A stretch of 64,000 nt of DNA, taken from the IMG/VR virus record IMGVR_UViG_3300030419_008158, positions 1 through 64,000 of that record, one strand, 5' to 3'. The notes below the pieces were generated by a model. It was not told where the DNA came from. It searched no databases and saw only the letters and a list, made by a program, of their open reading frames with translations. This document shows positions 1 to 64,000 of this stretch, in pieces. Every line of letters begins with the position of its first letter. Position 1 is the stretch's first letter. The position numbers were made by a program, and so were the translations under genes.

Positions 1-111
1 GTGATCAAGCATCAAATACATCTCATCGAGAGGATTATATTCATATGCTTCTTGTAGCTTAGCTTTCTCTTCTTTAATGATTCGTCTGAGTTGTCTTTTT
101 GATATTTTCAT
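1..111 (-). CDS. Small protein with MKI(S/T)KRQL leader, partial (runs off window)
   Basis: Not in ORF track. Manual translation from ATG at 111: MKISKRQLRRIIKEEKAKLQEAYEYNPLDEMYLMLDH...; ATGA overlap with the stop of 108..338. Confidence 0.85.
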   Translation of the reverse strand, partial: MKISKRQLRRIIKEEKAKLQEAYEYNPLDEMYLMLDH

Positions 112-338
112 CTTGTCGGCCCCCGCAATTCGTCTTTAATGTCTCTGACCATTTTCTCCAAAGCAGCAAGGATATTGCGATTTGTTTCTGGATCTACTTC
201 ACCATAACCCACTTCGTCTTCAATGACATTGCCGAATGCAAGTTCCCACCAACCTGCGCCTGGCGGAAGCCTGGCTTCATGAAGTTTGGCCTTTTCTTCT
301 TTGATGATTCTTCTCAATTGCCTTTTAGTAATCTTCAC
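108..338 (-). CDS. Small protein with MKITKRQL leader (putative internal virion protein)
   Basis: MKITKRQLRRIIKEEKAKLHEA; GGAGG upstream of GTG. Confidence 0.85.
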   Translation of the reverse strand: MKITKRQLRRIIKEEKAKLHEARLPPGAGWWELAFGNVIEDEVGYGEVDPETNRNILAALEKMVRDIKDELRGPTR

Positions 339-340
339 TG

Positions 341-586
341 TTATCCTCCAAGCCGGCTATTCAAAATCTGAACTGCCTGAGCTAGTGTCTTGTTTTCATC
401 ATCTGTAAAGCGACCATAGTTCTGGTCGATAAGCATTTCCAAATCCAGGATAGTATCACCAGCAAATGAATCAAACTTTTTCGCCATGGCTTTTTCTTCA
501 CTAGAGTCCAAATATCTCTCTGAAACAAGCTTGGCCCTTTCTTCTTTGATGATTCTTTTTAGTTGTCGTTTGGTGATTTTCATCAT
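341..586 (-). CDS. Small protein with MKITKRQL leader (putative internal virion protein)
   Basis: MMKITKRQLKRIIKEERAKLVSE; TAATG coupling to upstream gene. Confidence 0.85.
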   Translation of the reverse strand: MMKITKRQLKRIIKEERAKLVSERYLDSSEEKAMAKKFDSFAGDTILDLEMLIDQNYGRFTDDENKTLAQAVQILNSRLGG

Positions 587-1155
587 TAGTTTTCCAGTTC
601 TGTTTTTACTCTCTGTTGCAAGAGATAGACATTTTCTTCGTGTGAATTAGCAGTCTGTGCAAGAAAATCATTTAATCCTAAAGACAAAGATCCTGCTGAC
701 TCAAGCTCATAAAACATTGTCTCCACAAGCTCTAGAAAATTCTTTTCCATTTCTAGGCCTACAGAAGCCATAGCTAAAGACGTTATAGCAGGTGGTGATG
801 GGTAATTTCCCATAGCTTGTACAGCAAGATTTGTAATATGCATCGGGCATGCAATTCCTTCATCTCCTGTAACTCCAACTGCTTTTTCAATTGCAGCGTC
901 CATCTCTTCTTGTATTTTTAGATAAATCACTCCGAACAGATTGACATGATCGCCTCCAAACCCAGCTCCCCGAGAAACATTATGAGCACCATGAAACCAA
1001 AGATGCATAGCACGAAGCATGCCCAAATACTGCGAAAGACGCGTCGACAGCAAGCTACTGTCTGCCTCTTCAGACGCAAGATTGTCAAGTGCTTTTGCAA
1101 CAAAGGAAGCTTCTACAGCGTCATCTGCCGGACATTCATTAATTTTACGATCCAT
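586..1155 (-). CDS. Dps/ferritin-like protein
   Basis: HLWFHGAHNVSRGAGFGGDH...IY...EMDAAIEK resembles the Dps HWNVxGxxFxxLH...DxxAER signature. Confidence 0.7.
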   Translation of the reverse strand: MDRKINECPADDAVEASFVAKALDNLASEEADSSLLSTRLSQYLGMLRAMHLWFHGAHNVSRGAGFGGDHVNLFGVIYLKIQEEMDAAIEKAVGVTGDEGIACPMHITNLAVQAMGNYPSPPAITSLAMASVGLEMEKNFLELVETMFYELESAGSLSLGLNDFLAQTANSHEENVYLLQQRVKTELEN

Positions 1156-1738
1156 GAAAATCCTCTTCTCCTAATTGAGCAAAGACTTCTGCTTCACCCG
1201 GAAGATCTTCACCTTGACGCTCAAGCTTATACTCTAGATACTCTCGAACTGAGTTCATCATCATTTTTGCTTGTGCAATTTTATATTCACACCACTGTGG
1301 AAGATCGTCTTCGTCATTGAGAAGCTGGTGTAAACGATAAGAATCTACAGCAATGTTTCTCAAAGCTCCGCGGGCCATTCTTCCCTCACGTGCGTCACTC
1401 ACAACGTTTCCGTGATCTAACATTCTGCCAGCATCATGGGTCTCATTGATCGGATTTGTTCGTGTGTATGGTTTTAGGGGATATAGTCCACCTGTCTCAT
1501 CCGCGGGTGTATATTGATTTTGAGCTCGCAGACGATACTGCTCTTGCTTGGCATGCTGTTTTACTTTTTCTGCCATGTAAAGGTCACAGCCATGATCTCT
1601 CATGAGATCAGCTTCGGATACGACCAAAAGCTCAGACAGCTCTGTCGGCCTGAGCTTGGCATGGCAAAGAGCTTTTACAACTCCAAGCTCGAGGTCCTTT
1701 TTTGCTTCTAAAAGCAGGCTTTTTTTAGTGTTTGGCAT
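1145..1738 (-). CDS. Hypothetical protein, likely virion head-associated
   Basis: GAGG before ATG 1738; EGRMARGAL...DDLPQWCEYKI helical domain; LLE/INE motifs; GATATTTA motif upstream. Confidence 0.6.
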   Translation of the reverse strand: MPNTKKSLLLEAKKDLELGVVKALCHAKLRPTELSELLVVSEADLMRDHGCDLYMAEKVKQHAKQEQYRLRAQNQYTPADETGGLYPLKPYTRTNPINETHDAGRMLDHGNVVSDAREGRMARGALRNIAVDSYRLHQLLNDEDDLPQWCEYKIAQAKMMMNSVREYLEYKLERQGEDLPGEAEVFAQLGEEDFHGS

Positions 1739-1760
1739 GTTTTTCCTCACTTTGTGAATC

Positions 1761-1768
1761 TAAATATC
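1761..1768 (-). promoter_or_regulatory. Putative phage late promoter GATATTTA
   Basis: Same 8-mer recurs upstream of five other structural-type genes. Confidence 0.55.
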
Positions 1769-1810
1769 ACGTAAGAGAAGAATGACACACTTTGTATACT
1801 TGAAAAAAGA

Positions 1811-2056
1811 CTAGTCTATATGATCAACAGAAAGAGCTGTCTCGAGAACATCGATCACTTGATCGTACTCGTTTGCTTCGTGCGTCTTAAGCTTCGCCTT
1901 GTTTTTTGCAGCAGAAAGCGCAGCTCTAAAAACTTTTGGCTCTACTCTATCTTTGAATTCAGCAAGAACTTGCTTCTTATCGTCTTGAAGCATCTTAATT
2001 TCATTCTCAATACTCATATAGCGCTCAAAGAGCTCTTTTACATCATTGTTGGTCAT
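1811..2056 (-). CDS. GapR/DUF2312 (T4 DsbA-like) dsDNA-binding protein
   Basis: VKELFERYMSIENEIKMLQDDKKQVLAEFK..PKVFRAAL matches the family pattern. Confidence 0.6.
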   Translation of the reverse strand: MTNNDVKELFERYMSIENEIKMLQDDKKQVLAEFKDRVEPKVFRAALSAAKNKAKLKTHEANEYDQVIDVLETALSVDHID

Positions 2057-2234
2057 TTTCACTTCTCCTATTTTCATAGCCAATAATCAAAAAAACACCA
2101 CTTAGAAAGTTGAGAGCAACCCACCCATAACTCTCTAATGTAATATTATGAAGCAGCACGATTGTGTTCAGGACAATCATGATTACTAAAAATATGTCAA
2201 AAAAATTATTTCGGCCGCTCACAATTCTTCTCAT
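2043..2234 (-). CDS. Small membrane protein
   Basis: Two hydrophobic segments in 63 aa. Confidence 0.45.
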   Translation of the reverse strand: MRRIVSGRNNFFDIFLVIMIVLNTIVLLHNITLESYGWVALNFLSGVFLIIGYENRRSENDQQ

Positions 2235-2355
2235 GTACTAAGACAATTTGATTTTCACCTACAACTACTTTTTTGTAAGCACCAAGATTGTCAATAATAA
2301 GACCGGGTGTTTCGCAATCAAGTCTAATTCTTTTTCCGCCGCCTACTGCATTCAT
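2206..2355 (-). CDS. Small hypothetical protein
   Basis: ATG at 2355 (MNAVGGGKR...) fills the gap in the operon. Confidence 0.35.
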   Translation of the reverse strand: MNAVGGGKRIRLDCETPGLIIDNLGAYKKVVVGENQIVLVHEKNCERPK

Positions 2356-2416
2356 ATAAATGCCTTTTTCAATCAAGACAAGCTCTGATGTGTTTTTGCA
2401 AGCGGATTCTGGCCGC

Positions 2417-2734
2417 TTATTGATCACTGGTCTTTTCTCTAATACCGAAGTCTTTGGCTGTCTTTTTCTTACCCGCTTCAGGATCACTAAGTGCTTCCTG
2501 TGTGGGCTCCTCTTCGAGGACATCTGTTTCAACCTCAGGAACATTCTCATGAGCAGCTGCAGAACTACTTTCATTTTTTGTATTTTTGAATAGATCTTGC
2601 AAGCTGCCATCTTGTGGTGGCTCTACTCGAGAATTTTCAAAAATTCTTAATGCTTCCGGATAATTTTTTGCCCCTTTGACGAAGTTAGATAGACTAACTT
2701 TTCGGCGCTTTGAATAAAATTCCCAGTTAATCAT
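2417..2734 (-). CDS. Hypothetical protein
   Basis: TAATG coupling with upstream gene. Confidence 0.6.
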   Translation of the reverse strand: MINWEFYSKRRKVSLSNFVKGAKNYPEALRIFENSRVEPPQDGSLQDLFKNTKNESSSAAAHENVPEVETDVLEEEPTQEALSDPEAGKKKTAKDFGIREKTSDQ

Positions 2735-3015
2735 TATTCTATCTCCTTGATTAGAGCGGCGACACTCATCTGAAATTGTGGGTTTTTTGCAATAGACATG
2801 ATCTCATCATCGGAAGATGCCAGATTGTTTTCCTCACAGATAGGCTTTGCAATCTTTTTCATAGCTGACAGCAGAACATTTCTTGCATTTGACGGACCAA
2901 TCTTGATTCCTCTTTCATTGCATGCTGCAGCAATCTGTTTGTAATTTTTTGCGTTTGGAATTGTTGCAATAGAACAATATCCATTATCAAATTTTTTTCC
3001 CTTGGGCATTGACAT
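2734..3015 (-). CDS. HTH protein resembling sigma-70 region 4.2
   Basis: KNYKQIA...IGPSNARNVLLSAMKKI; strong SD TAAGGAG; directly follows a sigma factor lacking region 4.2. Confidence 0.55.
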   Translation of the reverse strand: MSMPKGKKFDNGYCSIATIPNAKNYKQIAAACNERGIKIGPSNARNVLLSAMKKIAKPICEENNLASSDDEIMSIAKNPQFQMSVAALIKEIE

Positions 3016-3025
3016 ATTTTTCTCC

Positions 3026-3718
3026 TTAGTCTTCGATTCCGAAGCGCATTTTCACAATAAGTTTCTCTCTCTCAGTAAGCGAGGACAAAACTTCATTAAT
3101 TTTTGCTGAAAGTCTTTCTCGATCAATTCTTTCATCAGGGCTCGGCTCTCTGGCCGGAATAACATCGGCAAGAGTTCGATTTCCACCCTCAGAAGGAAAC
3201 ATTGGCTTATCGAGCGCAATAGTTCTAGATGCAGACTGTCGCAAAGATCGAAGTGTATCCGGTGTGGTACCGAATTTTTCTGCAGTCTCCAAATCTGTAG
3301 GTTTTCGACCCATTTGTGACTCAAATGCATTTTCAAACTCAGAAATTTTATAAAGCTTTGAAAATGCATTTGACGGTAAATCAATCGTACCGGAGTTAGC
3401 GGCGATGTAAGCTCTTACAGCTGCTTGTATCCACCAATACGCGTAAGTTGAAAACTTAAAGCCCTTTGACCAATCAAACTCATCTACTGCTCGAGTGAGA
3501 CCCAGAACAGATTCTTGAAAAAGATCATCAATATCTACACCGCGATTGGTGTATTTCTTGACAACACTTAGCGCAAGACGTAAGTTTGCCTGTATCATCT
3601 TTTCTCTTGCAGCATTGTCGCCTTTTTCAATACGCTTGGAAAGTTCGATCTCTTCCTCACGAGTCAACAACTTTGTGTCGCCTACGTGATCAAATAGTGA
3701 ATAAGATGTTGAGTTCAT
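3026..3718 (-). CDS. Sigma-70 family factor (RpoD/RpoS-like regions 1.2-4.1, no 4.2 HTH)
   Basis: LLTREEEIEL; ANLRLALSVVKKY; DLFQE; GFKFSTYAYWWIQ; ends LTEREKLIVKMRFGIED*. Confidence 0.92.
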   Translation of the reverse strand: MNSTSYSLFDHVGDTKLLTREEEIELSKRIEKGDNAAREKMIQANLRLALSVVKKYTNRGVDIDDLFQESVLGLTRAVDEFDWSKGFKFSTYAYWWIQAAVRAYIAANSGTIDLPSNAFSKLYKISEFENAFESQMGRKPTDLETAEKFGTTPDTLRSLRQSASRTIALDKPMFPSEGGNRTLADVIPAREPSPDERIDRERLSAKINEVLSSLTEREKLIVKMRFGIED

Positions 3719-3758
3719 ATTCTACTCCTGTGTGTGTTTATGTATTGTAACGAGCTCA

Positions 3759-3950
3759 CTAAACCTTGTGGCCTCGTTTTTGAGCCTCAGCTTGCAAATA
3801 ACAAATTTCCTCTTCAGCCCTATGTGTGTTTTGGCCGACCCTCCTCTTCTTGTGAACAATCCTCTTCATCTTTTTAAGTTCGGTAAAAAGCTCATCATCT
3901 GTCATTGCCAGAATCTGCTCATTGCTAAACTTTGGAACCGTGTACGACAT
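3759..3950 (-). CDS. Hypothetical protein
   Basis: AAGGAG SD before ATG 3950. Confidence 0.55.
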   Translation of the reverse strand: MSYTVPKFSNEQILAMTDDELFTELKKMKRIVHKKRRVGQNTHRAEEEICYLQAEAQKRGHKV

Positions 3951-3966
3951 TTTGGTCACTCCTTGA

Positions 3967-5580
3967 TTAGACACTGTCGAAATAAGCAACATTGGAATCG
4001 ACACCGTTGTCGTATTCCTCTGTTATTATACACCCAATAGACAACAAATTACACGCAACTGATAAACTATGTTCGACAGCAGAAACTACGACTGCGTGTG
4101 GATCGAGTATTCCTAAGTCAAACATGTCTCCATACTTATCGTTCTTGCCGTCATATCCGTATGTGTCGGCAGTTCTATTTACTTTTTGAACGACAAGATC
4201 TGCAGATACGTTACAGTTAGCGGCAATTTGTCGGAGCGGGGACTCCAATGCATCTAAAAATGCAACAGCACCTACATCAAAAGAGTCTCTTGCCTTGTAG
4301 CGCTTTCTAACTCTCTTTTTAGCCCTAGTCAATGCCACACCGCCTCCTGGCTGGACACCTTCTTTGAGGGCAGCTCGGCATGCATGAATCGCATCGTCGA
4401 CTCTATCACGCCTTTCTATCATCTCAGCTTCAGTTGCGCCGCCCACTTGAAGCACTGCGATACCATCGCTAAGCCTTTTTAGTCTTCGATCTGCTATTTT
4501 TTTATCATCTAAGCTGGCTGCTGGGTCGTTCATGACTGCCTTTGCCGAACTTTGTTTTTCCTTGACTTGCTCTGTGTGTTGCGTTCCAAAAAGAAGTGTT
4601 GTCTTATTTGTTACAGTCGCTTTTTTAACTCTTCCTAAAACTTCTTCTAGCTCATCTTTTTTTATAGGATGTTTTGCATCAGTAACAATTTTTGCGCCGA
4701 CTAATGCTGCAATATCTTGCAGTGCTGTAACTCTTGCAGAAGCAAACTCGGGTGACTTTATCACACAAACCTTTAGGCCCCCCTTTACTCTGTTCAAAAC
4801 CAAGGCCTGTAATGCTTCTCCTCCCACAGCATTGCAAATTATAAGAAGGCTTCCTCCAGATGCTGCTGTCTTTTCCAGCACCGGAATAATTGTCGAAACA
4901 GATGTAAGCTCGTCACTGATTATCAAAATGTCAGGGGACTCTAGTTCGGAAACTTGCTTTGATGTGTCGGTTACAAAATAAGGTGACTCAAAACCCCTGT
5001 CAATATAGGTGCCCTCAACCATGGTAAGTGTCGTATCATAGCCTTTTGCATCCTGAACTGAAACTGCTCCGTCGGCGCCGACTTTCTCAATCGCACTGCT
5101 TATTATTTCACCCAATTCCTTGTCGCCATTGGCCGAAATAACTGCTACATCACGAAGAGTATCAGGCGTGATGTCAACTTTTGTATTGTTGAGCTCTTCA
5201 ACAACTCTAGCAGCAGCTTCACGCATTCCTGACAGGACTTCGACAACTGAGTGGCCTGCAGAAATTACTTTTTCACCGTTGGCGACAATTTCCTGGGCGA
5301 GAACAGTTGAAGTTGTTGTTCCATCTCCTGCAACAGATGCACTTCTTTGTGCTGCTTCTCTTACAAGAGCAGCGCCTGCATTCTCATATGAATCTTTGAG
5401 CAAAATTGAATTTGCAACAGTTACACCATCTTTAGTAAGATGCGGAACATTGCCAGGTCTGCAAATGGCAACTGTTTTTCCCATGGGGCCTAATGTTATT
5501 CTTACTGCATCCGACAGTTTTTTAACACCAACTAAAAGCTTTTCTCTTGCTTCGGAGTCAAATAAAATTTCAGAATTCAT
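3967..5580 (-). CDS. groEL: GroEL-like chaperonin
   Basis: TLGPMG, TKDGVTVA, GDGTTT, VGGATEAEM, PGGG motifs. Confidence 0.95.
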   Translation of the reverse strand: MNSEILFDSEAREKLLVGVKKLSDAVRITLGPMGKTVAICRPGNVPHLTKDGVTVANSILLKDSYENAGAALVREAAQRSASVAGDGTTTSTVLAQEIVANGEKVISAGHSVVEVLSGMREAAARVVEELNNTKVDITPDTLRDVAVISANGDKELGEIISSAIEKVGADGAVSVQDAKGYDTTLTMVEGTYIDRGFESPYFVTDTSKQVSELESPDILIISDELTSVSTIIPVLEKTAASGGSLLIICNAVGGEALQALVLNRVKGGLKVCVIKSPEFASARVTALQDIAALVGAKIVTDAKHPIKKDELEEVLGRVKKATVTNKTTLLFGTQHTEQVKEKQSSAKAVMNDPAASLDDKKIADRRLKRLSDGIAVLQVGGATEAEMIERRDRVDDAIHACRAALKEGVQPGGGVALTRAKKRVRKRYKARDSFDVGAVAFLDALESPLRQIAANCNVSADLVVQKVNRTADTYGYDGKNDKYGDMFDLGILDPHAVVVSAVEHSLSVACNLLSIGCIITEEYDNGVDSNVAYFDSV

Positions 5581-5777
5581 CCCTTTAGAATCCTTTTTCT
5601 ACCTTCAGATAAAACTTCTGCAGCTGTTCCCAAAACTCTCTTTTCAGATGTTTTTATATTTTCAGCGACGAGAAGATCTCCAGCGATATAAGCAAACTCA
5701 TCGCCTGTGATCTTATTTAACTCTCGAAGAACTTTAGTCTGTTGCGGACTTAGTGTCTCTTTGTGATTGAATATCAT
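5577..5777 (-). CDS. Hypothetical protein
   Basis: GGAGG SD before ATG 5777; ATGA overlap with groEL start. Confidence 0.6.
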   Translation of the reverse strand: MIFNHKETLSPQQTKVLRELNKITGDEFAYIAGDLLVAENIKTSEKRVLGTAAEVLSEGRKRILKG

Positions 5778-6570
5778 GTATGCCTCCAGATTTAGCAAAT
5801 TGAGTCACCCATTTGGGCCACGCATTACCAATAATAGACTTACAGTGCCTTTGAGAAAACCCTTCATAGAAACTTTTTTCATTGAAATTGCTCTGTCTGA
5901 CAATTAGTTCATTTTCATTGACATTTTTTAGCTTTATTACATTGTATGCTACGATAAATTGCCGATTTCTTTCTGGGTCTTTTTCCAAGAATTCTTTTAG
6001 TACGCTCATATCTGCTGCCAACACATCTGCCCGCTTGGGGCCTATTCCTGCCACTCCGGGCACGTTATCTGTAACATCTCCTCGAAGTGCCTTCCAGGTC
6101 ACATAGTCACAATGCCACTCATTCACATAAGTCTTTTTCTTGGGATGCCAAAGTTTAGTATTCTTAGTGATCAATTGAATAAAATCACTATCGGTTGACA
6201 CAATTGTCACATTATCATTTTCATGAACATTAGACGCAAGATGCCCTATTACATCATCACACTCATGACGAGGATGCTTGATATAGACCAATCCGGTTTG
6301 CTCTTTTATCGCTTCAAACACTTCATCTTTTTCACGCCAGAACTGTGGATCTTCAAGTTTTACTCTATTACCCTTATAGTCCGGAAGCAACTCTTTTGAC
6401 TGTTCCGGGCGGCCTTCATCAACAATGTATACAATGTCGGGACTATGACGATTCATCTCTCCCTTTAACATTCTAAAAAAATTGAAATAAATTTTGTGAG
6501 GCCCTTCTCCAAATCCAAATCTTGCTCTATGAAGAAGATTGTGTGCATCTATTAAAAGTACATTTTTCAC
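5734..6570 (-). CDS. 5'-3' exonuclease / flap endonuclease (T4 RNase H-like)
   Basis: LLIDAHN, YKGNR, ECDDVI, STDSDF, GDVTDNVPGVAGIGPKRA. Confidence 0.92.
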   Translation of the reverse strand: MKNVLLIDAHNLLHRARFGFGEGPHKIYFNFFRMLKGEMNRHSPDIVYIVDEGRPEQSKELLPDYKGNRVKLEDPQFWREKDEVFEAIKEQTGLVYIKHPRHECDDVIGHLASNVHENDNVTIVSTDSDFIQLITKNTKLWHPKKKTYVNEWHCDYVTWKALRGDVTDNVPGVAGIGPKRADVLAADMSVLKEFLEKDPERNRQFIVAYNVIKLKNVNENELIVRQSNFNEKSFYEGFSQRHCKSIIGNAWPKWVTQFAKSGGIHDIQSQRDTKSATD

Positions 6571-6986
6571 AAAATCTCCTCAGGAAGATGCACTCTAGCT
6601 TGAGTTCCATCTTGCAATGTAATGGTCTGTATCTCGTTTGACAATAGTGAGCTATCAGGAGTCGATGGCTGTTCTTGTTTTCCTGCAGAAGACTCAAAAA
6701 GCTGTGCTTTTTCTCGGGCAGCAACTGATAGTTTTCGAACCATGTCAGTTGCCAAAATTAGCAAATGTGACTCTGCTTCGTCTACTGATTCAAAAACGCC
6801 TGCAAGACTTTGATTGTTCACGTGCTCTTCAAGCGCAAATGTCTTGCCTGATGTTCCGGCACACATGTGTTGAACTGTTGTTCCCGTAAGATCCTCAAGC
6901 GTTTGCTTCGAAGTTACTTGTATTGGCTCTATTGTCTTTGTTTTATTAGAGACAATGTAAAGAAGTTGTCCTATCCTGTAAGTCAT
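6567..6986 (-). CDS. Hypothetical protein
   Basis: Overlapping start/stop with both neighbours. Confidence 0.65.
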   Translation of the reverse strand: MTYRIGQLLYIVSNKTKTIEPIQVTSKQTLEDLTGTTVQHMCAGTSGKTFALEEHVNNQSLAGVFESVDEAESHLLILATDMVRKLSVAAREKAQLFESSAGKQEQPSTPDSSLLSNEIQTITLQDGTQARVHLPEEIL

Positions 6987-7642
6987 TCACACGCCTCAAA
7001 TTCGTATTTGAAGTTTGTAGGTGTATTTTTCCAATAATCGATTGAGCGCAGTATATTGGCTTTCTTTTTCACCGCTTTTCTACTGCATCCTTTGAGTTTT
7101 TCACTTAACTTTTGAAGCTCTATCTCATTTTTGCTCTTAACTTCGCCCCACAAAACTCTGCACTTCTTTTCTGCAAAGTGCTTTATCAGCTTAGCTTTAC
7201 CTCTTGATGATTTAGAAGGAGTAGAAAAATCTTCACTAGTCAATCCGACATAGTGAAGAACAACAAACTTTTCAAATGACCTATCTGCAATCACATACAG
7301 GTAGTCTAGACTTCCTTTTTTGACCAGTGTTGCATAGTCAGTCTGCAAATTAATTCCACCTGTAGGAGTAGGTGTAGTAATCTTGCACTCGAGCTCTTTT
7401 CCTAGCTCGCCGATCACAATGTCAGGCTCACCTGTCTTGCCATCGCTTACAACGTCTCTATACCTCTTGGAAAGCTCTTTAGCGAAAAATTCTTCTTGTG
7501 CAGAAGACATAAGAATATTTCTTCGGCCCGTATTTCCTAGAAACGGCATGCCGTGCCTGTTGTGAAGATGTAACAAATCACTGTGGAACATTCGCATGCC
7601 CATAAGGGCATTATGAACATGGGATCTTGTAACATAACTCAT
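6983..7642 (-). CDS. PD-(D/E)XK restriction-endonuclease-like protein
   Basis: QEEFF...GEPDIVI...ELECKIT; AGGAGG SD. Confidence 0.55.
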   Translation of the reverse strand: MSYVTRSHVHNALMGMRMFHSDLLHLHNRHGMPFLGNTGRRNILMSSAQEEFFAKELSKRYRDVVSDGKTGEPDIVIGELGKELECKITTPTPTGGINLQTDYATLVKKGSLDYLYVIADRSFEKFVVLHYVGLTSEDFSTPSKSSRGKAKLIKHFAEKKCRVLWGEVKSKNEIELQKLSEKLKGCSRKAVKKKANILRSIDYWKNTPTNFKYEFEACE

Positions 7643-7671
7643 ACAGCCTCCTAAGTTTATAAGACATCCTT

Positions 7672-7700
7672 ATTATATCATAGGTGGGTATAATTTACAA
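7672..7700 (-). promoter_or_regulatory. Sigma-70-type promoter
   Basis: TTGTAA-17 nt-TATAAT with extended TG. Confidence 0.75.
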
Positions 7701-7702
7701 GT

Positions 7703-8047
7703 TTATGACACTGAAGATCGAACTCTTTCTGATATTTTTTTGCCTGCTTCGATCGCCATACTCATAGGTTCAAGACCTAGTACTTCTCTAACTCTATCGT
7801 ATGTTTCAGCATCTAGACCATTTTTTAGGGCCAGCATATCTGCATATTGATGCAAATCTAACTGTGTCACGGGCAAATCTTCACCATCTGGGCCCGGCTC
7901 GAAATCTCCGGTCTCTCTAGACTCAAAGATAAAAAGCATTCTGGGCATTTCTTCTCCGTCTGGGACGGCGACAAACGGAATATGACTAGTCAAACCATTT
8001 TCATCAGCTTCTTCGTAGTATATTTCTGGGATCCATTGATTATTCAT
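7703..8047 (-). CDS. Hypothetical protein
   Basis: GAGG SD; acidic 114 aa. Confidence 0.65.
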   Translation of the reverse strand: MNNQWIPEIYYEEADENGLTSHIPFVAVPDGEEMPRMLFIFESRETGDFEPGPDGEDLPVTQLDLHQYADMLALKNGLDAETYDRVREVLGLEPMSMAIEAGKKISERVRSSVS

Positions 8048-8055
8048 AAATTCCT

Positions 8056-9396
8056 CTAAAGTCTCGCGCGCTTTTGTAAGTCGGCGAATTCTTTATAAGC
8101 ATCCATGTAAGTGTCGTAAACCTTCAAAAATTCTTCGCTAGAAAACAAATCAGAAGATCTCTGTCTAATCAAATTCATTGTTTCATTGTCGAGTGCTAAG
8201 AGCTTGTGATTCTCTTCTATTACAGATATAAATTTTTTCAAATCTGACGTATAATTTTCATCAAATTTTGCTTTTGATGTTTTGAAAACTGCCTGGATTG
8301 CTGTGTCCAAAAAATCTTCGTCAGATAAGCTCTCCACTGCGACTTGTTTTGCATCTGCTACCTGTTTTTTAAAGTCATCAGTTGCTGCTATTTTTTTTGC
8401 TTGTTGTTCAATTTGCGGGAGCATATCCCCAAAACCCTTTACAGACTCAGGGGGCATATCTGCACTCTTGACAATGTCAGCGACGGTTTTTTTGAATGCT
8501 GCCAAATCTCTAGTTCCAACCAACTTCATAATAGCTGTAGAGGATGTAATCGAATCTATCATTTCAGACATGAGCTCTGTTTTTTGCTCTAATGCTTCAG
8601 CTGCAGCATCTGTAAACTGCTCATCGATGCCTGTCATCTCAAAAAATGATGAAAGCCACTCCTCTGGGTTGGTTATTTTATCATCGCCGGGTGGTTCTTT
8701 CTTTTTTTCTTGTTCATCTTGTTCGTAAAGATCTGTTTCTGATAAGTCACCTCCGGCGACTTTCGCGGCTTGAACGTCGCTCGGGCCGCGGCCCATAAAG
8801 AGGTTGTTTAGCTGCATTAACAAGTTGTTTTGCTGTGCCATTTGATCGTGAATTGCACCAATTCCCATCTCGACGCCGGCTTGTGGGTTTTCTTCTGTTC
8901 CTGTTTGAAACTTGTTAATTTTTGCACGCATTGACTCCCAATCTTCGGCGACGATAATCTCAGTTGCTGTTTTGCCCGCTTTTATTCCAGCCTGCACGCC
9001 TTTAGTTGCCAAAAAGACTTGCGGTGCCAGCGCAACTGTCAAAAAAGGATCAGCATTATTGAGTGCGTCCATGCTGTTCTTTACAATTGGCTCCCATTCT
9101 TTGAGAATTTTATCTCTTTTTCTATTATAATTGTCACCCGCTTCTTTTAGCTTTGCAGGATTGTTTCTATAAAGAAACTTTTCACCCAAAAATCGAAGCT
9201 CGTTAGATATGTCCATCGCAGTTAGCTTCAAACTTTTAAAAATATCGCCCATTGCGTTTCCAATGGCAGCAAAAAGACCAGAGTCAGCGTAATAAGGATC
9301 AGAGACTTCTTGAATGTTCTTTTTATTTCTTAGAATTTCTCTATATTTTCTTCGCGACTCAAGATATCGAATTTGTTCATAAATATTTTTTGACAT
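8056..9396 (-). CDS. Hypothetical helical protein, putative virion component
   Basis: 446 aa ORF; multiple [LI]xE motifs. Confidence 0.65.
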   Translation of the reverse strand: MSKNIYEQIRYLESRRKYREILRNKKNIQEVSDPYYADSGLFAAIGNAMGDIFKSLKLTAMDISNELRFLGEKFLYRNNPAKLKEAGDNYNRKRDKILKEWEPIVKNSMDALNNADPFLTVALAPQVFLATKGVQAGIKAGKTATEIIVAEDWESMRAKINKFQTGTEENPQAGVEMGIGAIHDQMAQQNNLLMQLNNLFMGRGPSDVQAAKVAGGDLSETDLYEQDEQEKKKEPPGDDKITNPEEWLSSFFEMTGIDEQFTDAAAEALEQKTELMSEMIDSITSSTAIMKLVGTRDLAAFKKTVADIVKSADMPPESVKGFGDMLPQIEQQAKKIAATDDFKKQVADAKQVAVESLSDEDFLDTAIQAVFKTSKAKFDENYTSDLKKFISVIEENHKLLALDNETMNLIRQRSSDLFSSEEFLKVYDTYMDAYKEFADLQKRARL

Positions 9397-9405
9397 TATG
9401 AACCT

Positions 9406-9762
9406 CTATAAAATCCCAGCCAGTTTCATCATTCTTGAAGACTCTCTAATCGCTCGTCGAGATGATTTATTTTCTGCTTCTTGGATAACAGACGCTTCTT
9501 TTTGCAGATGTTTTTCTACTTCTCTAAGTCTGCGACGAAGAACTCTCAGTATGCCGTTATAGTAGCTTCTCTCATCCGATCTTGTACCTGATGAATCTCT
9601 TGTGTGAACAGCATCTCCAATTCTGTGTCGAAGGTCTTCAGCACACTCGTCACTTAGACATCCCACTAATGTTCCGTCCATTCTCATGTGAAGATTTTCT
9701 TTCTTTTCCTCACACAAAAGCAAAAGATCTAAATTACTAATATCATTATGCATTTTACTCAC
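9406..9762 (-). CDS. Hypothetical protein with C-terminal RxxKLAGI motif
   Basis: Ends IRESSRMMKLAGIL. Confidence 0.65.
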   Translation of the reverse strand: MSKMHNDISNLDLLLLCEEKKENLHMRMDGTLVGCLSDECAEDLRHRIGDAVHTRDSSGTRSDERSYYNGILRVLRRRLREVEKHLQKEASVIQEAENKSSRRAIRESSRMMKLAGIL

Positions 9763-10366
9763 CCACGATAATCACGTCAGTTTTTTCATCTTCTATTCCC
9801 ACCGTTTTTTGGGAATTTTTAGCTACATCGGCTTTTTTCTCCGCATGATCAGCGTCGACAGCAGCATCCGAACCAGCTTTGACACCTGCGAGCACTTGAG
9901 CAAGGCTATTAAGATAAACAAGAACTTGCCTTTTTTCATCAACTGACAGCTTCTCTAGATAGTCCTTCAGGCTCTTTCTAACTTCCGGGTCTTTGATGGA
10001 CTTTCCTCCACGCAGCAGATTTATATTGTTTGCTATTGCTTTAAATGTGGGCTTTGATAGCTGCTTTTTTGACGGGTCTTTTAGTTTTTTCGAAGCTGCT
10101 GTTCCTGTTTCTTCAGGTTTTGTCGCTACTTTTTTGTCCTTTGAACCACCTTGTTCTTCTGGGGCTCCTTTTAGCTTTACTTCATCCTCAGCGGCTTCTT
10201 CTTCGTCCTCTTCCTCTTCTCTTACTTCTTTTTGATTTTCATCAGATGCCCGCAAACCAAGCTTATCAACAGTTGCTGCTTGCTTTTTTTGCAATTTTTT
10301 CTCATCACTCATAGACTCTAGCACAGCTTTTGAAATTATGGCGTCTAACTCTTCAAAAAGATTCAT
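9755..10366 (-). CDS. Acidic hypothetical protein, putative virion component
   Basis: Poly-Glu tract; LFE/VLE motifs. Confidence 0.65.
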   Translation of the reverse strand: MNLFEELDAIISKAVLESMSDEKKLQKKQAATVDKLGLRASDENQKEVREEEEDEEEAAEDEVKLKGAPEEQGGSKDKKVATKPEETGTAASKKLKDPSKKQLSKPTFKAIANNINLLRGGKSIKDPEVRKSLKDYLEKLSVDEKRQVLVYLNSLAQVLAGVKAGSDAAVDADHAEKKADVAKNSQKTVGIEDEKTDVIIVGE

Positions 10367-10533
10367 TTTGTATACCTGATTCTTTGTGCTGTGTGTTCTC
10401 TATATCTCTGGTCCAATTGCATTCTTTTTTCCCACATTTCACGTGCTTTTTCAAGCTGCTCAAGCTGTTGGCGTCTAGCATCTTCTCGGACCTCTAAATC
10501 CTCAACAAATTTATCAAAATAATTCTTTTCCAT
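10363..10533 (-). CDS. Small coiled-coil hypothetical protein
   Basis: ATG 10533 lies 5 nt after GATATTTA; ATGA overlap downstream. Confidence 0.55.
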   Translation of the reverse strand: MEKNYFDKFVEDLEVREDARRQQLEQLEKAREMWEKRMQLDQRYREHTAQRIRYTK

Positions 10534-10537
10534 ACCG

Positions 10538-10951
10538 CTAAATATCCTCATATAACAAACTAACAACCCATTCTCCATCCTTTTTATCTCCGTGTGTCTC
10601 GGTTATCAAATAGGAAGTATCGTATATGGTAAAAGTTAAATCTTTTCCATGCAAATGAAATTGAGAAAGTTGTTCTGGTGGGACTGCTATCAATAGTGTA
10701 TTCGGGCTCCACCCTACGACATCATATTTTTTAGCAATCTTTTCTTTTTTCGAGTACACAGATATTTCTAGATCGTACCCAGTTCCGATTTCTTCTAAAG
10801 AAGTAATTTCATCGAAAGAATTGTTGTTTGATTCCTCAGAAAGCAAGCTCTCATCAAGTCTCGATCTAAGCTCATCACTTAAGAAAAGTCGTTCTTCATT
10901 CAGATTGTCTGGTGTCTTTGTAGATTTCATCAACTTTTTGTGCCCACTCAA
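10538..10951 (-). CDS. Hypothetical protein
   Basis: In-operon ORF; start uncertain; LNE/LDE/LSE motifs. Confidence 0.55.
   Translation of the reverse strand: MSGHKKLMKSTKTPDNLNEERLFLSDELRSRLDESLLSEESNNNSFDEITSLEEIGTGYDLEISVYSKKEKIAKKYDVVGWSPNTLLIAVPPEQLSQFHLHGKDLTFTIYDTSYLITETHGDKKDGEWVVSLLYEDI
10539..10546 (-). promoter_or_regulatory. Putative phage late promoter GATATTTA
   Basis: Recurrent 8-mer 5 nt before an SD-less ATG. Confidence 0.55.
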
Positions 10952-11249
10952 CGTCCAAGTCTGTTACTCTTTCGAGAGATTTTGTGTTTATCTGAACAAG
11001 CACACTCATGTGATCTATAAGAATTCTTCCATGGTGATTCATTGTGTCTTGTAGCTGTACTAAATCTTCTAAAAAATAAAGCAAACTAATCGTATTCTTG
11101 AACTCGAAAAGCCTCTGTAAAACTTCAGGGTCGTCAAGCATTGTCCACTTATTTTTTGTAGGTGTTACTGGAAGTGTGTCCCGAAATGACTCTCGTATCA
11201 TTTTTTTATCTTCTTTGAAATACGATGTCATCAAGCTTGAGACTTTCAT
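10896..11249 (-). CDS. Pterin-4a-carbinolamine dehydratase-like protein (degenerate)
   Basis: W...LQRLFEFKN...F...NHHGRI...V..NTK...VTDLD...A..VD. Confidence 0.7.
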   Translation of the reverse strand: MKVSSLMTSYFKEDKKMIRESFRDTLPVTPTKNKWTMLDDPEVLQRLFEFKNTISLLYFLEDLVQLQDTMNHHGRILIDHMSVLVQINTKSLERVTDLDVEWAQKVDEIYKDTRQSE

Positions 11250-11255
11250 TTTTTG

Positions 11256-12377
11256 CTATCCCTGTGTGACAAACGGATCTTCGCTTGCTTTTCTAACGAT
11301 ATCAAGAAGCTTTGATCTTGACATTTTTGAATATCTTCTTAGAGCGACATCAACAAAATCATCTCCGGACATCACAATCTTTTTCATTGCATCAAATCCT
11401 GCGCTTATTTTCTTCTTTGCATCATCCGCGCTATCTTGTGTCATATTTCCAGCAGCTACTTCAAGATCGATCTTCTTTGAAATTAGGCTATCGTTTCTAG
11501 GAACTTGTCCTGTAAGCTGGTTCATAAGTGTATTTTTTACCCCATCAGAAATGGCAAGCTTTTTAAGATAAACATCTGCTCTCTTTTTTCCCGCTCTTTC
11601 CATTTCTTTGAGCGCAGGAGACGCTATAGCGTTCCCAATAAAAAACTTGAAAGATGGTAAGTCGGAAACAATAGACTTGTTTGTGCGCATAAGCTCTGCA
11701 TCCTCATCATCTATAAGATCAGCCTGGTGTAAAACATCAACATATTCTCCGGCTGCAAAATCGACCAGAGCGTCAATTTCATCTCTCGGTACGTCTGTAT
11801 ATCTAGACATTCTCGAAAGAAGGCGGTATAAAAAGTTTTTGACACCTGATGGGCCTGAAAATCCCGTTTCAGACGCAATCTTCTCAAGAGAGGACTCATC
11901 AGGCACAGGCGGTGGTTTTTCTAGGTCATCTCCACTTCCAAACTCTTCTTCAAAATCTTGCTGCATTTGTGCAAGATCTTTATCGCTAAATGCCGCTTCT
12001 AGCATTTTTCTTATTTTAGACTCCATTACTTCTTCTCCTGCGACAGAATTATTTTTCATAAGCTCATCATCGACGAGCTCTTCCACTTTATCACGAACTA
12101 ATCGGTAAAAGCTTTGTACATCTTGATCGGGTACAGTTGATGCAATTGTAGAAAGTGCAAGTTCAAGCGAACGCCTGCTTGTTGGGACGTAGTCAGGATC
12201 CTCTACTGGCGGACGATCTGATGACAGCTGTGTAGAGACTTGTTCTTTAGGAATTATCGGCTCAAAATTTGGCAATTCATCATTAGAGCCTTGCATTCCT
12301 GGGCGGTCAAAAATACCGTATGCGACGTCTGTGTGACCGCCGGCGCTTGACTCCGAAACATGTCTTTTGTTTTTCAT
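11256..12377 (-). CDS. Hypothetical protein, putative virion component
   Basis: ~373 aa; GATATTTA 5 nt upstream of ATG 12377. Confidence 0.7.
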   Translation of the reverse strand: MKNKRHVSESSAGGHTDVAYGIFDRPGMQGSNDELPNFEPIIPKEQVSTQLSSDRPPVEDPDYVPTSRRSLELALSTIASTVPDQDVQSFYRLVRDKVEELVDDELMKNNSVAGEEVMESKIRKMLEAAFSDKDLAQMQQDFEEEFGSGDDLEKPPPVPDESSLEKIASETGFSGPSGVKNFLYRLLSRMSRYTDVPRDEIDALVDFAAGEYVDVLHQADLIDDEDAELMRTNKSIVSDLPSFKFFIGNAIASPALKEMERAGKKRADVYLKKLAISDGVKNTLMNQLTGQVPRNDSLISKKIDLEVAAGNMTQDSADDAKKKISAGFDAMKKIVMSGDDFVDVALRRYSKMSRSKLLDIVRKASEDPFVTQG

Positions 12378-12382
12378 AGTCA

Positions 12383-12390
12383 TAAATATC
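12383..12390 (-). promoter_or_regulatory. Putative phage late promoter GATATTTA
   Basis: Recurrent 8-mer. Confidence 0.55.
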
Positions 12391-12391
12391 G

Positions 12392-12883
12392 CTATTTGAC
12401 TGTTTTGACGATATGTGCAGCGCCTATTGTAAGACCTATTCCCGAGATTATGCCTATTGTGACTAAAAATGCTGGGTGTTCGTACCAGGGTGTTGGTAAA
12501 TACTGCTTTCTAAGAAAATCAATTTGCTCTTGATTAATTTGAACTATCTTAGTGTGTTTTTCTTCTAGCGCAGAATATCGACCGTTCAAAATATCAAGCT
12601 TAAGTTGCAACTTACTCGTCGCAAGAGTAACTGCCATGGCGGACTGTGCTTCTGACATTTTGAGTGTTATCATTGTCTTTCTCTCAGCTTCAAGTCTTGC
12701 AGCAAGTGATTTGCTGAAAAGTATTCCTTCGAAGGGAGCTTTTTGACCCTTACTCAAAGGAGAGATTGCCTCTATCGATTCTACTGGCTTTGTAGACTCT
12801 GCATATGATTTTGCCGGCAAAACTAGAACTAGAAAAAAGAAAATAGTAAAAACAGCAACAATCTTATTCTTCATTTTTTTCAC
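12392..12883 (-). CDS. Signal-peptide/membrane protein, spanin-like
   Basis: N-terminal hydrophobic signal, KGQKAPFEGILF, coiled coil, C-terminal TM. Confidence 0.5.
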   Translation of the reverse strand: MKKMKNKIVAVFTIFFFLVLVLPAKSYAESTKPVESIEAISPLSKGQKAPFEGILFSKSLAARLEAERKTMITLKMSEAQSAMAVTLATSKLQLKLDILNGRYSALEEKHTKIVQINQEQIDFLRKQYLPTPWYEHPAFLVTIGIISGIGLTIGAAHIVKTVK

Positions 12884-13268
12884 CCTCAGGAAGAACTATA
12901 TCTACACCAAATGTGTCAGCTACTTTGTGTGCAAGACTCTCATTGGAATCTTCCTTGTTCTCGGACAGTCTTTTGTTGAACTCTTCTTTTAGTTCAGTTG
13001 TGCTTTTATTGTGATTTTCACTTGCTGTAGCAACTCTTTCATCATGATTCTTCACAGCAGCATCTGTGGAAGTGCTTACTTTTTCTACAAATTCTTTTTC
13101 AACACTTCTTATCTTTTTTCCGGTTTCAATTTCATTTTTCAAGACCTTTTTTTGTGCTCTAAGTTGCCACCAGAATTTTAGTGCGGCACCTAAGCCTATG
13201 AACAAACCAAGAAAAATTTGCCAATACTTTTTGACTATTTTCCAAACTTTGATCCAAAATAACTTCAT
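12864..13268 (-). CDS. N-anchored coiled-coil membrane protein (i-spanin-like)
   Basis: WQIFLGLFIGLGAAL TM followed by coiled coil. Confidence 0.5.
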   Translation of the reverse strand: MKLFWIKVWKIVKKYWQIFLGLFIGLGAALKFWWQLRAQKKVLKNEIETGKKIRSVEKEFVEKVSTSTDAAVKNHDERVATASENHNKSTTELKEEFNKRLSENKEDSNESLAHKVADTFGVDIVLPEGEKNEE

Positions 13269-13269
13269 T

Positions 13270-13632
13270 TTACTCTCCAAATGGGTTGTCGTCGCCGATA
13301 GCGTCGTAAATATTTTCAGTGTATTTTTCCTCAAGAGCATGAATCAAATTTGCTTTTTTTGCTTCGCAGTATTCGTCAATTATTTTAACTAAAGCAGGAT
13401 GACCCTCAGCAAACTGGCAAGCCAAGTGTTCAAAGACTTCCTGCATCGACAAGTCTCGTGAAACAGTTGCCTGCTTAAAGTCTATGTGTGTCTTAGAAAA
13501 AAGAGAAATATGAACCGATTTTTTTCGGTTTGCGCCGAGGAGAGCCTTTACTCTAGCCTCCGCCCTCACTTCTTGCTCCGACCGCGACTGGCGGGCCCGG
13601 GGGTTCTTCTTTTGTTTCTTTTGCGATGCCAT
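13270..13632 (-). CDS. Putative ribbon-helix-helix DNA-binding protein
   Basis: KKSVHISLFSKTHIDFK...LSMQEVFE; basic N-terminus. Confidence 0.45.
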   Translation of the reverse strand: MASQKKQKKNPRARQSRSEQEVRAEARVKALLGANRKKSVHISLFSKTHIDFKQATVSRDLSMQEVFEHLACQFAEGHPALVKIIDEYCEAKKANLIHALEEKYTENIYDAIGDDNPFGE

Positions 13633-14173
13633 ATTCACCCTCAAGGATATCAAACAAAACCTTTGCTGTGTCTTCACCGTAATGATTATTGATAAATGTC
13701 GATGCTTTGTTTAATATAACAGCTTCCCAATCAATCAAATTCTGATAATTTTTTACAAGTCGGGCAATATTAGAGGCAAAGTTTCTAAGATCAATATCAT
13801 CAGCAGATGCTTCAAAAAGTCTTCTGTGGACGATCTCAGCGATACCAATTTCTTCTGTGTTTACTACGGCTGATTTTCGGGCTTCTTCTTCAAAGTCAAC
13901 AAAAAGACTGTCAAGTTCCTGGTCTATGGAGTCACTTAGCTTATATTGTTCAGACGGACTTACATCGACCTCTTCTTCTTCTTCTCCGGCTTCAGTGTCT
14001 TCAGCTTCTTCTGCACCTCCTCCACCCTCGGCGGCGCCGCCTTCATCTTCACCCCCAAAGATTTCTTCTTCAGCTCCTTCATCGCCGCCGGCGTCTTCTG
14101 CGGCCTCTTCGTCCTGTTCAAATAAGCGTCGATAAGCTGTCTCTTTCAGGCTGTGTCTTTTACTTTTTTTCAT
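13553..14173 (-). CDS. Acidic hypothetical protein, putative virion component
   Basis: E/G-rich linker; RRLFE occurs twice. Confidence 0.65.
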   Translation of the reverse strand: MKKSKRHSLKETAYRRLFEQDEEAAEDAGGDEGAEEEIFGGEDEGGAAEGGGGAEEAEDTEAGEEEEEVDVSPSEQYKLSDSIDQELDSLFVDFEEEARKSAVVNTEEIGIAEIVHRRLFEASADDIDLRNFASNIARLVKNYQNLIDWEAVILNKASTFINNHYGEDTAKVLFDILEGEYGIAKETKEEPPGPPVAVGARSEGGG

Positions 14174-14859
14174 TGAGAAACCCTCGCAATTTTTTCGCAC
14201 TTCTTGAAACGTTTTTCAATAATGTCCCAATTGAACTCTCTCATCATATTCTTGACGTATCCGTCAATATTGTCTAGATAATCACGATAATAGACACCCT
14301 CACTTACATCCAAGACAATTACCGGAATGGCTGAAAAAGGTACACCGGTATCAGCAGTGTCGACTACAAAATTGAGATATCGCTTAAGATACATGCTATA
14401 TGCACAAACAGCATAACCGTCTCGGGAGCTTTTTGCACAGGCAATGAAATCTTTTTGCCAAGCATCAAAAGTACCAAAATCTCTAGTTAGGCGCATATAA
14501 CAAAGCATGTCCATCGTGATTGTGCTGTTTAGATCACTAATGTTGTCTAAAAACTTTCCTTGCAAAAAAGCATCGTTGATAGCAAATGCCTCTGCGACTT
14601 TCTGATTTCTGTATGCACTTCCAACTTTATTTGCATTTTCAGGGTCAGCACCTTCAAGTTCAGCACTAATTTTATTCAAAGTTTCGACTGTGTTTTCAAA
14701 ATGCTTCAATCGAGCTGACTTTACCTTGGGGCTAAGTTTTTCTGTGTTTAGGACGAACTTTTTAGGCTCAACAACATAAGCCTCCGAAAGATTCTGTTTT
14801 CCTGGAAGTACATCATCAATTGCTTTGATTACTTCATTTTTAAGTTTTTTAGAATTCAT
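14170..14859 (-). CDS. Fe/Mn superoxide dismutase-fold protein, metal ligands degenerate
   Basis: RDFGTFDAWQKDF, PVIVLDVSEGVYYRDY (canonical DVWEHAYYxDY), NWDIIEKRF. Confidence 0.8.
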   Translation of the reverse strand: MNSKKLKNEVIKAIDDVLPGKQNLSEAYVVEPKKFVLNTEKLSPKVKSARLKHFENTVETLNKISAELEGADPENANKVGSAYRNQKVAEAFAINDAFLQGKFLDNISDLNSTITMDMLCYMRLTRDFGTFDAWQKDFIACAKSSRDGYAVCAYSMYLKRYLNFVVDTADTGVPFSAIPVIVLDVSEGVYYRDYLDNIDGYVKNMMREFNWDIIEKRFKKCEKIARVSQ

Positions 14860-15227
14860 TTGACTTCGTACTCCTTTTCGAACTCTTTGGAAGACACAGC
14901 TAAAAGATCTTCTTCTTCGGGATCCTCTTCAGATGGAATGTAAAACAAATCTGAAAGATTGCCTATGGGTTCTACTTCGTAAAGAATTTTTTCTTTACGA
15001 TTTTCATCCGATAAAATTCCCTCTTCGCCGGAAGGCTCAAAACGCGGAGCTTCTGGGGGCGATAGCATTATTGTAACTTCTCCGTTGGGCTCTTTTAAAA
15101 CTTGGTCGACTGTGTACTCGAACTGTGAGTCTTTATGCTTTACTTTCAAACCAGGAGAAATCACTATATTTCCGTGACTATCTTTTATGTCTGTTTCATT
15201 CATTTGATTCCTGCTAATTTTTGCCAT
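14856..15227 (-). CDS. Hypothetical protein
   Basis: In-operon ORF, start uncertain. Confidence 0.6.
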   Translation of the reverse strand: MAKISRNQMNETDIKDSHGNIVISPGLKVKHKDSQFEYTVDQVLKEPNGEVTIMLSPPEAPRFEPSGEEGILSDENRKEKILYEVEPIGNLSDLFYIPSEEDPEEEDLLAVSSKEFEKEYEVK

Positions 15228-16561
15228 CTAAAAAGTTGGCTATTTTCATTTAGTGTACTTGACTTAAAGTTTTTATCCATATACGCAAAAACAAACTTTC
15301 TTACCTGCCCTTGTGTGAGATGAAATTGTCCCTCACTAGTCTGTTTGAGCATATGTCCTGCAAGCTTAGGGATTAGTGATTTCAAAGAATCAAAATTCTT
15401 TTTTGAGAATTTTTTACCCTTTATGAGTGTTTCTTGATGTTCATCAACCCATGCTGAAACTGCACTCGCAACATTTGCCTCTATGTTTTCAGCAGAATTT
15501 TCAAGAGATGTCTTAATTCCGTCCTTGAGGCTGTCTAGGCGACCTGCCCCTCTGATCGCGCCTTGAGAACTTTTACTGAGTGAATCAACCCACGAATCAA
15601 GAGCGCCATGTGTACTATCCAAAGGTGAAGACACGTCGTCTGCTTCATCACTTACTGCATTTTCAAGATTCTGTCCTGCCTCTTCAGTGTCAGCAGGCTC
15701 CTGGTCGCCCTCTTCACCCTCTGCGCCTTCTGCGCCTTCTGCGCCTTCTGTTTCAGCAGCGTCAGCTGCATCTTGCATTTCATCTGATAGGCTTGTCACT
15801 ATATCTTCATCGGGTGGTGCGGGTGGAGCTTCACCCAATAAATTAGAAATCTTGGCGCCCATAAGCTCATCTGCTATATCTTTTGCCAAAACATCCATAT
15901 CGACATTAAGCCCGGGAGCTGACATTATTTCTGCTTCTTTCCCTATTCTTGCCTTCTTGAAAAAACTCGAAACCTTTTGAAACATAGTTCCTCCAAGTCC
16001 TTTCTTGAGAATATCGTAAACGCCTGTCGATATTTTTTCTAAATCCAGGTCGGGATCAGCGGCGATAGCATCAGAAAGTGTCGTCTCTTTGTCGACATCT
16101 TTCATTATCGGAAGAAGCTCTTTTCTTATTTTGGTCATTGACTCTAAGAACCCTCTACCAAAATCAACAGCTCGGGTTCCTAGTTTAACAGAAGCACTGG
16201 TAATTTCTGGTAGCGATATTTTTTTACCAAAAAATCCTGATAATTTTCCTGTGTCAAAGCTAACATCTGCCAGCTGCTTTGTTGCTTTATCGAGTGCTTC
16301 TTCTAGCGCATCAATATAATCATACATTAGCTGCAACTCTGTCTTCATTTGCAACTGATCTGCATATGTTCTTAGCTTAGTGAGAGAGTTTCTTGTTTTT
16401 TCTAGAGAGTTTGTAACTTCTTTTACATCCGCAGCATCAAGCTTTTCTGTAAGAAGATATTTTATGCTTTTTTGCTCAAGAAGTGTGTCAGTGCTTTCTA
16501 CAGAAGCAGCACACTTCTTCAGGACATCATAATAAACGGCATCTAGATTTTTCTGCACCAT
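15200..16561 (-). CDS. Hypothetical protein with C-terminal RWQKLAGIK, putative virion component
   Basis: GAGG SD before ATG 16561; LLE/LTE motifs; ends LNENSQLFRWQKLAGIK. Confidence 0.7.
   Translation of the reverse strand: MVQKNLDAVYYDVLKKCAASVESTDTLLEQKSIKYLLTEKLDAADVKEVTNSLEKTRNSLTKLRTYADQLQMKTELQLMYDYIDALEEALDKATKQLADVSFDTGKLSGFFGKKISLPEITSASVKLGTRAVDFGRGFLESMTKIRKELLPIMKDVDKETTLSDAIAADPDLDLEKISTGVYDILKKGLGGTMFQKVSSFFKKARIGKEAEIMSAPGLNVDMDVLAKDIADELMGAKISNLLGEAPPAPPDEDIVTSLSDEMQDAADAAETEGAEGAEGAEGEEGDQEPADTEEAGQNLENAVSDEADDVSSPLDSTHGALDSWVDSLSKSSQGAIRGAGRLDSLKDGIKTSLENSAENIEANVASAVSAWVDEHQETLIKGKKFSKKNFDSLKSLIPKLAGHMLKQTSEGQFHLTQGQVRKFVFAYMDKNFKSSTLNENSQLFRWQKLAGIK
15720..15750. repeat. 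9-bp coding tandem repeat (EGA)x3
   Basis: ctgcgcctt x3. Confidence 0.8.
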
Positions 16562-16585
16562 CTCTAACCTCACGCTACTCTTTGG

Positions 16586-16593
16586 TAAATATC
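16586..16593 (-). promoter_or_regulatory. Putative phage late promoter GATATTTA
   Basis: Intergenic, at the boundary between nucleotide cluster and virion block. Confidence 0.6.
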
Positions 16594-16618
16594 CTCAAAG
16601 TCGAAAATAGGTGCTTAA

Positions 16619-17047
16619 TCATTTTTTTGGACTAAACTGTCGAACTTTTTTTTGTGATTCCGCTAGTAGATCAAGGCCTGCTGTATCTCTATATGTTTCA
16701 TCAAATACAATCTCATCAATGTTGCCGTTGACGAGTGCTTTGGCACACATTTTGCAGGGTGATAGCGTGACATACATTTTCTTTTTCTTAGGGTTGTTGT
16801 AGTCAAGCTTTATAAGCGCATTAATTTCTGCATGAATACATCCACTTTGTCCAGGCTCTAAAGAATCAACTGTATTTGATCCACCTGATTGATCTCCGTT
16901 ATACCCAACTGAAAGAACTTGAGTATTGTCATCTGAAACTATCACAGCCCCTACTTTATAGCGAGGATCTATACTTCTTTCAGATATTGCATGTGCTACT
17001 TTCATCCATATGTCATCCCACTCAGGTCTATTTTTCTTTTTTGTCAC
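16619..17047 (-). CDS. dCMP deaminase
   Basis: RPEWDD, VGAVIV, GYNG, HAEINA, PCKMC. Confidence 0.92.
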   Translation of the reverse strand: MTKKKNRPEWDDIWMKVAHAISERSIDPRYKVGAVIVSDDNTQVLSVGYNGDQSGGSNTVDSLEPGQSGCIHAEINALIKLDYNNPKKKKMYVTLSPCKMCAKALVNGNIDEIVFDETYRDTAGLDLLAESQKKVRQFSPKK

Positions 17048-17942
17048 TAGGGCCCTCCGCAACTAAATTAGGAATTATGCTGGCATCGTCTGGTGTCACA
17101 TGCGCATCGTTCTGGAATACATCATCTACGTGAACGGTACTTGGAAGCGAAAATCCTGCTGCTTTTTTGTGTCCTCCTCCTCCAAATTTTTTAGCAATTT
17201 CACTTACATCTACGTCATCATGAAAACTTCTCAAGCTCACTCGATATTCGTGTCTATCATGATCATAATACCAGACTACAGCGTAGTCACAATCGGGTGA
17301 TAGTTTTGCTCCAATTTCACTCATCCAATGTGAGCTATTGACAACATAGACTTTCTTTCTATTGCATGTACGTAAAGTAGCTCTATCAGCTATTTTTTTT
17401 ATAACTGTTTTTGAATAGGCAAGTATGTAAGAACCTCTTTTGCATGCTTCTTGAAAAACACTGTCATCCTCGTATTCTGTAAATGCTTCAAATTCAAAGG
17501 GGACCATTGCAAAAGCTGCAGAAAATTCTTTGCTGTATTCTAATTCCCATTTCCAAAGATCACGATCTTCGATGTAGTCTATGAACTTAGGCGGTTTTTT
17601 GTTTGGATGGAAAAAGTCCCATGATAATCGTGCTCCCGATTTACTCATATCAAAAATTGTGTCTGTTATGTCATGAAGTTCTACAAGCGCAGATTTATGA
17701 TGATCTATCACAATAAGACTTTTTGATTTTTCAATCATTGCTTTTGTAGTAGAGTTGTCATAAGAAAAGTCTAAGATTGCAACATTTTTTCCTGTCACAT
17801 CGGGTGGGGGATCACCGTGTGTTGCTGCGTGATATTCAGCTTTATTTCCTAAAAGCTTCCATGCAGCCCACGCTGCACCAAAGCCATCGCTACAATTGGC
17901 GTGATATATTACAAAATCTATCTTGGCGGGATCATGACTCAT
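17028..17942 (-). CDS. DHH/DHHA1 phosphoesterase (NrnB-like)
   Basis: YHANCSDG, LDFS, IDHH, DRDLW, SLRS, GGGGHKKAAGF. Confidence 0.9.
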   Translation of the reverse strand: MSHDPAKIDFVIYHANCSDGFGAAWAAWKLLGNKAEYHAATHGDPPPDVTGKNVAILDFSYDNSTTKAMIEKSKSLIVIDHHKSALVELHDITDTIFDMSKSGARLSWDFFHPNKKPPKFIDYIEDRDLWKWELEYSKEFSAAFAMVPFEFEAFTEYEDDSVFQEACKRGSYILAYSKTVIKKIADRATLRTCNRKKVYVVNSSHWMSEIGAKLSPDCDYAVVWYYDHDRHEYRVSLRSFHDDVDVSEIAKKFGGGGHKKAAGFSLPSTVHVDDVFQNDAHVTPDDASIIPNLVAEGPSDKKEK

Positions 17943-17952
17943 ATTTCTCCGT

Positions 17953-18504
17953 TTATCTCAAAAACCCTGTGTGATCATGACATCTTGGTTCATACTTCTC
18001 AGAGCCTCCGACATCAATTTGACTCAATCCTTCCACTTTTGGAACAGTGTAGAAAGCATCTTTGCCGCATATGGGACAAACAGCAGGGCATACTTCTATT
18101 CTGGTAGCCCATGGAAACATTTTTTGAACTTCTGCAAACGTTTCTCCCCTAGCAGATAACTGAATTGTGGAAACAAAAACTGTCTTGCCTTTTGAGAACA
18201 AATCTATTAGCACATCAGACACACCGTCTATCATAAAAGCTTCATCAACTGCAATAATATCACAATCACGTGATGTGTCTAGTATATCGCTCCCAGAAGA
18301 GACACACTTTGCATCCCACTTATATCCTGCATGTGTGACAATGGAGTCAACTAAATATCTATGGTCCATTTTGGGCTTGTAAGCTGCTATCTTTTTAGAC
18401 TGGTATTTTGCTCTGTCGAGTGCTGCTAACATTCTACTGGTTTTTCCGCCAAACATCGGGCCCGTAAACAAGACAAACTCAGGATCAGTCTTGACGCTAC
18501 TCAT
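17953..18504 (-). CDS. tdk: Thymidine kinase
   Basis: GPMFGGKT, AVDEAF, CPICG, YEPRC. Confidence 0.92.
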   Translation of the reverse strand: MSSVKTDPEFVLFTGPMFGGKTSRMLAALDRAKYQSKKIAAYKPKMDHRYLVDSIVTHAGYKWDAKCVSSGSDILDTSRDCDIIAVDEAFMIDGVSDVLIDLFSKGKTVFVSTIQLSARGETFAEVQKMFPWATRIEVCPAVCPICGKDAFYTVPKVEGLSQIDVGGSEKYEPRCHDHTGFLR

Positions 18505-19513
18505 TCGTAAGTTCCCACCATGCAAGAGTTTTGTTCATACCTGACTCGAAGGATTCCTGAGGTGACCATCCCGTGTCAAATCCAATTTTCTGAACTGATG
18601 CGAGTGTGTGCTTTACATCCCCAGGACGCTCTGGGGCATTTTTAACTCCAAACCCTCCTACTTTTTCATCGAGCATTTTTAGAATTTCATTGTTTGAGAC
18701 TGCGCTTTCTGTGCCGACGTTATAATAGCGAAAACCTGAAAGGTTTTTGTGAGAAGCACATGTATACATCGCACTGGCAACATCTGTCACGTAGACCATA
18801 TCTCTAGTTTGCTCGCCATCACCATCTGACCGGAGCATCTCTTTGCTTTTAAGTTTGTCACACCATGCAGCAACAGCAGTTGCATACGGATTATCTCCAG
18901 TGCAACCCGGACCATATACATTAAAAAATCTTAGTGCAACACTATCAACATCATAGAGGTCACTAAACTGCTTCATGAAAAGCTCGCACACAAATTTTTG
19001 AAGCCCGTATGGACTGTTAGGGTTGCATTCAGTATCTTCGTGTGTAGCTGACACTTTTTTACCACCGGAAACATCTCCGTATACAGAAGACGACGATGCA
19101 AATACGAAACGATCAATATTTGCTTTGCGACAAGCGCTTAAAAGCTCAACAGTTTTCATCAAGTTCACTTCAGTTGAAATTGCTGGAAATTCAACACTAA
19201 AGCCCACCCTAGGGTTTGCTGCTAGATGAAAGACATGCGTATATCCGCCACTTACAAAGTGGCTCAAAACTTCAGAATCAACAAAGTCACCGGTAATAAC
19301 AACGGCATCTTTTTTAGATGTTGCCTCGTTCTTGTCAAGCGCTGCCACCAAGCTAGGAATTACTACACGCACCTCCAAACCCTTGTCTGTCAAATTAGAA
19401 ATATCCCCAGAGGATAAATCATCCACAACAGTTACGCTGGCACCCTCATCCACCAATTTTTTTACTAAGTGTGCACCAATAAATCCACACCCGCCTGTCA
19501 CTAACGCCTTCAT
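18497..19513 (-). CDS. NAD-dependent nucleotide-sugar epimerase/dehydratase (extended SDR)
   Basis: TGGCGFIG, HLAA, SSSSVYG, YGLQK, RFFNVYGP, GDGEQTRD. Confidence 0.93.
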   Translation of the reverse strand: MKALVTGGCGFIGAHLVKKLVDEGASVTVVDDLSSGDISNLTDKGLEVRVVIPSLVAALDKNEATSKKDAVVITGDFVDSEVLSHFVSGGYTHVFHLAANPRVGFSVEFPAISTEVNLMKTVELLSACRKANIDRFVFASSSSVYGDVSGGKKVSATHEDTECNPNSPYGLQKFVCELFMKQFSDLYDVDSVALRFFNVYGPGCTGDNPYATAVAAWCDKLKSKEMLRSDGDGEQTRDMVYVTDVASAMYTCASHKNLSGFRYYNVGTESAVSNNEILKMLDEKVGGFGVKNAPERPGDVKHTLASVQKIGFDTGWSPQESFESGMNKTLAWWELTNE

Positions 19514-20442
19514 TTTACCTCCTCATTGTCGTTCCATGATGGCAAATCATATCTAATGTGTGCACAATTTAGACGAACACTAATGTCTATTGCACTCACA
19601 GGTAATTTATAAACCTTCGCAACTTGCAAAGATAAATGACATAAAAATCTCAAATCAACAGAAGCATTTCTATGTACATCTGTGCTACGGAAGACCCCTA
19701 ACACCTTAAGCAACCCATTCCTTATGAGAAAATGTACAGAAGATATACAGGAGTCACTAGAATAGTAAAATCTACGACTGTCTAAGCCTTGCGGTTTGTT
19801 ATAAGGATTGTCGCCTGAAAATTCTTTTGCAAATATGTCTGTTGTTTTCTGCAAAATTTCGCGATAGTAATCCTTTTCACCCGGATGTTCCATTACTCTA
19901 GAAAAATCATTTTCAATTGACGGACTAAACTCTACGTTGATTGTTGCTTCTCCGTCACAAGCTTCAACTGCGTCAATTGTTGCTTTTCCAATAGAGTCGA
20001 TTCCGCCCTTGTCAAATGAGCACAGCCACTCTATGCATGTGTCTGCTAACTCATCTTGCGAAAGTACATCTTCTATCACTAAAACATTTGGAAAAGCTGC
20101 TATCTTTTTTGTTTCATCTTTGAAAATACTGTGCAATCTACAAAGGCTTTTTTTATCTTGAAATTCATCGCCCCGGACGTTCAGCCGCCTTATAAGCTCA
20201 TCTTTTGGCGGAATTACAATAATGACCCTATTGTTCAGATTTAAAAGTTCTCTTTTGAGACCCTGCCTATGACTTTTTGTATCTCTTCCAAACTGTCTTG
20301 CATAACAGATCATTGATAAAAAAGATCGATCTTGAATATTCCATAAAAAATTAGTCTTTTTATGAATTTTTTGATACAACGTTGTCTTGCCTGAAAGGTC
20401 AGGGCCTTCTATTGTCACTATTTGCGTTGGAAACTTTGTCAT
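19510..20442 (-). CDS. dNMP (thymidylate-kinase-like) kinase fused to truncated thymidylate-synthase-fold domain
   Basis: EGPDLSGKTT and QDRS; then SRR...SCISSVHF...FRSTDVHRNASVD...AHI; TAATG coupling to dnaE. Confidence 0.8.
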   Translation of the reverse strand: MTKFPTQIVTIEGPDLSGKTTLYQKIHKKTNFLWNIQDRSFLSMICYARQFGRDTKSHRQGLKRELLNLNNRVIIVIPPKDELIRRLNVRGDEFQDKKSLCRLHSIFKDETKKIAAFPNVLVIEDVLSQDELADTCIEWLCSFDKGGIDSIGKATIDAVEACDGEATINVEFSPSIENDFSRVMEHPGEKDYYREILQKTTDIFAKEFSGDNPYNKPQGLDSRRFYYSSDSCISSVHFLIRNGLLKVLGVFRSTDVHRNASVDLRFLCHLSLQVAKVYKLPVSAIDISVRLNCAHIRYDLPSWNDNEEVK

Positions 20443-23400
20443 TATGCAACTCTTCTTAGTTTGTATGCAGAAGTTGACATTCCCCAATTCGGATCATTAG
20501 AGACATGAGCCATCCAGAGCGTGTATTTGTCAATGTCAGAGTCAAGCTTGCCCCATACTCTCAACCATCCTGTCTTATGATTATTGTCTGTGACTCTGAG
20601 CCTATAAAAATCTTTTCCATTTTTTGTTTTCTTCTTGATCACATCAACAATAACAAACCAGCCGATACCCTTGCCTCCGGCGGGAACATCATGGACTGAG
20701 AGGACATTTTTATCTTTGAGGCGGTTCATCAAGCTTGTCGGAAACAAAAGGTCTCCATCAACTGTGGACGTCAAGTCATAAGAAAGTTCGACTTTTTCAA
20801 CACGACTCCAATCTTCCACATCAAAAAAATCAGATAAAATCTGGTCCAAAAATACTTTTGGTTCTTCGCCTGCCTTTTCGAGCTTTTTTATTTGTGTTTT
20901 AGTTAGGCCGTAAATACCTTTTCTGAGCTTTTCGTAATTTTTTTCATGAGTTAGTGCTTCTAGAAGCTGTCGATGACTCGAAACAGATCCGTTCGTAAAC
21001 TCTTCGAGAGACTGTAAAGCCTCAATTTTGCACAGTGATGAAAGACATGTCTTGTTCATTTTACTATGCTTCCACACGCCATTTTCATCATAAAACATGT
21101 CAACTAAAGACTTATACGGACGCATTTCCAAAATTTCTTTCATCGCGGTAGATCCAATACCTTTGACAGCTGAAAGTGGAGGTACAAATGCATTGATGTC
21201 TTTGGAAAATTCCCATTCTTCTCCCGAATAATTTACATCGATCTGTGCGAAATCAAATCCGTATGACTTTATCTCAGAAATTGCTTTTGACAAATTTGTA
21301 GGGCTATTATTTTCGGATTGAAGGATTGTAGCTAGCCACTCGTGCTCGTAATGGGTGTGCAGCCATGCTGCGTAATACGAATCAATGGCATAAGACACTG
21401 CGTGTGATTTATTGAAACCATACACAGAGAAAGCCTCGATAGTCTTCCAGAGAGCTTCTGTGATACTTCTATCAATGCCATGGAGACTGTAGGCACCTTC
21501 AACAAACTTTTTACGTGCAGCCTCTCGCTCCCCACCTTTTTTGCCCATTGTATCTAGTGACTTCTTAACCAGTGTCTTTCGAAGCTTATCAGACTCACCG
21601 GGCGAGAATCCAGCTAGTTCCACTGCCAGTGTCATAAACTGCTCTTGAAAAACAACAAAGTTAAATGTCGGCCCTAGCACTTTTTCGATCACAGGATGAT
21701 CATACTTGATCTCTGATGCATTCTTTTTAGCTTTTACATATTTCCTATGGACATTGGCTTTTAAGGGTCCTGGGCGGTAAATAGCTGTCAATGCAGCTAA
21801 CTCTGTAATGGTTGTCGGTTTGGCGGCTAGACAGAAACGTCTTGCACCTGTTGCTGTAAACTGAAACACGCCTGTAAATCTACCATCGTGATACACGTGC
21901 TTCCACACCTCAGGATCATCCTGCTGATTATACCGACAATTGAGATGCTCATCAAAGAACTTCTTGATATCAGCAAATGTCGGATTAGGATTTCCTTGCT
22001 TCTTGAGAATGCGACCGATGCAATTTTCAACATCTTTAAGCAGCGTCAATCCAAGAAAGTCAAACTTTAAAAATCCATTGTCTTCAAGATTTCTAAAGTT
22101 CATTCCTTCTGTCCAGGGGGTCTGGAGTTCGCCCCGAACACCGATGATGGGCATTGTAGATGCCAGCTCGTCTGGAGGCGCAATAATTACGCCGCCGGCG
22201 TGTCGACCAATGGATCGATTTTCCATAAATAGTGTTTCAACATGTTTTCCTACCTCTGGATACTTTTCCATAAAGTCGCGGTAGCCCTTAGAGTACTTCA
22301 GACAGTCCTCGTGCTTTAAGACGAAAACAGACTTTTCCTGATTTTCGTCTTTCGCATGTTTCATAACTTCATCTTGTAAAGGTCCTGTCATCTTATTGAC
22401 TTCTGCAAAGTCAATTCCATAAAATTTTGAAATATCTTTAATTAGTGACTTTAGCTTGAGTGTGTTAAAGTTAGATACAGGAATAACTGCGTCGTCGCCA
22501 AATAGTTCACGAGATGCATCAATCAAAGCATCACGATCGCCAGCATCAGTGTCGATATCAGGCCAAGATGTTCTGTGCCTCCCAAGAAATCGAGACCAGA
22601 GCAAACCGTGGGGCAAAGGATCAATTTGTGTAATCCCTAACAAGTAATTGACAAGTGATCCAGCACCTGATCCCCGACCCGGGCCGAAGAGAGTTCGCTT
22701 TTCAGCAAGATGGAAAATCTTGTACATTGCCAAAAAGTACGCTTCGTACCCGAGATACTTGATGTCAGACATCTCCTCCTTCATGCGTGCAACATATTCA
22801 GGTTTCGAAGCAAGACCCTCTCGAATCATAGCTTCTTTGACGAGATCAGCTAGCATTTTAAAAGCAGGCTTTTCAGGTGATCCAAACTTGGGCAGCTTTA
22901 CTGACGTGTCTATCCAAGTGTCTTCGCATTTTTGCCACGTGATGTCGTGAGTACGCTCAATTGCGTCTCGAACATTCTCTTCATGCCCCTTGTAGAAGTC
23001 GTATTCGTCATATCCCGCCTTGAACTCGTCCCACATCTGGTGAGCATTTTTAGGGTACAGCTTGCACTTCAAGTCTTCTTCCTTGGGAAGCATACTTTGA
23101 TCTAGCTTTGCGCCCATCCACCCAAGCTTTTTATAAAGTTCACGAGCCTGCCATTTTTGCGGATCAGGAAAATGAGAATCCGCAGTTGCAATGAGAGGGA
23201 TTCCTGTTTTTTGAGACAGATCCAGCAAGCATCTGTTTGTCAAATGCTGCGCTGGAAGATCGTTAAACTGCATTTCCAAGAAAAAATTGTCTTGTCCAAC
23301 ACAATCAACAAATCTATCTGTCATATTTTCAAGACGATTCATGATAGGATTGTAATCATCTAGATTGTTCATTAGGTCTGGATGAAGCTCATCAAATCTT

Positions 23401-24068
23401 AGACCTCCAAACTGTCGATAGATGAGGCCAGACGCGAGGCCGCCTACACACGCTGTAGAAACAATCAACCCTTCGCCGTGTTCCTTGAGCATTTTGTAGT
23501 CAATCCTAGGAAAACGATAAAAACCGTGCTTGTATGACTTTTTAACTAGTGTGAAAAGATTACCTAGACCTACTTGGTTTTTTGCAACCACGACAAGATG
23601 ATAATATCGCTTCCACTCAGGCTTATTCCCTCTGGAACGCTTTGTTTCCTCTTCGTCCTCAATAACATGGCCGCCTTGCTCGACCTCTTGGTCAGCAATA
23701 ATAACAGTGTTTTCTGTTGCAAGCTTTTCTTTTTGCTTTGAGGATTTGGCATCTTTGACAGCTTGTCGGTGCATGTCATAAGATTCTCGCCAATCTTCTA
23801 GTGACGGGACAAAGTAAAACTCGACGCCATAGATCTGTCGATACTTTCGGCCGGCCTTTTGCATTTTTACTGTGTGTGATCGGGCGTGAGCCAGGCCTGA
23901 GCCGTTACCGTGGTCTGTAAGTGCCCATGAGTCCATTCCTTGAGCTTCTGATAGAACAAAATCGATATGTTCTTTAGGATAACCCAATCCATCAAATGTG
24001 CTAAATGATGAGTGTGCGTGAAGGCCTGTAAAACGATTAGGTCTTCGAAACTTGCTAAATTGTGACAA
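20442..24068 (-). CDS. dnaE: DNA polymerase III alpha subunit (family C)
   Basis: PHP HAHSSFSTFDG/TDHG/DSH; GRGSGAGS; PDIDTD; GRHAGG; KFDFLGL; GFNKSHA; TTG start with AGGAG. Confidence 0.97.
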   Translation of the reverse strand: MSQFSKFRRPNRFTGLHAHSSFSTFDGLGYPKEHIDFVLSEAQGMDSWALTDHGNGSGLAHARSHTVKMQKAGRKYRQIYGVEFYFVPSLEDWRESYDMHRQAVKDAKSSKQKEKLATENTVIIADQEVEQGGHVIEDEEETKRSRGNKPEWKRYYHLVVVAKNQVGLGNLFTLVKKSYKHGFYRFPRIDYKMLKEHGEGLIVSTACVGGLASGLIYRQFGGLRFDELHPDLMNNLDDYNPIMNRLENMTDRFVDCVGQDNFFLEMQFNDLPAQHLTNRCLLDLSQKTGIPLIATADSHFPDPQKWQARELYKKLGWMGAKLDQSMLPKEEDLKCKLYPKNAHQMWDEFKAGYDEYDFYKGHEENVRDAIERTHDITWQKCEDTWIDTSVKLPKFGSPEKPAFKMLADLVKEAMIREGLASKPEYVARMKEEMSDIKYLGYEAYFLAMYKIFHLAEKRTLFGPGRGSGAGSLVNYLLGITQIDPLPHGLLWSRFLGRHRTSWPDIDTDAGDRDALIDASRELFGDDAVIPVSNFNTLKLKSLIKDISKFYGIDFAEVNKMTGPLQDEVMKHAKDENQEKSVFVLKHEDCLKYSKGYRDFMEKYPEVGKHVETLFMENRSIGRHAGGVIIAPPDELASTMPIIGVRGELQTPWTEGMNFRNLEDNGFLKFDFLGLTLLKDVENCIGRILKKQGNPNPTFADIKKFFDEHLNCRYNQQDDPEVWKHVYHDGRFTGVFQFTATGARRFCLAAKPTTITELAALTAIYRPGPLKANVHRKYVKAKKNASEIKYDHPVIEKVLGPTFNFVVFQEQFMTLAVELAGFSPGESDKLRKTLVKKSLDTMGKKGGEREAARKKFVEGAYSLHGIDRSITEALWKTIEAFSVYGFNKSHAVSYAIDSYYAAWLHTHYEHEWLATILQSENNSPTNLSKAISEIKSYGFDFAQIDVNYSGEEWEFSKDINAFVPPLSAVKGIGSTAMKEILEMRPYKSLVDMFYDENGVWKHSKMNKTCLSSLCKIEALQSLEEFTNGSVSSHRQLLEALTHEKNYEKLRKGIYGLTKTQIKKLEKAGEEPKVFLDQILSDFFDVEDWSRVEKVELSYDLTSTVDGDLLFPTSLMNRLKDKNVLSVHDVPAGGKGIGWFVIVDVIKKKTKNGKDFYRLRVTDNNHKTGWLRVWGKLDSDIDKYTLWMAHVSNDPNWGMSTSAYKLRRVA

Positions 24069-24081
24069 TGTTCTCTCCTAC

Positions 24082-24115
24082 AAAAATGCCCGCTTTTATT
24101 ATATCAAAGCGGGCA
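24082..24115 (-). terminator. Intrinsic terminator hairpin overlapping the dnaE promoter
   Basis: TGCCCGCTTT-GATATAATA-AAAGCGGGCA-TTTTT. Confidence 0.7.
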
Positions 24116-24126
24116 CAATCTTTACA
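24098..24126 (-). promoter_or_regulatory. Sigma-70-type promoter for dnaE
   Basis: TGTAAA-17 nt-TATAAT with extended TG. Confidence 0.65.
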
Positions 24127-24143
24127 CGTATTGAGTGACAGAA

Positions 24144-25106
24144 CTAATAAAATTCAGTCAAGTCGATATTGTTTTCTTTTGCCTGCTCAAGATATTTGAG
24201 TGGATTATAAGAACTGCATCCTTCGCGAATCGACTTCCATGCATCTTGAATTCCTTCGCTCAAGGTAAAATTTGGTTTCCAGCCATACTCCGTTCGAAAC
24301 TTTTCACTTGAAAGCCTGTGATTCCCTAGATAGTCTGTGTTAGGATACCAGTTGACACATCCAGCAAGATCAAATTCTGCCACGTCAGACATCAATTCTA
24401 TGATCGCACCTGTCTCCAGAGGAGTTTCGGCTGAAATATTAAAATCATCATTCCAGACGCTTCCGTGACACGCTACAGCAACTGCATCGCAAAAATCTTC
24501 GACATGCATATAATCTTTGTACTTCGCAGGATCCAAAAACATGTCAATTTTTTCATGTTTGTTTTTGAGATATGAATAAAAAGTCTTAGCGATCAAAGAG
24601 TTCATATCACCCACACCTCCGTAAGCAAATAGTGGGCGCACTATCAACCACTTGTCACAGTGTGTGGTTACGATATTTTCTGCTGCTAGCTTTTGTATCC
24701 CGTATAGTGTTCTTGGGTACTTTGTTGATTCTTCTGTGATCCAATCGTCCTGGTAATTTGGTGTATCATATATTACAGTAGTCCCAATATAACAAACAGG
24801 AATTTTGAGTCTTTTTGCTGCACGACAAATTGTATGTGTCCCTGTCACATTTGAAAGAGTCGATTCACCTGGATTTAATGCAACGACATCAGTCCCAACA
24901 ACAGCAGCATTGTGTATAATAAGGTCAACGCCATGTTTACGCAAGGCGTTGACCCACTCCTCAACTGTATTATTGTAGACGCATACTTCTGTGCCTCGCA
25001 TATTCATATCGTTGTTCAGCGTAACAGCTTCGCTGCCGAGCTTTAACAAAGACTTGGGCAAATTTTGTGCAATAAAGCCTTCTTCGCCTGTGATGAAAAT
25101 ACGCAT
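24144..25106 (-). CDS. NAD-dependent nucleotide-sugar epimerase/reductase (extended SDR)
   Basis: TGEEGFIA, HNAAVVG, YGIQK, KDYMHVED. Confidence 0.88.
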   Translation of the reverse strand: MRIFITGEEGFIAQNLPKSLLKLGSEAVTLNNDMNMRGTEVCVYNNTVEEWVNALRKHGVDLIIHNAAVVGTDVVALNPGESTLSNVTGTHTICRAAKRLKIPVCYIGTTVIYDTPNYQDDWITEESTKYPRTLYGIQKLAAENIVTTHCDKWLIVRPLFAYGGVGDMNSLIAKTFYSYLKNKHEKIDMFLDPAKYKDYMHVEDFCDAVAVACHGSVWNDDFNISAETPLETGAIIELMSDVAEFDLAGCVNWYPNTDYLGNHRLSSEKFRTEYGWKPNFTLSEGIQDAWKSIREGCSSYNPLKYLEQAKENNIDLTEFY

Positions 25107-25108
25107 TT

Positions 25109-25612
25109 TTACTCGATCGCGTCAGAATAGGGCTCAACAAGAAGCTGCTTTGCTTCGAAGCATCTGTTCAAATAGTCTTCGAGCTCCTCAATGCTGGTAC
25201 AAACCTTTACACCGCTTCTTGCAAGCATCAAGTTGAACTTAGCCCCCTCAGGCAACCCACCACAGTAATACACAATTGGCTTTTGATGTGCAAAGGCGAA
25301 GCCGGCTTCCCAAATAGTTCCAATATCCTTGTCTCTTGTATTGACAATAAGAAAGTTAGCTGCAGTAATTTCTCTGAGATTTCCTAAAAAGGTTTCATCT
25401 TGTGTTTCTTTGGGTGCATCAGGTGGACAGACAAAAATTCTTCTTGGACTTGCAAGATCGATCCAGTCTCTGTCATCACAAACTTTTTCTAGCTGGTCTA
25501 GTTCTTCAGCTTGTGTTGGATTGAACCATCCGGCTGCCAAATATACTTTTTGGGCAACAACTGGATTCTCTGTATTCTCTGTATTCTCTGTATTCTCTGT
25601 ATTCTCAGACAT
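25109..25612 (-). CDS. Nucleoside 2-deoxyribosyltransferase family protein
   Basis: VYLAAGWF, DIGTIWEAGFA, KPI, NLML; GGAGG before ATG 25612. Confidence 0.88.
   Translation of the reverse strand: MSENTENTENTENTENPVVAQKVYLAAGWFNPTQAEELDQLEKVCDDRDWIDLASPRRIFVCPPDAPKETQDETFLGNLREITAANFLIVNTRDKDIGTIWEAGFAFAHQKPIVYYCGGLPEGAKFNLMLARSGVKVCTSIEELEDYLNRCFEAKQLLVEPYSDAIE
25565..25606. repeat. 9-bp coding tandem repeat (ENT), about 4.7 copies
   Basis: attctctgt x4 + attctc. Confidence 0.9.
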
Positions 25613-25721
25613 TTCGCTTTCCTCCAAAATCTGTTATTTCGTTTTGCTTGTTGTTAGTAGTCATTTTTTCTCCTAAAGCTTATCCTTATAGCCTGGACTT
25701 GCTTGAATTTCATAATTTTCT

Positions 25722-26696
25722 TTAGACATTTTCTTCTTTTTTCCAAAAAATATTAGGAAGAGATGCATAAAAATCATGACGACGATCATGCTCCCACCCC
25801 CTTTTACAAACCGCTTTGTGAAAATTTCTTCCCCAACTCCCGGGTTTTTCAACAGGCCCTTCACCAAAGTCATACAGATTAAAGTGTCCGACCGATGTAT
25901 CATATTTTGTCCAGTAAGTACTATACACAAAATTATCACTAATTCTGTTTAGATAGCTGTCGAGCCACGGAAAAGGTGTGCCTGTCTCTTTACTGTCTTC
26001 AGCCTGTATGTGTTCGACAACTTCATAAAAAGTCCCCGCGTCATAAGCGTCTAGCTGGTCACCTATATGAAGATTCTTTAGGCCCATCTCTTTCTTGACT
26101 CTTTCAATTAGCCTTACACTCAGCCCGCTGACTTCACTAACGTATACGTCTGTTTCAGGTAAGTGATAGGCAAACCAAATAGAAGAAATTCCAATCCCTG
26201 CCCCCACATCCAATATTGTCTTGGGCACATAACCTAAGTGATCCCACCACATTAAAGTGTGAAATATCGGAGACGTATTTCTCATTTTGGCTTTGTCAAT
26301 CATCCCAGTCACATTTAAGCCGCACGATACAGTTTCAAACACATAATAGGGATCATCATAAATTGACACATCAAAATTTTGGCGCCAGCGCTGGAGCATG
26401 TCATTGATAATCTTGCTATCGCGATCACCCAGCTGGTCTAACTCTTCCTTGGAAAACTCTGACTTTAATTCATCTTTATAAATTTCTAGAAGTCGCTCAT
26501 AACTTAGGCCTGGGATTGATGGATCGTAGCCTCTTGTTTGTAAAAACTTTCCACCGTAATGATGCTCTTTATTGCCCCACTGGACATACTCGAATTTTTT
26601 AGTTCGCCTTCTTCCAGTGGGTGGCGTGTGCTGATAGTCGAAGTACTTTTTCTCTTTTCCTTCGACTTCCCAGGTTTTTAGAGCATTATCATCCAT
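25722..26696 (-). CDS. Class I SAM-dependent methyltransferase
   Basis: ILDVGAGIG, acidic residue after strand 2 (VSEVS), YEVVEHI. Confidence 0.8.
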   Translation of the reverse strand: MDDNALKTWEVEGKEKKYFDYQHTPPTGRRRTKKFEYVQWGNKEHHYGGKFLQTRGYDPSIPGLSYERLLEIYKDELKSEFSKEELDQLGDRDSKIINDMLQRWRQNFDVSIYDDPYYVFETVSCGLNVTGMIDKAKMRNTSPIFHTLMWWDHLGYVPKTILDVGAGIGISSIWFAYHLPETDVYVSEVSGLSVRLIERVKKEMGLKNLHIGDQLDAYDAGTFYEVVEHIQAEDSKETGTPFPWLDSYLNRISDNFVYSTYWTKYDTSVGHFNLYDFGEGPVEKPGSWGRNFHKAVCKRGWEHDRRHDFYASLPNIFWKKEENV

Positions 26697-27657
26697 TCTC
26701 GTAAGCTGCCTTCAATGCCTGGAACTCTTCCATTAAGTCACGCCACATAGTTGTAAAAACTTTCTCTCCAGTTCCATGTGTCCCGTTGAGCTCTTCACGT
26801 CGACAGGGATAAATTGTGTCGGCCTCATGATACTCAAACGTATCATTCTTTGGTTCAGGCTGGTACAAGTTTGTACCTCGGCTAATCCACTTATCACCTT
26901 CCTTTACGCGGAACGTATTGATATAATGGAAATCCGGTTTATCAAAATTGAACACTTGAGTCAGCTCAGGAATTGCCTTGCATGCGGCGATGGCCATCTC
27001 AGCAGCTAAAATATTGTCAGCTGCAGGCTGAATCTGCACGTCTTGTCTCTGACGGACGAATCCGATCAAATCTTTAAGATTAAGTCGCATATAGTAAAAA
27101 GAAGTCATGCATTTCGGCAAAATCATTCTTGCGTCCATCATAGAAATAACTTTAGAATCAGTCATATCTGCATACAGCTGCTTAGACTGTCTAACAATCT
27201 CCTTGTAGCGCTCCAGGTACTCGGGCGAGTTTTCGACAGACTCCGGAACAACGGCAGGATCATCTCTAAGATCGCGGTCGCCGGTACATTGGGCTGCAAA
27301 AGATCCTGCTCGATGTCGAATAATATGAGTTACTTCCTGAAAAGATAGGCCAGACAATCTAAACGTGAACCCCAGACATTCCATGGGAGTTGGAAGCGCA
27401 CGAAACTGCAAAACATCTAGAAGATTTTTACTCTTGATGCTATCCGGTACCTCGTCAGGCCTGATTTCACTAGGGTCGTCGGCCCAAGTAGCCTTTACGT
27501 AATGCCACGCGACATCTCGTGCTTGATTTGTTGTGGGGGCGTCAACCAATTCAACATTAAGAGCTTCTAAATTATTACAAAACTCTGTATCAAACGGTCT
27601 ACCAAATTTTAGATCCATCGGAAGTTCGATAGGCTCTAGATCATTATTTAACGGCAT
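26689..27657 (-). CDS. ThyX-like flavin-dependent enzyme (non-canonical motif)
   Basis: FTFRLSG, HIIRHRAGSFAAQCTGDR, DARMILP, NLKDLIGFVRQR. Confidence 0.82.
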   Translation of the reverse strand: MPLNNDLEPIELPMDLKFGRPFDTEFCNNLEALNVELVDAPTTNQARDVAWHYVKATWADDPSEIRPDEVPDSIKSKNLLDVLQFRALPTPMECLGFTFRLSGLSFQEVTHIIRHRAGSFAAQCTGDRDLRDDPAVVPESVENSPEYLERYKEIVRQSKQLYADMTDSKVISMMDARMILPKCMTSFYYMRLNLKDLIGFVRQRQDVQIQPAADNILAAEMAIAACKAIPELTQVFNFDKPDFHYINTFRVKEGDKWISRGTNLYQPEPKNDTFEYHEADTIYPCRREELNGTHGTGEKVFTTMWRDLMEEFQALKAAYENG

Positions 27658-27953
27658 TATTCTGCTCCTTTGTTGTTGGGCCGATTTGGATAGTATTCTT
27701 TTTTGGTCAAAAAATCAATCAAAATATCAGTTGCATTACGAAGACCACTTCTGTTGAATTCCGTATCTCCTACGCGAAGCCACGTCTCCTCTAAAAACTC
27801 ATCAAGCTCTTGACCGCACATCTTCAAGACAGGATCACTTAGAGCAGACAGATCATATTCTGGATTTTCCATCAACTCAAGAACGTAATGCGATACTCTC
27901 GACGAGTGATGCAACGTCGCCTTCTTCCCAATCGAATGCATAGATTCCATCAT
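27657..27953 (-). CDS. Hypothetical protein (start uncertain)
   Basis: TAATG coupling to ThyX-like gene. Confidence 0.5.
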   Translation of the reverse strand: MMESMHSIGKKATLHHSSRVSHYVLELMENPEYDLSALSDPVLKMCGQELDEFLEETWLRVGDTEFNRSGLRNATDILIDFLTKKEYYPNRPNNKGAE

Positions 27954-28818
27954 GATTCATAACTCCCATGTTGTAATTTCTTTTCGGCACAAGACACGGC
28001 ACACCGTGCATAACATACTCAGAGGCATGTTTAGGTGAGTCATCAATTGCACACACAACTTTTCCCTGCTTGTATGCTTCGAGCGAAGATACTGCAATAT
28101 ACTTTTCTGAACTTAGCTGCACAGAGTCAAATTCTTTTACATACTTGTCAAGCCATTCATATGTCTCGTGCATACACTTTAGCTCGGTTTCTGGGCGTGC
28201 TGTCAAAATATGAATCCAATACCCTTTTTTTCTGAGGGTTTTTAGACTTTTGATCACGTTATCACAAGTATCTATTTTTCTTAGACTTCCAGAATCAATA
28301 AACTCAATAAGCAGCTGGTCGCCTGACTTTCCTTCTACTGGTTTGCTTAGAAAATATTCATTTGATCTATGATCGACATTGCATCCCGGGTATGTTTCAT
28401 TTACCCAATCATAGAAATTTTGTCTAAATCTGGCAATTACGTCATCAACATCAACAACGACAACTTTTTGTCCGCTCCACTTTGATAGATTTTTTTCTGT
28501 TCGGACTCTTAGATTAGCATCTCTAGACTCAAACGCACTAATTGCATCATTTTCGTCATAGTCCCATAAATTTAGTATAGACAAGCAGTATCGATAAACA
28601 TCCATCGTTTCAAATAGAATATTCTGCATATGTGTAGGAGTGATGTTCGGCCTGTGCTCTCGATAGTGGACTGAATCTGCCAGCTGCGTGAGCTCGCTTT
28701 GCATCGCAAGACAAAGTGTCTTGTGCTTCTCAATTTTCTCCTGCTCAGACATTTTGTCTGAATTGTAGAAATTTCTAGAAAAATTCTTTTGCTTGTCAAG
28801 CATTTTCTTTAAGTCCAC
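27877..28818 (-). CDS. All-alpha NTP pyrophosphatase-like domain fused to HAD 5'(3')-deoxyribonucleotidase-like domain
   Basis: SELTQL...FETMDV; VVDVDDV, LTAR, IDDSP. Confidence 0.78.
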   Translation of the reverse strand: MDLKKMLDKQKNFSRNFYNSDKMSEQEKIEKHKTLCLAMQSELTQLADSVHYREHRPNITPTHMQNILFETMDVYRYCLSILNLWDYDENDAISAFESRDANLRVRTEKNLSKWSGQKVVVVDVDDVIARFRQNFYDWVNETYPGCNVDHRSNEYFLSKPVEGKSGDQLLIEFIDSGSLRKIDTCDNVIKSLKTLRKKGYWIHILTARPETELKCMHETYEWLDKYVKEFDSVQLSSEKYIAVSSLEAYKQGKVVCAIDDSPKHASEYVMHGVPCLVPKRNYNMGVMNHDGIYAFDWEEGDVASLVESIALRS

Positions 28819-28830
28819 AGGTTTTCTCCT

Positions 28831-29061
28831 CTAAAAAGGATTGTTGACAAGATAAGCGACGTACTCTATAATCTCTTGTTCGTCGCTATCTTCGCAATCC
28901 TTGTAAGATTTACCCATCTTTGTCTTGATACAGCGCCAAATATGAGCGTATGGGTTTCTTGCAGAATGATTTGGACTATCAGGAAGATTTCCTTCTAATG
29001 CTTTTCCGCCAAGCGCAACTGCTTGTCGTATTCTTTCAGCAACTTCAGGAGACATCATCAA
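28831..29061 (-). CDS. Hypothetical protein
   Basis: In-operon; RNPYAHIW..IK..MG.SYKD. Confidence 0.6.
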   Translation of the reverse strand: MMMSPEVAERIRQAVALGGKALEGNLPDSPNHSARNPYAHIWRCIKTKMGKSYKDCEDSDEQEIIEYVAYLVNNPF

Positions 29062-29444
29062 TAGCCGCCATTAATTCTATCTAAATTTATTTGGCCTTTT
29101 TTCATGTACATTTTATACATTTCTTCATAAGAAATTCCTGAGTACAGGAGAATGCCTATTAGATAATGCAAAACATCGCTTAGCTCCTCTGTGTAAGCGT
29201 CTCGATCAAAATCACTTATTTCAGTGCTTCTATGACTTTTGGCGTTCTTAAGAAGCATATTAGATTCAAATAGCTCATGCATACATTCGTGTGCAAGAGA
29301 TTTTAGAAATTGTTGACTCTTTTTTTCAGAAAGATCGAGTGGAAAATCAGGAAAGTCTCTTTTGTCACGAAGCAGCTCAAGAAACTCTTTTTGCTGCTCA
29401 AACATAATTTCAAACTTTCCCATATCACTCATCAGAAGACTCAT
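29058..29444 (-). CDS. Dimeric dCTPase/dUTPase (T4 gp56-like, all-alpha NTP-PPase)
   Basis: HELFE, EELSDVLHY, YMKKGQINLDRINGGY C-terminus. Confidence 0.8.
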   Translation of the reverse strand: MSLLMSDMGKFEIMFEQQKEFLELLRDKRDFPDFPLDLSEKKSQQFLKSLAHECMHELFESNMLLKNAKSHRSTEISDFDRDAYTEELSDVLHYLIGILLYSGISYEEMYKMYMKKGQINLDRINGGY

Positions 29445-29640
29445 TCAATTTATTAGCTTCTTCTCGCAACTTCTCAAGATTATTTTCAAAGTTCTCAGAA
29501 TACTCAGGATCGGGATCCAGAATACCATCTTCGTCAACAAACCTCATTGTGCGAAGATTGTCAGTAATGTCTGTACCCGTAAGAAGGGCAAGCTGCAAAA
29601 CTCGTACGAGCTGTGAAATGCTGTTGTCAGAAAGACGCAT
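29425..29640 (-). CDS. Hypothetical protein
   Basis: GGAGG SD; first gene after promoter. Confidence 0.65.
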   Translation of the reverse strand: MRLSDNSISQLVRVLQLALLTGTDITDNLRTMRFVDEDGILDPDPEYSENFENNLEKLREEANKLNESSDE

Positions 29641-29661
29641 GTTATACCTCCATATTGAATA

Positions 29662-29690
29662 ATTCTAGTAAATTTCTTTTCGTTTTTCAA
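29662..29690 (-). promoter_or_regulatory. Sigma-70-type promoter heading the nucleotide cluster
   Basis: TTGAAA-17 nt-TAGAAT. Confidence 0.65.
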
Positions 29691-30512
29691 TCATTTTTGA
29701 ACATCTGGCACCCAGTGCGTAGTTCGTCCGTCGTCTGTCTTTTCTTTAATAACTTTATGACCGAACGGGTCTTTTTTCAAACCATACACCATAAATTCCA
29801 GTGACGCACTTCCCTCGAGCCCATCTGTGTCTTTGTAATCTTTCAAAGAAGCACCTCTAGAATTGTATGCTTGACGCAAAACATCTCTTACAGCAGTGTG
29901 CAAGTCAGATATTTCTTTCGTCGACAAAGAACCTACTAGCCTGTGAGGAGAAATTTTTGCACGATAAAGCGACTCTGCTTTTACGTAATTTCCCACCCCA
30001 GAAACAACAGACTGTGTCATTAAAGATTTAGCAACAGACCAGTGGGGCTTTTTGTCTAAAGATGATGAAAACTTTTCAAACGAGACAGAATCATTCAACA
30101 TATCAGGGCCCAAGCTTTGAAGCTTTTCCAAAAATTTTCTCTTGCCTTTTATGATCTTGATAGTTCCAAAGTTTCTCGTGTCAACAAAAAAAATAGGTTC
30201 GCCTTCATTGAAATCAAATCTAACTCTTGCATGTTTATGATTTCTATCTTTAGACCATGTTCCTGTCATTCCAAGCGTATTCAAGAGAAACATTTCGTTC
30301 GAAAGCATCCAAAAAATAAGCTTTCCTTTTACACCAATACCCGTTACTTTTACAGCGCCGTCTGATTGAATTTTTTCCCTGATCATTTCTAAGCCCGGAA
30401 TTTGACTTTTGGTGTATCTTCCGGAAATTGGCACAATATTCACAATTTTTCTTAGGCCTACTTTTTGTGAAAGACCCTCACTGATAATTCTAACTTCAGC
30501 ACCCTCTGGCAT
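29691..30512 (-). CDS. Fpg/Nei DNA glycosylase-AP lyase with zincless finger
   Basis: True start MPEGAEV (GAGGTG SD); KGK, LGMTG, DTRNFG, LGPD, GVGNY, GRTTHW; no Cys4 finger. Confidence 0.92.
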   Translation of the reverse strand: MPEGAEVRIISEGLSQKVGLRKIVNIVPISGRYTKSQIPGLEMIREKIQSDGAVKVTGIGVKGKLIFWMLSNEMFLLNTLGMTGTWSKDRNHKHARVRFDFNEGEPIFFVDTRNFGTIKIIKGKRKFLEKLQSLGPDMLNDSVSFEKFSSSLDKKPHWSVAKSLMTQSVVSGVGNYVKAESLYRAKISPHRLVGSLSTKEISDLHTAVRDVLRQAYNSRGASLKDYKDTDGLEGSASLEFMVYGLKKDPFGHKVIKEKTDDGRTTHWVPDVQK

Positions 30513-30528
30513 ATAACACCTCTGTTGT

Positions 30529-31764
30529 TTAGTCTCTATCGTTTCTAAAACAAACAAATGTAGGAAATCTAAGTGAGCCATCAGGAGTTTCTTCCTGGTA
30601 TCTTACTTCAATAGTTCTTCCTAAAAATGCTTCGGGTGTGTTCCAGATTTTTTCTCTAAGAATGTCAGAAAATCCGGATCCTACCTGAACTTTTACACCT
30701 TTGAAGTTGACAACTACAGACCCTAATTTGCCTGCATGTTTTCCAGTTCCCTCAAGAAGATTTTCAATCTCTAGGTCCACATCATGAAATGCTTTGAGTT
30801 TCATAACTTCAGGACCTCTTCCAAATTTGTAAGGTGCATCCAAATCCTTGACCATCGCACCTTCGTATCCTTGCCCTACATACTCATCATGCAAAACTTT
30901 GATCGCAGAATAGTTGGCATCAACAATAACACGAGGAACTATTTTCAAGTAATTTGCTGTCTTTTTTTGAACCTCAATTTTCAAAATATCGTATCTTTCT
31001 TTGCATGAAAGCTTAGAATTTCTTGACTTCCACTCACTCAAAGGAACATAGTCAAAAATTGAAAGATATGTCCCGTCAGTGACAACATTTTCTTTTCGAT
31101 ATGCTTGGCGCATCAAAGCAATAAAGTCTTCTCCCATAATTTCCCCATCATAGCAACCACTAGGTAACTGTGACAGCTCTGCGCCAATAGTAGTATCGAA
31201 ATTAGTAATCAGCTTGCCTGACCTCGCATACAAAAGGGCTTCTCCATTTTCCACAATTGCGAAACACCTAATTCCGTCAAGCTTGGGTTCAACAGCAACT
31301 TTTGCTTTTCCCAAAAGTCTTTTTTCTTCAAATTTCTGTGCAAGAGCTACATCAAAAGTAGGAACTAATCCTGGAAAAACCTTGTTGACTGTCTTGATTG
31401 ATGCTCCAATGGCCAAATGTTTTTTAAGCACTTTTCTCATCCATTTTTCATCTTCTTTTTGAACGCTGGAAAAGCATGTATAGACACGTTCAATTGCAGC
31501 ATTTCCTGTGACTTTTCTTGAAGCGCACTCGTCCAAGACAGTAAAAAATTCACTCCAGGCACGGTCTTCAGAAAGAGGAAATTGAAGCCTAGATTTTACT
31601 TTAGGAATCTTAACAACATTGAAAGGAGTGAATGGGTCTAAACCATATTTTAGAGCTTTTCTTAGCAAAATACTCTCTTTGTTTTCCTCTAAGATGTCTT
31701 TTTTGTCATTTGTGCCTGAAGTTTCTTTTATTTTCTGCAATATTTCCGTTATTGACATTTTCAC
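30529..31764 (-). CDS. ATP-dependent DNA ligase
   Basis: EPKLDGIR, DGEI, EGAMVK, KLK, VGSGF, SLRFP. Confidence 0.94.
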   Translation of the reverse strand: MKMSITEILQKIKETSGTNDKKDILEENKESILLRKALKYGLDPFTPFNVVKIPKVKSRLQFPLSEDRAWSEFFTVLDECASRKVTGNAAIERVYTCFSSVQKEDEKWMRKVLKKHLAIGASIKTVNKVFPGLVPTFDVALAQKFEEKRLLGKAKVAVEPKLDGIRCFAIVENGEALLYARSGKLITNFDTTIGAELSQLPSGCYDGEIMGEDFIALMRQAYRKENVVTDGTYLSIFDYVPLSEWKSRNSKLSCKERYDILKIEVQKKTANYLKIVPRVIVDANYSAIKVLHDEYVGQGYEGAMVKDLDAPYKFGRGPEVMKLKAFHDVDLEIENLLEGTGKHAGKLGSVVVNFKGVKVQVGSGFSDILREKIWNTPEAFLGRTIEVRYQEETPDGSLRFPTFVCFRNDRD

Positions 31765-31774
31765 CCTTACAAAA

Positions 31775-33124
31775 TCAGTTAATTTTTTTCAAAAGTTGGC
31801 GCAAGTCTTTTTCATACATAGCATGTGAATCTGTATCTCGTGTCTTAGTCAGCTCTTGTAATTTTAGTTCATAGAGATTTTTCAAACCCAAGGCTTTTTC
31901 TTTAGTCAAGGAATGAATTGGCATGCCCAAAAGATAGTCATACGATCCACTGACTTTTTTATATTCTTTTTTTACCAGTGTATTTTCAATTGATTTCTTT
32001 TCTTGATTGTTGATGACAATCGTTCCTGCCAAAATTTCTTCGATGAACTTCTTTCTAAAGTTAGCAACTATAAGCTCTTTTTCTATTTGCTGAATCATTC
32101 TCTTTTTGCGAATGCTATAATACTTTAGGCGAAACTTAACAAAGTACTCTACGATCTGCTCTGGACTGTCAAAAATTCTAAGACTTCCTGATTCGTCGAG
32201 TGTCGTATAGTTTTCTCCTACGCGTTCTTGCATTTTCAGAAGCTTTGAAAGCCTTTTTCTTTTTATAAGCTGAGAAAGCGTCGCCCTTCTAAATTTTAGA
32301 ATATAGTGGGCAGTTTCAGCTGAATGGTCGTCATAGCTTACCAACGTCCCTTTTTGAATTAATCCCTCTAGGTAAGATTCGTATTTTTCATAAGTAAAGC
32401 TCGGCGGAATTTCTGTTATCTCCACAGTCGATGTATTTTTTACATTGAACTTTCCGTGGATAGTCCAAGACTTGGGTGCATCAGGGACTCTTAAAAATTC
32501 ACCTGAGAATCCGTGAATCCATGGCTTAATTTCAGGACACTTCTTTCCTTTGAGAACTGCCAAGCATGCTTTGATAAGGTCTGTTGGGTGTCGATTGAGA
32601 ATGTTAGTCGCAAACCCTACAGCAATTCCGCTACCACCGTTTAGAAGGACAGTTGGAATAATAGGCAAGAAAAACTTTGGTTCAATTTTTTCTCCTTCCT
32701 CCTCCTGCTCTTTTACTAAATCAAAATCTTTGTAAAGAAGTCTAAAGTTTTCATTAAACTTGACGCCTACATAACGAGGTGCACCAGCTTCTGGTGATCT
32801 AAGTGAACCGAACTGACCTACACCTTGAAAGATCGGCATAGAATTCTTAAAATCCTGGGTCATGCCGATGATAGTACCATCCAAAGACCCGTGATGAAAC
32901 ATTGTCATAGAAGCTGCTAGTCCGCCCAACTGAAAGACTTTCATGGGTTTTTCTTTACCCGTCTTCCACACTTGATTTGCTGTGTGTGCGATCTTTCTTT
33001 GCGAAGGCTTAAATCCGTCTATTAGGGATGGGATCGCTCTATTTTCAATGGTGTAAATTGCATAATTTCTTAGTTCGTTGTCAAAAAAATTCTCAACAGA
33101 TCTTTCTTCATTTTTTAGTGTCAT
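31775..33124 (-). CDS. Type IIA topoisomerase breakage-reunion subunit (T4 gp52-like)
   Basis: RAIPSLIDGFKPSQRK, HHG, GQFG, APRY; no GyrA CTD. Confidence 0.94.
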   Translation of the reverse strand: MTLKNEERSVENFFDNELRNYAIYTIENRAIPSLIDGFKPSQRKIAHTANQVWKTGKEKPMKVFQLGGLAASMTMFHHGSLDGTIIGMTQDFKNSMPIFQGVGQFGSLRSPEAGAPRYVGVKFNENFRLLYKDFDLVKEQEEEGEKIEPKFFLPIIPTVLLNGGSGIAVGFATNILNRHPTDLIKACLAVLKGKKCPEIKPWIHGFSGEFLRVPDAPKSWTIHGKFNVKNTSTVEITEIPPSFTYEKYESYLEGLIQKGTLVSYDDHSAETAHYILKFRRATLSQLIKRKRLSKLLKMQERVGENYTTLDESGSLRIFDSPEQIVEYFVKFRLKYYSIRKKRMIQQIEKELIVANFRKKFIEEILAGTIVINNQEKKSIENTLVKKEYKKVSGSYDYLLGMPIHSLTKEKALGLKNLYELKLQELTKTRDTDSHAMYEKDLRQLLKKIN

Positions 33125-34962
33125 TCTCCACCCTCACCTAGAATTTTTTGCTTTCTAATCGAAGAATCATCTCCAAACCAATCATCGAGTGCTTGTCTTA
33201 GGTTTTCTCCGGGAGTCAGTGCAAACATCTTGGGGTTTCTAATGATGTCACGATACTCAGGGTCTTCAAGGGCTGCTAATCCCTTCTTGTAGGAGATGTT
33301 CCAACCAGATGACTTTTCTGCCTTCTTCCACAATTCAAACTCGTCATTCGTATAAAACATTATTCGATCATTTTTCTTTTCAGCTACTACGAGAGGCGTC
33401 ATGACCCTGTAAAGCATTCTTTTTTCTAAAAGTTCAGGCCAGTATCTACCAAAAAAGTTTGTCAATAGCCCAGCAATTGAGTCACCATCAGGATCAGCAT
33501 CTGAATATATCAAAATTTTGCCATAGCGAAGCTTTTCAGGCTCTTCACCCAGCCTCAATCCAATTGCATTCAAAAGAGCTTGAACTTCTTTGTTTTGGAT
33601 CACCTTTGAGGGTGGCATGCCAGCTACATTAAGAAACTTTCCTCGCAAAGGAAACGCCCCTTGAGTCATTGGATCTCGATATTTTCGAAAAGCACTTGAC
33701 GCAGAGTCACCCTCAAAAAGTGAAAGTGTGCATTTCTCTCTTTTTCGCCCCTTAGCATCGATGAGCTTAAGAACTTTTTCTTTGTCCAGCTTTTTATTGA
33801 GCTGTCGCAGTGCCTTTCTTTCATCAGCCTTCTTTTTCTGTTGTGCCCAGTCCAAAATCCTCTGTATCATCTCAGAAGAGCAAACAGATTTCAAAAACTT
33901 TTCACTTAGATCATGTTTCGATCCAAAATCTCGAGCATCAGTAATTAGTTTTTCTTTAGTCTGGGATGAGAAAGAAGAATTAACAATGTCTGTACTAACA
34001 AACACGAACATATGATTTTTAATTTCTGATGGCTTGAGGACTACTTTATGTCGCTTTCGAAGCCTCTCTCTGACTGCTGCTACTATTTGATTTGCAACAA
34101 AATCAACGTGTGTGCCTCCATCAGATGTCGCTACGCCGTTTACAAATGATACTTGTTGCATACTTCCAGACGAAGGGCCTACAGCAATTCTCCACCTTTC
34201 TGAGCCTTCATAGATCACATCATCTACATAGAGTCTGCAATATGATGAAAAAGACGGATAGCTAAATCTCTCTTTGTTGAAATACACTTTGAGCAAAGGA
34301 TTACATGCTGCCAAATCAGCACACCTCTTTCTCATTAGCTGAATGTGATCTTTACCTACTCCGTCTAAGCCAAACTGCGAGTAGTCGGGCAAGTAAGAAA
34401 TTTCTGTAAATCCCTTTCCTCTTTTTGATTTGACTTTAGGTTCTTGGCGGTCTCTCATGTTGTTGCGAAAGACTTGTAAAAATTCTTTTTTTCCATCACA
34501 CGTGTTTACTTGAAACTCTAGAGAAAAAATATTGGTTAGAGTAGCTCCGACACCGTTTGTTCCTGCGACTAATCGATCTTCGCTATCGTCAAAATTAGAA
34601 CCTGCCTTGAGATTACTAAAAATCATCTCTGGAACCCACTCGTCGTGAATAGCATGTTTGACGACTGGAATTCCTCCATTATCACGAATTGTAATTCTAC
34701 CAGAAACAGAGTCGACTGTGATATCAATTCGATTAAGCTTGGAGTTTCGTCGGTGCTCGTCTGCTGAGTTGGATATAATTTCGTCAAAAACTTTGAGAAA
34801 TCCAGGGTTTTGATTGACAGTTTGTACAGTAAACTTTTTGTCTTTATCTAAAATATAGCACTGATCTTCTCTTGTCTTTGTAGACCCAATATACATTCCC
34901 GGCCTGAGCAGGCAATGCTCAATATCATCAAGTTTTCTATATTTTTGCTCAATGGGTTTCAT
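33121..34962 (-). CDS. Type IIA topoisomerase ATPase/TOPRIM subunit (T4 gp39+60-like)
   Basis: LRPGMYIGS, EIISNSAD, GTNGVGA, EGDSA, PLRGK, DADPDG, KGLA. Confidence 0.95.
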   Translation of the reverse strand: MKPIEQKYRKLDDIEHCLLRPGMYIGSTKTREDQCYILDKDKKFTVQTVNQNPGFLKVFDEIISNSADEHRRNSKLNRIDITVDSVSGRITIRDNGGIPVVKHAIHDEWVPEMIFSNLKAGSNFDDSEDRLVAGTNGVGATLTNIFSLEFQVNTCDGKKEFLQVFRNNMRDRQEPKVKSKRGKGFTEISYLPDYSQFGLDGVGKDHIQLMRKRCADLAACNPLLKVYFNKERFSYPSFSSYCRLYVDDVIYEGSERWRIAVGPSSGSMQQVSFVNGVATSDGGTHVDFVANQIVAAVRERLRKRHKVVLKPSEIKNHMFVFVSTDIVNSSFSSQTKEKLITDARDFGSKHDLSEKFLKSVCSSEMIQRILDWAQQKKKADERKALRQLNKKLDKEKVLKLIDAKGRKREKCTLSLFEGDSASSAFRKYRDPMTQGAFPLRGKFLNVAGMPPSKVIQNKEVQALLNAIGLRLGEEPEKLRYGKILIYSDADPDGDSIAGLLTNFFGRYWPELLEKRMLYRVMTPLVVAEKKNDRIMFYTNDEFELWKKAEKSSGWNISYKKGLAALEDPEYRDIIRNPKMFALTPGENLRQALDDWFGDDSSIRKQKILGEGGE

Positions 34963-35374
34963 TTAGTTCCTCGAGCCACGTGTGATATTTATTAAGCGCA
35001 TGATCTTGAGGTTCTACTAACCTCCAGTCACCTATGCAAAATATTTTCCATGCATCGTTTCCATACTTTCCAATGCCGTGCAGTTCAATGGGTTCTTTCC
35101 AGTCATTGCCAACATATTCTTTAGTAAATCTACGCATGGTTCTAGGCCGCTTATTGTAGAATCCAAGCGGTCGTAAAAGATCAGACACTTCAGAAAATTT
35201 TGATCCCAAGAACACATCAGGAGTGGGCCACTTGTCAAAAAACTGCCATATTACTTTGTCAACTTGCTTTCTCGTAGTTTGATTTAGCATCAGACAAGAC
35301 ATTAAAATTTTCCACTCGTCAGGCCAAAGATCTTCCTGAATGAGTCCATGAGGAGACTTCGGGGGTTTCCACAT
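34949..35374 (-). CDS. MBD4-like HhH DNA glycosylase (stand-alone catalytic domain)
   Basis: WKPPKSPHGLIQE, LLRPLG, PIELHGIGKYGND, PQDHALNKYHTWL. Confidence 0.9.
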   Translation of the reverse strand: MWKPPKSPHGLIQEDLWPDEWKILMSCLMLNQTTRKQVDKVIWQFFDKWPTPDVFLGSKFSEVSDLLRPLGFYNKRPRTMRRFTKEYVGNDWKEPIELHGIGKYGNDAWKIFCIGDWRLVEPQDHALNKYHTWLEELNETH

Positions 35375-35393
35375 ATTTACCTCCTGTGATAAT

Positions 35394-35422
35394 ATTTTAT
35401 CACGCTTTTTAGAAGGTTACAC
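35394..35422 (-). promoter_or_regulatory. Sigma-70-type promoter with overlapping inverted repeat
   Basis: GTGTAA-17 nt-TAAAAT with extended TG; GTGATAA-N4-TTATCAC at 35386-35403. Confidence 0.6.
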
Positions 35423-35427
35423 GAATT

Positions 35428-36495
35428 TTACGCTGTCTGGATCATCATATTTTTTAGCTCAGGAATAAACTTCTTTCCATGCAATGCTTTGTTGCCGTGA
35501 ACACCGTACAAGCATGCTGCCACTGATGTCATCAAAGAGTTGCCATCCTGAGGTGTAAAAGCAACCCCGGTAATTTTAGTATTTCCGGAACTTGTCTTTA
35601 CAATCAAAGAGGGTTCGCATACGACAACTTGAGAATAAATTCTACCGTAAAAACCATGGTCTCGGCCAAAGGAAAAAATTGAGTTTGCTGACATTCTATC
35701 AGTCATGCAAACAAATTCATCTGTGGAGAATCTGTCGAGGACTTCGTCATGTGTCAAAGCCTCTGGAAGTTCGATTGAGAATCTAATACTGTGCATATAT
35801 TGTGTGTTAGTCTTGAGCGCGCTAGAAAACACTGGCAAGGGAATGGCTAGATCAAATAAATCACTTACATCTCTTGCATGATGTGTTCCAAAAACTGGAT
35901 CTGTATGCTTACCCGCCGTTGTAGATGGAGAGAATCCTTTATCCTGACTTACATCGTTTGCCCTTCTGATGCATGTAAAGTCACCATCAATAATACTTTG
36001 AGGTTTTCCTTGAGAGACTGCCTCTATGATTCTTGCAATTGCGTGCGTGTTACAGCTCACTACTTGAACATAGCCTTTTTCTTCTTCAATAACTTTCTTA
36101 TCTGTCAACCCCAGCGCGTAAGGAACTCCAAACCCTTTTTCGCTTCCCTGTGCTATAAAAAGCTTTCCCTTGTGTTTGCTGTACCACTTTTCCTTATTTT
36201 CATTTCCGGCGGGTGTACAGTCAATCACAACCTTTGACTTTTTGAGGGCTTGTGCCCATGTATATTTTGGATTGTGACCCAGAGCTTTGAAATCTTCTAC
36301 TTTGTCTTTGTCGACTGCAAGATTCGCTCCCATAGAAACAAGACTGTTTACTTTTGCTTTTTCATATTCCAATGGTGTTCTCTTATGAAAGATTACTTCG
36401 CCAACATCAAACTTGTCTTTTAATCTACAGAGAAGAGCAATTAGAGGCTCACCAATTGTACCGGTACCTACAACAAGAACGCTTTTTTGAATCAA
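35428..36495 (-). CDS. Archaeal-type (class II) glyceraldehyde-3-phosphate dehydrogenase-like protein
   Basis: GTGTIG, DCTPAG, AQGSEK, VVSCNTH, RRAND, THHARDV. Confidence 0.82.
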   Translation of the reverse strand: MIQKSVLVVGTGTIGEPLIALLCRLKDKFDVGEVIFHKRTPLEYEKAKVNSLVSMGANLAVDKDKVEDFKALGHNPKYTWAQALKKSKVVIDCTPAGNENKEKWYSKHKGKLFIAQGSEKGFGVPYALGLTDKKVIEEEKGYVQVVSCNTHAIARIIEAVSQGKPQSIIDGDFTCIRRANDVSQDKGFSPSTTAGKHTDPVFGTHHARDVSDLFDLAIPLPVFSSALKTNTQYMHSIRFSIELPEALTHDEVLDRFSTDEFVCMTDRMSANSIFSFGRDHGFYGRIYSQVVVCEPSLIVKTSSGNTKITGVAFTPQDGNSLMTSVAACLYGVHGNKALHGKKFIPELKNMMIQTA

Positions 36496-36504
36496 TGTTA
36501 TCTC

Positions 36505-37107
36505 CTATTCGAATTCAATGTCTACATTTACGTCGATGCGCATCTTTGGAACTCTAAGATGATTTACAAGATTGTGCTTTTTAGCCTGTTTTGAGTCTAA
36601 AAACCAGTCTGCATGTTTTTTCTTATCAACAATTTTGAGAAAGTAATCATCTGCTTTGCCACAGTTTTGTGCCATCATTGTGTAGATCTTATCATTCAGA
36701 CGATCTGCCTCTTTAGCGCCAGCCTTTAATTCCTCAACTTTACCCCAATCCATCGAGCTTACGTCGTGTATCATTATGGTCGCTTCAGGGTCTGCAAAGC
36801 GTCGACCCTCATCACCAAATGTGGTCAAAACTGCACCGCAAGACATTGCTTTTCCTGTCACAATTGTTGCAATCGGAAGCTCAGCATTTTTGATGGCAGC
36901 AATCATAGCCATAAGAGAATAGACTTGCCCTCCGTAAGAATCAATGACTATTGGCACTACAGGCTGGCCTGTGTTGTGTGCTTGGCTCATCAACTTTGTA
37001 AATTTTTCTGCACTTTCTTCATCAAACTTATTTACCCGTATCACAACTGGATTCTTTCTAAGCTCGACCTCTTTTATGAGCGGACTCACGCCTATTTTAG
37101 TCAACAT
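36505..37107 (-). CDS. clpP: ClpP-like protease
   Basis: IDSYGG, AMSCG (Ser), MIHD (His), DWFL (Asp). Confidence 0.88.
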   Translation of the reverse strand: MLTKIGVSPLIKEVELRKNPVVIRVNKFDEESAEKFTKLMSQAHNTGQPVVPIVIDSYGGQVYSLMAMIAAIKNAELPIATIVTGKAMSCGAVLTTFGDEGRRFADPEATIMIHDVSSMDWGKVEELKAGAKEADRLNDKIYTMMAQNCGKADDYFLKIVDKKKHADWFLDSKQAKKHNLVNHLRVPKMRIDVNVDIEFE

Positions 37108-37378
37108 AAACTTTCTCCTCTAACCATGTTTCAAATTCATTTACAGTTCTAAAGCCGTGTAGTGTTTCATAAAACCAATGAGATCCAAAAATTTCACAGA
37201 CCTCTTCTTCCTGGGGCATGCAGCTTCTAACATACCACATTTGTGTATTTTTATTTTCTGGGCTTCTGCGGAGCTGCAGCACTTCTTTAACAATAGGCCA
37301 TCTGTAGACTGAGAGAATGTCATCTTCTCTTCTATCTTCTTTTTTATGCCACAATAATTTCACTCTTATGTTCTTCAT
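37097..37378 (-). CDS. Hypothetical protein
   Basis: TAATG coupling with RNR stop; MKNIRVK start. Confidence 0.55.
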   Translation of the reverse strand: MKNIRVKLLWHKKEDRREDDILSVYRWPIVKEVLQLRRSPENKNTQMWYVRSCMPQEEEVCEIFGSHWFYETLHGFRTVNEFETWLEEKVYVD

Positions 37379-39867
37379 TAGCTGCACTTGCTGGATCCGC
37401 ACGCTGTGCATGTGACACAACCTTCTTGATACATTAGTGTGTCTTCCGCTCCGCAATTTTCACAAACCGTCTTTCCAGGAACTGTTCCATCTTTAATGTA
37501 GTTTTTCAAAACTCTTGCAATCACCTTAGAGAATGAAAACATATCCATTTCTCGATCTTTTTGCAATTGCTCTACAACATAATTTATAGCAGCACCGTGT
37601 CTAAGAGCCAAAGAAATTGTTCTAGTAAAACCGGCATGATTAGGGTTGTCAAATACGTCAACCAAATCCTTTATTACGAGAGTATCACCATTTTTCCCAA
37701 TTACAAGGTCATATCTAGAGTTTTTGGTTTTATAATGATGCTTAATGATGCATCCTTTTTTATATTTCTTAGGAATTTCTATGTACTTCTGCAAGCCTCC
37801 CATGACTTCATATGGTCGGCCATCCAAGAGACCTACAAGAATTGTCCAAGCTTCACCCTTGATTGTTGCGTGATGTATGTGACACTTTAACTGCTCAGGT
37901 CTTGGAGGTGCTGTGTGCATTTTGAATTTTACTTCACTGTCTTTGTCTTTCGAAACTAAAACACCCGCTCTAGATCCGTCCCTGTAAACAGTCACACCCT
38001 TGCAGCCTAACTCCCATCCTTTCATATAGACATCTTTAACCGTCTCAACATCAATGTCAGCTGGAAGATTTGTCGTGTTTGAAATTGCATGACAAACCCA
38101 TTTTTGTGCTGCTGCTTGCATTTTAACTTTTTGCACCCAGTCAATCTCATTAGATGTGGCACCGTTATACGGACTCATCTCAACAAGCTTTTCATTGCTC
38201 ATCGTTTCGCCCTCATCGATTTCCAGGGTGTCCATCCACTGCTTAAATCCGTGGTGATACACGCTATACTCCTGCCATCGGTCACCACTATCGTCGACAA
38301 AATCAACGCGGCCTTCTGCGTCATTTTCTGTCAATTTTTTTCGTCGTGTATAGTGCAACATAAATGCCGGCTCGATACCAGACGTTGTTTGTGTCAGCAC
38401 AGAAACTGAGCCTGCCGGGGCAGTGGTCGTCAATGCTATATTTCTACGACCATACTTTTTGCTCATTTCATAAACATCAGGAGCAGCTTCCCAAATTCTT
38501 TCTAAAAATGGATGATTTCTTTCTTTGTCATGATCGTGCACTTCAAAAGAGCCTCTTTCTTTCGCCATAACACAAGATGATCTATACGCATTGACTGCAA
38601 GTGTCTTGTAAAAGCTTTCAACTAGATCAATTGACGGGTCTGATCCGTACGTTTCGCCCATGGCTGCTAGTGTGTCACCCACTGCTGTAACACCCAGACC
38701 GGTTCTACGTCCGAGCATTGCTCGTTCTCGTATACTTTCCCACAAGTCTCGCTCAATTTTCTTTACACAATCAGGCTCAGGATCACTTTGAATTTTTTCA
38801 AGTATTTTATCAACCTGCTCAATTTCAAGATCAATCATATTGTCCATAAGCCTCTGTGCTTTTTGGGTAACACTGGCAAATAAATCATAATCAAAAGAAG
38901 CCTCAGGTGTATATGGATTTTCAACAAATGAAGAAAGATTAATCAGAATAAGACGACAGCTATCATATGGGCTCAAAATAATCTCACCACACGGATTAGT
39001 AGATGAAGACCCAAACCCATCATCACTGTAAATGTCTGACGGGGTCATCTTTTTTGCTGTGTCCCAAAATAGTAAACCAGGTTCAGCTGATGCGTGTGCA
39101 CTTTCAATAATTTCTGCCCAAAGATCATTTGCATCTATTTCTTGAACTACTTTATGATCAGCTTCTTTTTCGACAGGAAATCTTAGTTGAAATTTTTCTT
39201 TTTCTCTGACGGCATTAAGAAACTCATCTGATAGGCGCACCGATATGTTTGCCCCTGTCACTCTAGTAAGATCTCTTTTTATCTTGATAAAGTCTCGAAC
39301 TTGTGGGTGATGCACAGAAATAGTAAGCATCAGTGCACCTCGGCGGCCGCCTTGTGCAACTTCGCGACATGAATTGGAAAATCGGTCCATGAAGACTTCA
39401 ATACCATCAGTAGTCCTTGCACAATTCCCAGTTGACAGTCCTTTGGGTCGTATCGTACTTAGGTCAAAACCAACACCGCCGCGGCGCTTAGCTATCTGAA
39501 CTAGTTCCTGATCAGACTTTAAAATTCCGCCGTAGGAATCATATGGTGACTCTATAACAAAACAATTTGAGAGAGACTGTATTTGATATGGATTGCCAAT
39601 TCCCGACATCGGTGATCCTTGCGGAACGATATATTGGAAATTTTCTAACAATCCAAAAATCTCTTCTTCAGACATGGGATTTGGATATTTTGACTCAATT
39701 CTAGCAAACTCTTTTGCCATGCGCGTGTGCATGTGAGCAGGTGTAAGTTCGTGCACCTCACCAGCTTTGTCAGTCAAAGCGTATTTTGTTACAAAAACAT
39801 TTGCGGCTAGCTCGTCCCCATCGAAATATTCTAAACTTTCTTCAAAAGCTTCTTTGTAAGATGCCAT
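37378..39867 (-). CDS. nrdJ: Class II (adenosylcobalamin) ribonucleotide reductase
   Basis: SNCFV, RRGGVG, RRGALM, NPCGE, APAGS, YRDGSR, C-terminal CxxC...EGCxxCxxCGxSKC; no beta subunit nearby. Confidence 0.9.
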   Translation of the reverse strand: MASYKEAFEESLEYFDGDELAANVFVTKYALTDKAGEVHELTPAHMHTRMAKEFARIESKYPNPMSEEEIFGLLENFQYIVPQGSPMSGIGNPYQIQSLSNCFVIESPYDSYGGILKSDQELVQIAKRRGGVGFDLSTIRPKGLSTGNCARTTDGIEVFMDRFSNSCREVAQGGRRGALMLTISVHHPQVRDFIKIKRDLTRVTGANISVRLSDEFLNAVREKEKFQLRFPVEKEADHKVVQEIDANDLWAEIIESAHASAEPGLLFWDTAKKMTPSDIYSDDGFGSSSTNPCGEIILSPYDSCRLILINLSSFVENPYTPEASFDYDLFASVTQKAQRLMDNMIDLEIEQVDKILEKIQSDPEPDCVKKIERDLWESIRERAMLGRRTGLGVTAVGDTLAAMGETYGSDPSIDLVESFYKTLAVNAYRSSCVMAKERGSFEVHDHDKERNHPFLERIWEAAPDVYEMSKKYGRRNIALTTTAPAGSVSVLTQTTSGIEPAFMLHYTRRKKLTENDAEGRVDFVDDSGDRWQEYSVYHHGFKQWMDTLEIDEGETMSNEKLVEMSPYNGATSNEIDWVQKVKMQAAAQKWVCHAISNTTNLPADIDVETVKDVYMKGWELGCKGVTVYRDGSRAGVLVSKDKDSEVKFKMHTAPPRPEQLKCHIHHATIKGEAWTILVGLLDGRPYEVMGGLQKYIEIPKKYKKGCIIKHHYKTKNSRYDLVIGKNGDTLVIKDLVDVFDNPNHAGFTRTISLALRHGAAINYVVEQLQKDREMDMFSFSKVIARVLKNYIKDGTVPGKTVCENCGAEDTLMYQEGCVTCTACGSSKCS

Positions 39868-39964
39868 CTACTACCTCAATATGCGTATCTAGTTTTCTAT
39901 TTTTGATTCTAGTCAACACAAAGCAAATCGTATTCATAATAACGATCATTTCTTTGTGAATTTT

Positions 39965-41392
39965 TTACAGCTCGTCTTCCTCACTACCTTTTACTTCTCG
40001 CCACTTTTTCAAAAGTGCTGCTTTAGCTTCGCTATTAGAAGCTGCAACAGCTTCATTTAGAGACATTGAATTTTCGTCAAGTATGCTAAATAAAGACATC
40101 GACGTATCAACTGTTATCGGGAATACGATTCCATCTCGACCCGCTCTATTTTTTGCGATAAAAAGCCTCCCTACACCAGAAGACTTTTCTGCTGCTTTTC
40201 TAGAAAGGCTAATAACCACATCTGCGACCATTGCTTTGCCATATGCTTCTGACATGTTTTCTAAGCCGACAATGTCAGATTGAGCACTGTCTCTATTTGC
40301 CTGTGATGCAGTCCAAACAGGAATATCTAACTCCATTGCTAAGTTGCGAAGCTCTTCATATATTAATTTAAGTTCGTGTCGCAAACTATCATATGCTCTT
40401 GTTGATTTCATAATATCGGCGTAGTCGACAATGATTACATTTGGTTTGAACCCTTTTAGAGTTAGTTTTTCGATATGATTTCGAATTGTAACGACTGAAG
40501 CGCTTCCTGTAGGGTATTCTTTAATTATTAGGCGCCCCAAATCTTTGTCTTTGTAGACATTTTGCACTATCTCTTTGTTGTCCTGAACATCATTACTCGG
40601 AATGCCGCAGAGATTGCTGTCATATCGAATTCCTACAGCTGTCTCAGTTAGCTCAAAAGTATAGTGTAAAACATTTTTTCCGGCGCGCATTGCATTTGCA
40701 CCAATTGCAACAAGCCAGTGTGATTTTCCAACGCCAGTATTAGCTGTAACTACACCGATTTCGCCACGGCCTAGACCCCCTTTGAAAATATCTTTCTTGT
40801 CAAGTCGATCAAACCCTGTGGGAACGGCGTGTCTATTGATTTTTACAAATCTTGCTTCGATGTCTTCAAAAAAATCATGACCGCTTGAATTTTTCATACC
40901 AATAGAAACAGCATTTTTCATGAGATCAATAACTTCTTCGAAATTTTCTCCCTGAATGAGATCTACAGACTTTTCAAGGGCACCTTTGAAAGCTTGTCGT
41001 TTAGAAAAGTCAAGGGTTTTATCTTTGACGTATCCAATATCACCAGGATTGGGATTTGCTTTTACGCGAAGTAAAAATTCAATAATCTGGTCTCTCAGCA
41101 CATCGTCAGCCCCGTCAGAAAGCTCTTCTTTGATGACTTGAACAAGTAGCCCTAAGGTCGGAAAACATCGATACTTCTCGTAATAAGCAAAATATTTCTC
41201 AGTTAGAAATCGAAGATAGTCTACGTCAAAAAAATTAGGACGCATAACTTCAACCATCTGACTGGCCCATTGATTGTCTGTTACCAGACCTTGAAATATT
41301 TTTTCCTGAAAATTCTTTCCGTACTGAGAAAAATGATGTACTTCACTTGCATTCTCAATGATCTCACGCATAAAATCGTTCTTAATGGTCAC
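39965..41392 (-). CDS. Replicative SF4 helicase (DnaB/T4 gp41-like)
   Basis: ANTGVGKS, TFE, VDYAD, TASQANR, KNRAG. Confidence 0.93.
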   Translation of the reverse strand: MTIKNDFMREIIENASEVHHFSQYGKNFQEKIFQGLVTDNQWASQMVEVMRPNFFDVDYLRFLTEKYFAYYEKYRCFPTLGLLVQVIKEELSDGADDVLRDQIIEFLLRVKANPNPGDIGYVKDKTLDFSKRQAFKGALEKSVDLIQGENFEEVIDLMKNAVSIGMKNSSGHDFFEDIEARFVKINRHAVPTGFDRLDKKDIFKGGLGRGEIGVVTANTGVGKSHWLVAIGANAMRAGKNVLHYTFELTETAVGIRYDSNLCGIPSNDVQDNKEIVQNVYKDKDLGRLIIKEYPTGSASVVTIRNHIEKLTLKGFKPNVIIVDYADIMKSTRAYDSLRHELKLIYEELRNLAMELDIPVWTASQANRDSAQSDIVGLENMSEAYGKAMVADVVISLSRKAAEKSSGVGRLFIAKNRAGRDGIVFPITVDTSMSLFSILDENSMSLNEAVAASNSEAKAALLKKWREVKGSEEDEL

Positions 41393-42338
41393 GATACCTC
41401 ACAGAATTTATTGCGACAAAGTGTCGGTTGATGTCAAAGTTTTGCATTCCATTGTGCGTCATAAGACGAAGCAATGACATTTTATTCGATTTTCCCTGGT
41501 TTTCAATTTGTCCGACAATTTTTTGAATTTGGTCTGCAGCGAGGCGTGATGTGTCTAAATTCATCAGATTCCAATTTCTATGTGCAACCTCCAAAGATTC
41601 AGAAATAAGGCGAATTGTCTTTCCCTTCTTTTTTTTCAAAATTTCATGTGCTTCATCAACAATTTCAGTGTGTGACACAAACTTGTCTTCTCTAAGAACG
41701 GGAAACCACTTTGACAACGTCTTGAAACCCGCACCTTTGATGCCGTCTATGTTATCACTCGGATCACCGACAAAACACCTTGCTGTAACAAAATTTGTAG
41801 ATGAAATTCCAAATTTTTCTAGTACAGCTTTTTTATCAATAACTTTTTTCTGTCCCGGAGACCACTGTATGACCCTGTCATCAATTAACTGGTGGAGATC
41901 TTTGTCTGATGAAGCTATTACGACATCAGCTTTCTTGAAGGAGTATTTTACCAGATAACCTATTACATCATCTGCTTCGCATCCCCTTACATATATTTGT
42001 GTTACAGGTAGATCACTAAATGCCTTTACTAGGAGTGAAACTTGATCCATGTGATTTGATGACGTGGCGGGTAAATCATCGTCATAATATCTATTCAAAG
42101 ATGCAGGTCTTCGACCCGACTTGTATGTACTCAGTGTTGCTCTTTTTCTCAAGCTGCCGCCGGATTCCCACACGACAACTACTTTTGATGGTGAAAATTT
42201 TTCGCACAGTGCGCCTACGCCGCCTAAAAAACCGACAAATCCACCTACATGGTCTCCATTCGTAGAGAGCGACGGATTTGCACAAAAATGTCGCATAAAT
42301 ACGTTAAGGCCGTCAACAATGAGAATCGGATTTTTCAT
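41382..42338 (-). CDS. 5'-3' exonuclease / RNase H-like nuclease
   Basis: IVDGLN, YKSGR, EADD, SSDKD, GDPSDNIDGIKGAG. Confidence 0.92.
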   Translation of the reverse strand: MKNPILIVDGLNVFMRHFCANPSLSTNGDHVGGFVGFLGGVGALCEKFSPSKVVVVWESGGSLRKRATLSTYKSGRRPASLNRYYDDDLPATSSNHMDQVSLLVKAFSDLPVTQIYVRGCEADDVIGYLVKYSFKKADVVIASSDKDLHQLIDDRVIQWSPGQKKVIDKKAVLEKFGISSTNFVTARCFVGDPSDNIDGIKGAGFKTLSKWFPVLREDKFVSHTEIVDEAHEILKKKKGKTIRLISESLEVAHRNWNLMNLDTSRLAADQIQKIVGQIENQGKSNKMSLLRLMTHNGMQNFDINRHFVAINSVRYRDH

Positions 42339-43534
42339 TATTGTTGCTCGAGATCAGCAAGTGATTCCTCTAAGTCTAAAGAGATTGCACGAACTTCTTC
42401 ATAAGACTCTTCGTCAACATCTATGTCATCAGCACTAGACATCTTTTTAACAAATGCCGCCTCTATCAAGTCTTCAAGATAAGTGCGATACAGCTCATCC
42501 TTCAATAAATCACCAAAGTCAGACTTATAAAACTTCTTTTCATGAATCACTTCGCCCGTACTTGAATCAGAAACTGTAAGATGTTTCCACGCACCTGTAC
42601 CCGAAACGCATATGTCTTTTCCTGCGACTGATGCTTGTCCGTGTTTTCTGAGAACGTCAAACAGTTGCTCGTGTTCTACAATGCCTTTCCCGAAATGAAT
42701 TTCAAAATTACAAGTTCTGAAAGGTGCAGACACCTTATTTTTGATGGTTTTGGCAGAAACATTAATACCGATGATATTCTTGTCCTTATCTTGAATTGGT
42801 TGGCCCGCTCCAAGCTTAATTCTTACAGAAGAATGAAATGGAATTGCCTTTCCTCCGGGTGTTGTTGTTGGATCTCCGTACATTACACCAATTTTTGTCC
42901 TGATCTGATTAAGACAAATCAAAAGAACACTTTGATTCGCAATGACGCCTGTAATTTTTCTCATTCCTTTTGAAATTGCTCTTGCTTGTAGCCCGATGGA
43001 TTCCTTGTCATAATCTCCAATAAGCTCTGCTTTTGGAGAAGTCGCAGCAACTGAGTCCCATATAATGGTTATTGGGACATCTTTGTCCATCGCTTTTGCC
43101 TTCATTATCGTTGATTCAGCGATAGACAAAACTTCTTCTGTACAATGTGTGTCGACGTAGACAAACCTCTTGCTGATGTCGACACCTAATAGCGCTAAGT
43201 TTTCAACTGAAGTTGCATTTTCTGTATCAATATAGACAATGATTCCTCCCATCTGCTGGGTGGATCTTGCAATTTGAATTGCGATATGTGACTTGCCAAT
43301 CGAAGGCGGACCAAAAATTTCAACAATTCGACCTTCTGGAAGTCCGCCATTACGTCTATTAGCACAAATATAATCAAGCTGCCTAGATCCCGTACTTATC
43401 CATCTTTTGACATGAGTGGGTGACTCATCATGATCCAGATTGTATGCAATCTTAGAGCCGTGATCTTTATTGATGGAGCTAATAAGGTCAGCAGTAAATT
43501 CATCCATTGGGTTGTCTGTTTTCTTTTTTGCCAT
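42338..43534 (-). CDS. recA: RecA/UvsX recombinase
   Basis: GLPEGRIVEIFGPPSIGKS, IDTE, DSVAA, NQIR, TTPGGKA, KNK. Confidence 0.95.
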   Translation of the reverse strand: MAKKKTDNPMDEFTADLISSINKDHGSKIAYNLDHDESPTHVKRWISTGSRQLDYICANRRNGGLPEGRIVEIFGPPSIGKSHIAIQIARSTQQMGGIIVYIDTENATSVENLALLGVDISKRFVYVDTHCTEEVLSIAESTIMKAKAMDKDVPITIIWDSVAATSPKAELIGDYDKESIGLQARAISKGMRKITGVIANQSVLLICLNQIRTKIGVMYGDPTTTPGGKAIPFHSSVRIKLGAGQPIQDKDKNIIGINVSAKTIKNKVSAPFRTCNFEIHFGKGIVEHEQLFDVLRKHGQASVAGKDICVSGTGAWKHLTVSDSSTGEVIHEKKFYKSDFGDLLKDELYRTYLEDLIEAAFVKKMSSADDIDVDEESYEEVRAISLDLEESLADLEQQ

Positions 43535-43584
43535 TCTAGCCTCCGTGTATTGAATTATAGGATTTTACCTCTCATTAAACAAAC

Positions 43585-43624
43585 AAAAACGGGGCAGTGA
43601 CATAAAGATCACTGCCCCGTTTTT
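43585..43624. terminator. Intrinsic (potentially bidirectional) terminator after ssb
   Basis: AAAAACGGGGCAGTGA-N8-TCACTGCCCCGTTTTT. Confidence 0.85.
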
Positions 43625-43643
43625 CATTCTTCTAAGACAACTT

Positions 43644-44435
43644 CTAGAGATTCTCCAGGTCAGCAAATGCTTCGTCTAAATCTTTCATAGTGTTTGATCC
43701 AGAAGAGCTATTTGATGAAGCCTCAGAGGAACTTGATGAAGACGATTCTCCTGATGATCTATAGGATCCATCCGAATCATTGGGGCCCTCGAGCCAGCCA
43801 TTGATAATCTTTTCAAGCTCTTCGTATGTTTTGCACGCATACATTTCATCGAGATCGGGAATTGAGTTGTTCCACTCCTTGATCTGTCCTTTGTCATCTG
43901 AAAGAGATGTTGCTTTGGGCCTGGGTCGAACAGATGTTTCTGCCCACATTCTTCCAGGTTGCTTAGTACAGCTGACTTTGATATCAAACCCCTCTTTGAT
44001 ATCAGTAATATCGCCGTAGTCTGAGTCTAGCATGATCTTTAGCAGATCCTGGTAAACCATCTTGCCAAAAGACCAAAGCCGAACACCTTTATCTTCTTCT
44101 CCTCGAACAATTACTGCTGCATAAGAGCGCATCTTCGGATAAAGCTTCTTAGCCAGCTCATACGACTCCTTAGTGTCATCACTTCGAAGCTTAGTAATTA
44201 GTTCTTGAAATGGGTCAGGCTTGCCAAATTGATATGGTGCCAACAAACCGGGATTGTTCCCAATATTATAGTAAAAATACCGCTCCTTGAACGGTTGCCC
44301 ATCGTTATCAGGAAAGGCGATGATTCGGATTGTGGTTTCTTCTCCCTCTGGGGGACGCCACATTGTGTTCTTGCGAGAATTTTGCCCGCTCAGTTGATTC
44401 AGCTTCTTTTGAAGCGCTTCAAGATTGACTGCCAT
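43644..44435 (-). CDS. Single-stranded DNA-binding protein (T4 gp32-like)
   Basis: IRII..P, GVRLWSFGK, YGDITD..GFD; Ser-rich linker; acidic tail DLDEAFADLENL; next to recA. Confidence 0.85.
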   Translation of the reverse strand: MAVNLEALQKKLNQLSGQNSRKNTMWRPPEGEETTIRIIAFPDNDGQPFKERYFYYNIGNNPGLLAPYQFGKPDPFQELITKLRSDDTKESYELAKKLYPKMRSYAAVIVRGEEDKGVRLWSFGKMVYQDLLKIMLDSDYGDITDIKEGFDIKVSCTKQPGRMWAETSVRPRPKATSLSDDKGQIKEWNNSIPDLDEMYACKTYEELEKIINGWLEGPNDSDGSYRSSGESSSSSSSEASSNSSSGSNTMKDLDEAFADLENL

Positions 44436-44542
44436 TTTCTAACCTCCATAATTGTCTAAATTGGCAATGTGCAAATTTTACAAATTGTTTTTTGTTTTTG
44501 CTAACAGACTAATACTAATAAACTAATAATCAATAATCAATT

Positions 44543-44857
44543 TTACTTCGATTTTTTAAGTGGTCGAGCCCCACCGAAAGAATCACCTGCTGCTTGAGCC
44601 GGAGATTTTCTCTTGCTAACTTTCTTAGATTTGTTTGGATACTCAGGACCGGCCCCTAAAGGAGTAGTCACCCCTCGAATTGCCCCGGTGCTTTGCAAAG
44701 AAGCTCCACCCGTACTAATTGCACTCACTTCTTCTTGCTCCTCTTCTTCTTCATCAGGAAGGTCAGGTTCAGTCAAAAGATCATCAGGTTCAGGGGTGTC
44801 AGCCGCTTCGTTCAGCATCCAATTAACATATTTCCAAAGTTGTTTTTGCATGTTCAT
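44543..44857 (-). CDS. Acidic/basic small hypothetical protein
   Basis: LNE motif; GATACTTA upstream. Confidence 0.6.
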   Translation of the reverse strand: MNMQKQLWKYVNWMLNEAADTPEPDDLLTEPDLPDEEEEEQEEVSAISTGGASLQSTGAIRGVTTPLGAGPEYPNKSKKVSKRKSPAQAAGDSFGGARPLKKSK

Positions 44858-44864
44858 AAGTATC
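44857..44864 (-). promoter_or_regulatory. Putative late promoter variant GATACTTA
   Basis: One mismatch to GATATTTA; 5 nt before ATG 44851. Confidence 0.45.
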
Positions 44865-44870
44865 TAGCAT

Positions 44871-45443
44871 TTACTTTAACATGTCAGACAATGCAAATGT
44901 TCTTGCTGTGTGAAGTGCTTGTGCCAAAGGCAAAATTTCATTTGCATAAAATCTATTTTCATCATATTGAAACCCAGCAGATGTTGCAATTGCAATCCAC
45001 TCGTCCCTAGTTACATTGAACCCATACTTTGCAACATAATACAAAGTTCTGTGCGCTACAGACATTTTTGGACAGTCTTCATTGTACTTGTAATGCCTGC
45101 CAAGCTTTTCTCGATGCCAATCAGACGTCTCTGGTAGATAAAGATCCATACCTTCGGGCGGATCCCCTAGTCGTCCGAGCTCATGAATAAGTGCAACTCT
45201 TGCCAAAGATTTAGGATTGACATTTTTGCTAAATGCCTTACAGTGCATTGCTGTAGAAATTGCAAAAGAAACCAATCCGCCAGGCGTTCCACCTTTTTCT
45301 GGGTGTGTATCTCTCGGAGCCAAAAAAATTCGATCCCCTAAGTCTTTTTCTAGGGCATCTACTGCTGTATCATTAAAGAACTTTCTAAGTAGAGAGACAT
45401 ACTTTTCATATGATGCTTTTATTTCTTCAAAATTTGTTTCCAT
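44871..45443 (-). CDS. HD-domain-like protein (degenerate)
   Basis: AP...GGLV, ALIHELGR, MSVAHRT, EWIAI. Confidence 0.6.
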   Translation of the reverse strand: METNFEEIKASYEKYVSLLRKFFNDTAVDALEKDLGDRIFLAPRDTHPEKGGTPGGLVSFAISTAMHCKAFSKNVNPKSLARVALIHELGRLGDPPEGMDLYLPETSDWHREKLGRHYKYNEDCPKMSVAHRTLYYVAKYGFNVTRDEWIAIATSAGFQYDENRFYANEILPLAQALHTARTFALSDMLK

Positions 45444-45449
45444 ATAGAT

Positions 45450-45478
45450 AATATAGAAAATTTTATTAGAATTTACAA
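45450..45478 (-). promoter_or_regulatory. Sigma-70-type promoter, leaderless arrangement
   Basis: TTGTAA-17 nt-TATATT, 6 nt before SD-less ATG. Confidence 0.6.
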
Positions 45479-46042
45479 ACCGACAATTGTAGGTGTGCTG
45501 ACTGAGTTTCTAGAAAGAAACTTTATTCCCTCTTTTAGCTTTAGAGACCCAGCATTTTCAGCTGCAGCTAGCGTCAAATAGATATATTTTGTAGCATCTC
45601 GAATGCTTAGATCATTAGATGCTCTGATGAACTGAACAGCTTCTTCACCTTTTACTTTTGCGGATTTTGGCTCTTTGAAGGCTCTTGCAAGAATTTCATT
45701 AGAATCTACAGCTTGTGAAACAATGCTCTCAGCTTTTTCTATATCTGTCGCACCGGAAGCATTTTTTACTCCTAAGTCTCTTAAAAGACCTTTTGGGTCC
45801 TTGAAGGCACGAGTTTCAGTTGCACTAAACATTTCCTTGAATCTTCCGCCACCGAAAGCGCCCTTTGTTATGATCTTTGATCTACCTTCAGATTCTGGTT
45901 TTTCCTTTTTAGGCTCAGGAGGTTTTTCAGGGCTCTCATCTGTTTCCGGTTTATTGTCCTTGGGGGAATTTTGGGATCCTGCTTGTTCAAGAACTAAACT
46001 GATAATTGCATCGTGAATTTGTTTGTCAAGTGATGATTTCAT
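45473..46042 (-). CDS. Hypothetical protein, putative virion component
   Basis: AGGAGG SD; VLE motif then Pro/Lys/Glu linker. Confidence 0.65.
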   Translation of the reverse strand: MKSSLDKQIHDAIISLVLEQAGSQNSPKDNKPETDESPEKPPEPKKEKPESEGRSKIITKGAFGGGRFKEMFSATETRAFKDPKGLLRDLGVKNASGATDIEKAESIVSQAVDSNEILARAFKEPKSAKVKGEEAVQFIRASNDLSIRDATKYIYLTLAAAENAGSLKLKEGIKFLSRNSVSTPTIVGL

Positions 46043-46057
46043 TTTGCCTCCTACGCT

Positions 46058-47176
46058 TTAATTATTCATCTTTTCACTTTTTGTCGGAAACCAAACACTG
46101 TCGTAGTAAATTGATTCACAGTCGCTAAAAAAATCTTTTTCATTCGCTGGAGGAACTTCTACGATCAAAGCATCGTGTATAACTAAAAGAGGCTTTACAG
46201 CTGGATTTTTCTTGCAAAGACGTGAAAAAAGCAAATTCGCCAAATCTGCAGCAGTTGATTGAATAAAGTGATTGACTCTAACTCTTGGTTGCTTCGTAGC
46301 TTCGTAAAGAGGACGGCCGAACATGTTGGTAATTGTTCCAGCAGCTGCCTGATTTTCGAGCATTTTTTCAAGATTCGAAACTTCAAAAAAATTTGATACG
46401 CGCTCTATGAGCCCTTTAGCTTGTGTTCGATTACCAACTGTAGCTGCAAGCCTATTGACGCTAGCGCCATACAAAGCAGATAAAGTTGCCTGTTTTGCAA
46501 CTTCTCTTTTGTCAATGTCACACATCTTCATAACAGTACTATATATGTCTTCACCAAATTCGTTTGCAGAAGACACCCAGAGGGCTACTCTGGGTTCCAA
46601 AGAAGTGAAATCGATAGAATATATGGACGAGCCCTTTTGAGTAGCACAGAGAGCATTTCTGGATTCTCTAGGAAGCACTAAAAAGTTGGGCCCACGTGTA
46701 ACTGTTAGACGACCAGTTGATGATCCTGCTGTCGAATAAGATATTTTGGAATTTGGATCTTTACAAACAGCAGAAACTGCTCTTGCATTAGAGGGACAGG
46801 ACTTAGAAAACTTGGCAGGATCTATCTTTACATGTCCTAAATTATGTAAGAACTGTCTAATTTCTTTCCACACATAAAAATAGTCAAAAAACTTTTTGTC
46901 CAGAAGTGTCAACTCATCTATTTTTTGTCTGACAGTTTCTTCTCTGTCTGTTGAACTTAATAGCAGCGGCCATAGACTTTCATCAACACCCAAAGCGTCA
47001 CACATAGAAAGTACAGCATCCGAAACAGAAGAAACATTTTCTCCTTTGCATATTGTCAAAAATTCGCAGAGATCTTTCCACGATATTTGGGCTTTTGAAA
47101 AGTCTGCTGTGGACGTATCAATGTCAATCTCTTTCAATCTAACATTCTTCTCGAGTACACGCTCATAGATTATCAT
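46058..47176 (-). CDS. Minimal family A DNA polymerase domain
   Basis: TGRL, motif A DFTSLEPR, motif B REVAKQATLSALYG, NHFIQSTAAD, motif C IHDA. Confidence 0.85.
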   Translation of the reverse strand: MIIYERVLEKNVRLKEIDIDTSTADFSKAQISWKDLCEFLTICKGENVSSVSDAVLSMCDALGVDESLWPLLLSSTDREETVRQKIDELTLLDKKFFDYFYVWKEIRQFLHNLGHVKIDPAKFSKSCPSNARAVSAVCKDPNSKISYSTAGSSTGRLTVTRGPNFLVLPRESRNALCATQKGSSIYSIDFTSLEPRVALWVSSANEFGEDIYSTVMKMCDIDKREVAKQATLSALYGASVNRLAATVGNRTQAKGLIERVSNFFEVSNLEKMLENQAAAGTITNMFGRPLYEATKQPRVRVNHFIQSTAADLANLLFSRLCKKNPAVKPLLVIHDALIVEVPPANEKDFFSDCESIYYDSVWFPTKSEKMNN

Positions 47177-47182
47177 TTTTAT

Positions 47183-47212
47183 ATTTTAGCTCATAGATAA
47201 ATCAATTTTCAA
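47183..47212 (-). promoter_or_regulatory. Sigma-70-type promoter, leaderless arrangement
   Basis: TTGAAA-18 nt-TAAAAT, 6 nt before SD-less ATG. Confidence 0.55.
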
Positions 47213-47228
47213 GCATAATATCTTCAGT

Positions 47229-50200
47229 CTATTCTGTGACTTTCTTTTGAGCCGCGGCTTTTCTTGCTGCAGCTGCTTTTGCGTTTATCTCTGCAATCTT
47301 TTCATCAGAACAAATTCCTGTTGTTGCTACACCGCTTTTAGCACTTACGCCGATCAGAGCTGCAATTGTAGATGCTAAAAGATCAAGTGCACTAGATTTG
47401 ATGTTCGCAAAGCGTCCGTAGACATCATATGGTCTCAGGTTCAGCTCTGTGCTAAAATTTCCTGGTCCTAAAGTGTGCTGAACAGATGTGACAACATAAT
47501 AGTTATCAAGAGTTGTGTTTGTGCCGAAATCAACAAAGTATTTCTGAAATAGACGAAGGTTCGGACAACCAAGTGTCTTAGCTGACAGGGTTGCGGGGTG
47601 AACCATCAAGGGGGTGTCGACAGTAGCATCTTTGTTCCCCTTTTTTCCTCCGGCTTTTGCAAAACGTTTTGAAATTGCAATTGAGCTCAAAGCATCGTTT
47701 GTCTCAGACGCCAGAGTTGCCTCAACCACACCAGAACCCTCTATTCCGTGTGCGATATAGGGAGTATTATCAAAAAAGAATCTTCTTATTTGGCTCCCTG
47801 TGGTCTTAGAATGGTCAAGAATGTACACGCCTTTGAAGAAATCTTCAATTATTTTTGCGTAGTTTTTGCTTGCCTTCTTTCCAGCATTTTCCACCTGTTT
47901 CCGAGCCTCGGCGAGGACTTTGGTTTGCTCATCATCCGTTAATTTACGAATCATGCCTTTACCGTCAGGCCCTAAATCTTTTAGAACCTTTGTGTAAACA
48001 GCGTTATGATCGGGGCTTCGATTTTTTGATGCCGTAGAGTAATCGTTTTCAACAAAATAGCTTTTTTTCACCATGCTCATAAGAGCGTCAGCTGCTGTCC
48101 CAAATCTTCCTGATGTCATGTCTGAAAAGTGAACTCTGACGATGTCCGCCTTGGTCTGGAAGACTCCGCCCGGTCGCTTTTTTGTTTTGGACTTTTTTGT
48201 AGTTACGCGAACATTGACACGGGGTTTCTGAAATCTGGGATTTGTTCGCTTCTTGGCGCCATAAATCTTGTCGAGCATAGCAGTTGTCTTTTCTTGTAGA
48301 TGAATTGCTGAACCTGCGTCTTTTGATGATTTTTTAATGAGCTTTCTTGTGGCATCATCCTTTCCTTGAGCTCCTCCGCCCTTGGCTCGCTCGTTTTGAC
48401 CCAATATGTCTCCCAGACCGTATGCTCTTGCGCCGTCCCAGGTCAAAAACTTGTCATTTACGAACTTAATAAATTGCGTTGAAGACATAGTTGTCTGCTT
48501 TAAAAGCTGCGCTTCGAGCTCGCTTTGAAAATCTTCCAGCCAAATTGGAAATTGTGAAATATTGTGATCAAAAACATTTGCAGCATCTTGATTGAAAGAC
48601 CCGAAAACAAACTGGACTTCATTTTGGTCAGTGGAAAGAGCGGGCGCCAGCGCAGCCATCATAATCTTTCCATATGACGCATATGCCTGTACACGACGGC
48701 CCTTAGGCTCATCGTCACGCTTTTTGAGCTTTTCGCTGCCCAGGCTTGCCTTTCCCACACCAACATTTGCTGTGGAGGACATCCTCAAAAAAGGATCGGG
48801 CGTATTTTTCAGACTGTCAACAAATCTAGTAGCTGCACTAGTTCTTGCATTTCGAAGTTTTTCTCGCTTAGAGGGCGTTTTTCCCTGTGCCAGAAGAATT
48901 CCTGCAATTGAATAAGCTGCATCTCTAACTGCTGCCGACTTCTTTGTTTTCTTGACAATGTCCAAAAACTCTTTTAGCTTTTTCCACTCTTTGTCATTCA
49001 TCGAAATCAAGCTGTCAACACTAGGTGCCTGTATAAATTGAGGTACTGTCAAGCCCGTAGCGGTTCCCCCCAAGACTTCTCGAAATGTTCTTCTAATTTG
49101 GTCGAGATCCTGCAACAAACTTGTAACTTTCACACCTGCAACTTTGTCAGTCGGCAAAAGGCTAAAGGCGTCAAGCTGTGTATTGTCCAGCTCAGAAGAA
49201 CCCACCATGGTCAGAGATAACTGAATGTCAACTGTACCGTCGGCCTGAACTGTATAATTGCTATTGTAAACTGAGTATAGCTCAGACACACGCATAGAGT
49301 CTATAAGTTCACCGTATCTGGGTGAAAGCTGTGCATCGGAAGGCCTGGAAATATTTTTTCCTTCTGGGTGTGACCACCCATAGATGATTTCAAGCCTTAG
49401 GCTGGGATCACGCCTAGGTGCTACAAATTCAGCAACTTCGTTTAGCCTACCCTTATCAAATAATTTGAGATTCAAAGTGGCAGTTTTGTAGGATATTGTG
49501 CCGGCGCCGGAGGGTGTATCTGTCACTGTAAGGTCTTGAATTCCCATGAACGGTCTAAAGGCATCAATTCTATCGTAACCTTGAAATCGGTCATACGCGG
49601 GGTGGCGGGCATCGACCAAAGTCTGAGGAGTGGTAAAAACTTCCATGCCGGCGACCATTCCAGTGGTCGGCTTATTTGGTTGATCTGCGTCTGGTTCAAA
49701 ATCATTTGCTGGGCTGTCAAACTGTGCTGTCAGCGTGATGGGATGCTCCCCATCATCCGACCTTAAGAATTTCCCCAGGGACATGTCAGGGACTCCGATA
49801 TTCCCATCCTCGTAGTCAACTGATTTTATAATTCTCACTTCTAGGTACGGGACGGCTCGGGTGATGTCCAGTGTTCTAGTGGCATTTAAAAATAGGCTGG
49901 CAATGTCGGCATCACCGACATCAAGGCCCATCTTTACTGGGAAAATTTGAAATGCGCACACGTTGCTTTGATCGTTTCCACCGGGAAGAATTTTTGTGAT
50001 ATCGAATTTTCCCTTCTTTGTGCCCCAACCCTGATCGTCTTCTTTGGCACGATCATATTCGAGACCAGATAGCTTTGAATAGTGGGCCGAATGGGCTGGA
50101 TTGCCTAAGAAACACACGCTCTTTCGGTCATCTTCAGTAAACTGATCTTTTCCTAAAAGATCCATACCAGCATATTCTTTTCCATCGCTATAAAGCTCAT

Positions 50201-50357
50201 CAAGAAGATTGGCCAGCGCTGTTTTATCTCCCTGGGAATTGGCATTACTATCTGTCGAAATTGTTGATTTAGCCAGCGGGTTTAAAAATGCATCTCTGGC
50301 GCGCAAACCAAAGTACTTCGCAAGTGCGTTGTATGCTTGACGACTATCAGCTGCCAT
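47229..50357 (-). CDS. Putative baseplate hub / late-control (gp27/GpD-like) tail protein
   Basis: Follows LysM gene; YGWSHP; C-terminal GCP...YVVTSVQHTLGPGNFST typical of hub beta-barrels. Confidence 0.55.
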   Translation of the reverse strand: MAADSRQAYNALAKYFGLRARDAFLNPLAKSTISTDSNANSQGDKTALANLLDELYSDGKEYAGMDLLGKDQFTEDDRKSVCFLGNPAHSAHYSKLSGLEYDRAKEDDQGWGTKKGKFDITKILPGGNDQSNVCAFQIFPVKMGLDVGDADIASLFLNATRTLDITRAVPYLEVRIIKSVDYEDGNIGVPDMSLGKFLRSDDGEHPITLTAQFDSPANDFEPDADQPNKPTTGMVAGMEVFTTPQTLVDARHPAYDRFQGYDRIDAFRPFMGIQDLTVTDTPSGAGTISYKTATLNLKLFDKGRLNEVAEFVAPRRDPSLRLEIIYGWSHPEGKNISRPSDAQLSPRYGELIDSMRVSELYSVYNSNYTVQADGTVDIQLSLTMVGSSELDNTQLDAFSLLPTDKVAGVKVTSLLQDLDQIRRTFREVLGGTATGLTVPQFIQAPSVDSLISMNDKEWKKLKEFLDIVKKTKKSAAVRDAAYSIAGILLAQGKTPSKREKLRNARTSAATRFVDSLKNTPDPFLRMSSTANVGVGKASLGSEKLKKRDDEPKGRRVQAYASYGKIMMAALAPALSTDQNEVQFVFGSFNQDAANVFDHNISQFPIWLEDFQSELEAQLLKQTTMSSTQFIKFVNDKFLTWDGARAYGLGDILGQNERAKGGGAQGKDDATRKLIKKSSKDAGSAIHLQEKTTAMLDKIYGAKKRTNPRFQKPRVNVRVTTKKSKTKKRPGGVFQTKADIVRVHFSDMTSGRFGTAADALMSMVKKSYFVENDYSTASKNRSPDHNAVYTKVLKDLGPDGKGMIRKLTDDEQTKVLAEARKQVENAGKKASKNYAKIIEDFFKGVYILDHSKTTGSQIRRFFFDNTPYIAHGIEGSGVVEATLASETNDALSSIAISKRFAKAGGKKGNKDATVDTPLMVHPATLSAKTLGCPNLRLFQKYFVDFGTNTTLDNYYVVTSVQHTLGPGNFSTELNLRPYDVYGRFANIKSSALDLLASTIAALIGVSAKSGVATTGICSDEKIAEINAKAAAARKAAAQKKVTE

Positions 50358-50659
50358 TAGATGAAATTCTCCACATCAGAAAAGTTAACAGGTATCAAGA
50401 GGCTTGTTCCCGCCGGTGCCTGCAACCACCAGCCAATTCCGCTTGCAGCTGCGATTACCCACCAAAGTCTTCCATCTCCGTACTGTTGATGTGCAAGTAT
50501 GTCTAGACGAGTAGTTGCTGTCAAAACTTTTGTTTGAGTGGGAATAAGCCCAGACACAACACCCTCCCTAACTCTGACTATTGCATTGTTTGTTCCGAGA
50601 ATAGTGTATCCTCTCTGGTTTTGCAGTGTAGAGTCATTTGCATATCTGCTAATAGCCAT
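50357..50659 (-). CDS. LysM-like baseplate wedge protein (gp53/tail X-like)
   Basis: RLDILAHQQYGDGRLWWVIAAASGI...GTSLLIP. Confidence 0.8.
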   Translation of the reverse strand: MAISRYANDSTLQNQRGYTILGTNNAIVRVREGVVSGLIPTQTKVLTATTRLDILAHQQYGDGRLWWVIAAASGIGWWLQAPAGTSLLIPVNFSDVENFI

Positions 50660-50675
50660 TAATCATTCTCCTATG

Positions 50676-53600
50676 CTAAAATCCGGGAATTCCCGGGCCT
50701 TCCTTGGGTCCGGCGCCTCTTCGAGATGCTTGCTCGACGACCTTGATAGCCTCACTGTAGGCTTCCTCGTTAGCAGTGACTTCTAATTCTTTTTCATCAT
50801 AAACACCGCCGAACGAGGTCTGGTGCGGATCATTTCTATCAGACACCAATTTTCCGGTTGGGTGTGATAGTGCTCTAGTTCTTCCCATGTAATCTAAACC
50901 AACTGGCAGGTCGTAAATTGGAGCAAATCCCATTGTAATAGAGACAGACTTGGGCGCTTTTCCAAGCTTAGAATCCACCTCCCATGTGCTTTCTGAGTAG
51001 TCCAGTGCCATGTTTGTTATGACACCCGCCAGACCTTTTCCTCTGGTCGAGTTAAACGACCTCACTATTGCGTTATTATTCTCATTAAAGAACTTCTGGG
51101 CATCTGTTACCCACGTTTCGGTATCAGTGTCCGCATCGAAACCGGATTTTTCTTCTGCAGCTTTTTGCACAGCAGTTTTTTTGTCACCTTCGAACTGTAT
51201 ACCATCTCTCAGCAGCAACCTATCGTGGACATTATTGAATCTAAGCACTGTGATATCTTTAAGTTTAACTTTGATGGCCTTGCTTTGTCGGGCGTTGTAG
51301 AGTTTGAATGTACCCTTTATCTTCCAGCTCAGCTTGCCCGTGTTGCCGAAGGCGTCGCCGAGTTTGCCAAACAAACCACCTTCCCTGTCTTCACCCGAAT
51401 CATACACTAAGTAAGAGTCGGATTTTAGCGTAACAGCACCGCTCTCGACGTAGTCGGTACCGGAAAAATTACCATATTTATTTGCTGTGTCTAAATCTTC
51501 TTGATATGCACCGTCGAGGTTGACTGTGACTGGACCGTTTGCATCAAAGCGATACTTTCCGGCTTTGACTTCATCGTAAAATTTTCCAAATGTCTTCGCG
51601 TCCGGATACCCTACTGAGGCGTCTAGTGCCAAATTCCTGAGTCTGTTAATTTCTTTGTTCAGCTCTTCTTTGTACGCCTTCAGGCCCCCCAACGCTTTTT
51701 TTGAATCCATTCCGTCGTACTTGAAAGTTCCAGCTTCCTCTGTATATCCAAAAAGAGACCGAAGTGCAGTAGTGCTGTAGTTAGATTTTAGCACATCGCC
51801 CAATCTAATTCTGATCACTGGAGAAGCTGCAGGAACTTGAGAAAAAGGTTGTATAAAGCTTACTTCTTTGTCGCCCTTGAGTGTTCTCTGTACGCCTTTT
51901 GAGTATTGTGGGTAAAGCATTGTCACGAGTTTATTCACTGTGTACCAGAGAGACGTGTAGTCCTCGGGGCCAAATGCTATCAGCTTGAAAGTCAAGTTTA
52001 TAGTTCTGTCTGTATTAGAGTGAATTCTCACGGGATCTTGACGACCGTAAGAATTGATCGAATTATAATTGACAGCGTACTGCTCGTCAAAAGATGTTAC
52101 AAATGCCGGCATTGAAATTATTTCGTATGTTCGAAGATCGTGAAAGTAGAAGGGCATATACTCAGCATCGAGTGCCATCTCCATTTTTCTCACATTGTCT
52201 TTTGTCGCCTCTAGCTTTCTTATGGGACTTAATCCTGTAAGCCTGGAGTCAGCAACAGAAGAGGCGGGAAAAGTGCTCAAAGACAGCGGGTTTTTTGCAT
52301 TTCCTCCAAAACGAGACACATTTTGTCTCATTCGGGCCACAGAAACCATGTTGGACACAGCTTTGCTGTCGCCACTAAGATCTTGTGCCCTTGGAATAAG
52401 AGGGACATTTAGTCCCTTGAGATCATACAGACCATCGTCTATTGAGACTCCTGGTGGCCCAAATAGCGATTTTATATTCGCGTCCCCTACCATTGCAGAA
52501 ATCATAATAAACTGATAAAGCTGAGAATTTACTAGCTCGTCTACAGCTGGAAAAAATGATTCTAGGGCACCTACACCTGTGGGTGCACCGCCTAAAACAG
52601 CAAATGCGCTGACCACTCGCTGGCCGCTCATTATTATCTGCCTCATAAAGTTAGCATAGTAAGCGGGTGACTTAAATAAATTGAAAGCAAAGTCTATAAG
52701 ACCCACACCTGTGGCCATTGATGCTTCAACATCATCACGAACAAAATTTCCAGGAAAACCGATCATTAGCAACATTCCTGAGCCCACACAGTCTCCAAAG
52801 TCATTGTCAGTGTTGGGTATTCTAAACATTGCGTACATTTCGTCAATAAACGTTTGGAGCGGTCCCGGTGCTTCAAATCCGCCGCCGCTTTCTTCGTCGC
52901 GCGGGAGCATTTGATATCGACCATATCTCATTTCCGCAGGGTTTCGACCGTCCTTAGGATACTTCTTTTCATTTTGAACATTAGAAGCAATCTCTTGTAT
53001 GACTAATCCTGCTATCATCATTGCCGCAATAGAGAGCACACCAATGTAAAGCATTCCAACTGAATCTAATAGAAGTCCGTTACCAAAAGGCTCCAAGTAA
53101 TTATTAAGTTGTGAGTGACTCACTCCGTTGTACGGTGAGTCATCGAGCCCAGAACCTCTTACTGCAAGCCGCGTACTAGTACTAGAATCGTCACCAAGCT
53201 GAAGTGACATAAAAGTATCGTTTCCTGTTGCACCTCTTAGTTTAGCCGCCATCGGGCCTGAGGCTCCATCACCGGTTGCCATAGACTTAAACCGAAGCGC
53301 AGCTAAATCAACACCGGCGAGACCCATCTGTTCGAGGGGGTTCGCCAAAACTGCCCCTGCCGAGGACAAATCTTCAAGAAGACCTAGTGAGCCCCCATAA
53401 TCTCCGGTCGCGCGGACTAGCGCAGCATTTGCCATGTGTGACATGTCGTCCGCGGTCACACGAGTTCCACTTATGTCACCTCCGCTCGCAATGGAGGGAT
53501 CGGGAGCTGTCAAAAATTTTCCTAGAACTCGTTGGAGCGTGAAGAGGCCCTGTGTCGCTGTACCCTCATCTTTAGACATTGAATCTCTGATAAAGGGAGA

Positions 53601-56600
53601 TTTCTCCGACGGAGAGTATAAATTTTCATTCTTGAGCATGTCAAGAACAGCTTGCATGACACCGGTGGGATCATCGTCCTCTTTGTAGGTGTCCAAATAA
53701 CTTGTAGGAACTCCTTTTCCCGGTGCAGGAACACCCGCGGGCAGATTTTTTGGATTCCCTAGTTCAACTAGTGATGAGCCTAAACGCCCGTCCTCTTCAG
53801 AATCGCTATTGTGCGTTCTAAGCTTGTCTTTGTTGATAAGCGCCGCGGCGCCGGCGAGACCTGTGCCGACAGAGCCGTCAATTGACCTGCCTTGGTCGTT
53901 TACAAAGAACCTGTCTTCATCTCCTGGAGTTATTGGTATTTCGGATCTTCTTTCTAGAGGCGTCTCAACAAGTGGCCCTGTTTCTATGCTAAGAGACGGT
54001 CCGTACTCGTTGGACTTGGCGCCGGCGAATGAATAAATTTCGGTATATGCCTCTATCCATTCATCGCCGTCATCAAGAAATTTTGCTTTTGACTTCTCAA
54101 ATTTACCTAGATCCTGTTGAGCTGTAAACACCGCTGCTAATTTTTCCGGCCCTGCAGCATTCTCATCTGTTGCTGCTGGAAAATCAAACGTTGCGACAGA
54201 CCCCACTGCGTCGCCTGTCAAGTAAGCATCGCCCGGGACATATGGATTTTGACTGTTATCTAAGCCGAGTTGAACTTTTTCGGCAAACGCAGAAGGATCA
54301 AAAGAGTCACTTGTGAGCGGTTTTGCCATCGGGACTTTAATGACAGCATCGTCCTCAGAAGACATAACCTTATCGATCTCATAGTCTCCATCGGTAAAAA
54401 AGTTAGGTCCGACGCCAGGAGAGGGAACCATCTCTGTATCTTGTGCAAAAGAAAGATCACTCTTGTCTGTAAATGAAGGTCCAGCTGACTTTGGAAGTGT
54501 TGGAGCATCATTCATCGAAGATTCTATTTCGGGTCTATGAGTGTTTAGAGATAGCTTGGCAGATCCTTCATCGCCCAACTGCAGTGTGGATATGCTGTCG
54601 GCGGAAAAAGAATGCCCTCCTTGATCATCATAGACACCTAGTCCACCCAAATCACCCGGAGGTAGTGTGACTTCTTGTTCGAGGCCAAAACTAGTCTTGC
54701 TAACGTCGTGAGGTACAAAATCTAAATTAGTAGTGTGTTTACTGGCAGGAGTGAATTTATTGCTTTGTCCGAGCTGAACTTGAACCTGTTCAGAAATCGA
54801 CTCTGCACTTTCTGGAAGCTTACTTCCTAATTTTTCAGGTGTACCTCCCGTCTTATCAATAAATTCTGTTACTTGATCTTGTGTAAAGAACGTCCCTAAT
54901 GTTTGCCCGTTATCGAAATCACTGCCCGGAGCGCTGTCAATGCTCGGCAGCCCTAGGCCGGACTCTTCTATGTTCGAAGTGTCTGCAGCAAAAAACGCGT
55001 CGCCTTCACCTGAAATTATTTTTGTGTCTGCAGACTTTTCCAGCTGTGCTTTCTTTACGTCCGGATCCAGCGCCGCGCCGTCCTGAAGCTCTTGTGGGTG
55101 GTATGGGTGGTGACCCAAATAGCCGGTCGTTGGTTTTCCTGCTATTTGTGTCTGTTGCAAATAAGCATTATGGACAGGAGATCGACCCGGAGATTCCTCA
55201 AAGACACCTGGTGTTGGCTGTCTTCCCGGATAGTTCACATCATTTGTATTGCTGGAAACAACAGATTTTGGCCAAATGAAGTCTCCTGCGACTGTTGCAC
55301 TTGGAACGTGCTCTTCACCTCCGGGTGTGTTTGGATTCGATGAGTCTGTGAGCTGGAGCGCTGTATGAAGGTTGTGTTCAATCACTCTAGTCTGACTGAA
55401 TATATCATGACCCTTTAACGCAGGAGATCCTCCAGTCTTGTCGAGAACGAGATTTAATTGAGCCTGGGTGAAGAACGTCCCTAGAATTTGTCCAGAATCT
55501 GATCCCGGAGGATTGGCTCCTGGTGTACCGGTAGACTTAGGAACCCCAAGCCCAGAACTCTGTAGCCCTTCCGGAGCTGTCTCCGCAGTTAATTCATCAT
55601 TGTCTGCGTCCACAGAAGACGCAAATACTTTTCCAAGGCCACTTGCAGTAGGTGCGATAGAGTCACCCACTTTATTTGAGTCAAAGTATGTATCTGCTGG
55701 GTCTGGATGGTATGTGTTGGAATGTGTAGCTTCTCGATTGTCCCCCAAGTAGTCGTCTGTAGGGCCGTCTGAGCTTGCATCATTTAACAGTTTTTGGACA
55801 GTTGCAGCATTAGATGTGTTAGTGACAGGATCAGTGCTGGCTTCTGCTTCAAATTTTCCAAGCGTGCTTTGATCTTTAACGTAAAGCTGGTCTGTGCTGT
55901 CTTTGTCAGCACCCGTATTCTTAGATGAGTATGGACTAGCTGCTTCTGATGGGTCGTAGGGATTGTTATCAGCAAGTTGTGTCTGTGTGTATTCTGTCAG
56001 CAGACCTTCAGCCTCACCTACTTTTTCTGCCTTAGACATAAGATCATTGGGTGCAGCAGTTATTTGCAGATCTGCTATTTGATCAACTGTATAAAAGCTG
56101 TTGCCCACACCGGGTGTCGATTCTCCGTCCCTATAAGCTCCACCTGTAAAAGTGAAGTCTGACACTTTTTTGAAAAAATTATCTAATTCGCCGGCTTGAA
56201 CGTGAGTATTTGGGTCTGTAAAATTCGGAGCATCGCCATGGTTTACCGGGTAATTTGTGTTTGTTCCCAGCCCAGGTGCACCCGAAGACCGATCATATGC
56301 CTCTTTAGCCAATTCTTCCGGCGTTCTTTTGTCGACTACATTGCTGTGTGCACCTCGAACATTTTGCTCTCCAGGAATTCCTATATCTTCCGCTGTAGAT
56401 TTGATTGTGTTACCTACAGCGTCTACAGACAATACGGACTCGTACTCACCTATGGTGTTGCCGACATCGGGCTTATAAATGTTGCCTACACCTAGCTGTG
56501 TCTGTACTGATGTTGCAGCTTTTCCCACTTTTATTGGAGCAAATAGATCGCTTCCCTTCTTATTAGAAACCCCTCCTGTTTTATCTAAAACTTCGTCTAT

Positions 56601-57584
56601 TTGATCTTGTTCGAAAAAAGTGCCTAATTTCTGCCCATTTTGTGAATAAGTTCCGGGAGTCGATGCAACATCAGGAACACCTAGGCCGGTCTCCTTTAGA
56701 GTTTCGGGCAAAACCTCAGGTGTCTCGGGATCATCGTCGTGATCGACAGTGGAGGCAAACACATTTCCAGTTCCGTTGGAAACTGGAGATATAGAATCAC
56801 CCACTTTGTGAGCATCAACTATTGTCCCTTCTGAAGCTGTGGGTTTGTATGTGTTTGTCGACCAACTATTATCCAACCCAGATGCTTTTGATATAATATT
56901 AGAGAGATGACCTGTAGCAGGTCCTCCGGGGTGACCTCCCTTGTAAAGCTCATCTGCAAGAGCGTCTGACGGCACTGTGGATTTGGGATTGAGCTCCTCA
57001 TACTGCCCGGGAGAAGCAGGACCAGAACCGTCCGGACTATAATCATTTCGATCAGAAAGTTGGGTAGAAGTTGCTGCTTTAAGTTTATCTTTTTTGCTCG
57101 AAAGATCACTTCCAAGTTTTCCCGAATCGGATCCTGTCTTATCGATAAGGTCAGATAACTTTTGACCATCAGCATCAGATGTAAAGAAATTAGGTGTTAC
57201 GCCGACCGCTGTATTTGTCTCCTGATACGTTCCCCCAGTAAAAGACAACTCCGGAGCTTCTTTGTAAATATTTCCATCGGCGCCTCCCGTAGGGACAGGC
57301 AAAGCATTACCCACAACTGAAGAGACTGGTGTAAAGTTGGCTGGATTTGGATAAAAATCGTTTCCAGTATTGCCTCCGCGGCGGCCTGTCTGCATCATAT
57401 CATCAGCAAAGTCAGACATCTGATTTTTTACAACAGGGCTTACATCATTGCGCCCGTCAGGCGCAGGCTCGGTAATGTCTACACCTTCGAAAGTCGGTGT
57501 GGCTTTGTTCGCTCCGTCCCACAGTGCGCCAGGATTTGCAAGCCCTAGCGAAAGCGATTTCTCTTCAAGAGTTTTCTCAGCCAT
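50676..57584 (-). CDS. Giant baseplate/tail-tube-initiator-like protein with N-terminal repeats
   Basis: C-terminal FHDLRT...YGRQDP...RTINLTF...LYPQY...PVIRIRLGD...GVIT; ~190-aa repeats (DKTGG) in N-terminal half. Confidence 0.65.
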   Translation of the reverse strand: MAEKTLEEKSLSLGLANPGALWDGANKATPTFEGVDITEPAPDGRNDVSPVVKNQMSDFADDMMQTGRRGGNTGNDFYPNPANFTPVSSVVGNALPVPTGGADGNIYKEAPELSFTGGTYQETNTAVGVTPNFFTSDADGQKLSDLIDKTGSDSGKLGSDLSSKKDKLKAATSTQLSDRNDYSPDGSGPASPGQYEELNPKSTVPSDALADELYKGGHPGGPATGHLSNIISKASGLDNSWSTNTYKPTASEGTIVDAHKVGDSISPVSNGTGNVFASTVDHDDDPETPEVLPETLKETGLGVPDVASTPGTYSQNGQKLGTFFEQDQIDEVLDKTGGVSNKKGSDLFAPIKVGKAATSVQTQLGVGNIYKPDVGNTIGEYESVLSVDAVGNTIKSTAEDIGIPGEQNVRGAHSNVVDKRTPEELAKEAYDRSSGAPGLGTNTNYPVNHGDAPNFTDPNTHVQAGELDNFFKKVSDFTFTGGAYRDGESTPGVGNSFYTVDQIADLQITAAPNDLMSKAEKVGEAEGLLTEYTQTQLADNNPYDPSEAASPYSSKNTGADKDSTDQLYVKDQSTLGKFEAEASTDPVTNTSNAATVQKLLNDASSDGPTDDYLGDNREATHSNTYHPDPADTYFDSNKVGDSIAPTASGLGKVFASSVDADNDELTAETAPEGLQSSGLGVPKSTGTPGANPPGSDSGQILGTFFTQAQLNLVLDKTGGSPALKGHDIFSQTRVIEHNLHTALQLTDSSNPNTPGGEEHVPSATVAGDFIWPKSVVSSNTNDVNYPGRQPTPGVFEESPGRSPVHNAYLQQTQIAGKPTTGYLGHHPYHPQELQDGAALDPDVKKAQLEKSADTKIISGEGDAFFAADTSNIEESGLGLPSIDSAPGSDFDNGQTLGTFFTQDQVTEFIDKTGGTPEKLGSKLPESAESISEQVQVQLGQSNKFTPASKHTTNLDFVPHDVSKTSFGLEQEVTLPPGDLGGLGVYDDQGGHSFSADSISTLQLGDEGSAKLSLNTHRPEIESSMNDAPTLPKSAGPSFTDKSDLSFAQDTEMVPSPGVGPNFFTDGDYEIDKVMSSEDDAVIKVPMAKPLTSDSFDPSAFAEKVQLGLDNSQNPYVPGDAYLTGDAVGSVATFDFPAATDENAAGPEKLAAVFTAQQDLGKFEKSKAKFLDDGDEWIEAYTEIYSFAGAKSNEYGPSLSIETGPLVETPLERRSEIPITPGDEDRFFVNDQGRSIDGSVGTGLAGAAALINKDKLRTHNSDSEEDGRLGSSLVELGNPKNLPAGVPAPGKGVPTSYLDTYKEDDDPTGVMQAVLDMLKNENLYSPSEKSPFIRDSMSKDEGTATQGLFTLQRVLGKFLTAPDPSIASGGDISGTRVTADDMSHMANAALVRATGDYGGSLGLLEDLSSAGAVLANPLEQMGLAGVDLAALRFKSMATGDGASGPMAAKLRGATGNDTFMSLQLGDDSSTSTRLAVRGSGLDDSPYNGVSHSQLNNYLEPFGNGLLLDSVGMLYIGVLSIAAMMIAGLVIQEIASNVQNEKKYPKDGRNPAEMRYGRYQMLPRDEESGGGFEAPGPLQTFIDEMYAMFRIPNTDNDFGDCVGSGMLLMIGFPGNFVRDDVEASMATGVGLIDFAFNLFKSPAYYANFMRQIIMSGQRVVSAFAVLGGAPTGVGALESFFPAVDELVNSQLYQFIMISAMVGDANIKSLFGPPGVSIDDGLYDLKGLNVPLIPRAQDLSGDSKAVSNMVSVARMRQNVSRFGGNAKNPLSLSTFPASSVADSRLTGLSPIRKLEATKDNVRKMEMALDAEYMPFYFHDLRTYEIISMPAFVTSFDEQYAVNYNSINSYGRQDPVRIHSNTDRTINLTFKLIAFGPEDYTSLWYTVNKLVTMLYPQYSKGVQRTLKGDKEVSFIQPFSQVPAASPVIRIRLGDVLKSNYSTTALRSLFGYTEEAGTFKYDGMDSKKALGGLKAYKEELNKEINRLRNLALDASVGYPDAKTFGKFYDEVKAGKYRFDANGPVTVNLDGAYQEDLDTANKYGNFSGTDYVESGAVTLKSDSYLVYDSGEDREGGLFGKLGDAFGNTGKLSWKIKGTFKLYNARQSKAIKVKLKDITVLRFNNVHDRLLLRDGIQFEGDKKTAVQKAAEEKSGFDADTDTETWVTDAQKFFNENNNAIVRSFNSTRGKGLAGVITNMALDYSESTWEVDSKLGKAPKSVSITMGFAPIYDLPVGLDYMGRTRALSHPTGKLVSDRNDPHQTSFGGVYDEKELEVTANEEAYSEAIKVVEQASRRGAGPKEGPGIPGF

Positions 57585-57804
57585 TTCTTTCTCTTCTACT
57601 GACGACTTCTTTGGCAAACTCGGGATTTTTCATATTTTCTTTGAACATATCTAAAAAATTAAAATGATGCGAAAGGTCTGCCAAAAGCTTTTCTTTTACT
57701 GTAGGAGTCATATTTGTCATGAGTGCCTCAATGTACCCAGCAAGAGGATTTCCCTCTTCTTTCAACTGCTTTAACCGATTTTCGACGTTCTCTTTCTTAC
57801 TCAT
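57577..57804 (-). CDS. Small hypothetical protein
   Basis: AAGGAG SD before ATG 57804. Confidence 0.6.
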   Translation of the reverse strand: MSKKENVENRLKQLKEEGNPLAGYIEALMTNMTPTVKEKLLADLSHHFNFLDMFKENMKNPEFAKEVVSRRERNG

Positions 57805-57817
57805 ATTCTTCTCCTTA

Positions 57818-60800
57818 TTACGGTGCTTTTTCTTCCTTCTTGATTCCAGCCTCAGCGCCGACTTCCATGTACTTCGCATCCTTACCAGCTGTGAGAGGAA
57901 CTTTGCCGATTGCATTTCCGAGCTTGCCAGCGTCGATGGTGACGTAGACCTTCATGTTAATTCCGTCCATGTAATGTTTAATGTTCACAGTTCCGCCATT
58001 TTTGGCGGCGGATATTGATTCGACGACAGCCGTTCCCTTTCCAGATAGTCTTCGACCTGCCGATGCTATTTGGTTAATAGCTTTCGCGTAATCTGATGCT
58101 GTTGATTTGAACTTTTTAATGTCTGCTTGAGAAACTTTTGCTTCTCTTATTGTCGATTTAGCTGTCTTGAAGAATTTTTTGACCTTTTCCATATTTTTTA
58201 TTGCGCCGTCGAGCTTTTTACCCGTAGCTTCGGTATCTATTTTCTTTTCATTGAATATCGCGACCATTTTTGTCAAGAGAGTACTACCACCATCAGCAAA
58301 AGACTTAATTTGGGACAGCTTCTTTTTGCCTATAATAGTAAGCTTCATGCCATTGATATCTTTTATCTCTGACTGTAAAAGTGAAAGATGTGTAGTTATT
58401 TTTCCAACTGCATGTGTTATGTTCGACAGATTGTCCATTGCCTTGTCGATCCAGGCGATTGCTTCCGACATCTTCATGGGAGGCAGCTTCTGTGCCTCAT
58501 CTTGCGTGGGAACTGTGGTGTTCATCTCAGCTGCAGCAGCAGCTTCTGCTTCAGTTGTGAGAGGCATAACGCCCTTTGCTAGTGCAGCCGGAATTTTGGC
58601 TATCTTTGACGTCATGTCGTAGAGGTCACACATCAAACATGCCAGATCAAGCCTTCGAAAAAATTTCAGATTCTTATCAATAACTGATTTTAGTTTTCTA
58701 ACACTGGAGGCAATGTTCTCCAGCGCGTTGGCCGCCGGTGTAATCACATTGTTTACGGCTTGAACACCTTTTAGACCGGCGCCCTCATCTAGTTTTTTAG
58801 TGGCAAATTCGCCAATTTCGGATGCGTCTATGGCTTTGCCGATTGCTTCCCCAATGCCCAGTGCTTTTTTGAAGAGCTCTGTTGCTTGCTTTTCTACAAT
58901 TGCAGGTTTCATTCTGCTAAGAGCCTTCTGGGCGCGCTTTAGCTGATTCGGAATGTCGGAAAGCTGTTCAATTCTAAGGACTGTCTGTCTCTGCTGCTCC
59001 AGCTTTGTAAGTTTTGCCTTTTGAGCCTGCTCCGGCGTAACTTTATCCTGCTCACCCAGCAGTTCTTTGTATTCTTTGATTCGGCCCTGCACCCACAAAT
59101 TCTTCAGCCTACCCTTTACTGACGGGGGAATGTCAGATTCCAATGAAATCATCCACATTCCAAGGGCGGAGTCCATGTCCTCGACGCCATAGAGGCGCTT
59201 TGTTTCCTTTTCAACAGCTTTTTTTGCATTTGTAGTCACTTCTGTGGTGATTCTGTTTCTTTCAGTTTCGATGCTCTTTGTGAGTGTGCCGGCAAATTCT
59301 TTGTACTTTGCGAGCTGATATTGTACTCTTTTCCGCATCTTGACATTTGTTTTTAGGTTGAAGCGTTGGCCTCTGCGCAGTCCTAACGCATCTTTCCCCG
59401 TCCCAACGTATTCTCCCGTCGATAGCGCATCGGTTAGGTGCTTAATGACGTCCTTCGATTTCTTCAGCATCTCGCCGGCTTTGCCCTCCCACCGAGCCCC
59501 ACCGCGCCCTTCGGCGACGAAGGTTGCTTCTTCCGCATTTTGCACAACTTGATCGATAATATGCTGTTGCGATTTGACTTTTGCCTTCACTTTTTTCGCG
59601 ATCTCCGATTCGAAAAGCTTCGAGAACTTCATGAAATCGGGATCGCCGGGCGTTTGAATTCCCGCATATTTCAACCAGAAATCAACATCTCGCTGTGTTG
59701 TACCGTAGGCTTTTATCTCTTCTGGGGTGGGAGCTGACGCAGCAAACCGAATCATTTCGTACATCTTTTGCGGCAAACCAGCAAGTGTATAGCTTTTTAT
59801 TGTATCTTCCAGTCGCTTCTCCATGGCACTTACGTTAACACCAGTCTTTTTGCCGGTGATAATAGCCTCTGCCAGCTGCTCTACAGTCCAACCGTCCTTC
59901 AACGCTTGATTGTGTGCATCTTTAGCGTTGTGCTCCATTTCTTTCTTGAGAGACTCTACACCATTTTCGCTTAAAATAGCGTCAGCAATAATTTTATAGA
60001 TCTTGTGGAACTTTTTGCCCGGGCCCATCTCCTCAACCACGGCCTCGGGTATGGTGATGATGTCCCCGATGAACTGGACACCTGCTCTCTGAAGTGTTCT
60101 AATTTGGGTTAGTCCCAAATAATCTTTAATCTTTTTGGCGCCAAAACCGGCGACCTGGTCGGTGTCCCACTCACCAAGTTCTCTATCTATATCCTCTTTT
60201 AGCTTAAAAAGGAAGCCTGATGCTTCTGTGGCGAGCTTGATGCGATCGTCCTGATTCTTTTTGAGCGATCTGACAGTGGAATCAGCCACATCAGCGCTAG
60301 CTGACATCATCCCAAAGATTTTTTTCTGTTGTTCTGTCATATTGTCGCCGAGGATGGCAGATACTTGTGCGATACCAGTCGCCAATTCATTTGACTCTGC
60401 AATCAACCCTCTATACACGTTGTTGTGATTACGAGCTAGGCCAGCAAAGTGTTTATACATCCGATTTTGATACTTTTCAATGCTCCCGTGAGTGTCTCTT
60501 GCCAGTTTCTCAACAACCTTGTTTGTGCTAAAGAATGCATCCTGAACTTCGTCTGTTGACCACGCGCCGAACGTCAAAGAGCTCACAACACCCGACAAGA
60601 AACGCTGACCGCCCTCTCCTTTTTTGGCATTATAGGCTTCATAGAGGCCGTAGCCAATATCAAACAAAAACGGTATGCCTTTGGAAAGGGCACCCTTGAG
60701 AATTTTGCTCCCAACTGACAGAGTTCTGGTGACCATTCCTGTGGCTGTTCTAGTTGCTTGGCCCGTCACTGATTTCGTCAGCTTTTTTGCTGATTCTGTC

Positions 60801-63349
60801 GCGACTTTTTGTGCTGTCTGATTTATTTGCTTGTCTACTTTTTTATAGACATCCTGATACACCCTGTTTGCAGCTTTTTGCATCTGCTTGGTTGTCATGG
60901 TCCCATCTTTGACCATTCTCTGCATCGCCATCGTGCGCGCGCTCTTAGCAGCTTCGACTGCTGTTTTTCCGGCATATGGGTTTTTAGGGCCCATAATTCT
61001 ACTCATTGTTCCGGCCCAGGCCATCTGCGCGCCTCGATAGAGGGTGGGTGTTCCCTTAGTAAAAGCCCATGCCGTTGCCTTGAAAGCGCCCTTTGCAATG
61101 TGCTTGCCTAAAAATAACATTGATCTAGGCGCCAGCAGTGTCAGTCCCAGGGCACCCCATCCTAGCTTCTCCCAAAAGCTCGTGTCGTTCCAGACTTTTG
61201 TAATCCCCTCCCATATACCACAACCTATAACTACACCTAAGTTGTATGCGTCTTCACCCAACATTCCAAAAAGCTTCTTTGTGGGATCAGACATTGCTTC
61301 AATCATTTGCATGAAAGAACCATCAGGTCCAAAAACACTTGTTATTGGTTCAAGAATGCTTAGAAATCTTTTGCCTGCTCCGGAAGCATCAATATTTTTA
61401 AAGAGAGCTTTAAAGAGAGCTCCAACATTTGTTTTAGCTTCGCCAGTTTTGAGGTATCCTTCAGCTTCGAGAATCAGACTATTCATAAAAGGAGCAACTT
61501 TGTCTTTGATCGTATCAAAGACGTACTCAAGAACGCCTCCTATGAATTTTGCAACTGCTGTCGCGAAATCACCAAAACCTTTAACAATCTTACCAACACC
61601 AGTTCCCCCGAGACCGAATTGATCATCTAGGCTACCTGTAATGGTGTTCATTAACTGCTTGAATGTCATTTCGCCCTTGAAGAATGCCTCAAAAATAGGC
61701 TTTACAGCTCTTTCAAATTGCCGAAATTTTTGGGGCTCAAAAAATTCTGCTATTCCGTCAAGCATCGTCTTGATGCCTGGGAAGAATTTCACGAACATTC
61801 GGCCAACTTTTTCTCCAAATCTGAACATCATCTGGAGACCTCGTCGAATCGATCGAAGAACCTTTCTAAACTCCTGTGAGCGCATAATTCCTCGCTCAAA
61901 CCCCTTTACAAACGCATCAAAGAAACCTTTGACCTTGGGCATGTCCAGAACTTCAATCAACCGCTTGATTCCCTTTTGAAGCTCCTTGAGAACTTCTTTT
62001 TGGGACATTTGCTTCTTTTCAGCATCTTCAGCTTCAGCAGCTATTTGTGAGTAGCTAATTCCTTGTTTATCCAGCGCAAAGGCAGCATCGAGACTTTTTG
62101 CCGGCATTCTTGTAATCTGAGCCAAGTACATTCTCTGCTGGTAGTTAAAGTCTTTCAAGTTGTGTCCAGCTCTAAAGAATGATTTTCTAATAATGTCTAT
62201 TTTTTCAGCCGGATTTTGGGCTGACATTAGCTCGACAGCATCAACATTCATTTGGAATTGCTGAGCCATCTGAGAGGCTGCCTCTACTGTGTCTGAGAAA
62301 CCCGCAAAAGACTGCATGATGTTTGCCATGTCTTTTATCTCGAGTCCCAATTTCCTTGCATAAGCTGTAATAGGCGCAAATGCTTTTGGTCCCAAATGAC
62401 CGAAGTTCTCAACGTCTTGCGTGAGCTCTTTCATTCCTTTGGCCATGTCCTTGACACCCATGCCAAATCGCTTAGCGGTTCTTACTGCAGTCTTGCTAAA
62501 GCGAGTTAGAAATTTCTCAGGATCTTCGCCACGGGCCTCAGCAATTCCCATAAGTTCAGAAAATTCTTCTTTAGAAACCCCCAAACCTCTCTGAAAAATG
62601 ATAGCCTTATCACCCATTGTCTCGAAATGTTTTTGCAGTCGATAAAAATTGTCTCCTGCAGCTGCTGCAAGCTCTGTGAGATCTTTAAGAAGAGCAGCAA
62701 TACCATCACGACCATACCCATAAACATTTCTAATTGTAAGTCCGGTACCGGCTAAACTTTTACCGCTATGTCTTATTTTGTTAAAGGTGTCACGAACGGA
62801 CTTTCCTGGTCCTGATGCTAAATCGCCCATAACATCTCTAAGCTCTTCCATCGCTTCAGCTATGGGACGTCCAGCAGAGCCCTCTTGAGACATTTCAACT
62901 AGACTGCCAAAAAGTTTAAAAGGAAACGTAAAGAGAGCAAATGCTGTTTTAGCCAAAGAAGCCGCGATGCTCAAAACCGCACTAGCAACATTTTTAATGA
63001 TGCTGATTCCACCACTAAAAATACTCCCCAAAGAGCCGAATACTTCTCCCAGTACACTAAATCCGCTGCTAGCTTCTTCTGCAGCATCAGCTGCTTCGTT
63101 GAGAGAATCTTCCAGCTCTTTGGCAGCATCGTTGCTGTCTTTTAGCGCATCTGAGCTGTTTCGAAGTGCACTCGTCATGCTGCGAACATTTCTTGTGGAT
63201 CTACTCGAGCCAAGACTAGACGCTAAATTAGATGCTAAGTTACTTTGCGTGGAAAGAGTCTTATTTTGCTCTGCTAATAGCTTGTTTCGTTCAACTAAAG
63301 CAGCATTGATATCTCTTTCAAGCTGTAGCTGTTGTGTTAGATCCGCCAT
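57818..63349 (-). CDS. Tail tape measure protein
   Basis: ~1843 aa, helical, A/G/K-rich with hydrophobic stretches; between chaperone pair and baseplate genes. Confidence 0.8.
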   Translation of the reverse strand: MADLTQQLQLERDINAALVERNKLLAEQNKTLSTQSNLASNLASSLGSSRSTRNVRSMTSALRNSSDALKDSNDAAKELEDSLNEAADAAEEASSGFSVLGEVFGSLGSIFSGGISIIKNVASAVLSIAASLAKTAFALFTFPFKLFGSLVEMSQEGSAGRPIAEAMEELRDVMGDLASGPGKSVRDTFNKIRHSGKSLAGTGLTIRNVYGYGRDGIAALLKDLTELAAAAGDNFYRLQKHFETMGDKAIIFQRGLGVSKEEFSELMGIAEARGEDPEKFLTRFSKTAVRTAKRFGMGVKDMAKGMKELTQDVENFGHLGPKAFAPITAYARKLGLEIKDMANIMQSFAGFSDTVEAASQMAQQFQMNVDAVELMSAQNPAEKIDIIRKSFFRAGHNLKDFNYQQRMYLAQITRMPAKSLDAAFALDKQGISYSQIAAEAEDAEKKQMSQKEVLKELQKGIKRLIEVLDMPKVKGFFDAFVKGFERGIMRSQEFRKVLRSIRRGLQMMFRFGEKVGRMFVKFFPGIKTMLDGIAEFFEPQKFRQFERAVKPIFEAFFKGEMTFKQLMNTITGSLDDQFGLGGTGVGKIVKGFGDFATAVAKFIGGVLEYVFDTIKDKVAPFMNSLILEAEGYLKTGEAKTNVGALFKALFKNIDASGAGKRFLSILEPITSVFGPDGSFMQMIEAMSDPTKKLFGMLGEDAYNLGVVIGCGIWEGITKVWNDTSFWEKLGWGALGLTLLAPRSMLFLGKHIAKGAFKATAWAFTKGTPTLYRGAQMAWAGTMSRIMGPKNPYAGKTAVEAAKSARTMAMQRMVKDGTMTTKQMQKAANRVYQDVYKKVDKQINQTAQKVATESAKKLTKSVTGQATRTATGMVTRTLSVGSKILKGALSKGIPFLFDIGYGLYEAYNAKKGEGGQRFLSGVVSSLTFGAWSTDEVQDAFFSTNKVVEKLARDTHGSIEKYQNRMYKHFAGLARNHNNVYRGLIAESNELATGIAQVSAILGDNMTEQQKKIFGMMSASADVADSTVRSLKKNQDDRIKLATEASGFLFKLKEDIDRELGEWDTDQVAGFGAKKIKDYLGLTQIRTLQRAGVQFIGDIITIPEAVVEEMGPGKKFHKIYKIIADAILSENGVESLKKEMEHNAKDAHNQALKDGWTVEQLAEAIITGKKTGVNVSAMEKRLEDTIKSYTLAGLPQKMYEMIRFAASAPTPEEIKAYGTTQRDVDFWLKYAGIQTPGDPDFMKFSKLFESEIAKKVKAKVKSQQHIIDQVVQNAEEATFVAEGRGGARWEGKAGEMLKKSKDVIKHLTDALSTGEYVGTGKDALGLRRGQRFNLKTNVKMRKRVQYQLAKYKEFAGTLTKSIETERNRITTEVTTNAKKAVEKETKRLYGVEDMDSALGMWMISLESDIPPSVKGRLKNLWVQGRIKEYKELLGEQDKVTPEQAQKAKLTKLEQQRQTVLRIEQLSDIPNQLKRAQKALSRMKPAIVEKQATELFKKALGIGEAIGKAIDASEIGEFATKKLDEGAGLKGVQAVNNVITPAANALENIASSVRKLKSVIDKNLKFFRRLDLACLMCDLYDMTSKIAKIPAALAKGVMPLTTEAEAAAAAEMNTTVPTQDEAQKLPPMKMSEAIAWIDKAMDNLSNITHAVGKITTHLSLLQSEIKDINGMKLTIIGKKKLSQIKSFADGGSTLLTKMVAIFNEKKIDTEATGKKLDGAIKNMEKVKKFFKTAKSTIREAKVSQADIKKFKSTASDYAKAINQIASAGRRLSGKGTAVVESISAAKNGGTVNIKHYMDGINMKVYVTIDAGKLGNAIGKVPLTAGKDAKYMEVGAEAGIKKEEKAP

Positions 63350-63355
63350 GTTCAC

Positions 63356-63363
63356 TAAATATC
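63356..63363 (-). promoter_or_regulatory. Putative phage late promoter GATATTTA
   Basis: 6 nt before SD-less ATG of the tape measure gene. Confidence 0.6.
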
Positions 63364-63374
63364 TTAAAGTGAAA

Positions 63375-63633
63375 CTAGGTGAAACGTCTTAGTTTGGCAG
63401 GTACCTGGTCTCTTTGGAACCCGGACATGGCTCTTGAAGCTGAATCGTTGGAGTGGGCTGCTCTAGACTGTCCCCTAGCTGAGTCCATTTCTTTTACGAG
63501 GCGCTCTATAAACCACTCTCTTTGCCAGACTGGTAAATTCATGCACTCTGAGTATGTAAAGCCCATATAGTACATGAGTGTAAAAGTGGGCTCAAGAATA
63601 AATTGTTTGTCGTTAGGCGTCAGGCCAAAAAAA
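63375..63633 (-). CDS. Tail assembly chaperone C-terminal part (T / gp51-like), probably reached by frameshift
   Basis: FTLMYYMGFTYSECMNLPVWQREWFIERL; no SD-led start; overlaps upstream gene at a T7 run. Confidence 0.65.
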
Positions 63634-64000
63634 GCTAGCGCCAATAGGCAAACTCACCTCCGATTGCTCGTAACAGTGATCACATGTCATCCATGCCTTC
63701 ATTTCAATGCCTGGCTCGTTATCATCCATAAACTTTCTAAGAGAACGGCTATCTTTAGCAGGCATATTTCTAACAAACAAAGAAATTTTATTTTTATCTT
63801 CGATTCCATCGATTGAAATGATTGAATGCAAGAGACGACTAGTAACAATATTGTCCACATCTCCACCGAGCTTCTTTTTCTTTCGTCGGTCTGACTCAGT
63901 GCTCATATTGGTCTCGTCTTTGCCTGTTAAGAATCTAAAAACAACTTTCTTTTTTGAAATTGGAAGTTCATACTCGAAAGCATTTTCTCCCGGACTTATT
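63613..64000 (-). CDS. Baseplate hub assembly / tail chaperone (T4 gp26-like), 5' partial
   Basis: Frame open to window end: FEYELPISKKKVVFRFLTGKDE...PGI...CDHC...PIGASFFWPDA. Confidence 0.75.
   Translation of the reverse strand, partial: ISPGENAFEYELPISKKKVVFRFLTGKDETNMSTESDRRKKKKLGGDVDNIVTSRLLHSIISIDGIEDKNKISLFVRNMPAKDSRSLRKFMDDNEPGIEMKAWMTCDHCYEQSEVSLPIGASFFWPDA

What the first reader, a model, noticed from the sequence alone, without database searches (positions are those of the whole stretch)
19510..20442. Kinase fused to a truncated TS fold carrying the cytosine-specifying Asp
Seen: a TMK-like P-loop domain followed by ~150 aa with SRR, catalytic Cys (SCI instead of PCH), RSTD and His (AHI). 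Counting from RSxD, the residue equivalent to E. coli ThyA Asn177 is Asp (RSTDVHRNASVD). Known: Asn selects dUMP; Asp selects dCMP, as in T4 gp42. The N-terminal part of TS, which contributes folate contacts, appears absent. Inference: a dCMP-modifying enzyme using possibly folate-independent chemistry (hydroxylation or C5 attack on another electrophile), channelled to its own kinase and coupled (TAATG) to dnaE.
Basis: partly seen in the sequence, partly recalled or inferred. Interest (0 to 1): 0.82.

Follow-up and report, generated by a model that had tools for sequence, protein, structure and literature searches.

The report
Kinase fused to minimal TS-fold domain
An uncultured large phage encodes, right after its DNA polymerase, a nucleotide kinase fused to a shrunken thymidylate-synthase-like domain that keeps the catalytic and cytosine-recognising residues but has lost the folate-binding parts, so it probably makes and phosphorylates a modified dCMP of unknown chemistry.

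Summary
Window 19510-20442 (-) is an intact 310-aa ORF. Residues 1-140 are a YorR/thymidylate-kinase-like P-loop kinase. Residues 141-310 are a 170-aa reduced thymidylate-synthase (TS) fold. Structure search returns only TS-fold enzymes, and the best match is the flavin-dependent dCMP hydroxylase AfhB. Profile alignment to ThyA gives E 1e-9. It maps Y192=Y94, R223/R224=R126/R127, C232=C146, R252/S253=R166/S167, D255=D169, D263=N177 and H295=H207. In 217 relatives the Cys is kept in 214 and the Asp in 216. The ThyA segments that hold folate cannot be accommodated. These are the first ~80 residues, squeezed into 41 here, and the last ~41 residues. The family is found only in uncultured phages. 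It occurs fused, or as adjacent kinase and mini-TS genes. It sits in a conserved pyrimidine module with a ThyX-like protein, a nucleotidase, dCMP deaminase and a dUTPase-like protein. This module occurs in DnaE-, PolA- and PolB-type phages. The most likely function is a dCMP C5-modifying enzyme with a non-canonical co-substrate, channelled to its own kinase. The chemistry is not established. The hydroxylase marker D169N is absent here but present in a third of the family. I found no description of this reduced TS branch. I rate it a new variant of a known kind.

The parts
19510..20442 (-). Whole gene: 310-aa kinase plus mini-TS fusion protein (stop at 19510-19512)
   Evidence: Intact ORF. 483 full-length homologues at E<=1e-3. 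AF2 model of the whole protein: pLDDT 94.5, pTM 0.89.
20023..20442 (-). N-terminal P-loop nucleotide kinase domain (residues 1-140), YorR/thymidylate-kinase-like
   Evidence: Family profile against PDB: SPbeta YorR 2axp E 3.4e-11, then thymidylate kinases. phrog_761 'thymidylate kinase' E 3.5e-10. Foldseek to YorR 3kb2 TMt 0.63.
20380..20406 (-). Walker A / P-loop GPDLSGKTT (residues 13-21)
   Evidence: G13, D15, G18 and K19 are invariant in 36 homologues. Coordinates checked.
20323..20331 (-). D38-R39-S40 motif of the kinase (position of the DR(Y/F) motif of TMK/dNK-type kinases)
   Evidence: Invariant in 36 homologues. The assignment to the DRY/ERS motif rests on established knowledge of the family.
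20167..20187 (-). LID-like segment R86...R90-G91-D92 of the kinase
   Evidence: R86, R90, G91 and D92 are invariant. Aligns with the RLRVRGDE segment of YorR.
19513..20022 (-). C-terminal reduced thymidylate-synthase-fold domain ('mini-TS', residues 141-310)
   Evidence: AF2 of the domain alone: pLDDT 93.2. Foldseek PDB: all top 50 are TS-fold enzymes, best 9iqu dCMP hydroxylase AfhB E 6.9e-7, TMq 0.54. hhalign to TS homologues: probability 96.4%, E 1.1e-9. No Pfam hit.
19864..19878 (-). E189-K-D-Y192-Y193; Y192 aligns with ThyA Tyr94
   Evidence: hhalign. E189 kept in 213/217 and Y192 in 202/217.
19789..19815 (-). Family-specific conserved loop G210-D-N212-P-Y214-N-K-P-Q218, with no counterpart in ThyA
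   Evidence: Falls in an insertion relative to ThyA in hhalign. G 192, N 189, Y 185 and Q 186 of 217.
19771..19779 (-). S222-R223-R224, equivalent to ThyA S125-R126-R127 (phosphate-binding arginines donated across the dimer in TS)
   Evidence: hhalign. R223 kept in 214/217 and R224 in 201/217.
19747..19749 (-). Cys232, equivalent to the catalytic Cys146 of ThyA
   Evidence: hhalign. Phmmer/hmmsearch alignments to MilA, T4 gp42 and AfhB. Kept in 214/217.
19678..19689 (-). R252-S253-T254-D255, equivalent to ThyA R166-S167-C168-D169
   Evidence: hhalign. R 213/217 and S 215/217. Position 255 is D in 137 and N in 70 of 217.
19654..19656 (-). Asp263, equivalent to ThyA Asn177 (pyrimidine-specificity position; Asp in dCMP/CMP-specific TS homologues)
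   Evidence: hhalign. Aligns with the Asp of T4 gp42, MilA and AfhB. Kept in 216/217.
19552..19560 (-). H295-I-R297; H295 is equivalent to ThyA His207, and Arg occupies the Tyr209 position in this subfamily
   Evidence: hhalign. H kept in 214/217. Distant members keep Tyr (AHIY).
20442..24068 (-). Upstream DnaE-type DNA polymerase III alpha gene; its stop overlaps the start of the fusion gene
   Evidence: ORF. DnaE homologues in phages at <=30% identity. The same order is found in relatives L001, L002 and L014.
18497..19513 (-). Downstream GalE-like NAD-dependent epimerase/dehydratase; its start overlaps the fusion gene's stop (ATGA)
   Evidence: Pfam Epimerase E 3e-51. NCBIfam galE 156 bits, below the cut-off. 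Junction.
16619..17062 (-). dCMP deaminase, a recurrent neighbour of the mini-TS in all phage backgrounds
   Evidence: Pfam dCMP_cyt_deam_1 E 2e-21. Adjacent or near in L001, L002, L007, L011 and L012.
26689..27657 (-). Long, divergent ThyX-like protein (322 aa), a recurrent partner of the mini-TS
   Evidence: Pfam Thy1 E 1.2e-18. Homologous to the ~345-aa ThyX-like genes next to mini-TS in PolA/PolB phages (BLAST E 1e-10 to 1e-17). Motif alignment.
27877..28818 (-). dUTPase_2 (all-alpha NTP pyrophosphatase) fused to an NT5C-type 5'-deoxynucleotidase; part of the recurrent module
   Evidence: Pfam, PHROGs. The NT5C part is homologous to the nucleotidase genes just upstream of kinase/mini-TS in L007, L008 and L011.

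Best explanation
The gene encodes a bifunctional enzyme of phage deoxypyrimidine metabolism.

Proposed mechanism of the C-terminal domain: The 170-aa domain is a pared-down thymidylate-synthase fold. It binds dCMP through the phosphate-binding Arg/Ser set and His295. It reads the cytosine ring with Asp263. It uses Cys232 to add to C6, so that C5 becomes nucleophilic, as in every TS-family enzyme.

Co-substrate: The parts of TS that clamp methylene-tetrahydrofolate are gone, so the electrophile is probably not folate bound in the canonical way. The only known precedent is a flavin hydroperoxide, which gives 5-hydroxy-dCMP. A different co-substrate is possible.

Kinase and downstream use: The rigidly attached YorR/TMK-like kinase then phosphorylates the product to the diphosphate. 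This gives a modified dCTP for the DnaE replicase, whose gene is translationally coupled to this one.

Shown: the fold, residue equivalences, conservation, fusion/split pairing and gene context. Inferred: catalysis, substrate, co-substrate and the kinase's substrate.
For: Fold and residue mapping:
- Foldseek of the isolated domain finds only TS-fold enzymes. The flavin-dependent dCMP hydroxylase AfhB is first (9iqu E 6.9e-7, TMq 0.54), followed by 9iqc, T4 dCMP hydroxymethylase and MilA (whole protein).
- hhalign gives probability 96.4% and E 1.1e-9. It maps Y94, R126/R127, C146, R166/S167, D169, N177 and H207 onto Y192, R223/R224, C232, R252/S253, D255, D263 and H295.
- Atlas structure search gives TM 0.72-0.73 to TS families.

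Conservation typical of an active site, over 217 domains: C 214, D263 216, R223 214, R252 213, S253 215, H295 214, Y192 202.

Loss of the folate site:
- ThyA 1-81 corresponds to only 41 residues and ThyA 224-264 to 3 residues.
- The short C-terminus is shared with the hydroxylase RB69 gp48 and with small cytosine-type TS homologues.
- The residue at the ThyA Leu143 position is Ser or another polar residue, not a bulky hydrophobic one (criterion from PMC13326640).
- Position 169 switches freely between Asp (137) and Asn (70), which is hard to reconcile with a conserved folate contact.

Coupling to the kinase:
- Most family members are fusions.
- Stand-alone mini-TS genes are preceded by a homologous kinase gene (E 1e-13 to 1e-14; loci).
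- The whole-protein model has pTM 0.89.
- Phage clusters of thymidylate kinase fused to full-size TS also exist.
- Known 5-hydroxy-dCMP synthases need a cognate dNMP kinase for efficient incorporation into DNA; expressed alone they gave only a trace (PMC13326640).

Context:
- The gene overlaps dnaE (TAATG) and the next gene (ATGA).
- ThyX-like, dCMP deaminase, TK and dUTPase-like genes already cover dTMP supply. A TS-fold domain is therefore not needed for dTMP.
- TS and ThyX are normally anticorrelated in jumbo phages (PMC7824862).
Against: - No activity data exist for any member of the family.
- This protein has RSTD, not the D169N that PMC13326640 proposes as diagnostic of hydroxylases.
- No equivalent of ThyA Glu58 could be aligned. 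Glu58 is kept in ThyA, T4 gp42 and RB69 gp48.
- Where a flavin or any co-substrate would sit cannot be judged, because model coordinates and ligand docking were not available.
- In PolA- and PolB-type phages the mini-TS co-occurs with a full-size cytosine-type TS homologue. There it would be redundant, or would do a different step.
- No DNA glycosyltransferase and no clear dCTP-exclusion enzyme were identified in the window.
- The surrounding module is dominated by dTMP-supply genes, which fits a plain thymidylate kinase.
Confidence: 0.4

Rival explanations
1. The protein is the phage's thymidylate (dTMP) kinase. The mini-TS is a non-catalytic or regulatory appendage. It could be a dCMP/dCTP-sensing or scaffolding domain that tunes the kinase or docks it to other enzymes of the dTTP-supply module (ThyX-like, dCMP deaminase, TK, dUTPase).
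For: - The kinase part matches thymidylate-kinase models, and some sources name homologues 'thymidylate kinase'.
- All recurrent neighbours are dTMP-supply or pyrimidine-salvage genes.
- No second kinase of this type occurs in the window.
- The cofactor-binding parts of TS are lost.
- One relative (P0223) has lost the Cys and the RR pair.
Against: - A pure binding domain would not be expected to keep the nucleophilic Cys (214/217), the Tyr94 equivalent (202/217) and the whole phosphate- and sugar-binding set over sequences that have diverged to the limit of detection.
- Stand-alone mini-TS genes exist.
Confidence: 0.2
2. The mini-TS is a folate-dependent dCMP hydroxymethylase or dCMP methylase, working like T4 gp42 or the XP12-type enzyme. 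It binds methylene-tetrahydrofolate in a reduced site, perhaps completed by the kinase domain or the dimer partner. The kinase acts like T4 gp1.
For: - This protein has the Asp169 plus Asp177 pattern of T4 gp42 and MilA (RSxD...D), rather than the hydroxylase pattern.
- T4 dCMP hydroxymethylase is among the best structural matches.
- A pterin-4a-carbinolamine dehydratase gene lies in related loci.
Against: - ThyA residues 1-81 and 224-264 contain the folate contacts (established knowledge). Here they are represented by 41 and 3 residues.
- No Glu58 equivalent could be aligned.
- One third of the family has Asn at position 169.
- The Pfam TS model does not match.
- No DHFR was seen in the window.
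Confidence: 0.15
3. The mini-TS does covalent Cys chemistry that needs no large co-substrate, or it acts on an already modified nucleotide. Examples are hydrolytic deamination through the 5,6-dihydrocytosine adduct, removal or exchange of a C5 group, or a second step on the product of the full-size cytosine-type TS homologue that accompanies it in PolA/PolB phages.
For: - The mini-TS co-occurs with a full-size cytosine-type TS homologue in L007, L008 and L011.
- The cofactor site is lost.
- A zinc dCMP deaminase gene is immediately adjacent in L007, L011 and L012.
- C6 adducts of cytosine are known to deaminate readily (established chemistry of C5-methyltransferases).
Against: - In the window's lineage no other TS-fold gene was found in 64 kb, nor in two 21-kb related loci.
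- A second deaminase would be redundant.
- No precedent exists in the TS family.
Confidence: 0.12

Closest known systems
Flavin-dependent dCMP hydroxylase / 5-hydroxy-dCMP synthase (phage HY126 AfhB, PDB 9iqu/9iqc; RB69 gp48, DLP3 gp80; PMC13326640)
   Same: - Best structural match.
- TS fold, catalytic Cys, and Asp at the Asn177 position.
- Short C-terminus ending soon after the His207 equivalent.
- Needs a dNMP kinase to feed DNA synthesis.
- One third of the mini-TS family carries the D169N marker.
   Different: - This protein has Asp at position 169.
- The domain is ~50-65 residues shorter.
- No alignable Glu58 helix.
- It has a family-specific G-x-N-P-Y-x-x-P-Q loop.
- It is fused to the kinase.
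- Sequence similarity is only borderline (E 0.35).
- Flavin binding was not tested.
T4 gp42 dCMP hydroxymethylase with gp1 dNMP kinase
   Same: - Cytosine-specifying Asp, Asp169 kept, catalytic Cys.
- Among the top structural hits.
- The pathway logic of dCMP modification followed by a dedicated kinase and the phage polymerase.
- Co-existence with a dCMP deaminase and a separate dTMP synthase.
   Different: - gp42 is 246 aa with a folate site (ternary complex 6a9a).
- The kinase (gp1) is a separate, unrelated gene.
- The mini-TS lacks the corresponding N- and C-terminal segments.
MilA CMP hydroxymethylase (PDB 5b6d, 5jnh)
   Same: Best single-sequence PDB match for the C-terminal domain. The Cys to RxxD...D stretch aligns. 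The window's lineage also has a Nuc_deoxyrib_tr-family gene, which is the family of MilB.
   Different: MilA is 325-342 aa, folate dependent, and acts on the ribonucleotide in antibiotic biosynthesis. The match is not significant on its own (E 1.1).
ThyA thymidylate synthase (Pfam PF00303)
   Same: Same fold, and the same positions for Tyr94, Arg126/127, Cys146, Arg166/Ser167, Asp169 and His207.
   Different: - Asp instead of Asn177.
- Ile instead of His147.
- Polar residue instead of Leu143.
- About 95 residues shorter.
- No Pfam match.
- It co-occurs with a ThyX-like gene.
SPbeta YorR (PDB 2axp, 3kb2) and thymidylate kinases
   Same: The N-terminal domain matches YorR at E 3.4e-11 and TMKs more weakly. 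The P-loop, DR motif and Arg-rich LID are conserved. Foldseek gives TMt 0.63-0.66.
   Different: It is below the Pfam and NCBIfam thymidylate-kinase cut-offs. Its substrate is unknown. It is fused to a TS-fold domain.
Phage 'thymidylate kinase/thymidylate synthase' fusion proteins (~437 aa cluster in the ESM Atlas)
   Same: Same domain order in viral proteins. TM 0.72 to the mini-TS part.
   Different: Those carry a full-size TS domain recognised by PF00303.

Membership tests
Thymidylate synthase superfamily (TS fold) | Three-dimensional fold: central sheet with the Cys-bearing strand, helix J and the His207 strand | tested here: met
   AF2 domain model has pLDDT 93.2. All top-50 Foldseek PDB hits are TS-fold enzymes, with E down to 6.9e-7 and TMq 0.42-0.60. 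BFVD hits are likewise TS/dCMP hydroxymethylases. Atlas gives TM 0.72-0.73.
Thymidylate synthase superfamily (TS fold) | Catalytic cysteine (ThyA Cys146) that attacks C6 | tested here: met
   Cys232 aligns with Cys146. Kept in 214/217 relatives.
Thymidylate synthase superfamily (TS fold) | Nucleotide phosphate/sugar binding set (Arg126', Arg127', Arg166, Ser167, His207; Arg21) | tested here: inconclusive
   R223, R224, R252, S253 and H295 align and are conserved. No equivalent of Arg21 could be assigned. Arg297 at the Tyr209 position may substitute, but this is inference.
Thymidylate synthase superfamily (TS fold) | Detection by the curated sequence model (Pfam PF00303 at the gathering score) | tested here: not met
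   No PF00303 hit even at E 0.1. NCBIfam methanogen-type TS matched at only E 0.0014, far below the cut-off. Distant relatives reach phrog_160 'thymidylate synthase' at E ~1e-6.
ThyA-type dTMP synthase (dUMP methylation with CH2-THF) | Asn at position 177 (uracil recognition) | tested here: not met
   Asp263 at this position, in 216/217 relatives.
ThyA-type dTMP synthase (dUMP methylation with CH2-THF) | Folate-binding segments (around residues 48-58 and 79-83, and the C-terminal tail) | tested here: not met
   ThyA 1-81 corresponds to 41 residues and ThyA 224-264 to 3 residues. Which residues contact folate comes from established knowledge of ThyA.
5-hydroxy-dCMP synthase (flavin/O2-dependent TS homologues) | N177D together with D169N (signature proposed in PMC13326640) | tested here: not met
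   N177D is present, but position 169 is Asp in this protein (RSTD). 70 of 217 family members do have Asn there.
5-hydroxy-dCMP synthase (flavin/O2-dependent TS homologues) | Bound flavin and O2-derived hydroxyl | not testable with these tools
   Needs purified protein (UV-vis, HPLC of cofactor) and 18O2 labelling, as done for RB69 gp48 (PMC13326640).
5-hydroxy-dCMP synthase (flavin/O2-dependent TS homologues) | Closest structural neighbour among solved structures | tested here: met
   9iqu (AfhB with dCMP) and 9iqc (with dCMP and FAD) rank first and second. The margin over T4 dCH is small.
dCMP hydroxymethylase (T4 gp42 type) | Asp at position 177 and Asp at position 169 | tested here: met
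   D263 and D255.
dCMP hydroxymethylase (T4 gp42 type) | Acidic residue at the ThyA Leu143 position, and Glu58 equivalent | tested here: not met
   Position 143 is Ser229 (family: S 148, D 31, E 5 of 217). No Glu58 equivalent could be aligned. The invariant E189/E207 might substitute, but this is inference.
Thymidylate kinase / dNMP kinase (P-loop NMP kinase fold) | Walker A loop, DR motif, Arg-rich LID | tested here: met
   GPDLSGKTT, D38-R39 and R86/R90-G-D are invariant. YorR E 3.4e-11.
Thymidylate kinase / dNMP kinase (P-loop NMP kinase fold) | Curated family score (Pfam PF02223, TIGR00041) and dTMP specificity | tested here: not met
   PF02223 scored 15 bits against a cut-off of 27. TIGR00041 scored 20 bits against 83. 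Specificity is not testable here.

The most novel reading that the evidence does not exclude
The mini-TS is a previously unrecognised catalytic branch of the TS superfamily. It uses the conserved Cys/Asp machinery on dCMP, with a co-substrate that is neither folate nor the flavin of the known hydroxylases. That co-substrate would be delivered through the family-specific G-x-N-P-Y-x-x-P-Q loop, or by the ever-present long ThyX-like flavoprotein partner. The result would be a new C5-modified cytosine, possibly deaminated next by the adjacent dCMP deaminase to a modified uracil. This base would be incorporated by many uncultured aquatic phages with DnaE-, PolA- or PolB-type replicases.
Probability: 0.15. 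Interest if true: 0.85.

Novelty: new variant of a known kind. Interest (0 to 1): 0.62.

Why it matters
TS-fold enzymes are the entry points to nearly all known pyrimidine modifications of phage DNA: thymine, 5-hydroxymethyl-C and -U, 5-methyl-C and, since 2025-26, 5-hydroxy-C. Those modifications decide whether restriction and CRISPR systems can cut the phage.

This family shows how far the fold can be pared down (170 residues) while keeping the nucleotide-activating half. It is hard-wired to a kinase and to the replicase operon. It is found only in uncultured phages, spread over several replication backgrounds.

If it is active, it marks a set of environmental phages with unrecognised DNA chemistry. 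Such DNA may also sequence or amplify poorly. It would also offer a compact enzyme pair for making modified dCDP/dCTP. If it is inactive, it would be an example of an enzyme fold recruited as a nucleotide sensor for a kinase.

Tried and rejected
- **Pfam and NCBIfam on the protein:** No significant TS or TMK assignment. Family membership had to be shown by profile-profile and structure comparison.
- **tblastn against 50,697 phage records:** I searched with the protein, a stand-alone mini-TS and two distant relatives. There was no match apart from one weak hit to the P-loop region (residues 5-53) of P0247 in an unannotated gut phage contig (E 4e-4). No cultured phage could be used as a reference.
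- **Synechococcus phage S-CBWM1:** Foldseek against viral models pointed to a 151-aa protein of this phage. The family HMM found nothing in the first 50 kb of that genome. I did not scan the remaining 89 kb.
- **Second TS-fold gene:** tblastn with seven TS homologues found none in the window, L001 or L002.
- **DNA glycosyltransferases:** Pfam and PHROGs on most ORFs above 110 aa found none in the window. One distant locus, L012, does carry three glycosyltransferase genes 3-7 kb away.
- **Literature:** No paper describing this reduced TS domain or the fusion was found.
- **Internal stop or frameshift:** Considered and rejected, because the ORF is intact.
- **The ~330-aa gene of the PolA/PolB module versus the window's 324-aa gene:** They are not the same. 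The former looks like an FAD-binding oxidoreductase. The latter looks like a class I SAM methyltransferase. BLAST shows no similarity between them.


Full report
**1. What is in the sequence**

Window 19510-20442 on the minus strand is an uninterrupted ORF of 310 codons plus a stop.
- The ATG at 20442 shares its A with the TAA of the preceding 1208-aa DnaE-type polymerase gene (TAATG).
- The stop TGA overlaps the ATG of the following GalE-like epimerase gene (ATGA).
- The ORF listing extends the ORF to a TTG at 20487. Thirty-five aligned homologues begin at the ATG position, so the ATG is the start.

**2. The two domains**

*Residues 1-140: a P-loop nucleotide kinase.*
- A profile of this part matches the SPbeta prophage protein YorR (PDB 2axp/3kb2) at E 3.4e-11, and thymidylate kinases more weakly.
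- It matches PHROG 761 'thymidylate kinase' at E 3.5e-10.
- The structure model superposes on YorR.
- The Walker A loop, a D-R-S motif and an Arg-rich LID-like stretch are invariant.
- Curated thymidylate-kinase models are not reached, so the substrate is open.

*Residues 141-310: a reduced TS fold.*
- This part has no Pfam match.
- AlphaFold2 with a 36-sequence alignment gives confident models: whole protein pLDDT 94.5 and pTM 0.89, isolated domain pLDDT 93.2.
- Foldseek of the isolated domain against the PDB returns TS-fold enzymes in all 50 top places.
- The first two are the phage HY126 dCMP hydroxylase AfhB with dCMP (9iqu, E 6.9e-7, TMq 0.54) and the same enzyme with dCMP and FAD (9iqc). 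T4 dCMP hydroxymethylase, T4 TS and MilA follow.
- Predicted viral structures give the same picture. The ESM Atlas gives TM 0.72-0.73 to TS families.
- Single-sequence and profile hits to the PDB are weak (E 0.35-2) but are again AfhB, T4 gp42 and MilA.
- hhalign of the family against ThyA/gp42/gp48 gives E 4.5e-6.
- With 217 family domains against seven TS homologues, hhalign gives probability 96.4% and E 1.1e-9.
- More distant family members reach PHROG 160 'thymidylate synthase' at about 1e-6.

**3. Residue mapping and what is missing**

The alignment equates:

| This protein | E. coli ThyA |
|---|---|
| Tyr192 | Tyr94 |
| Arg223/Arg224 | Arg126/Arg127 |
| Ser229 | Leu143 |
| Cys232 | Cys146 |
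| Arg252/Ser253 | Arg166/Ser167 |
| Asp255 | Asp169 |
| Asp263 | Asn177 |
| His295 | His207 |

It matches the Asp of the dCMP/CMP-specific enzymes.

The aligned block covers domain residues 42-167 against ThyA 82-223.
- The first 81 residues of ThyA are represented by 41 residues, predicted as one helix and one strand.
- The last 41 residues of ThyA are represented by 3.
- From established knowledge of ThyA, those regions carry Glu58, Trp80/Trp83 and the C-terminal tail that close over the folate.
- No Glu58 equivalent could be aligned, although Glu58 is shared by ThyA, gp42 and the hydroxylase gp48.
- The short C-terminus is shared with RB69 gp48 and with small cytosine-type TS homologues from related phages.
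- A conserved loop, G210-x-N-P-Y-x-x-P-Q218, has no ThyA counterpart.

**4. The family**
- A word-indexed search found 483 clusters at E<=1e-3. The best 120 were listed; most are about 300 aa and the rest mostly shorter (some likely partial). They come from marine (Tara), freshwater and other metagenomes.
- An exhaustive HMM search of 1.84 billion representative proteins with the mini-TS profile found only 218 representatives. Most are fusions of 290-340 aa. Some are stand-alone proteins of 165-200 aa.
- Over 217 complete domains the counts are: Cys 214, Asp263 216, Arg223 214, Arg252 213, Ser253 215, His295 214, Glu189 213, Tyr192 202.
- Position 169 is Asp in 137 and Asn in 70 members. Both states occur at all depths of the family.
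- No member was found in 50,697 deposited phage genomes.

**5. Context**

The window looks like part of a large phage. The longest contig carrying this exact protein is 284 kb. It encodes:
- DnaE, DnaB-like helicase, RecA, gp32-like protein, topoisomerase II, ligase and ribonucleotide reductase
- GroEL, ClpP and a sigma factor

No close cultured relative exists. DnaE is at most 30% identical to any deposited phage.

Genes around the fusion gene are:
- dCMP deaminase, a DHH phosphoesterase and thymidine kinase
- two NAD-dependent sugar-nucleotide epimerase/reductase-like genes
- a nucleoside 2-deoxyribosyltransferase-family gene
- a SAM-methyltransferase-like gene
- a long divergent ThyX-like gene
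- a dUTPase_2 plus NT5C fusion

The order is conserved in relatives L001, L002 and L014.

The pair of kinase plus mini-TS also occurs in unrelated backbones.
- It is found in PolA-type phages (L007, L011) and PolB-type phages (L008-L010, L013).
- L012 carries a further fused copy beside a dCMP deaminase. The contig ends just upstream, so no replicase gene is visible there.
- In L007 and L008 the two are separate adjacent genes. The kinase genes are homologous to the fused kinase domain (E 1e-13 to 1e-14). Fusion and split forms of one pair indicate a functional link.
- Recurrent partners are the long ThyX-like gene (homologous across backbones), a 5'-nucleotidase (NT5C or HD type), dCMP deaminase, a dUTPase_2-type pyrophosphatase and often the Nuc_deoxyrib_tr gene.

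In the PolA/PolB phages the module also contains two further genes.
- One is a full-size but small (222-290 aa) cytosine-type TS homologue. The one in L011 has the RSAN...D hydroxylase signature.
- The other is a ~330-aa protein that resembles FAD-dependent oxidoreductases. This is a lead only.

No such TS homologue was found in the window or in L001/L002.

**6. What it most likely does**

Every characterised enzyme of this fold uses the Cys to add to C6 of a pyrimidine 5'-monophosphate and lets C5 attack an electrophile.

The arguments for a catalytic, cytosine-specific domain are:
- near-absolute conservation of that Cys
- conservation of the Tyr94 equivalent
- conservation of the phosphate and 3'-OH ligands
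- conservation of the cytosine-specifying Asp
- all of this holds across sequences that have diverged to the edge of detectability

The loss of the folate-clamping parts, the polar residue at the Leu143 position and the free Asp/Asn exchange at position 169 argue against canonical folate chemistry.

The one known non-folate precedent is flavin/O2-dependent hydroxylation of dCMP by TS homologues (PMC13326640, which also reports that these enzymes need a cognate dNMP kinase for efficient incorporation of the product into DNA; expressed alone they gave only a trace). Its solved representative is the best structural neighbour.

Kinase fusion, the rigid two-domain model and translational coupling to dnaE fit production of a modified dCDP for replication. 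I put this at 0.40. The identity of the C5 substituent is open.

**7. Rivals**

- **(a) A thymidylate kinase with a non-catalytic dCMP-sensing or scaffolding TS remnant (0.20).** It fits the dTMP-supply neighbourhood and the co-occurrence with full-size cytosine-type TS homologues. It does not explain the conserved nucleophile.
- **(b) A folate-dependent hydroxymethylase or methylase with a reduced site (0.15).** It fits the RSxD...D pattern of this protein. It does not fit the missing segments or the Asn169 third of the family.
- **(c) Cofactor-less covalent chemistry, or a second step on an already modified dCMP (0.12).** It is suggested by the co-occurrence data and the adjacent deaminase. 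It has no precedent.

**8. Comparison with known systems and novelty**

The protein works like the T4 gp42 plus gp1 pair, or like the RB69 gp48 plus gp159 pair. By fold and active-site residues it belongs to the TS superfamily. It fails the membership tests of three groups.
- ThyA: Asn177 and the folate segments are absent, and the Pfam model does not match.
- The proposed 5-hydroxy-dCMP synthase signature: D169N is absent in this protein.
- The gp42-type hydroxymethylases: the acidic residue at position 143 and Glu58 are absent.

I found no description of this reduced domain or of the fusion in the literature searched. It is best called a new variant of a known kind.

**9. Limits**
- Only 64 kb of a ~284-kb genome was visible.
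- No biochemical data exist for any family member.

Noticed in passing
window 26689-27657 (-); L001:3725-4708, L002:728-1711, L007:4923-5972, L011:5478-6506, L008:4951-5982: A long (320-350 aa) divergent ThyX-like protein accompanies the mini-TS in every complete locus. In the window's lineage the ThyX motif reads RHRAGSFAAQCTGD, against RHRMASYAQESTRY in a canonical ThyX of L011. The second Ser, the Arg and the Tyr are all changed. L011 carries both a long and a canonical ThyX. The long form may not be a plain dTMP synthase.
   Followed up: partly
window 27877-28818 (-) and 29058-29444 (-): A fusion of an all-alpha NTP pyrophosphatase (dUTPase_2) N-terminal part with an NT5C-type 5'-deoxynucleotidase. 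A separate 128-aa ORF upstream matches only the C-terminal part of the dUTPase_2 model. Whether the specificity is dUTP or dCTP is unknown.
   Followed up: partly
window 25722-26696 (-): A 324-aa protein with a class I SAM-methyltransferase motif (ILDVGAGIG; weak MTS/RsmG hits). Its start overlaps the end of the ThyX-like gene. It has no PHROG match. Its counterpart in L002 is annotated DUF7487.
   Followed up: partly
window 25109-25627 (-): A nucleoside 2-deoxyribosyltransferase-family protein. This family includes dNMP N-glycosidases and MilB. It recurs next to the module in L001, L002, L013 and L014.
   Followed up: no
L011:4805-5485 (+), L007:4157-4825 (+), L008:4077-4949 (+): Small (222-290 aa) cytosine-type TS homologues lie next to a dUTPase_2 gene in PolA/PolB phages. 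The L011 protein has RSAN...D, the published 5-hydroxy-dCMP synthase signature. L007 has RSLE...D and L008 has RSAD...D.
   Followed up: partly
L007:5969-6979 (+), L011:6481-7467, L008:5990-6985: A conserved ~330-aa protein between the ThyX-like gene and the nucleotidase has an N-terminal GGGLSG dinucleotide-binding motif. In the ESM Atlas it resembles FAD-dependent amine/protoporphyrinogen oxidases. It is a possible flavin partner of the module.
   Followed up: partly
L013:7760-10636 (+): A uracil-DNA glycosylase domain fused to a family B DNA polymerase, immediately downstream of a stand-alone mini-TS. UDG-polymerase fusions have been linked to T-modified phage genomes (PMC13697223).
   Followed up: no
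L012:4075-8397 (+): Two GT1-type and one GT2-type glycosyltransferase genes lie 3-7 kb downstream of a distant kinase plus mini-TS fusion and a dCMP deaminase.
   Followed up: no
L002:5024-10004 (+): In this relative the DnaE gene is called in two pieces (588 and 758 aa) separated by a 306-aa ORF. This suggests an inserted element, such as a homing endonuclease or intein-like insertion.
   Followed up: no
window 29691-30581 (-) and 34949-35374 (-): A phage-encoded Fpg/Nei-type DNA glycosylase and a short HhH-GPD glycosylase-like protein. The Fpg gene is conserved in L001.
   Followed up: no
window 50676-57617 (-) and 57818-63355 (-): Two very large ORFs (2313 and 1845 aa) without informative family matches.
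   Followed up: no
window 14170-14859 (-); 3967-5580 (-); 3026-3718 (-): A protein with only the C-terminal domain of Fe/Mn superoxide dismutase (conserved in L001 and L002), a GroEL-type chaperonin, and a sigma-70 family factor.
   Followed up: no
Synechococcus phage S-CBWM1 (MG450654), UniProt A0A3G1L3Q7: Foldseek against viral models matched a 151-aa uncharacterised protein of this cultured cyanophage to the mini-TS (E 8.5e-4, TMq 0.54, TMt 0.59). The family HMM found nothing in the first 50 kb of the genome. The rest was not scanned.
   Followed up: partly
P0223 (163 aa): A stand-alone family member has lost the catalytic Cys (Arg instead) and the RR pair. It may be a degenerate, non-catalytic offshoot.
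   Followed up: no

What the first reader, a model, noticed from the sequence alone, without database searches (positions are those of the whole stretch)
26689..27657. ThyX homolog with altered catalytic motif
Seen: RHRAGSFAAQCTGDR where the canonical motif is RHRx7SxR, so Ser becomes Cys and Arg becomes Gly. The upstream GHxSxxEH segment reads RALPTPMEC, lacking the folate-stacking His. There are long N- and C-terminal extensions. FAD-binding RHR, ARxxLP and the distal Arg remain. Inference: a flavoenzyme doing something other than dUMP methylation in the modification pathway.
Basis: partly seen in the sequence, partly recalled or inferred. Interest (0 to 1): 0.72.

Follow-up and report, generated by a model that had tools for sequence, protein, structure and literature searches.

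The report
Non-canonical ThyX paralog in phage nucleotide module
A marine jumbo phage carries, besides a normal flavin-dependent thymidylate synthase, a second, virus-specific copy with a rebuilt catalytic loop that always travels with nucleotide-trimming and kinase genes, so it probably makes a modified DNA building block rather than ordinary thymidylate.

Summary
ORF 26689-27657(-) encodes a 322-aa protein with the ThyX fold (Pfam Thy1 68 bits; AF2 pLDDT 95.5; best PDB matches PolB and ThyX). It keeps RHR, ARxxLP and the distal Arg. The catalytic network is replaced: His53->Leu88, Asn85->Ala121, Ser88->Cys124, Arg90->Gly126, Tyr91->Asp127.

This is a family signature, not a lesion. Asp127 is 94-100% conserved and Cys124 85%, across a well-supported, essentially viral clade. 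The protein fails NCBI's thyX equivalog cut-off (42 vs 87.9 bits). The same 284-kb genome also has a canonical ThyX that scores 174.5 bits. Four of four large related phage contigs also carry both copies.

The gene sits in a module that recurs in phages using PolIII-alpha, PolA or PolB. Its parts are an NDT-like enzyme, a 5'-deoxynucleotidase (YfbR-HD, or NT5C-HAD fused to MazG in this lineage), a small Tmk-like kinase and a ~150-aa unknown.

Best reading (about 0.5): a neofunctionalised flavin-dependent C5 one-carbon transferase making a non-thymine pyrimidine dNMP. I favour 5-hydroxymethyl-dUMP; a dCMP substrate is the close rival. A plain dTMP synthase with an alternative active site is not excluded (about 0.25). 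No activity was or could be tested here.

The parts
26689..27657 (-). ThyX-like protein (ThyXL), 322 aa. The ThyX core is ~aa 33-235, with N- and C-terminal extensions.
   Evidence: Pfam Thy1 1.2e-18, 68 bits. AF2 with alignment A1 gives pLDDT 95.5. Foldseek best matches are PolB 4p5b and ThyX structures. NCBIfam thyX 42.3 bits, below the 87.9 cut-off.
27274..27318 (-). Altered ThyX motif and active-site loop, RHRAGSFAAQCTGDR (aa 114-128): C124, G126 and D127 replace Ser88, Arg90 and Tyr91.
   Evidence: Translation; alignment to T. maritima ThyX; family conservation.
27376..27402 (-). RALPTPMEC (aa 86-94), replacing the canonical GHxSxFEH. Leu88 stands in place of the folate/flavin-stacking His53; Thr90 and Glu93 are kept.
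   Evidence: Translation; alignments.
25109..25627 (-). Nucleoside 2-deoxyribosyltransferase-like protein (NDT fold). The catalytic Glu context WEAG aligns to WELG of a solved NDT.
   Evidence: Pfam Nuc_deoxyrib_tr 5e-13; PDB 6evs alignment. Next to ThyXL in 77 of 81 related loci and in GR1, L084, L088, L104, L107, L108, L109.
27877..28818 (-). Fusion of an all-alpha MazG/dUTPase_2-like NTP pyrophosphatase (N-terminal) with an NT5C/HAD 5'-deoxynucleotidase (C-terminal).
   Evidence: Pfam dUTPase_2 2.9e-5 and NT5C 1.2e-5; PHROG 5'-3' deoxyribonucleotidase. Present in 64 of 81 loci. Other lineages carry a YfbR-like HD nucleotidase in its place.
29058..29444 (-). Second MazG/dUTPase_2-like NTP pyrophosphohydrolase.
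   Evidence: Pfam dUTPase_2 7e-6; phrog_12184; 72 of 81 loci.
19510..20487 (-). Fusion protein. The N-half (aa ~22-155) is a small Tmk-like P-loop kinase; the C-half (aa ~202-311) is homologous to the ~150-aa unknown protein that follows ThyXL in GR1.
   Evidence: phrog_761 thymidylate kinase 2e-10. All-against-all BLAST with kinases next to ThyXL in L084, L088, L104, L107, L108, L109 and GR1. The profile's best PDB hit is SPbeta YorR, followed by thymidylate and deoxynucleoside kinases.
25722..26696 (-). Class-I methyltransferase-like protein inserted between ThyXL and NDT. It is lineage-specific and overlaps the ThyXL stop by 8 nt.
   Evidence: Only weak Pfam MTS/GidB hits. Only 7 homologs among 5.8 billion proteins; both contigs examined (for one of the 7 homologs) show the gene right after ThyXL, with NDT following in the one contig that extends that far. 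1 of 81 loci.
24144..25106 (-). Extended SDR (NAD-dependent epimerase/dehydratase, RmlD-like), usually next to the NDT gene.
   Evidence: Pfam Epimerase 6.6e-26; NCBIfam hits only below cut-off; 60 of 81 loci.
27657..27953 (-). 98-aa protein of unknown function directly upstream. Its stop overlaps the ThyXL start by 1 nt.
   Evidence: ORF list; no family hit; similar gene in 4 of 81 loci by BLAST.
20442..24068 (-). Phage DnaE-type DNA polymerase III alpha, flanking the module.
   Evidence: phrog_405 4e-228. Adjacent in related loci and in GR1, L088, L104, L107.
29691..30581 (-). Fpg/Nei-family DNA glycosylase, often at the upstream edge of the module.
   Evidence: Pfam H2TH and Fapy_DNA_glyco; 47 of 81 loci.
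16619..18525 (-). Context genes for pyrimidine deoxynucleotide supply: dCMP deaminase (16619-17062), DHH/DHHA1 phosphoesterase (17028-17942), thymidine kinase (17953-18525).
   Evidence: Pfam.

Best explanation
ThyXL is a neofunctionalised, virus-specific paralog of flavin-dependent thymidylate synthase. It keeps the ThyX fold and the arginines that hold FAD and a pyrimidine nucleoside monophosphate. Its active-site loop and the His that gates folate and flavin have been rebuilt.

Proposed mechanism (inferred, not shown):
1. MazG/dUTPase_2-like enzymes, helped by dCMP deaminase, supply the pyrimidine dNMP.
2. ThyXL uses reduced flavin to relay a methylene from CH2-THF onto C5.
3. Because the Ser88/Tyr91/Arg90/His53 network is replaced by Cys124/Asp127/Gly126/Leu88, the reaction does not end in flavin-mediated reduction to a methyl group. 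The methylene intermediate is instead captured by water. The product I favour is 5-hydroxymethyl-dUMP. The same chemistry on dCMP, with Cys124 as C6 nucleophile and Asp127 reading N3/N4, is the close alternative.
4. The small Tmk-like kinase phosphorylates the product for use by the phage polymerase.
5. The 5'-deoxynucleotidase and the NDT-like enzyme remove or recycle the competing canonical nucleotide.

The canonical ThyX elsewhere in the genome continues to make dTMP, which would give partial rather than total base replacement.
For: Shown here:
- ThyX fold with high confidence.
- R114/H115/R116, R177 and R204 kept, while H53, N85, S88, R90 and Y91 equivalents are all replaced. The replacements are conserved family-wide.
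- Below the thyX equivalog cut-off at 42.3 vs 87.9 bits, while the genome's other copy scores 174.5.
- Both copies, and no ThyA, in 4 of 4 large related contigs.
- A separate, supported clade in a quick ML tree: SH-aLRT 100 for 50 representatives, with canonical ThyX including the own paralog in another clade.
- Essentially viral: the Atlas clusters are 86-92% viruses, and a motif scan of 185,579 species genomes gave one real hit, on a phage-like MAG contig.
- Conserved module across phages with PolIII-alpha, PolA or PolB: NDT-like, 5'-deoxynucleotidase (with non-orthologous displacement, YfbR-HD vs NT5C-HAD), small Tmk-like kinase and a ~150-aa unknown.
- Glycosyltransferases fused or nearby in some lineages: a weak GT2 hit in P0142, a GT in GR1, a GT8 in L086.
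- An intein and an HNH insertion in two family members. Such elements usually target conserved, functional genes (my own knowledge).

From the literature:
- Ser88 and Tyr91 are strictly conserved and critical. Tyr91 mutation slows flavin oxidation 1000-fold. Arg90 H-bonds Tyr91. His53 stacks folate or FADH- and is held by Tyr91 and Asn85 (PMC11940539).
- ThyX intermediates formed after methylene transfer add water to give hydroxymethyl-dUMP on acid quench (PMC4913046).
- Phage SP-15, whose thymine is ~50% hypermodified, also has two Thy1 proteins. Its authors proposed the divergent one as the hmdUMP synthase (PMC5977210).

From my own knowledge, unverified here: hmU- and U-DNA Bacillus phages induce a dTMP 5'-nucleotidase, and T4 pairs a ThyA-type thymidylate synthase (Td) with a ThyA-type dCMP hydroxymethylase plus its own dNMP kinase.
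Against: - No enzymatic, cofactor or DNA-composition data exist. The FAD co-fold job was not run by the tool.
- Geobacillus phage GR1 has ThyXL as its only thymidylate-synthase homolog together with a dUTPase. That fits an ordinary dTMP synthase equally well.
- The genome keeps a canonical ThyX and a thymidine kinase, which is awkward for thymine replacement unless it is partial.
- No DNA glycosyltransferase or hmU-kinase-type hypermodification gene was found in the window's own module. The genome's GT genes lie 100 kb away.
- Cys124 is not invariant (85%).
- The NDT-like and nucleotidase partners could equally serve deoxynucleoside salvage.
- SP-15 gp130 is not detectably the same family, so it is only an analogy.
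Confidence: 0.5

Rival explanations
1. ThyXL is a bona fide dTMP synthase that reaches the same product with a different active-site solution (Cys/Asp in place of Ser/Tyr/Arg/His). The module is then a thymidylate-supply and salvage unit: dNMP -> dN (nucleotidase) -> dU (NDT with uracil) -> dUMP (kinase) -> dTMP (ThyXL) -> dTDP (Tmk-like).
For: FAD- and nucleotide-binding arginines are kept. GR1 has no other thymidylate-synthase homolog and does have a dUTPase. The partners (dUTPase_2-like, NT5C, Tmk-like, TK) are all thymidine-centred. Inteins and homing endonucleases are, from my own knowledge, typical of phage thymidylate synthase and RNR genes.
Against: Residues reported as strictly conserved and critical are all replaced (PMC11940539). 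In PolB, Tyr99Ala abolishes activity (PMC5003785). The protein fails the thyX equivalog cut-off. A canonical ThyX is maintained alongside it in 5 of 5 marine genomes or contigs examined, which argues against redundancy.
Confidence: 0.25
2. ThyXL acts on dCMP, not dUMP. It would be a flavin-dependent dCMP C5-hydroxymethylase or methylase using Cys124 as a covalent C6 nucleophile and Asp127 to read or protonate N3/N4. That makes it the ThyX-fold counterpart of T4 gp42 working next to Td. This is a sub-case of the best explanation, scored separately.
For: In PolB the Arg equivalent to Arg90 H-bonds pyrimidine O4 (PMC5003785). Here it is Gly126, and the neighbouring residue is a near-invariant Asp. 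A Cys appears at the C6-proximal Ser88 position. Coexistence with a canonical ThyX is then natural. MazG-like enzymes could be dCTPases. From my own knowledge, ThyA Asn177->Asp switches specificity to dCMP, and cytosine-C5 enzymes use a Cys plus an acid.
Against: The partner genes are thymidine-centred (NT5C, Tmk-like, TK, dUTPase_2-like). The phage has a dCMP deaminase that would drain dCMP. No structure with ligand is available to place Asp127.
Confidence: 0.18
3. ThyXL and the NDT-fold enzyme make a free modified pyrimidine base or nucleoside rather than a DNA precursor. This would parallel the ThyA-type CMP hydroxymethylase plus NDT-fold N-glycosidase pairs of mildiomycin and bacimethrin biosynthesis, with the window's methyltransferase playing the BcmC role.
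For: ThyXL and NDT are tightly adjacent (77 of 81 loci). A methyltransferase-like gene sits exactly between them in this sublineage. The NDT-fold enzyme DNPH1 hydrolyses 5hmdUMP (PMC10483697, PMC12751057; abstracts listed). The MilA/MilB and BcmA-C analogy is from my own knowledge.
Against: The module is embedded in the replication gene block next to the replicative polymerase and includes a nucleotide kinase. The methyltransferase is rare, so it is not core. The NDT-like protein resembles true transferases (6evs) more than DNPH1.
Confidence: 0.07
4. ThyXL is catalytically inactive and serves as a nucleotide- or flavin-binding regulatory or scaffold subunit.
For: Several canonical catalytic residues are lost. 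RHR is not strictly kept in all family members, with RYR, RTR and RQR variants.
Against: There is strong, family-specific conservation of new residues in the active-site loop (D127, C124, G126) and of all substrate and cofactor arginines. An intein and an HNH insertion are present.
Confidence: 0.05

Closest known systems
Canonical flavin-dependent thymidylate synthase ThyX (e.g. T. maritima TM0449; NCBIfam TIGR02170)
   Same: Same fold (TM by target 0.7-0.79). Same Pfam family, Thy1. RHR, ARxxLP Arg and distal Arg are kept, as are Thr55, Glu58, Asn163 and Gln180 equivalents.
   Different: His53, Asn85, Ser88, Arg90 and Tyr91 equivalents are replaced by Leu, Ala, Cys, Gly and Asp. About 32 extra N-terminal and 87 extra C-terminal residues. 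Scores 42.3 bits against a cut-off of 87.9. It coexists with a true ThyX in the same genome.
PolB, the UMP/dUMP C5-methylase of polyoxin biosynthesis (PDB 4p5a/4p5b)
   Same: Best Foldseek hit (E 5e-11). It is an example of a ThyX paralog recruited for a product other than the cell's own dTMP.
   Different: PolB keeps the canonical Glu94-Ser96-Ala97-Arg98-Tyr99 peptide, and Tyr99Ala kills activity (PMC5003785); the window protein has Ala-Cys-Thr-Gly-Asp there. PolB lies in a Streptomyces antibiotic cluster, whereas this gene lies in a phage replication and nucleotide module. The structural score does not separate PolB from ordinary ThyX.
ThyA-family pyrimidine hydroxymethylases of phages (T4 gp42 dCMP hydroxymethylase; SPO1-type dUMP hydroxymethylase)
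   Same: The proposed logic is the same: a thymidylate-synthase paralog beside the true synthase, fed by an NTP pyrophosphatase and followed by a dedicated dNMP kinase (own knowledge; module evidence).
   Different: The fold is unrelated. There is no PF00303 match in this genome. Catalysis would be flavin-dependent. Activity is not shown.
Bacillus phage SP-15 gp130 (divergent Thy1 protein, proposed hmdUMP synthase)
   Same: A phage with two Thy1 proteins. The divergent one sits next to an NDT gene and an SDR, with an HD 5'-nucleotidase elsewhere in the genome. The DNA is known to carry hypermodified thymine (PMC5977210; annotation).
   Different: No detectable sequence relationship: BLASTP finds nothing and hhalign gives 9.9% probability. 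gp130 lacks RHR. Its function is also only hypothesised.
Geobacillus phage GR1 'FAD-dependent thymidylate synthase' (UDY80709.1)
   Same: A true family member: 46% identity over 98% of the length, with the same Cys-x-Gly-Asp motif class. NDT, HD, small kinase, ~150-aa unknown and PolIII-alpha are nearby.
   Different: Its host is a thermophilic Firmicute. The genome is 79 kb with no second ThyX. It is the only cultured carrier found, and nothing is published on its DNA chemistry.

Membership tests
ThyX / flavin-dependent thymidylate synthase (functional equivalog) | ThyX (Thy1) fold and Pfam PF02511 match | tested here: met
   68 bits against a cut-off of 24.8; AF2 model pLDDT 95.5 matching ThyX structures.
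ThyX / flavin-dependent thymidylate synthase (functional equivalog) | Score above the curated NCBIfam TIGR02170 equivalog cut-off (87.9 bits) | tested here: not met
   42.3 bits. The genome's other copy scores 174.5 and phage PBC1 ThyX scores 170.1.
ThyX / flavin-dependent thymidylate synthase (functional equivalog) | ThyX motif RHRx7SxR, with the following Tyr (Ser88, Arg90, Tyr91 in T. maritima) | tested here: not met
   RHR is present, but Ser->Cys124, Arg->Gly126 and Tyr->Asp127. The roles of these residues are given in PMC11940539.
ThyX / flavin-dependent thymidylate synthase (functional equivalog) | Conserved His (His53) that stacks on folate or reduced flavin | tested here: not met
   Leu88 at that position, and Leu in 91% of the family.
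ThyX / flavin-dependent thymidylate synthase (functional equivalog) | Arginines binding the FAD phosphates and the nucleotide (Arg78, Arg80, Arg147, Arg174) | tested here: met
   R114, R116, R177 and R204 are invariant or nearly so.
ThyX / flavin-dependent thymidylate synthase (functional equivalog) | FAD-bound homotetramer that converts dUMP to dTMP with CH2-THF and NADPH, and complements thyA | not testable with these tools
No biochemical data were found in the searched literature.
PolB-type UMP/dUMP methylase | Canonical substrate-recognition peptide Glu-x-Ser-Ala-Arg-Tyr, with an essential Tyr99 | tested here: not met
   The window protein has A122-Q-C124-T-G126-D127. The PolB residues are from PMC5003785.
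PolB-type UMP/dUMP methylase | PolB-specific Loop 1 and Loop 2 with Tyr124 and Tyr126 | not tested
   No residue-level structural alignment to PolB was available. Foldseek scores do not separate PolB from ThyX.
ThyA-family pyrimidine hydroxymethylase | Thymidylat_synt fold (PF00303) | tested here: not met
   No PF00303 match anywhere in the genome. The resemblance is only in the proposed pathway logic.
Viral ThyXL clade defined here (LPTxxE ... RH(R)xxSFSAQC[ST]GD[RK]) | Signature motifs, ~300-330 aa with N- and C-terminal extensions, and placement inside the supported clade | tested here: met
   Alignments. The clade of 50 representatives has SH-aLRT 100 in a quick tree.
Viral ThyXL clade defined here (LPTxxE ... 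RH(R)xxSFSAQC[ST]GD[RK]) | Linkage to an NDT-like gene, a 5'-deoxynucleotidase and a small Tmk-like kinase | tested here: met
   Window genes at 25109-25627, 27877-28818 and 19510-20487. The same linkage is seen in other lineages.

The most novel reading that the evidence does not exclude
ThyXL would be the first ThyX-fold enzyme whose natural product is not a 5-methyl pyrimidine. It would be a flavin-relay C5-hydroxymethylase, possibly using a covalent Cys124/Asp127 mechanism, on dUMP or dCMP. It would be the committed step of a previously unrecognised five-gene DNA-base-replacement pathway. That pathway would be widespread in abundant uncultured marine jumbo phages and in smaller phages with unrelated polymerases. 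If so, many marine viral genomes would carry a modified pyrimidine that sequencing does not reveal.
Probability: 0.35. Interest if true: 0.85.

Novelty: new variant of a known kind. Interest (0 to 1): 0.7.

Why it matters
All known phage pyrimidine hydroxymethylases, and the dCMP methylases I know of, are ThyA homologs. ThyX homologs are annotated wholesale as thymidylate synthase. A large virus-specific ThyX clade with a rebuilt catalytic loop, kept next to a canonical ThyX and locked into a conserved gene set, points to different chemistry. That set comprises a nucleotidase, an NDT-like enzyme, a kinase and an unknown protein. It would imply an unrecognised flavin-dependent route to modified DNA precursors.

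The family has more than 1000 members in ocean metagenomes. A modified base in these phages would affect host-defence evasion, metagenomic and nanopore analysis, and enzyme discovery for nucleotide chemistry. It also offers a natural experiment on the roles of Ser88, Tyr91 and His53 in ThyX, which is an antibiotic target. A cultured carrier, Geobacillus phage GR1, makes the question directly testable.

Tried and rejected
- Single-sequence AF2 gave pLDDT 37 and was useless. The alignment-based model replaced it.
- Complex prediction with two copies plus FAD was counted but not folded, so it gives no evidence either way.
- The search for related loci on genome contigs failed with alignments A1 and A2, because no stretch was conserved enough.
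- The first degenerate DNA pattern was too degenerate. The second found 7 loci, of which only L104 encodes a relative; the other six are chance matches.
- SP-15 gp130 was considered as a family member and rejected.
- Homology between the window's methyltransferase-like gene and the CMAS-like methyltransferase next to ThyXL in L088 was rejected (BLASTP E 0.23).
- The window methyltransferase as a core module part was rejected, since it has only 7 homologs.
- A glycosyltransferase within the window's own module was not found. The GT2 and GT1 genes lie at 125-149 kb.
- Megablast of the region against cultured phages found nothing.
- Sequencing-run search returned only assembled marine metagenome contigs and no raw reads. 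Base-level signs of modification could not be examined.
- Literature searches for a characterised non-canonical ThyX in phages found only the SP-15 hypothesis.
- The careful ML tree did not finish in the time allowed, so only the quick tree with SH-aLRT support is reported.
Full report
**1. What is there**

The window is the first 64 kb of a 284,429-bp IMG/VR virus record that CheckV rates as complete. Nearly all genes lie on the minus strand. They encode a phage replication and nucleotide block: PolIII-alpha, topoisomerase II subunits, ligase, RNR, DnaB, UvsX and GroEL.

ORF 26689-27657(-) encodes 322 aa. More than 1000 homologs of 320-330 aa from marine metagenomes align end to end, so the gene call is sound.

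**2. It is a ThyX-fold protein with a rebuilt catalytic centre**

Fold evidence:
- Pfam Thy1 matches at 68 bits over aa 44-214.
- An AF2 model built on a 100-sequence alignment reaches pLDDT 95.5.
- The model matches only ThyX-type structures. PolB 4p5b is the best hit, followed by M. tuberculosis, PBCV-1 and T. maritima ThyX.
- In AlphaFold DB the shared core is residues ~33-235. That leaves ~32 N-terminal and ~87 C-terminal residues as confident extensions.

Residue map from the phmmer alignment to T. maritima ThyX:

| T. maritima ThyX | Window protein | Status |
|---|---|---|
| Arg78-His79-Arg80 | R114-H115-R116 | kept |
| Arg147 | R177 | kept |
| Arg174 | R204 | kept |
| Thr55, Glu58, Asn163, Gln180 | equivalents present | kept |
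| His53 | Leu88 | replaced |
| His59 | Cys94 | replaced |
| Gln75 | His111 | replaced |
| Asn85 | Ala121 | replaced |
| Glu86 | Ala122 | replaced |
| Ser88 | Cys124 | replaced |
| Arg90 | Gly126 | replaced |
| Tyr91 | Asp127 | replaced |

A recent structural study describes the lost residues as one functional network (PMC11940539):
- Ser88 and Tyr91 are strictly conserved and critical.
- Tyr91 mutation slows flavin oxidation 1000-fold.
- Arg90 H-bonds Tyr91.
- His53 stacks on folate or FADH- and is held by Tyr91 and Asn85.

In PolB the equivalent Arg98 binds the phosphate and pyrimidine O4, and Tyr99Ala abolishes activity (PMC5003785).

So the cofactor- and nucleotide-anchoring residues survive, while the residues tied to methylene transfer and reduction do not.

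**3. It is a family signature and a stable paralog**

Conservation:
- Among 50%-identity cluster representatives the loop reads RH(R)xxSFSAQC[ST]GD[RK], and the His segment reads LPTxxE.
- Asp127 is 94-100% conserved, Cys124 85%, Gly126 83% and Leu88 91%.

Phylogeny:
- A quick ML tree puts the query and Geobacillus phage GR1 in a clade of 50 representatives with SH-aLRT 100.
- Canonical ThyX proteins, including this genome's own, fall in a different clade.
- The careful tree search did not finish, so this is the quick tree only.

Equivalog scores against NCBIfam thyX (cut-off 87.9 bits):

| Protein | Score (bits) |
|---|---|
| Window ThyXL | 42.3 |
| GR1 ThyXL | 49.9 |
| Canonical ThyX of this genome (~261 kb) | 174.5 |

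The canonical copy carries HKHTSTLEH, RHRx7SRRY and ARGVLP. There is no ThyA in the genome. Four of four large related contigs (147-237 kb, 44-77% complete) also carry both copies and no ThyA. GR1 carries only ThyXL.

The family is essentially viral:
- The Atlas clusters are 86-92% viruses.
- A motif scan of 185,579 species genomes gave one real hit, on a phage-like MAG contig.
- One member contains an intein and another an HNH endonuclease.

**4. The gene belongs to a conserved module**

In 81 related IMG/VR loci the neighbours recur as follows:

| Neighbour | Loci of 81 |
|---|---|
| NDT-like gene, usually directly adjacent | 77 |
| MazG/dUTPase_2-like gene | 72 |
| MazG + NT5C-HAD fusion | 64 |
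| Extended SDR | 60 |
| Fpg/Nei glycosylase | 47 |

PolIII-alpha follows in the loci that reach far enough.

Distant family members in unrelated phages show the same partners:
- L088 and L107 (PolIII-alpha phages), L108 and L109 (PolA phages), L084 (PolB phage) and GR1 all have an NDT-like gene. All but L084 also have a YfbR-like HD 5'-deoxynucleotidase close to ThyXL.
- The nucleotidase is an HD enzyme in those lineages and an NT5C-HAD domain here. This non-orthologous displacement argues that the nucleotidase activity itself is required.
- All-against-all BLAST shows a small Tmk-like P-loop kinase family (EGxDxSGKTT) in all of these loci and in the N-half of window ORF 19510-20487.
- The C-half of that ORF matches the ~150-aa unknown protein that follows ThyXL in GR1.
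- The kinase profile hits SPbeta YorR first, then thymidylate and deoxynucleoside kinases.
- The genome has no other Tmk and no trimeric dUTPase.
- Glycosyltransferases are fused or nearby in some lineages. P0142 has a weak, below-cut-off GT2 hit in its N-terminal region, GR1 has a GT, and L086 has a GT8.
- The window's methyltransferase-like gene is a rare insertion. It has 7 homologs in total. In the two contigs examined, both carrying one of those homologs, it follows ThyXL directly; NDT comes next in the contig that extends that far.

**5. Interpretation**

What is shown: the fold, the residue replacements, their conservation, the paralogy, the viral distribution and the synteny.

What is inferred: ThyXL binds flavin and a pyrimidine dNMP, transfers a one-carbon unit to C5, and yields something other than dTMP.

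I favour 5-hydroxymethyl-dUMP for these reasons:
- ThyX intermediates formed after methylene transfer already add water to give hydroxymethyl-dUMP when the reaction is derailed (PMC4913046).
- The lost residues govern the later steps of the reaction.
- The partners are thymidine-centred, and a dedicated kinase is present.
- Glycosyltransferases appear in some lineages.
- Phage SP-15, with ~50% hypermodified thymine, offers a parallel. It has two Thy1 proteins, and the divergent one sits next to an NDT and an SDR. That protein is not detectably homologous to ThyXL.

A dCMP substrate is a serious alternative. The O4-binding Arg is lost, an invariant Asp appears next to it, and a Cys sits at the C6-proximal position. 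Together these resemble the Cys-plus-acid solution of cytosine-C5 enzymes. This reading would also explain the coexistence with a canonical ThyX, as with T4 Td and gp42.

A plain dTMP synthase remains possible, chiefly because GR1 has no other thymidylate-synthase homolog.

**6. Comparison and novelty**

ThyXL belongs to the ThyX (Thy1) superfamily, but it fails the tested defining features of a ThyX equivalent and of PolB. I found no paper characterising such a protein. The only related statement is the untested SP-15 hypothesis. I rate it a new variant of a known kind, with a realistic chance of new chemistry. GR1 provides a cultured test system, but nothing is published on its DNA chemistry.

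Noticed in passing
window 47229-63355 (-): Three very large ORFs (1042, 2313 and 1845 aa) have no Pfam match at E<=1e-4. They lie in a stretch with higher G+C (45-47%) than the ~40% of the rest of the window.
   Followed up: partly
window 19510-20487 (-): This ORF fuses two families that are separate genes next to ThyXL in other phages: a small Tmk-like P-loop kinase and a ~150-aa unknown related to phrog_35203.
   Followed up: yes
window 25722-26696 (-): A methyltransferase-like gene with only 7 homologs among 5.8 billion proteins. In both contigs examined it lies right after ThyXL, with NDT following where the contig is long enough, and here it overlaps the ThyXL stop by 8 nt. The order echoes the hydroxymethylase, methyltransferase and glycosidase trio of bacimethrin biosynthesis (the analogy is from my own knowledge).
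   Followed up: partly
window 3967-5580 (-): A phage-encoded GroEL-type chaperonin (phrog_5725, E 2.7e-127).
   Followed up: no
window 46058-47176 (-) and 20442-24068 (-): A short family-A DNA polymerase-like ORF (372 aa, palm region only) coexists with a full DnaE-type PolIII-alpha.
   Followed up: no
window 5734-6570 (-) and 41382-42338 (-): Two paralogous 5'-3' exonuclease (FEN-like) genes in one window.
   Followed up: no
window 14170-14859 (-): An ORF with an Fe/Mn superoxide dismutase C-terminal domain.
   Followed up: no
window 29691-30581 (-): An Fpg/Nei-family DNA glycosylase at the edge of the module, found in 47 of 81 related loci. It could be repair, or it could be linked to base replacement.
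   Followed up: partly
L105 4926-7479 (Xanthomonas phage Carpasina gp49-gp47): Another non-canonical ThyX variant (RTR...QQETSRA, no stacking His, 75.4 bits, below the thyX cut-off). It lies next to a polynucleotide-kinase-like gene and a FabG-like SDR. An SDR also sits beside the divergent Thy1 of SP-15 and beside the NDT gene here.
   Followed up: partly
L104 (contig PBHZ01000014.1): A contig binned into a Methanobacteriota MAG carries ThyXL (43% identity), NDT, MazG and a PolIII-alpha 63% identical to the window's. It is either a mis-binned phage contig or a hint about the host.
   Followed up: no
P0261 and P0150 (family members): One ThyXL gene is interrupted by an intein. Another carries an HNH/His-Me homing endonuclease domain.
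   Followed up: no
G000:C1 125-149 kb (outside the window): A cluster of GT1 and GT2 glycosyltransferases far from the ThyXL module. Two SDR sugar-nucleotide enzymes lie inside the window (18497-19513 and 24144-25106). Their target, cell surface or DNA, is unknown.
   Followed up: no
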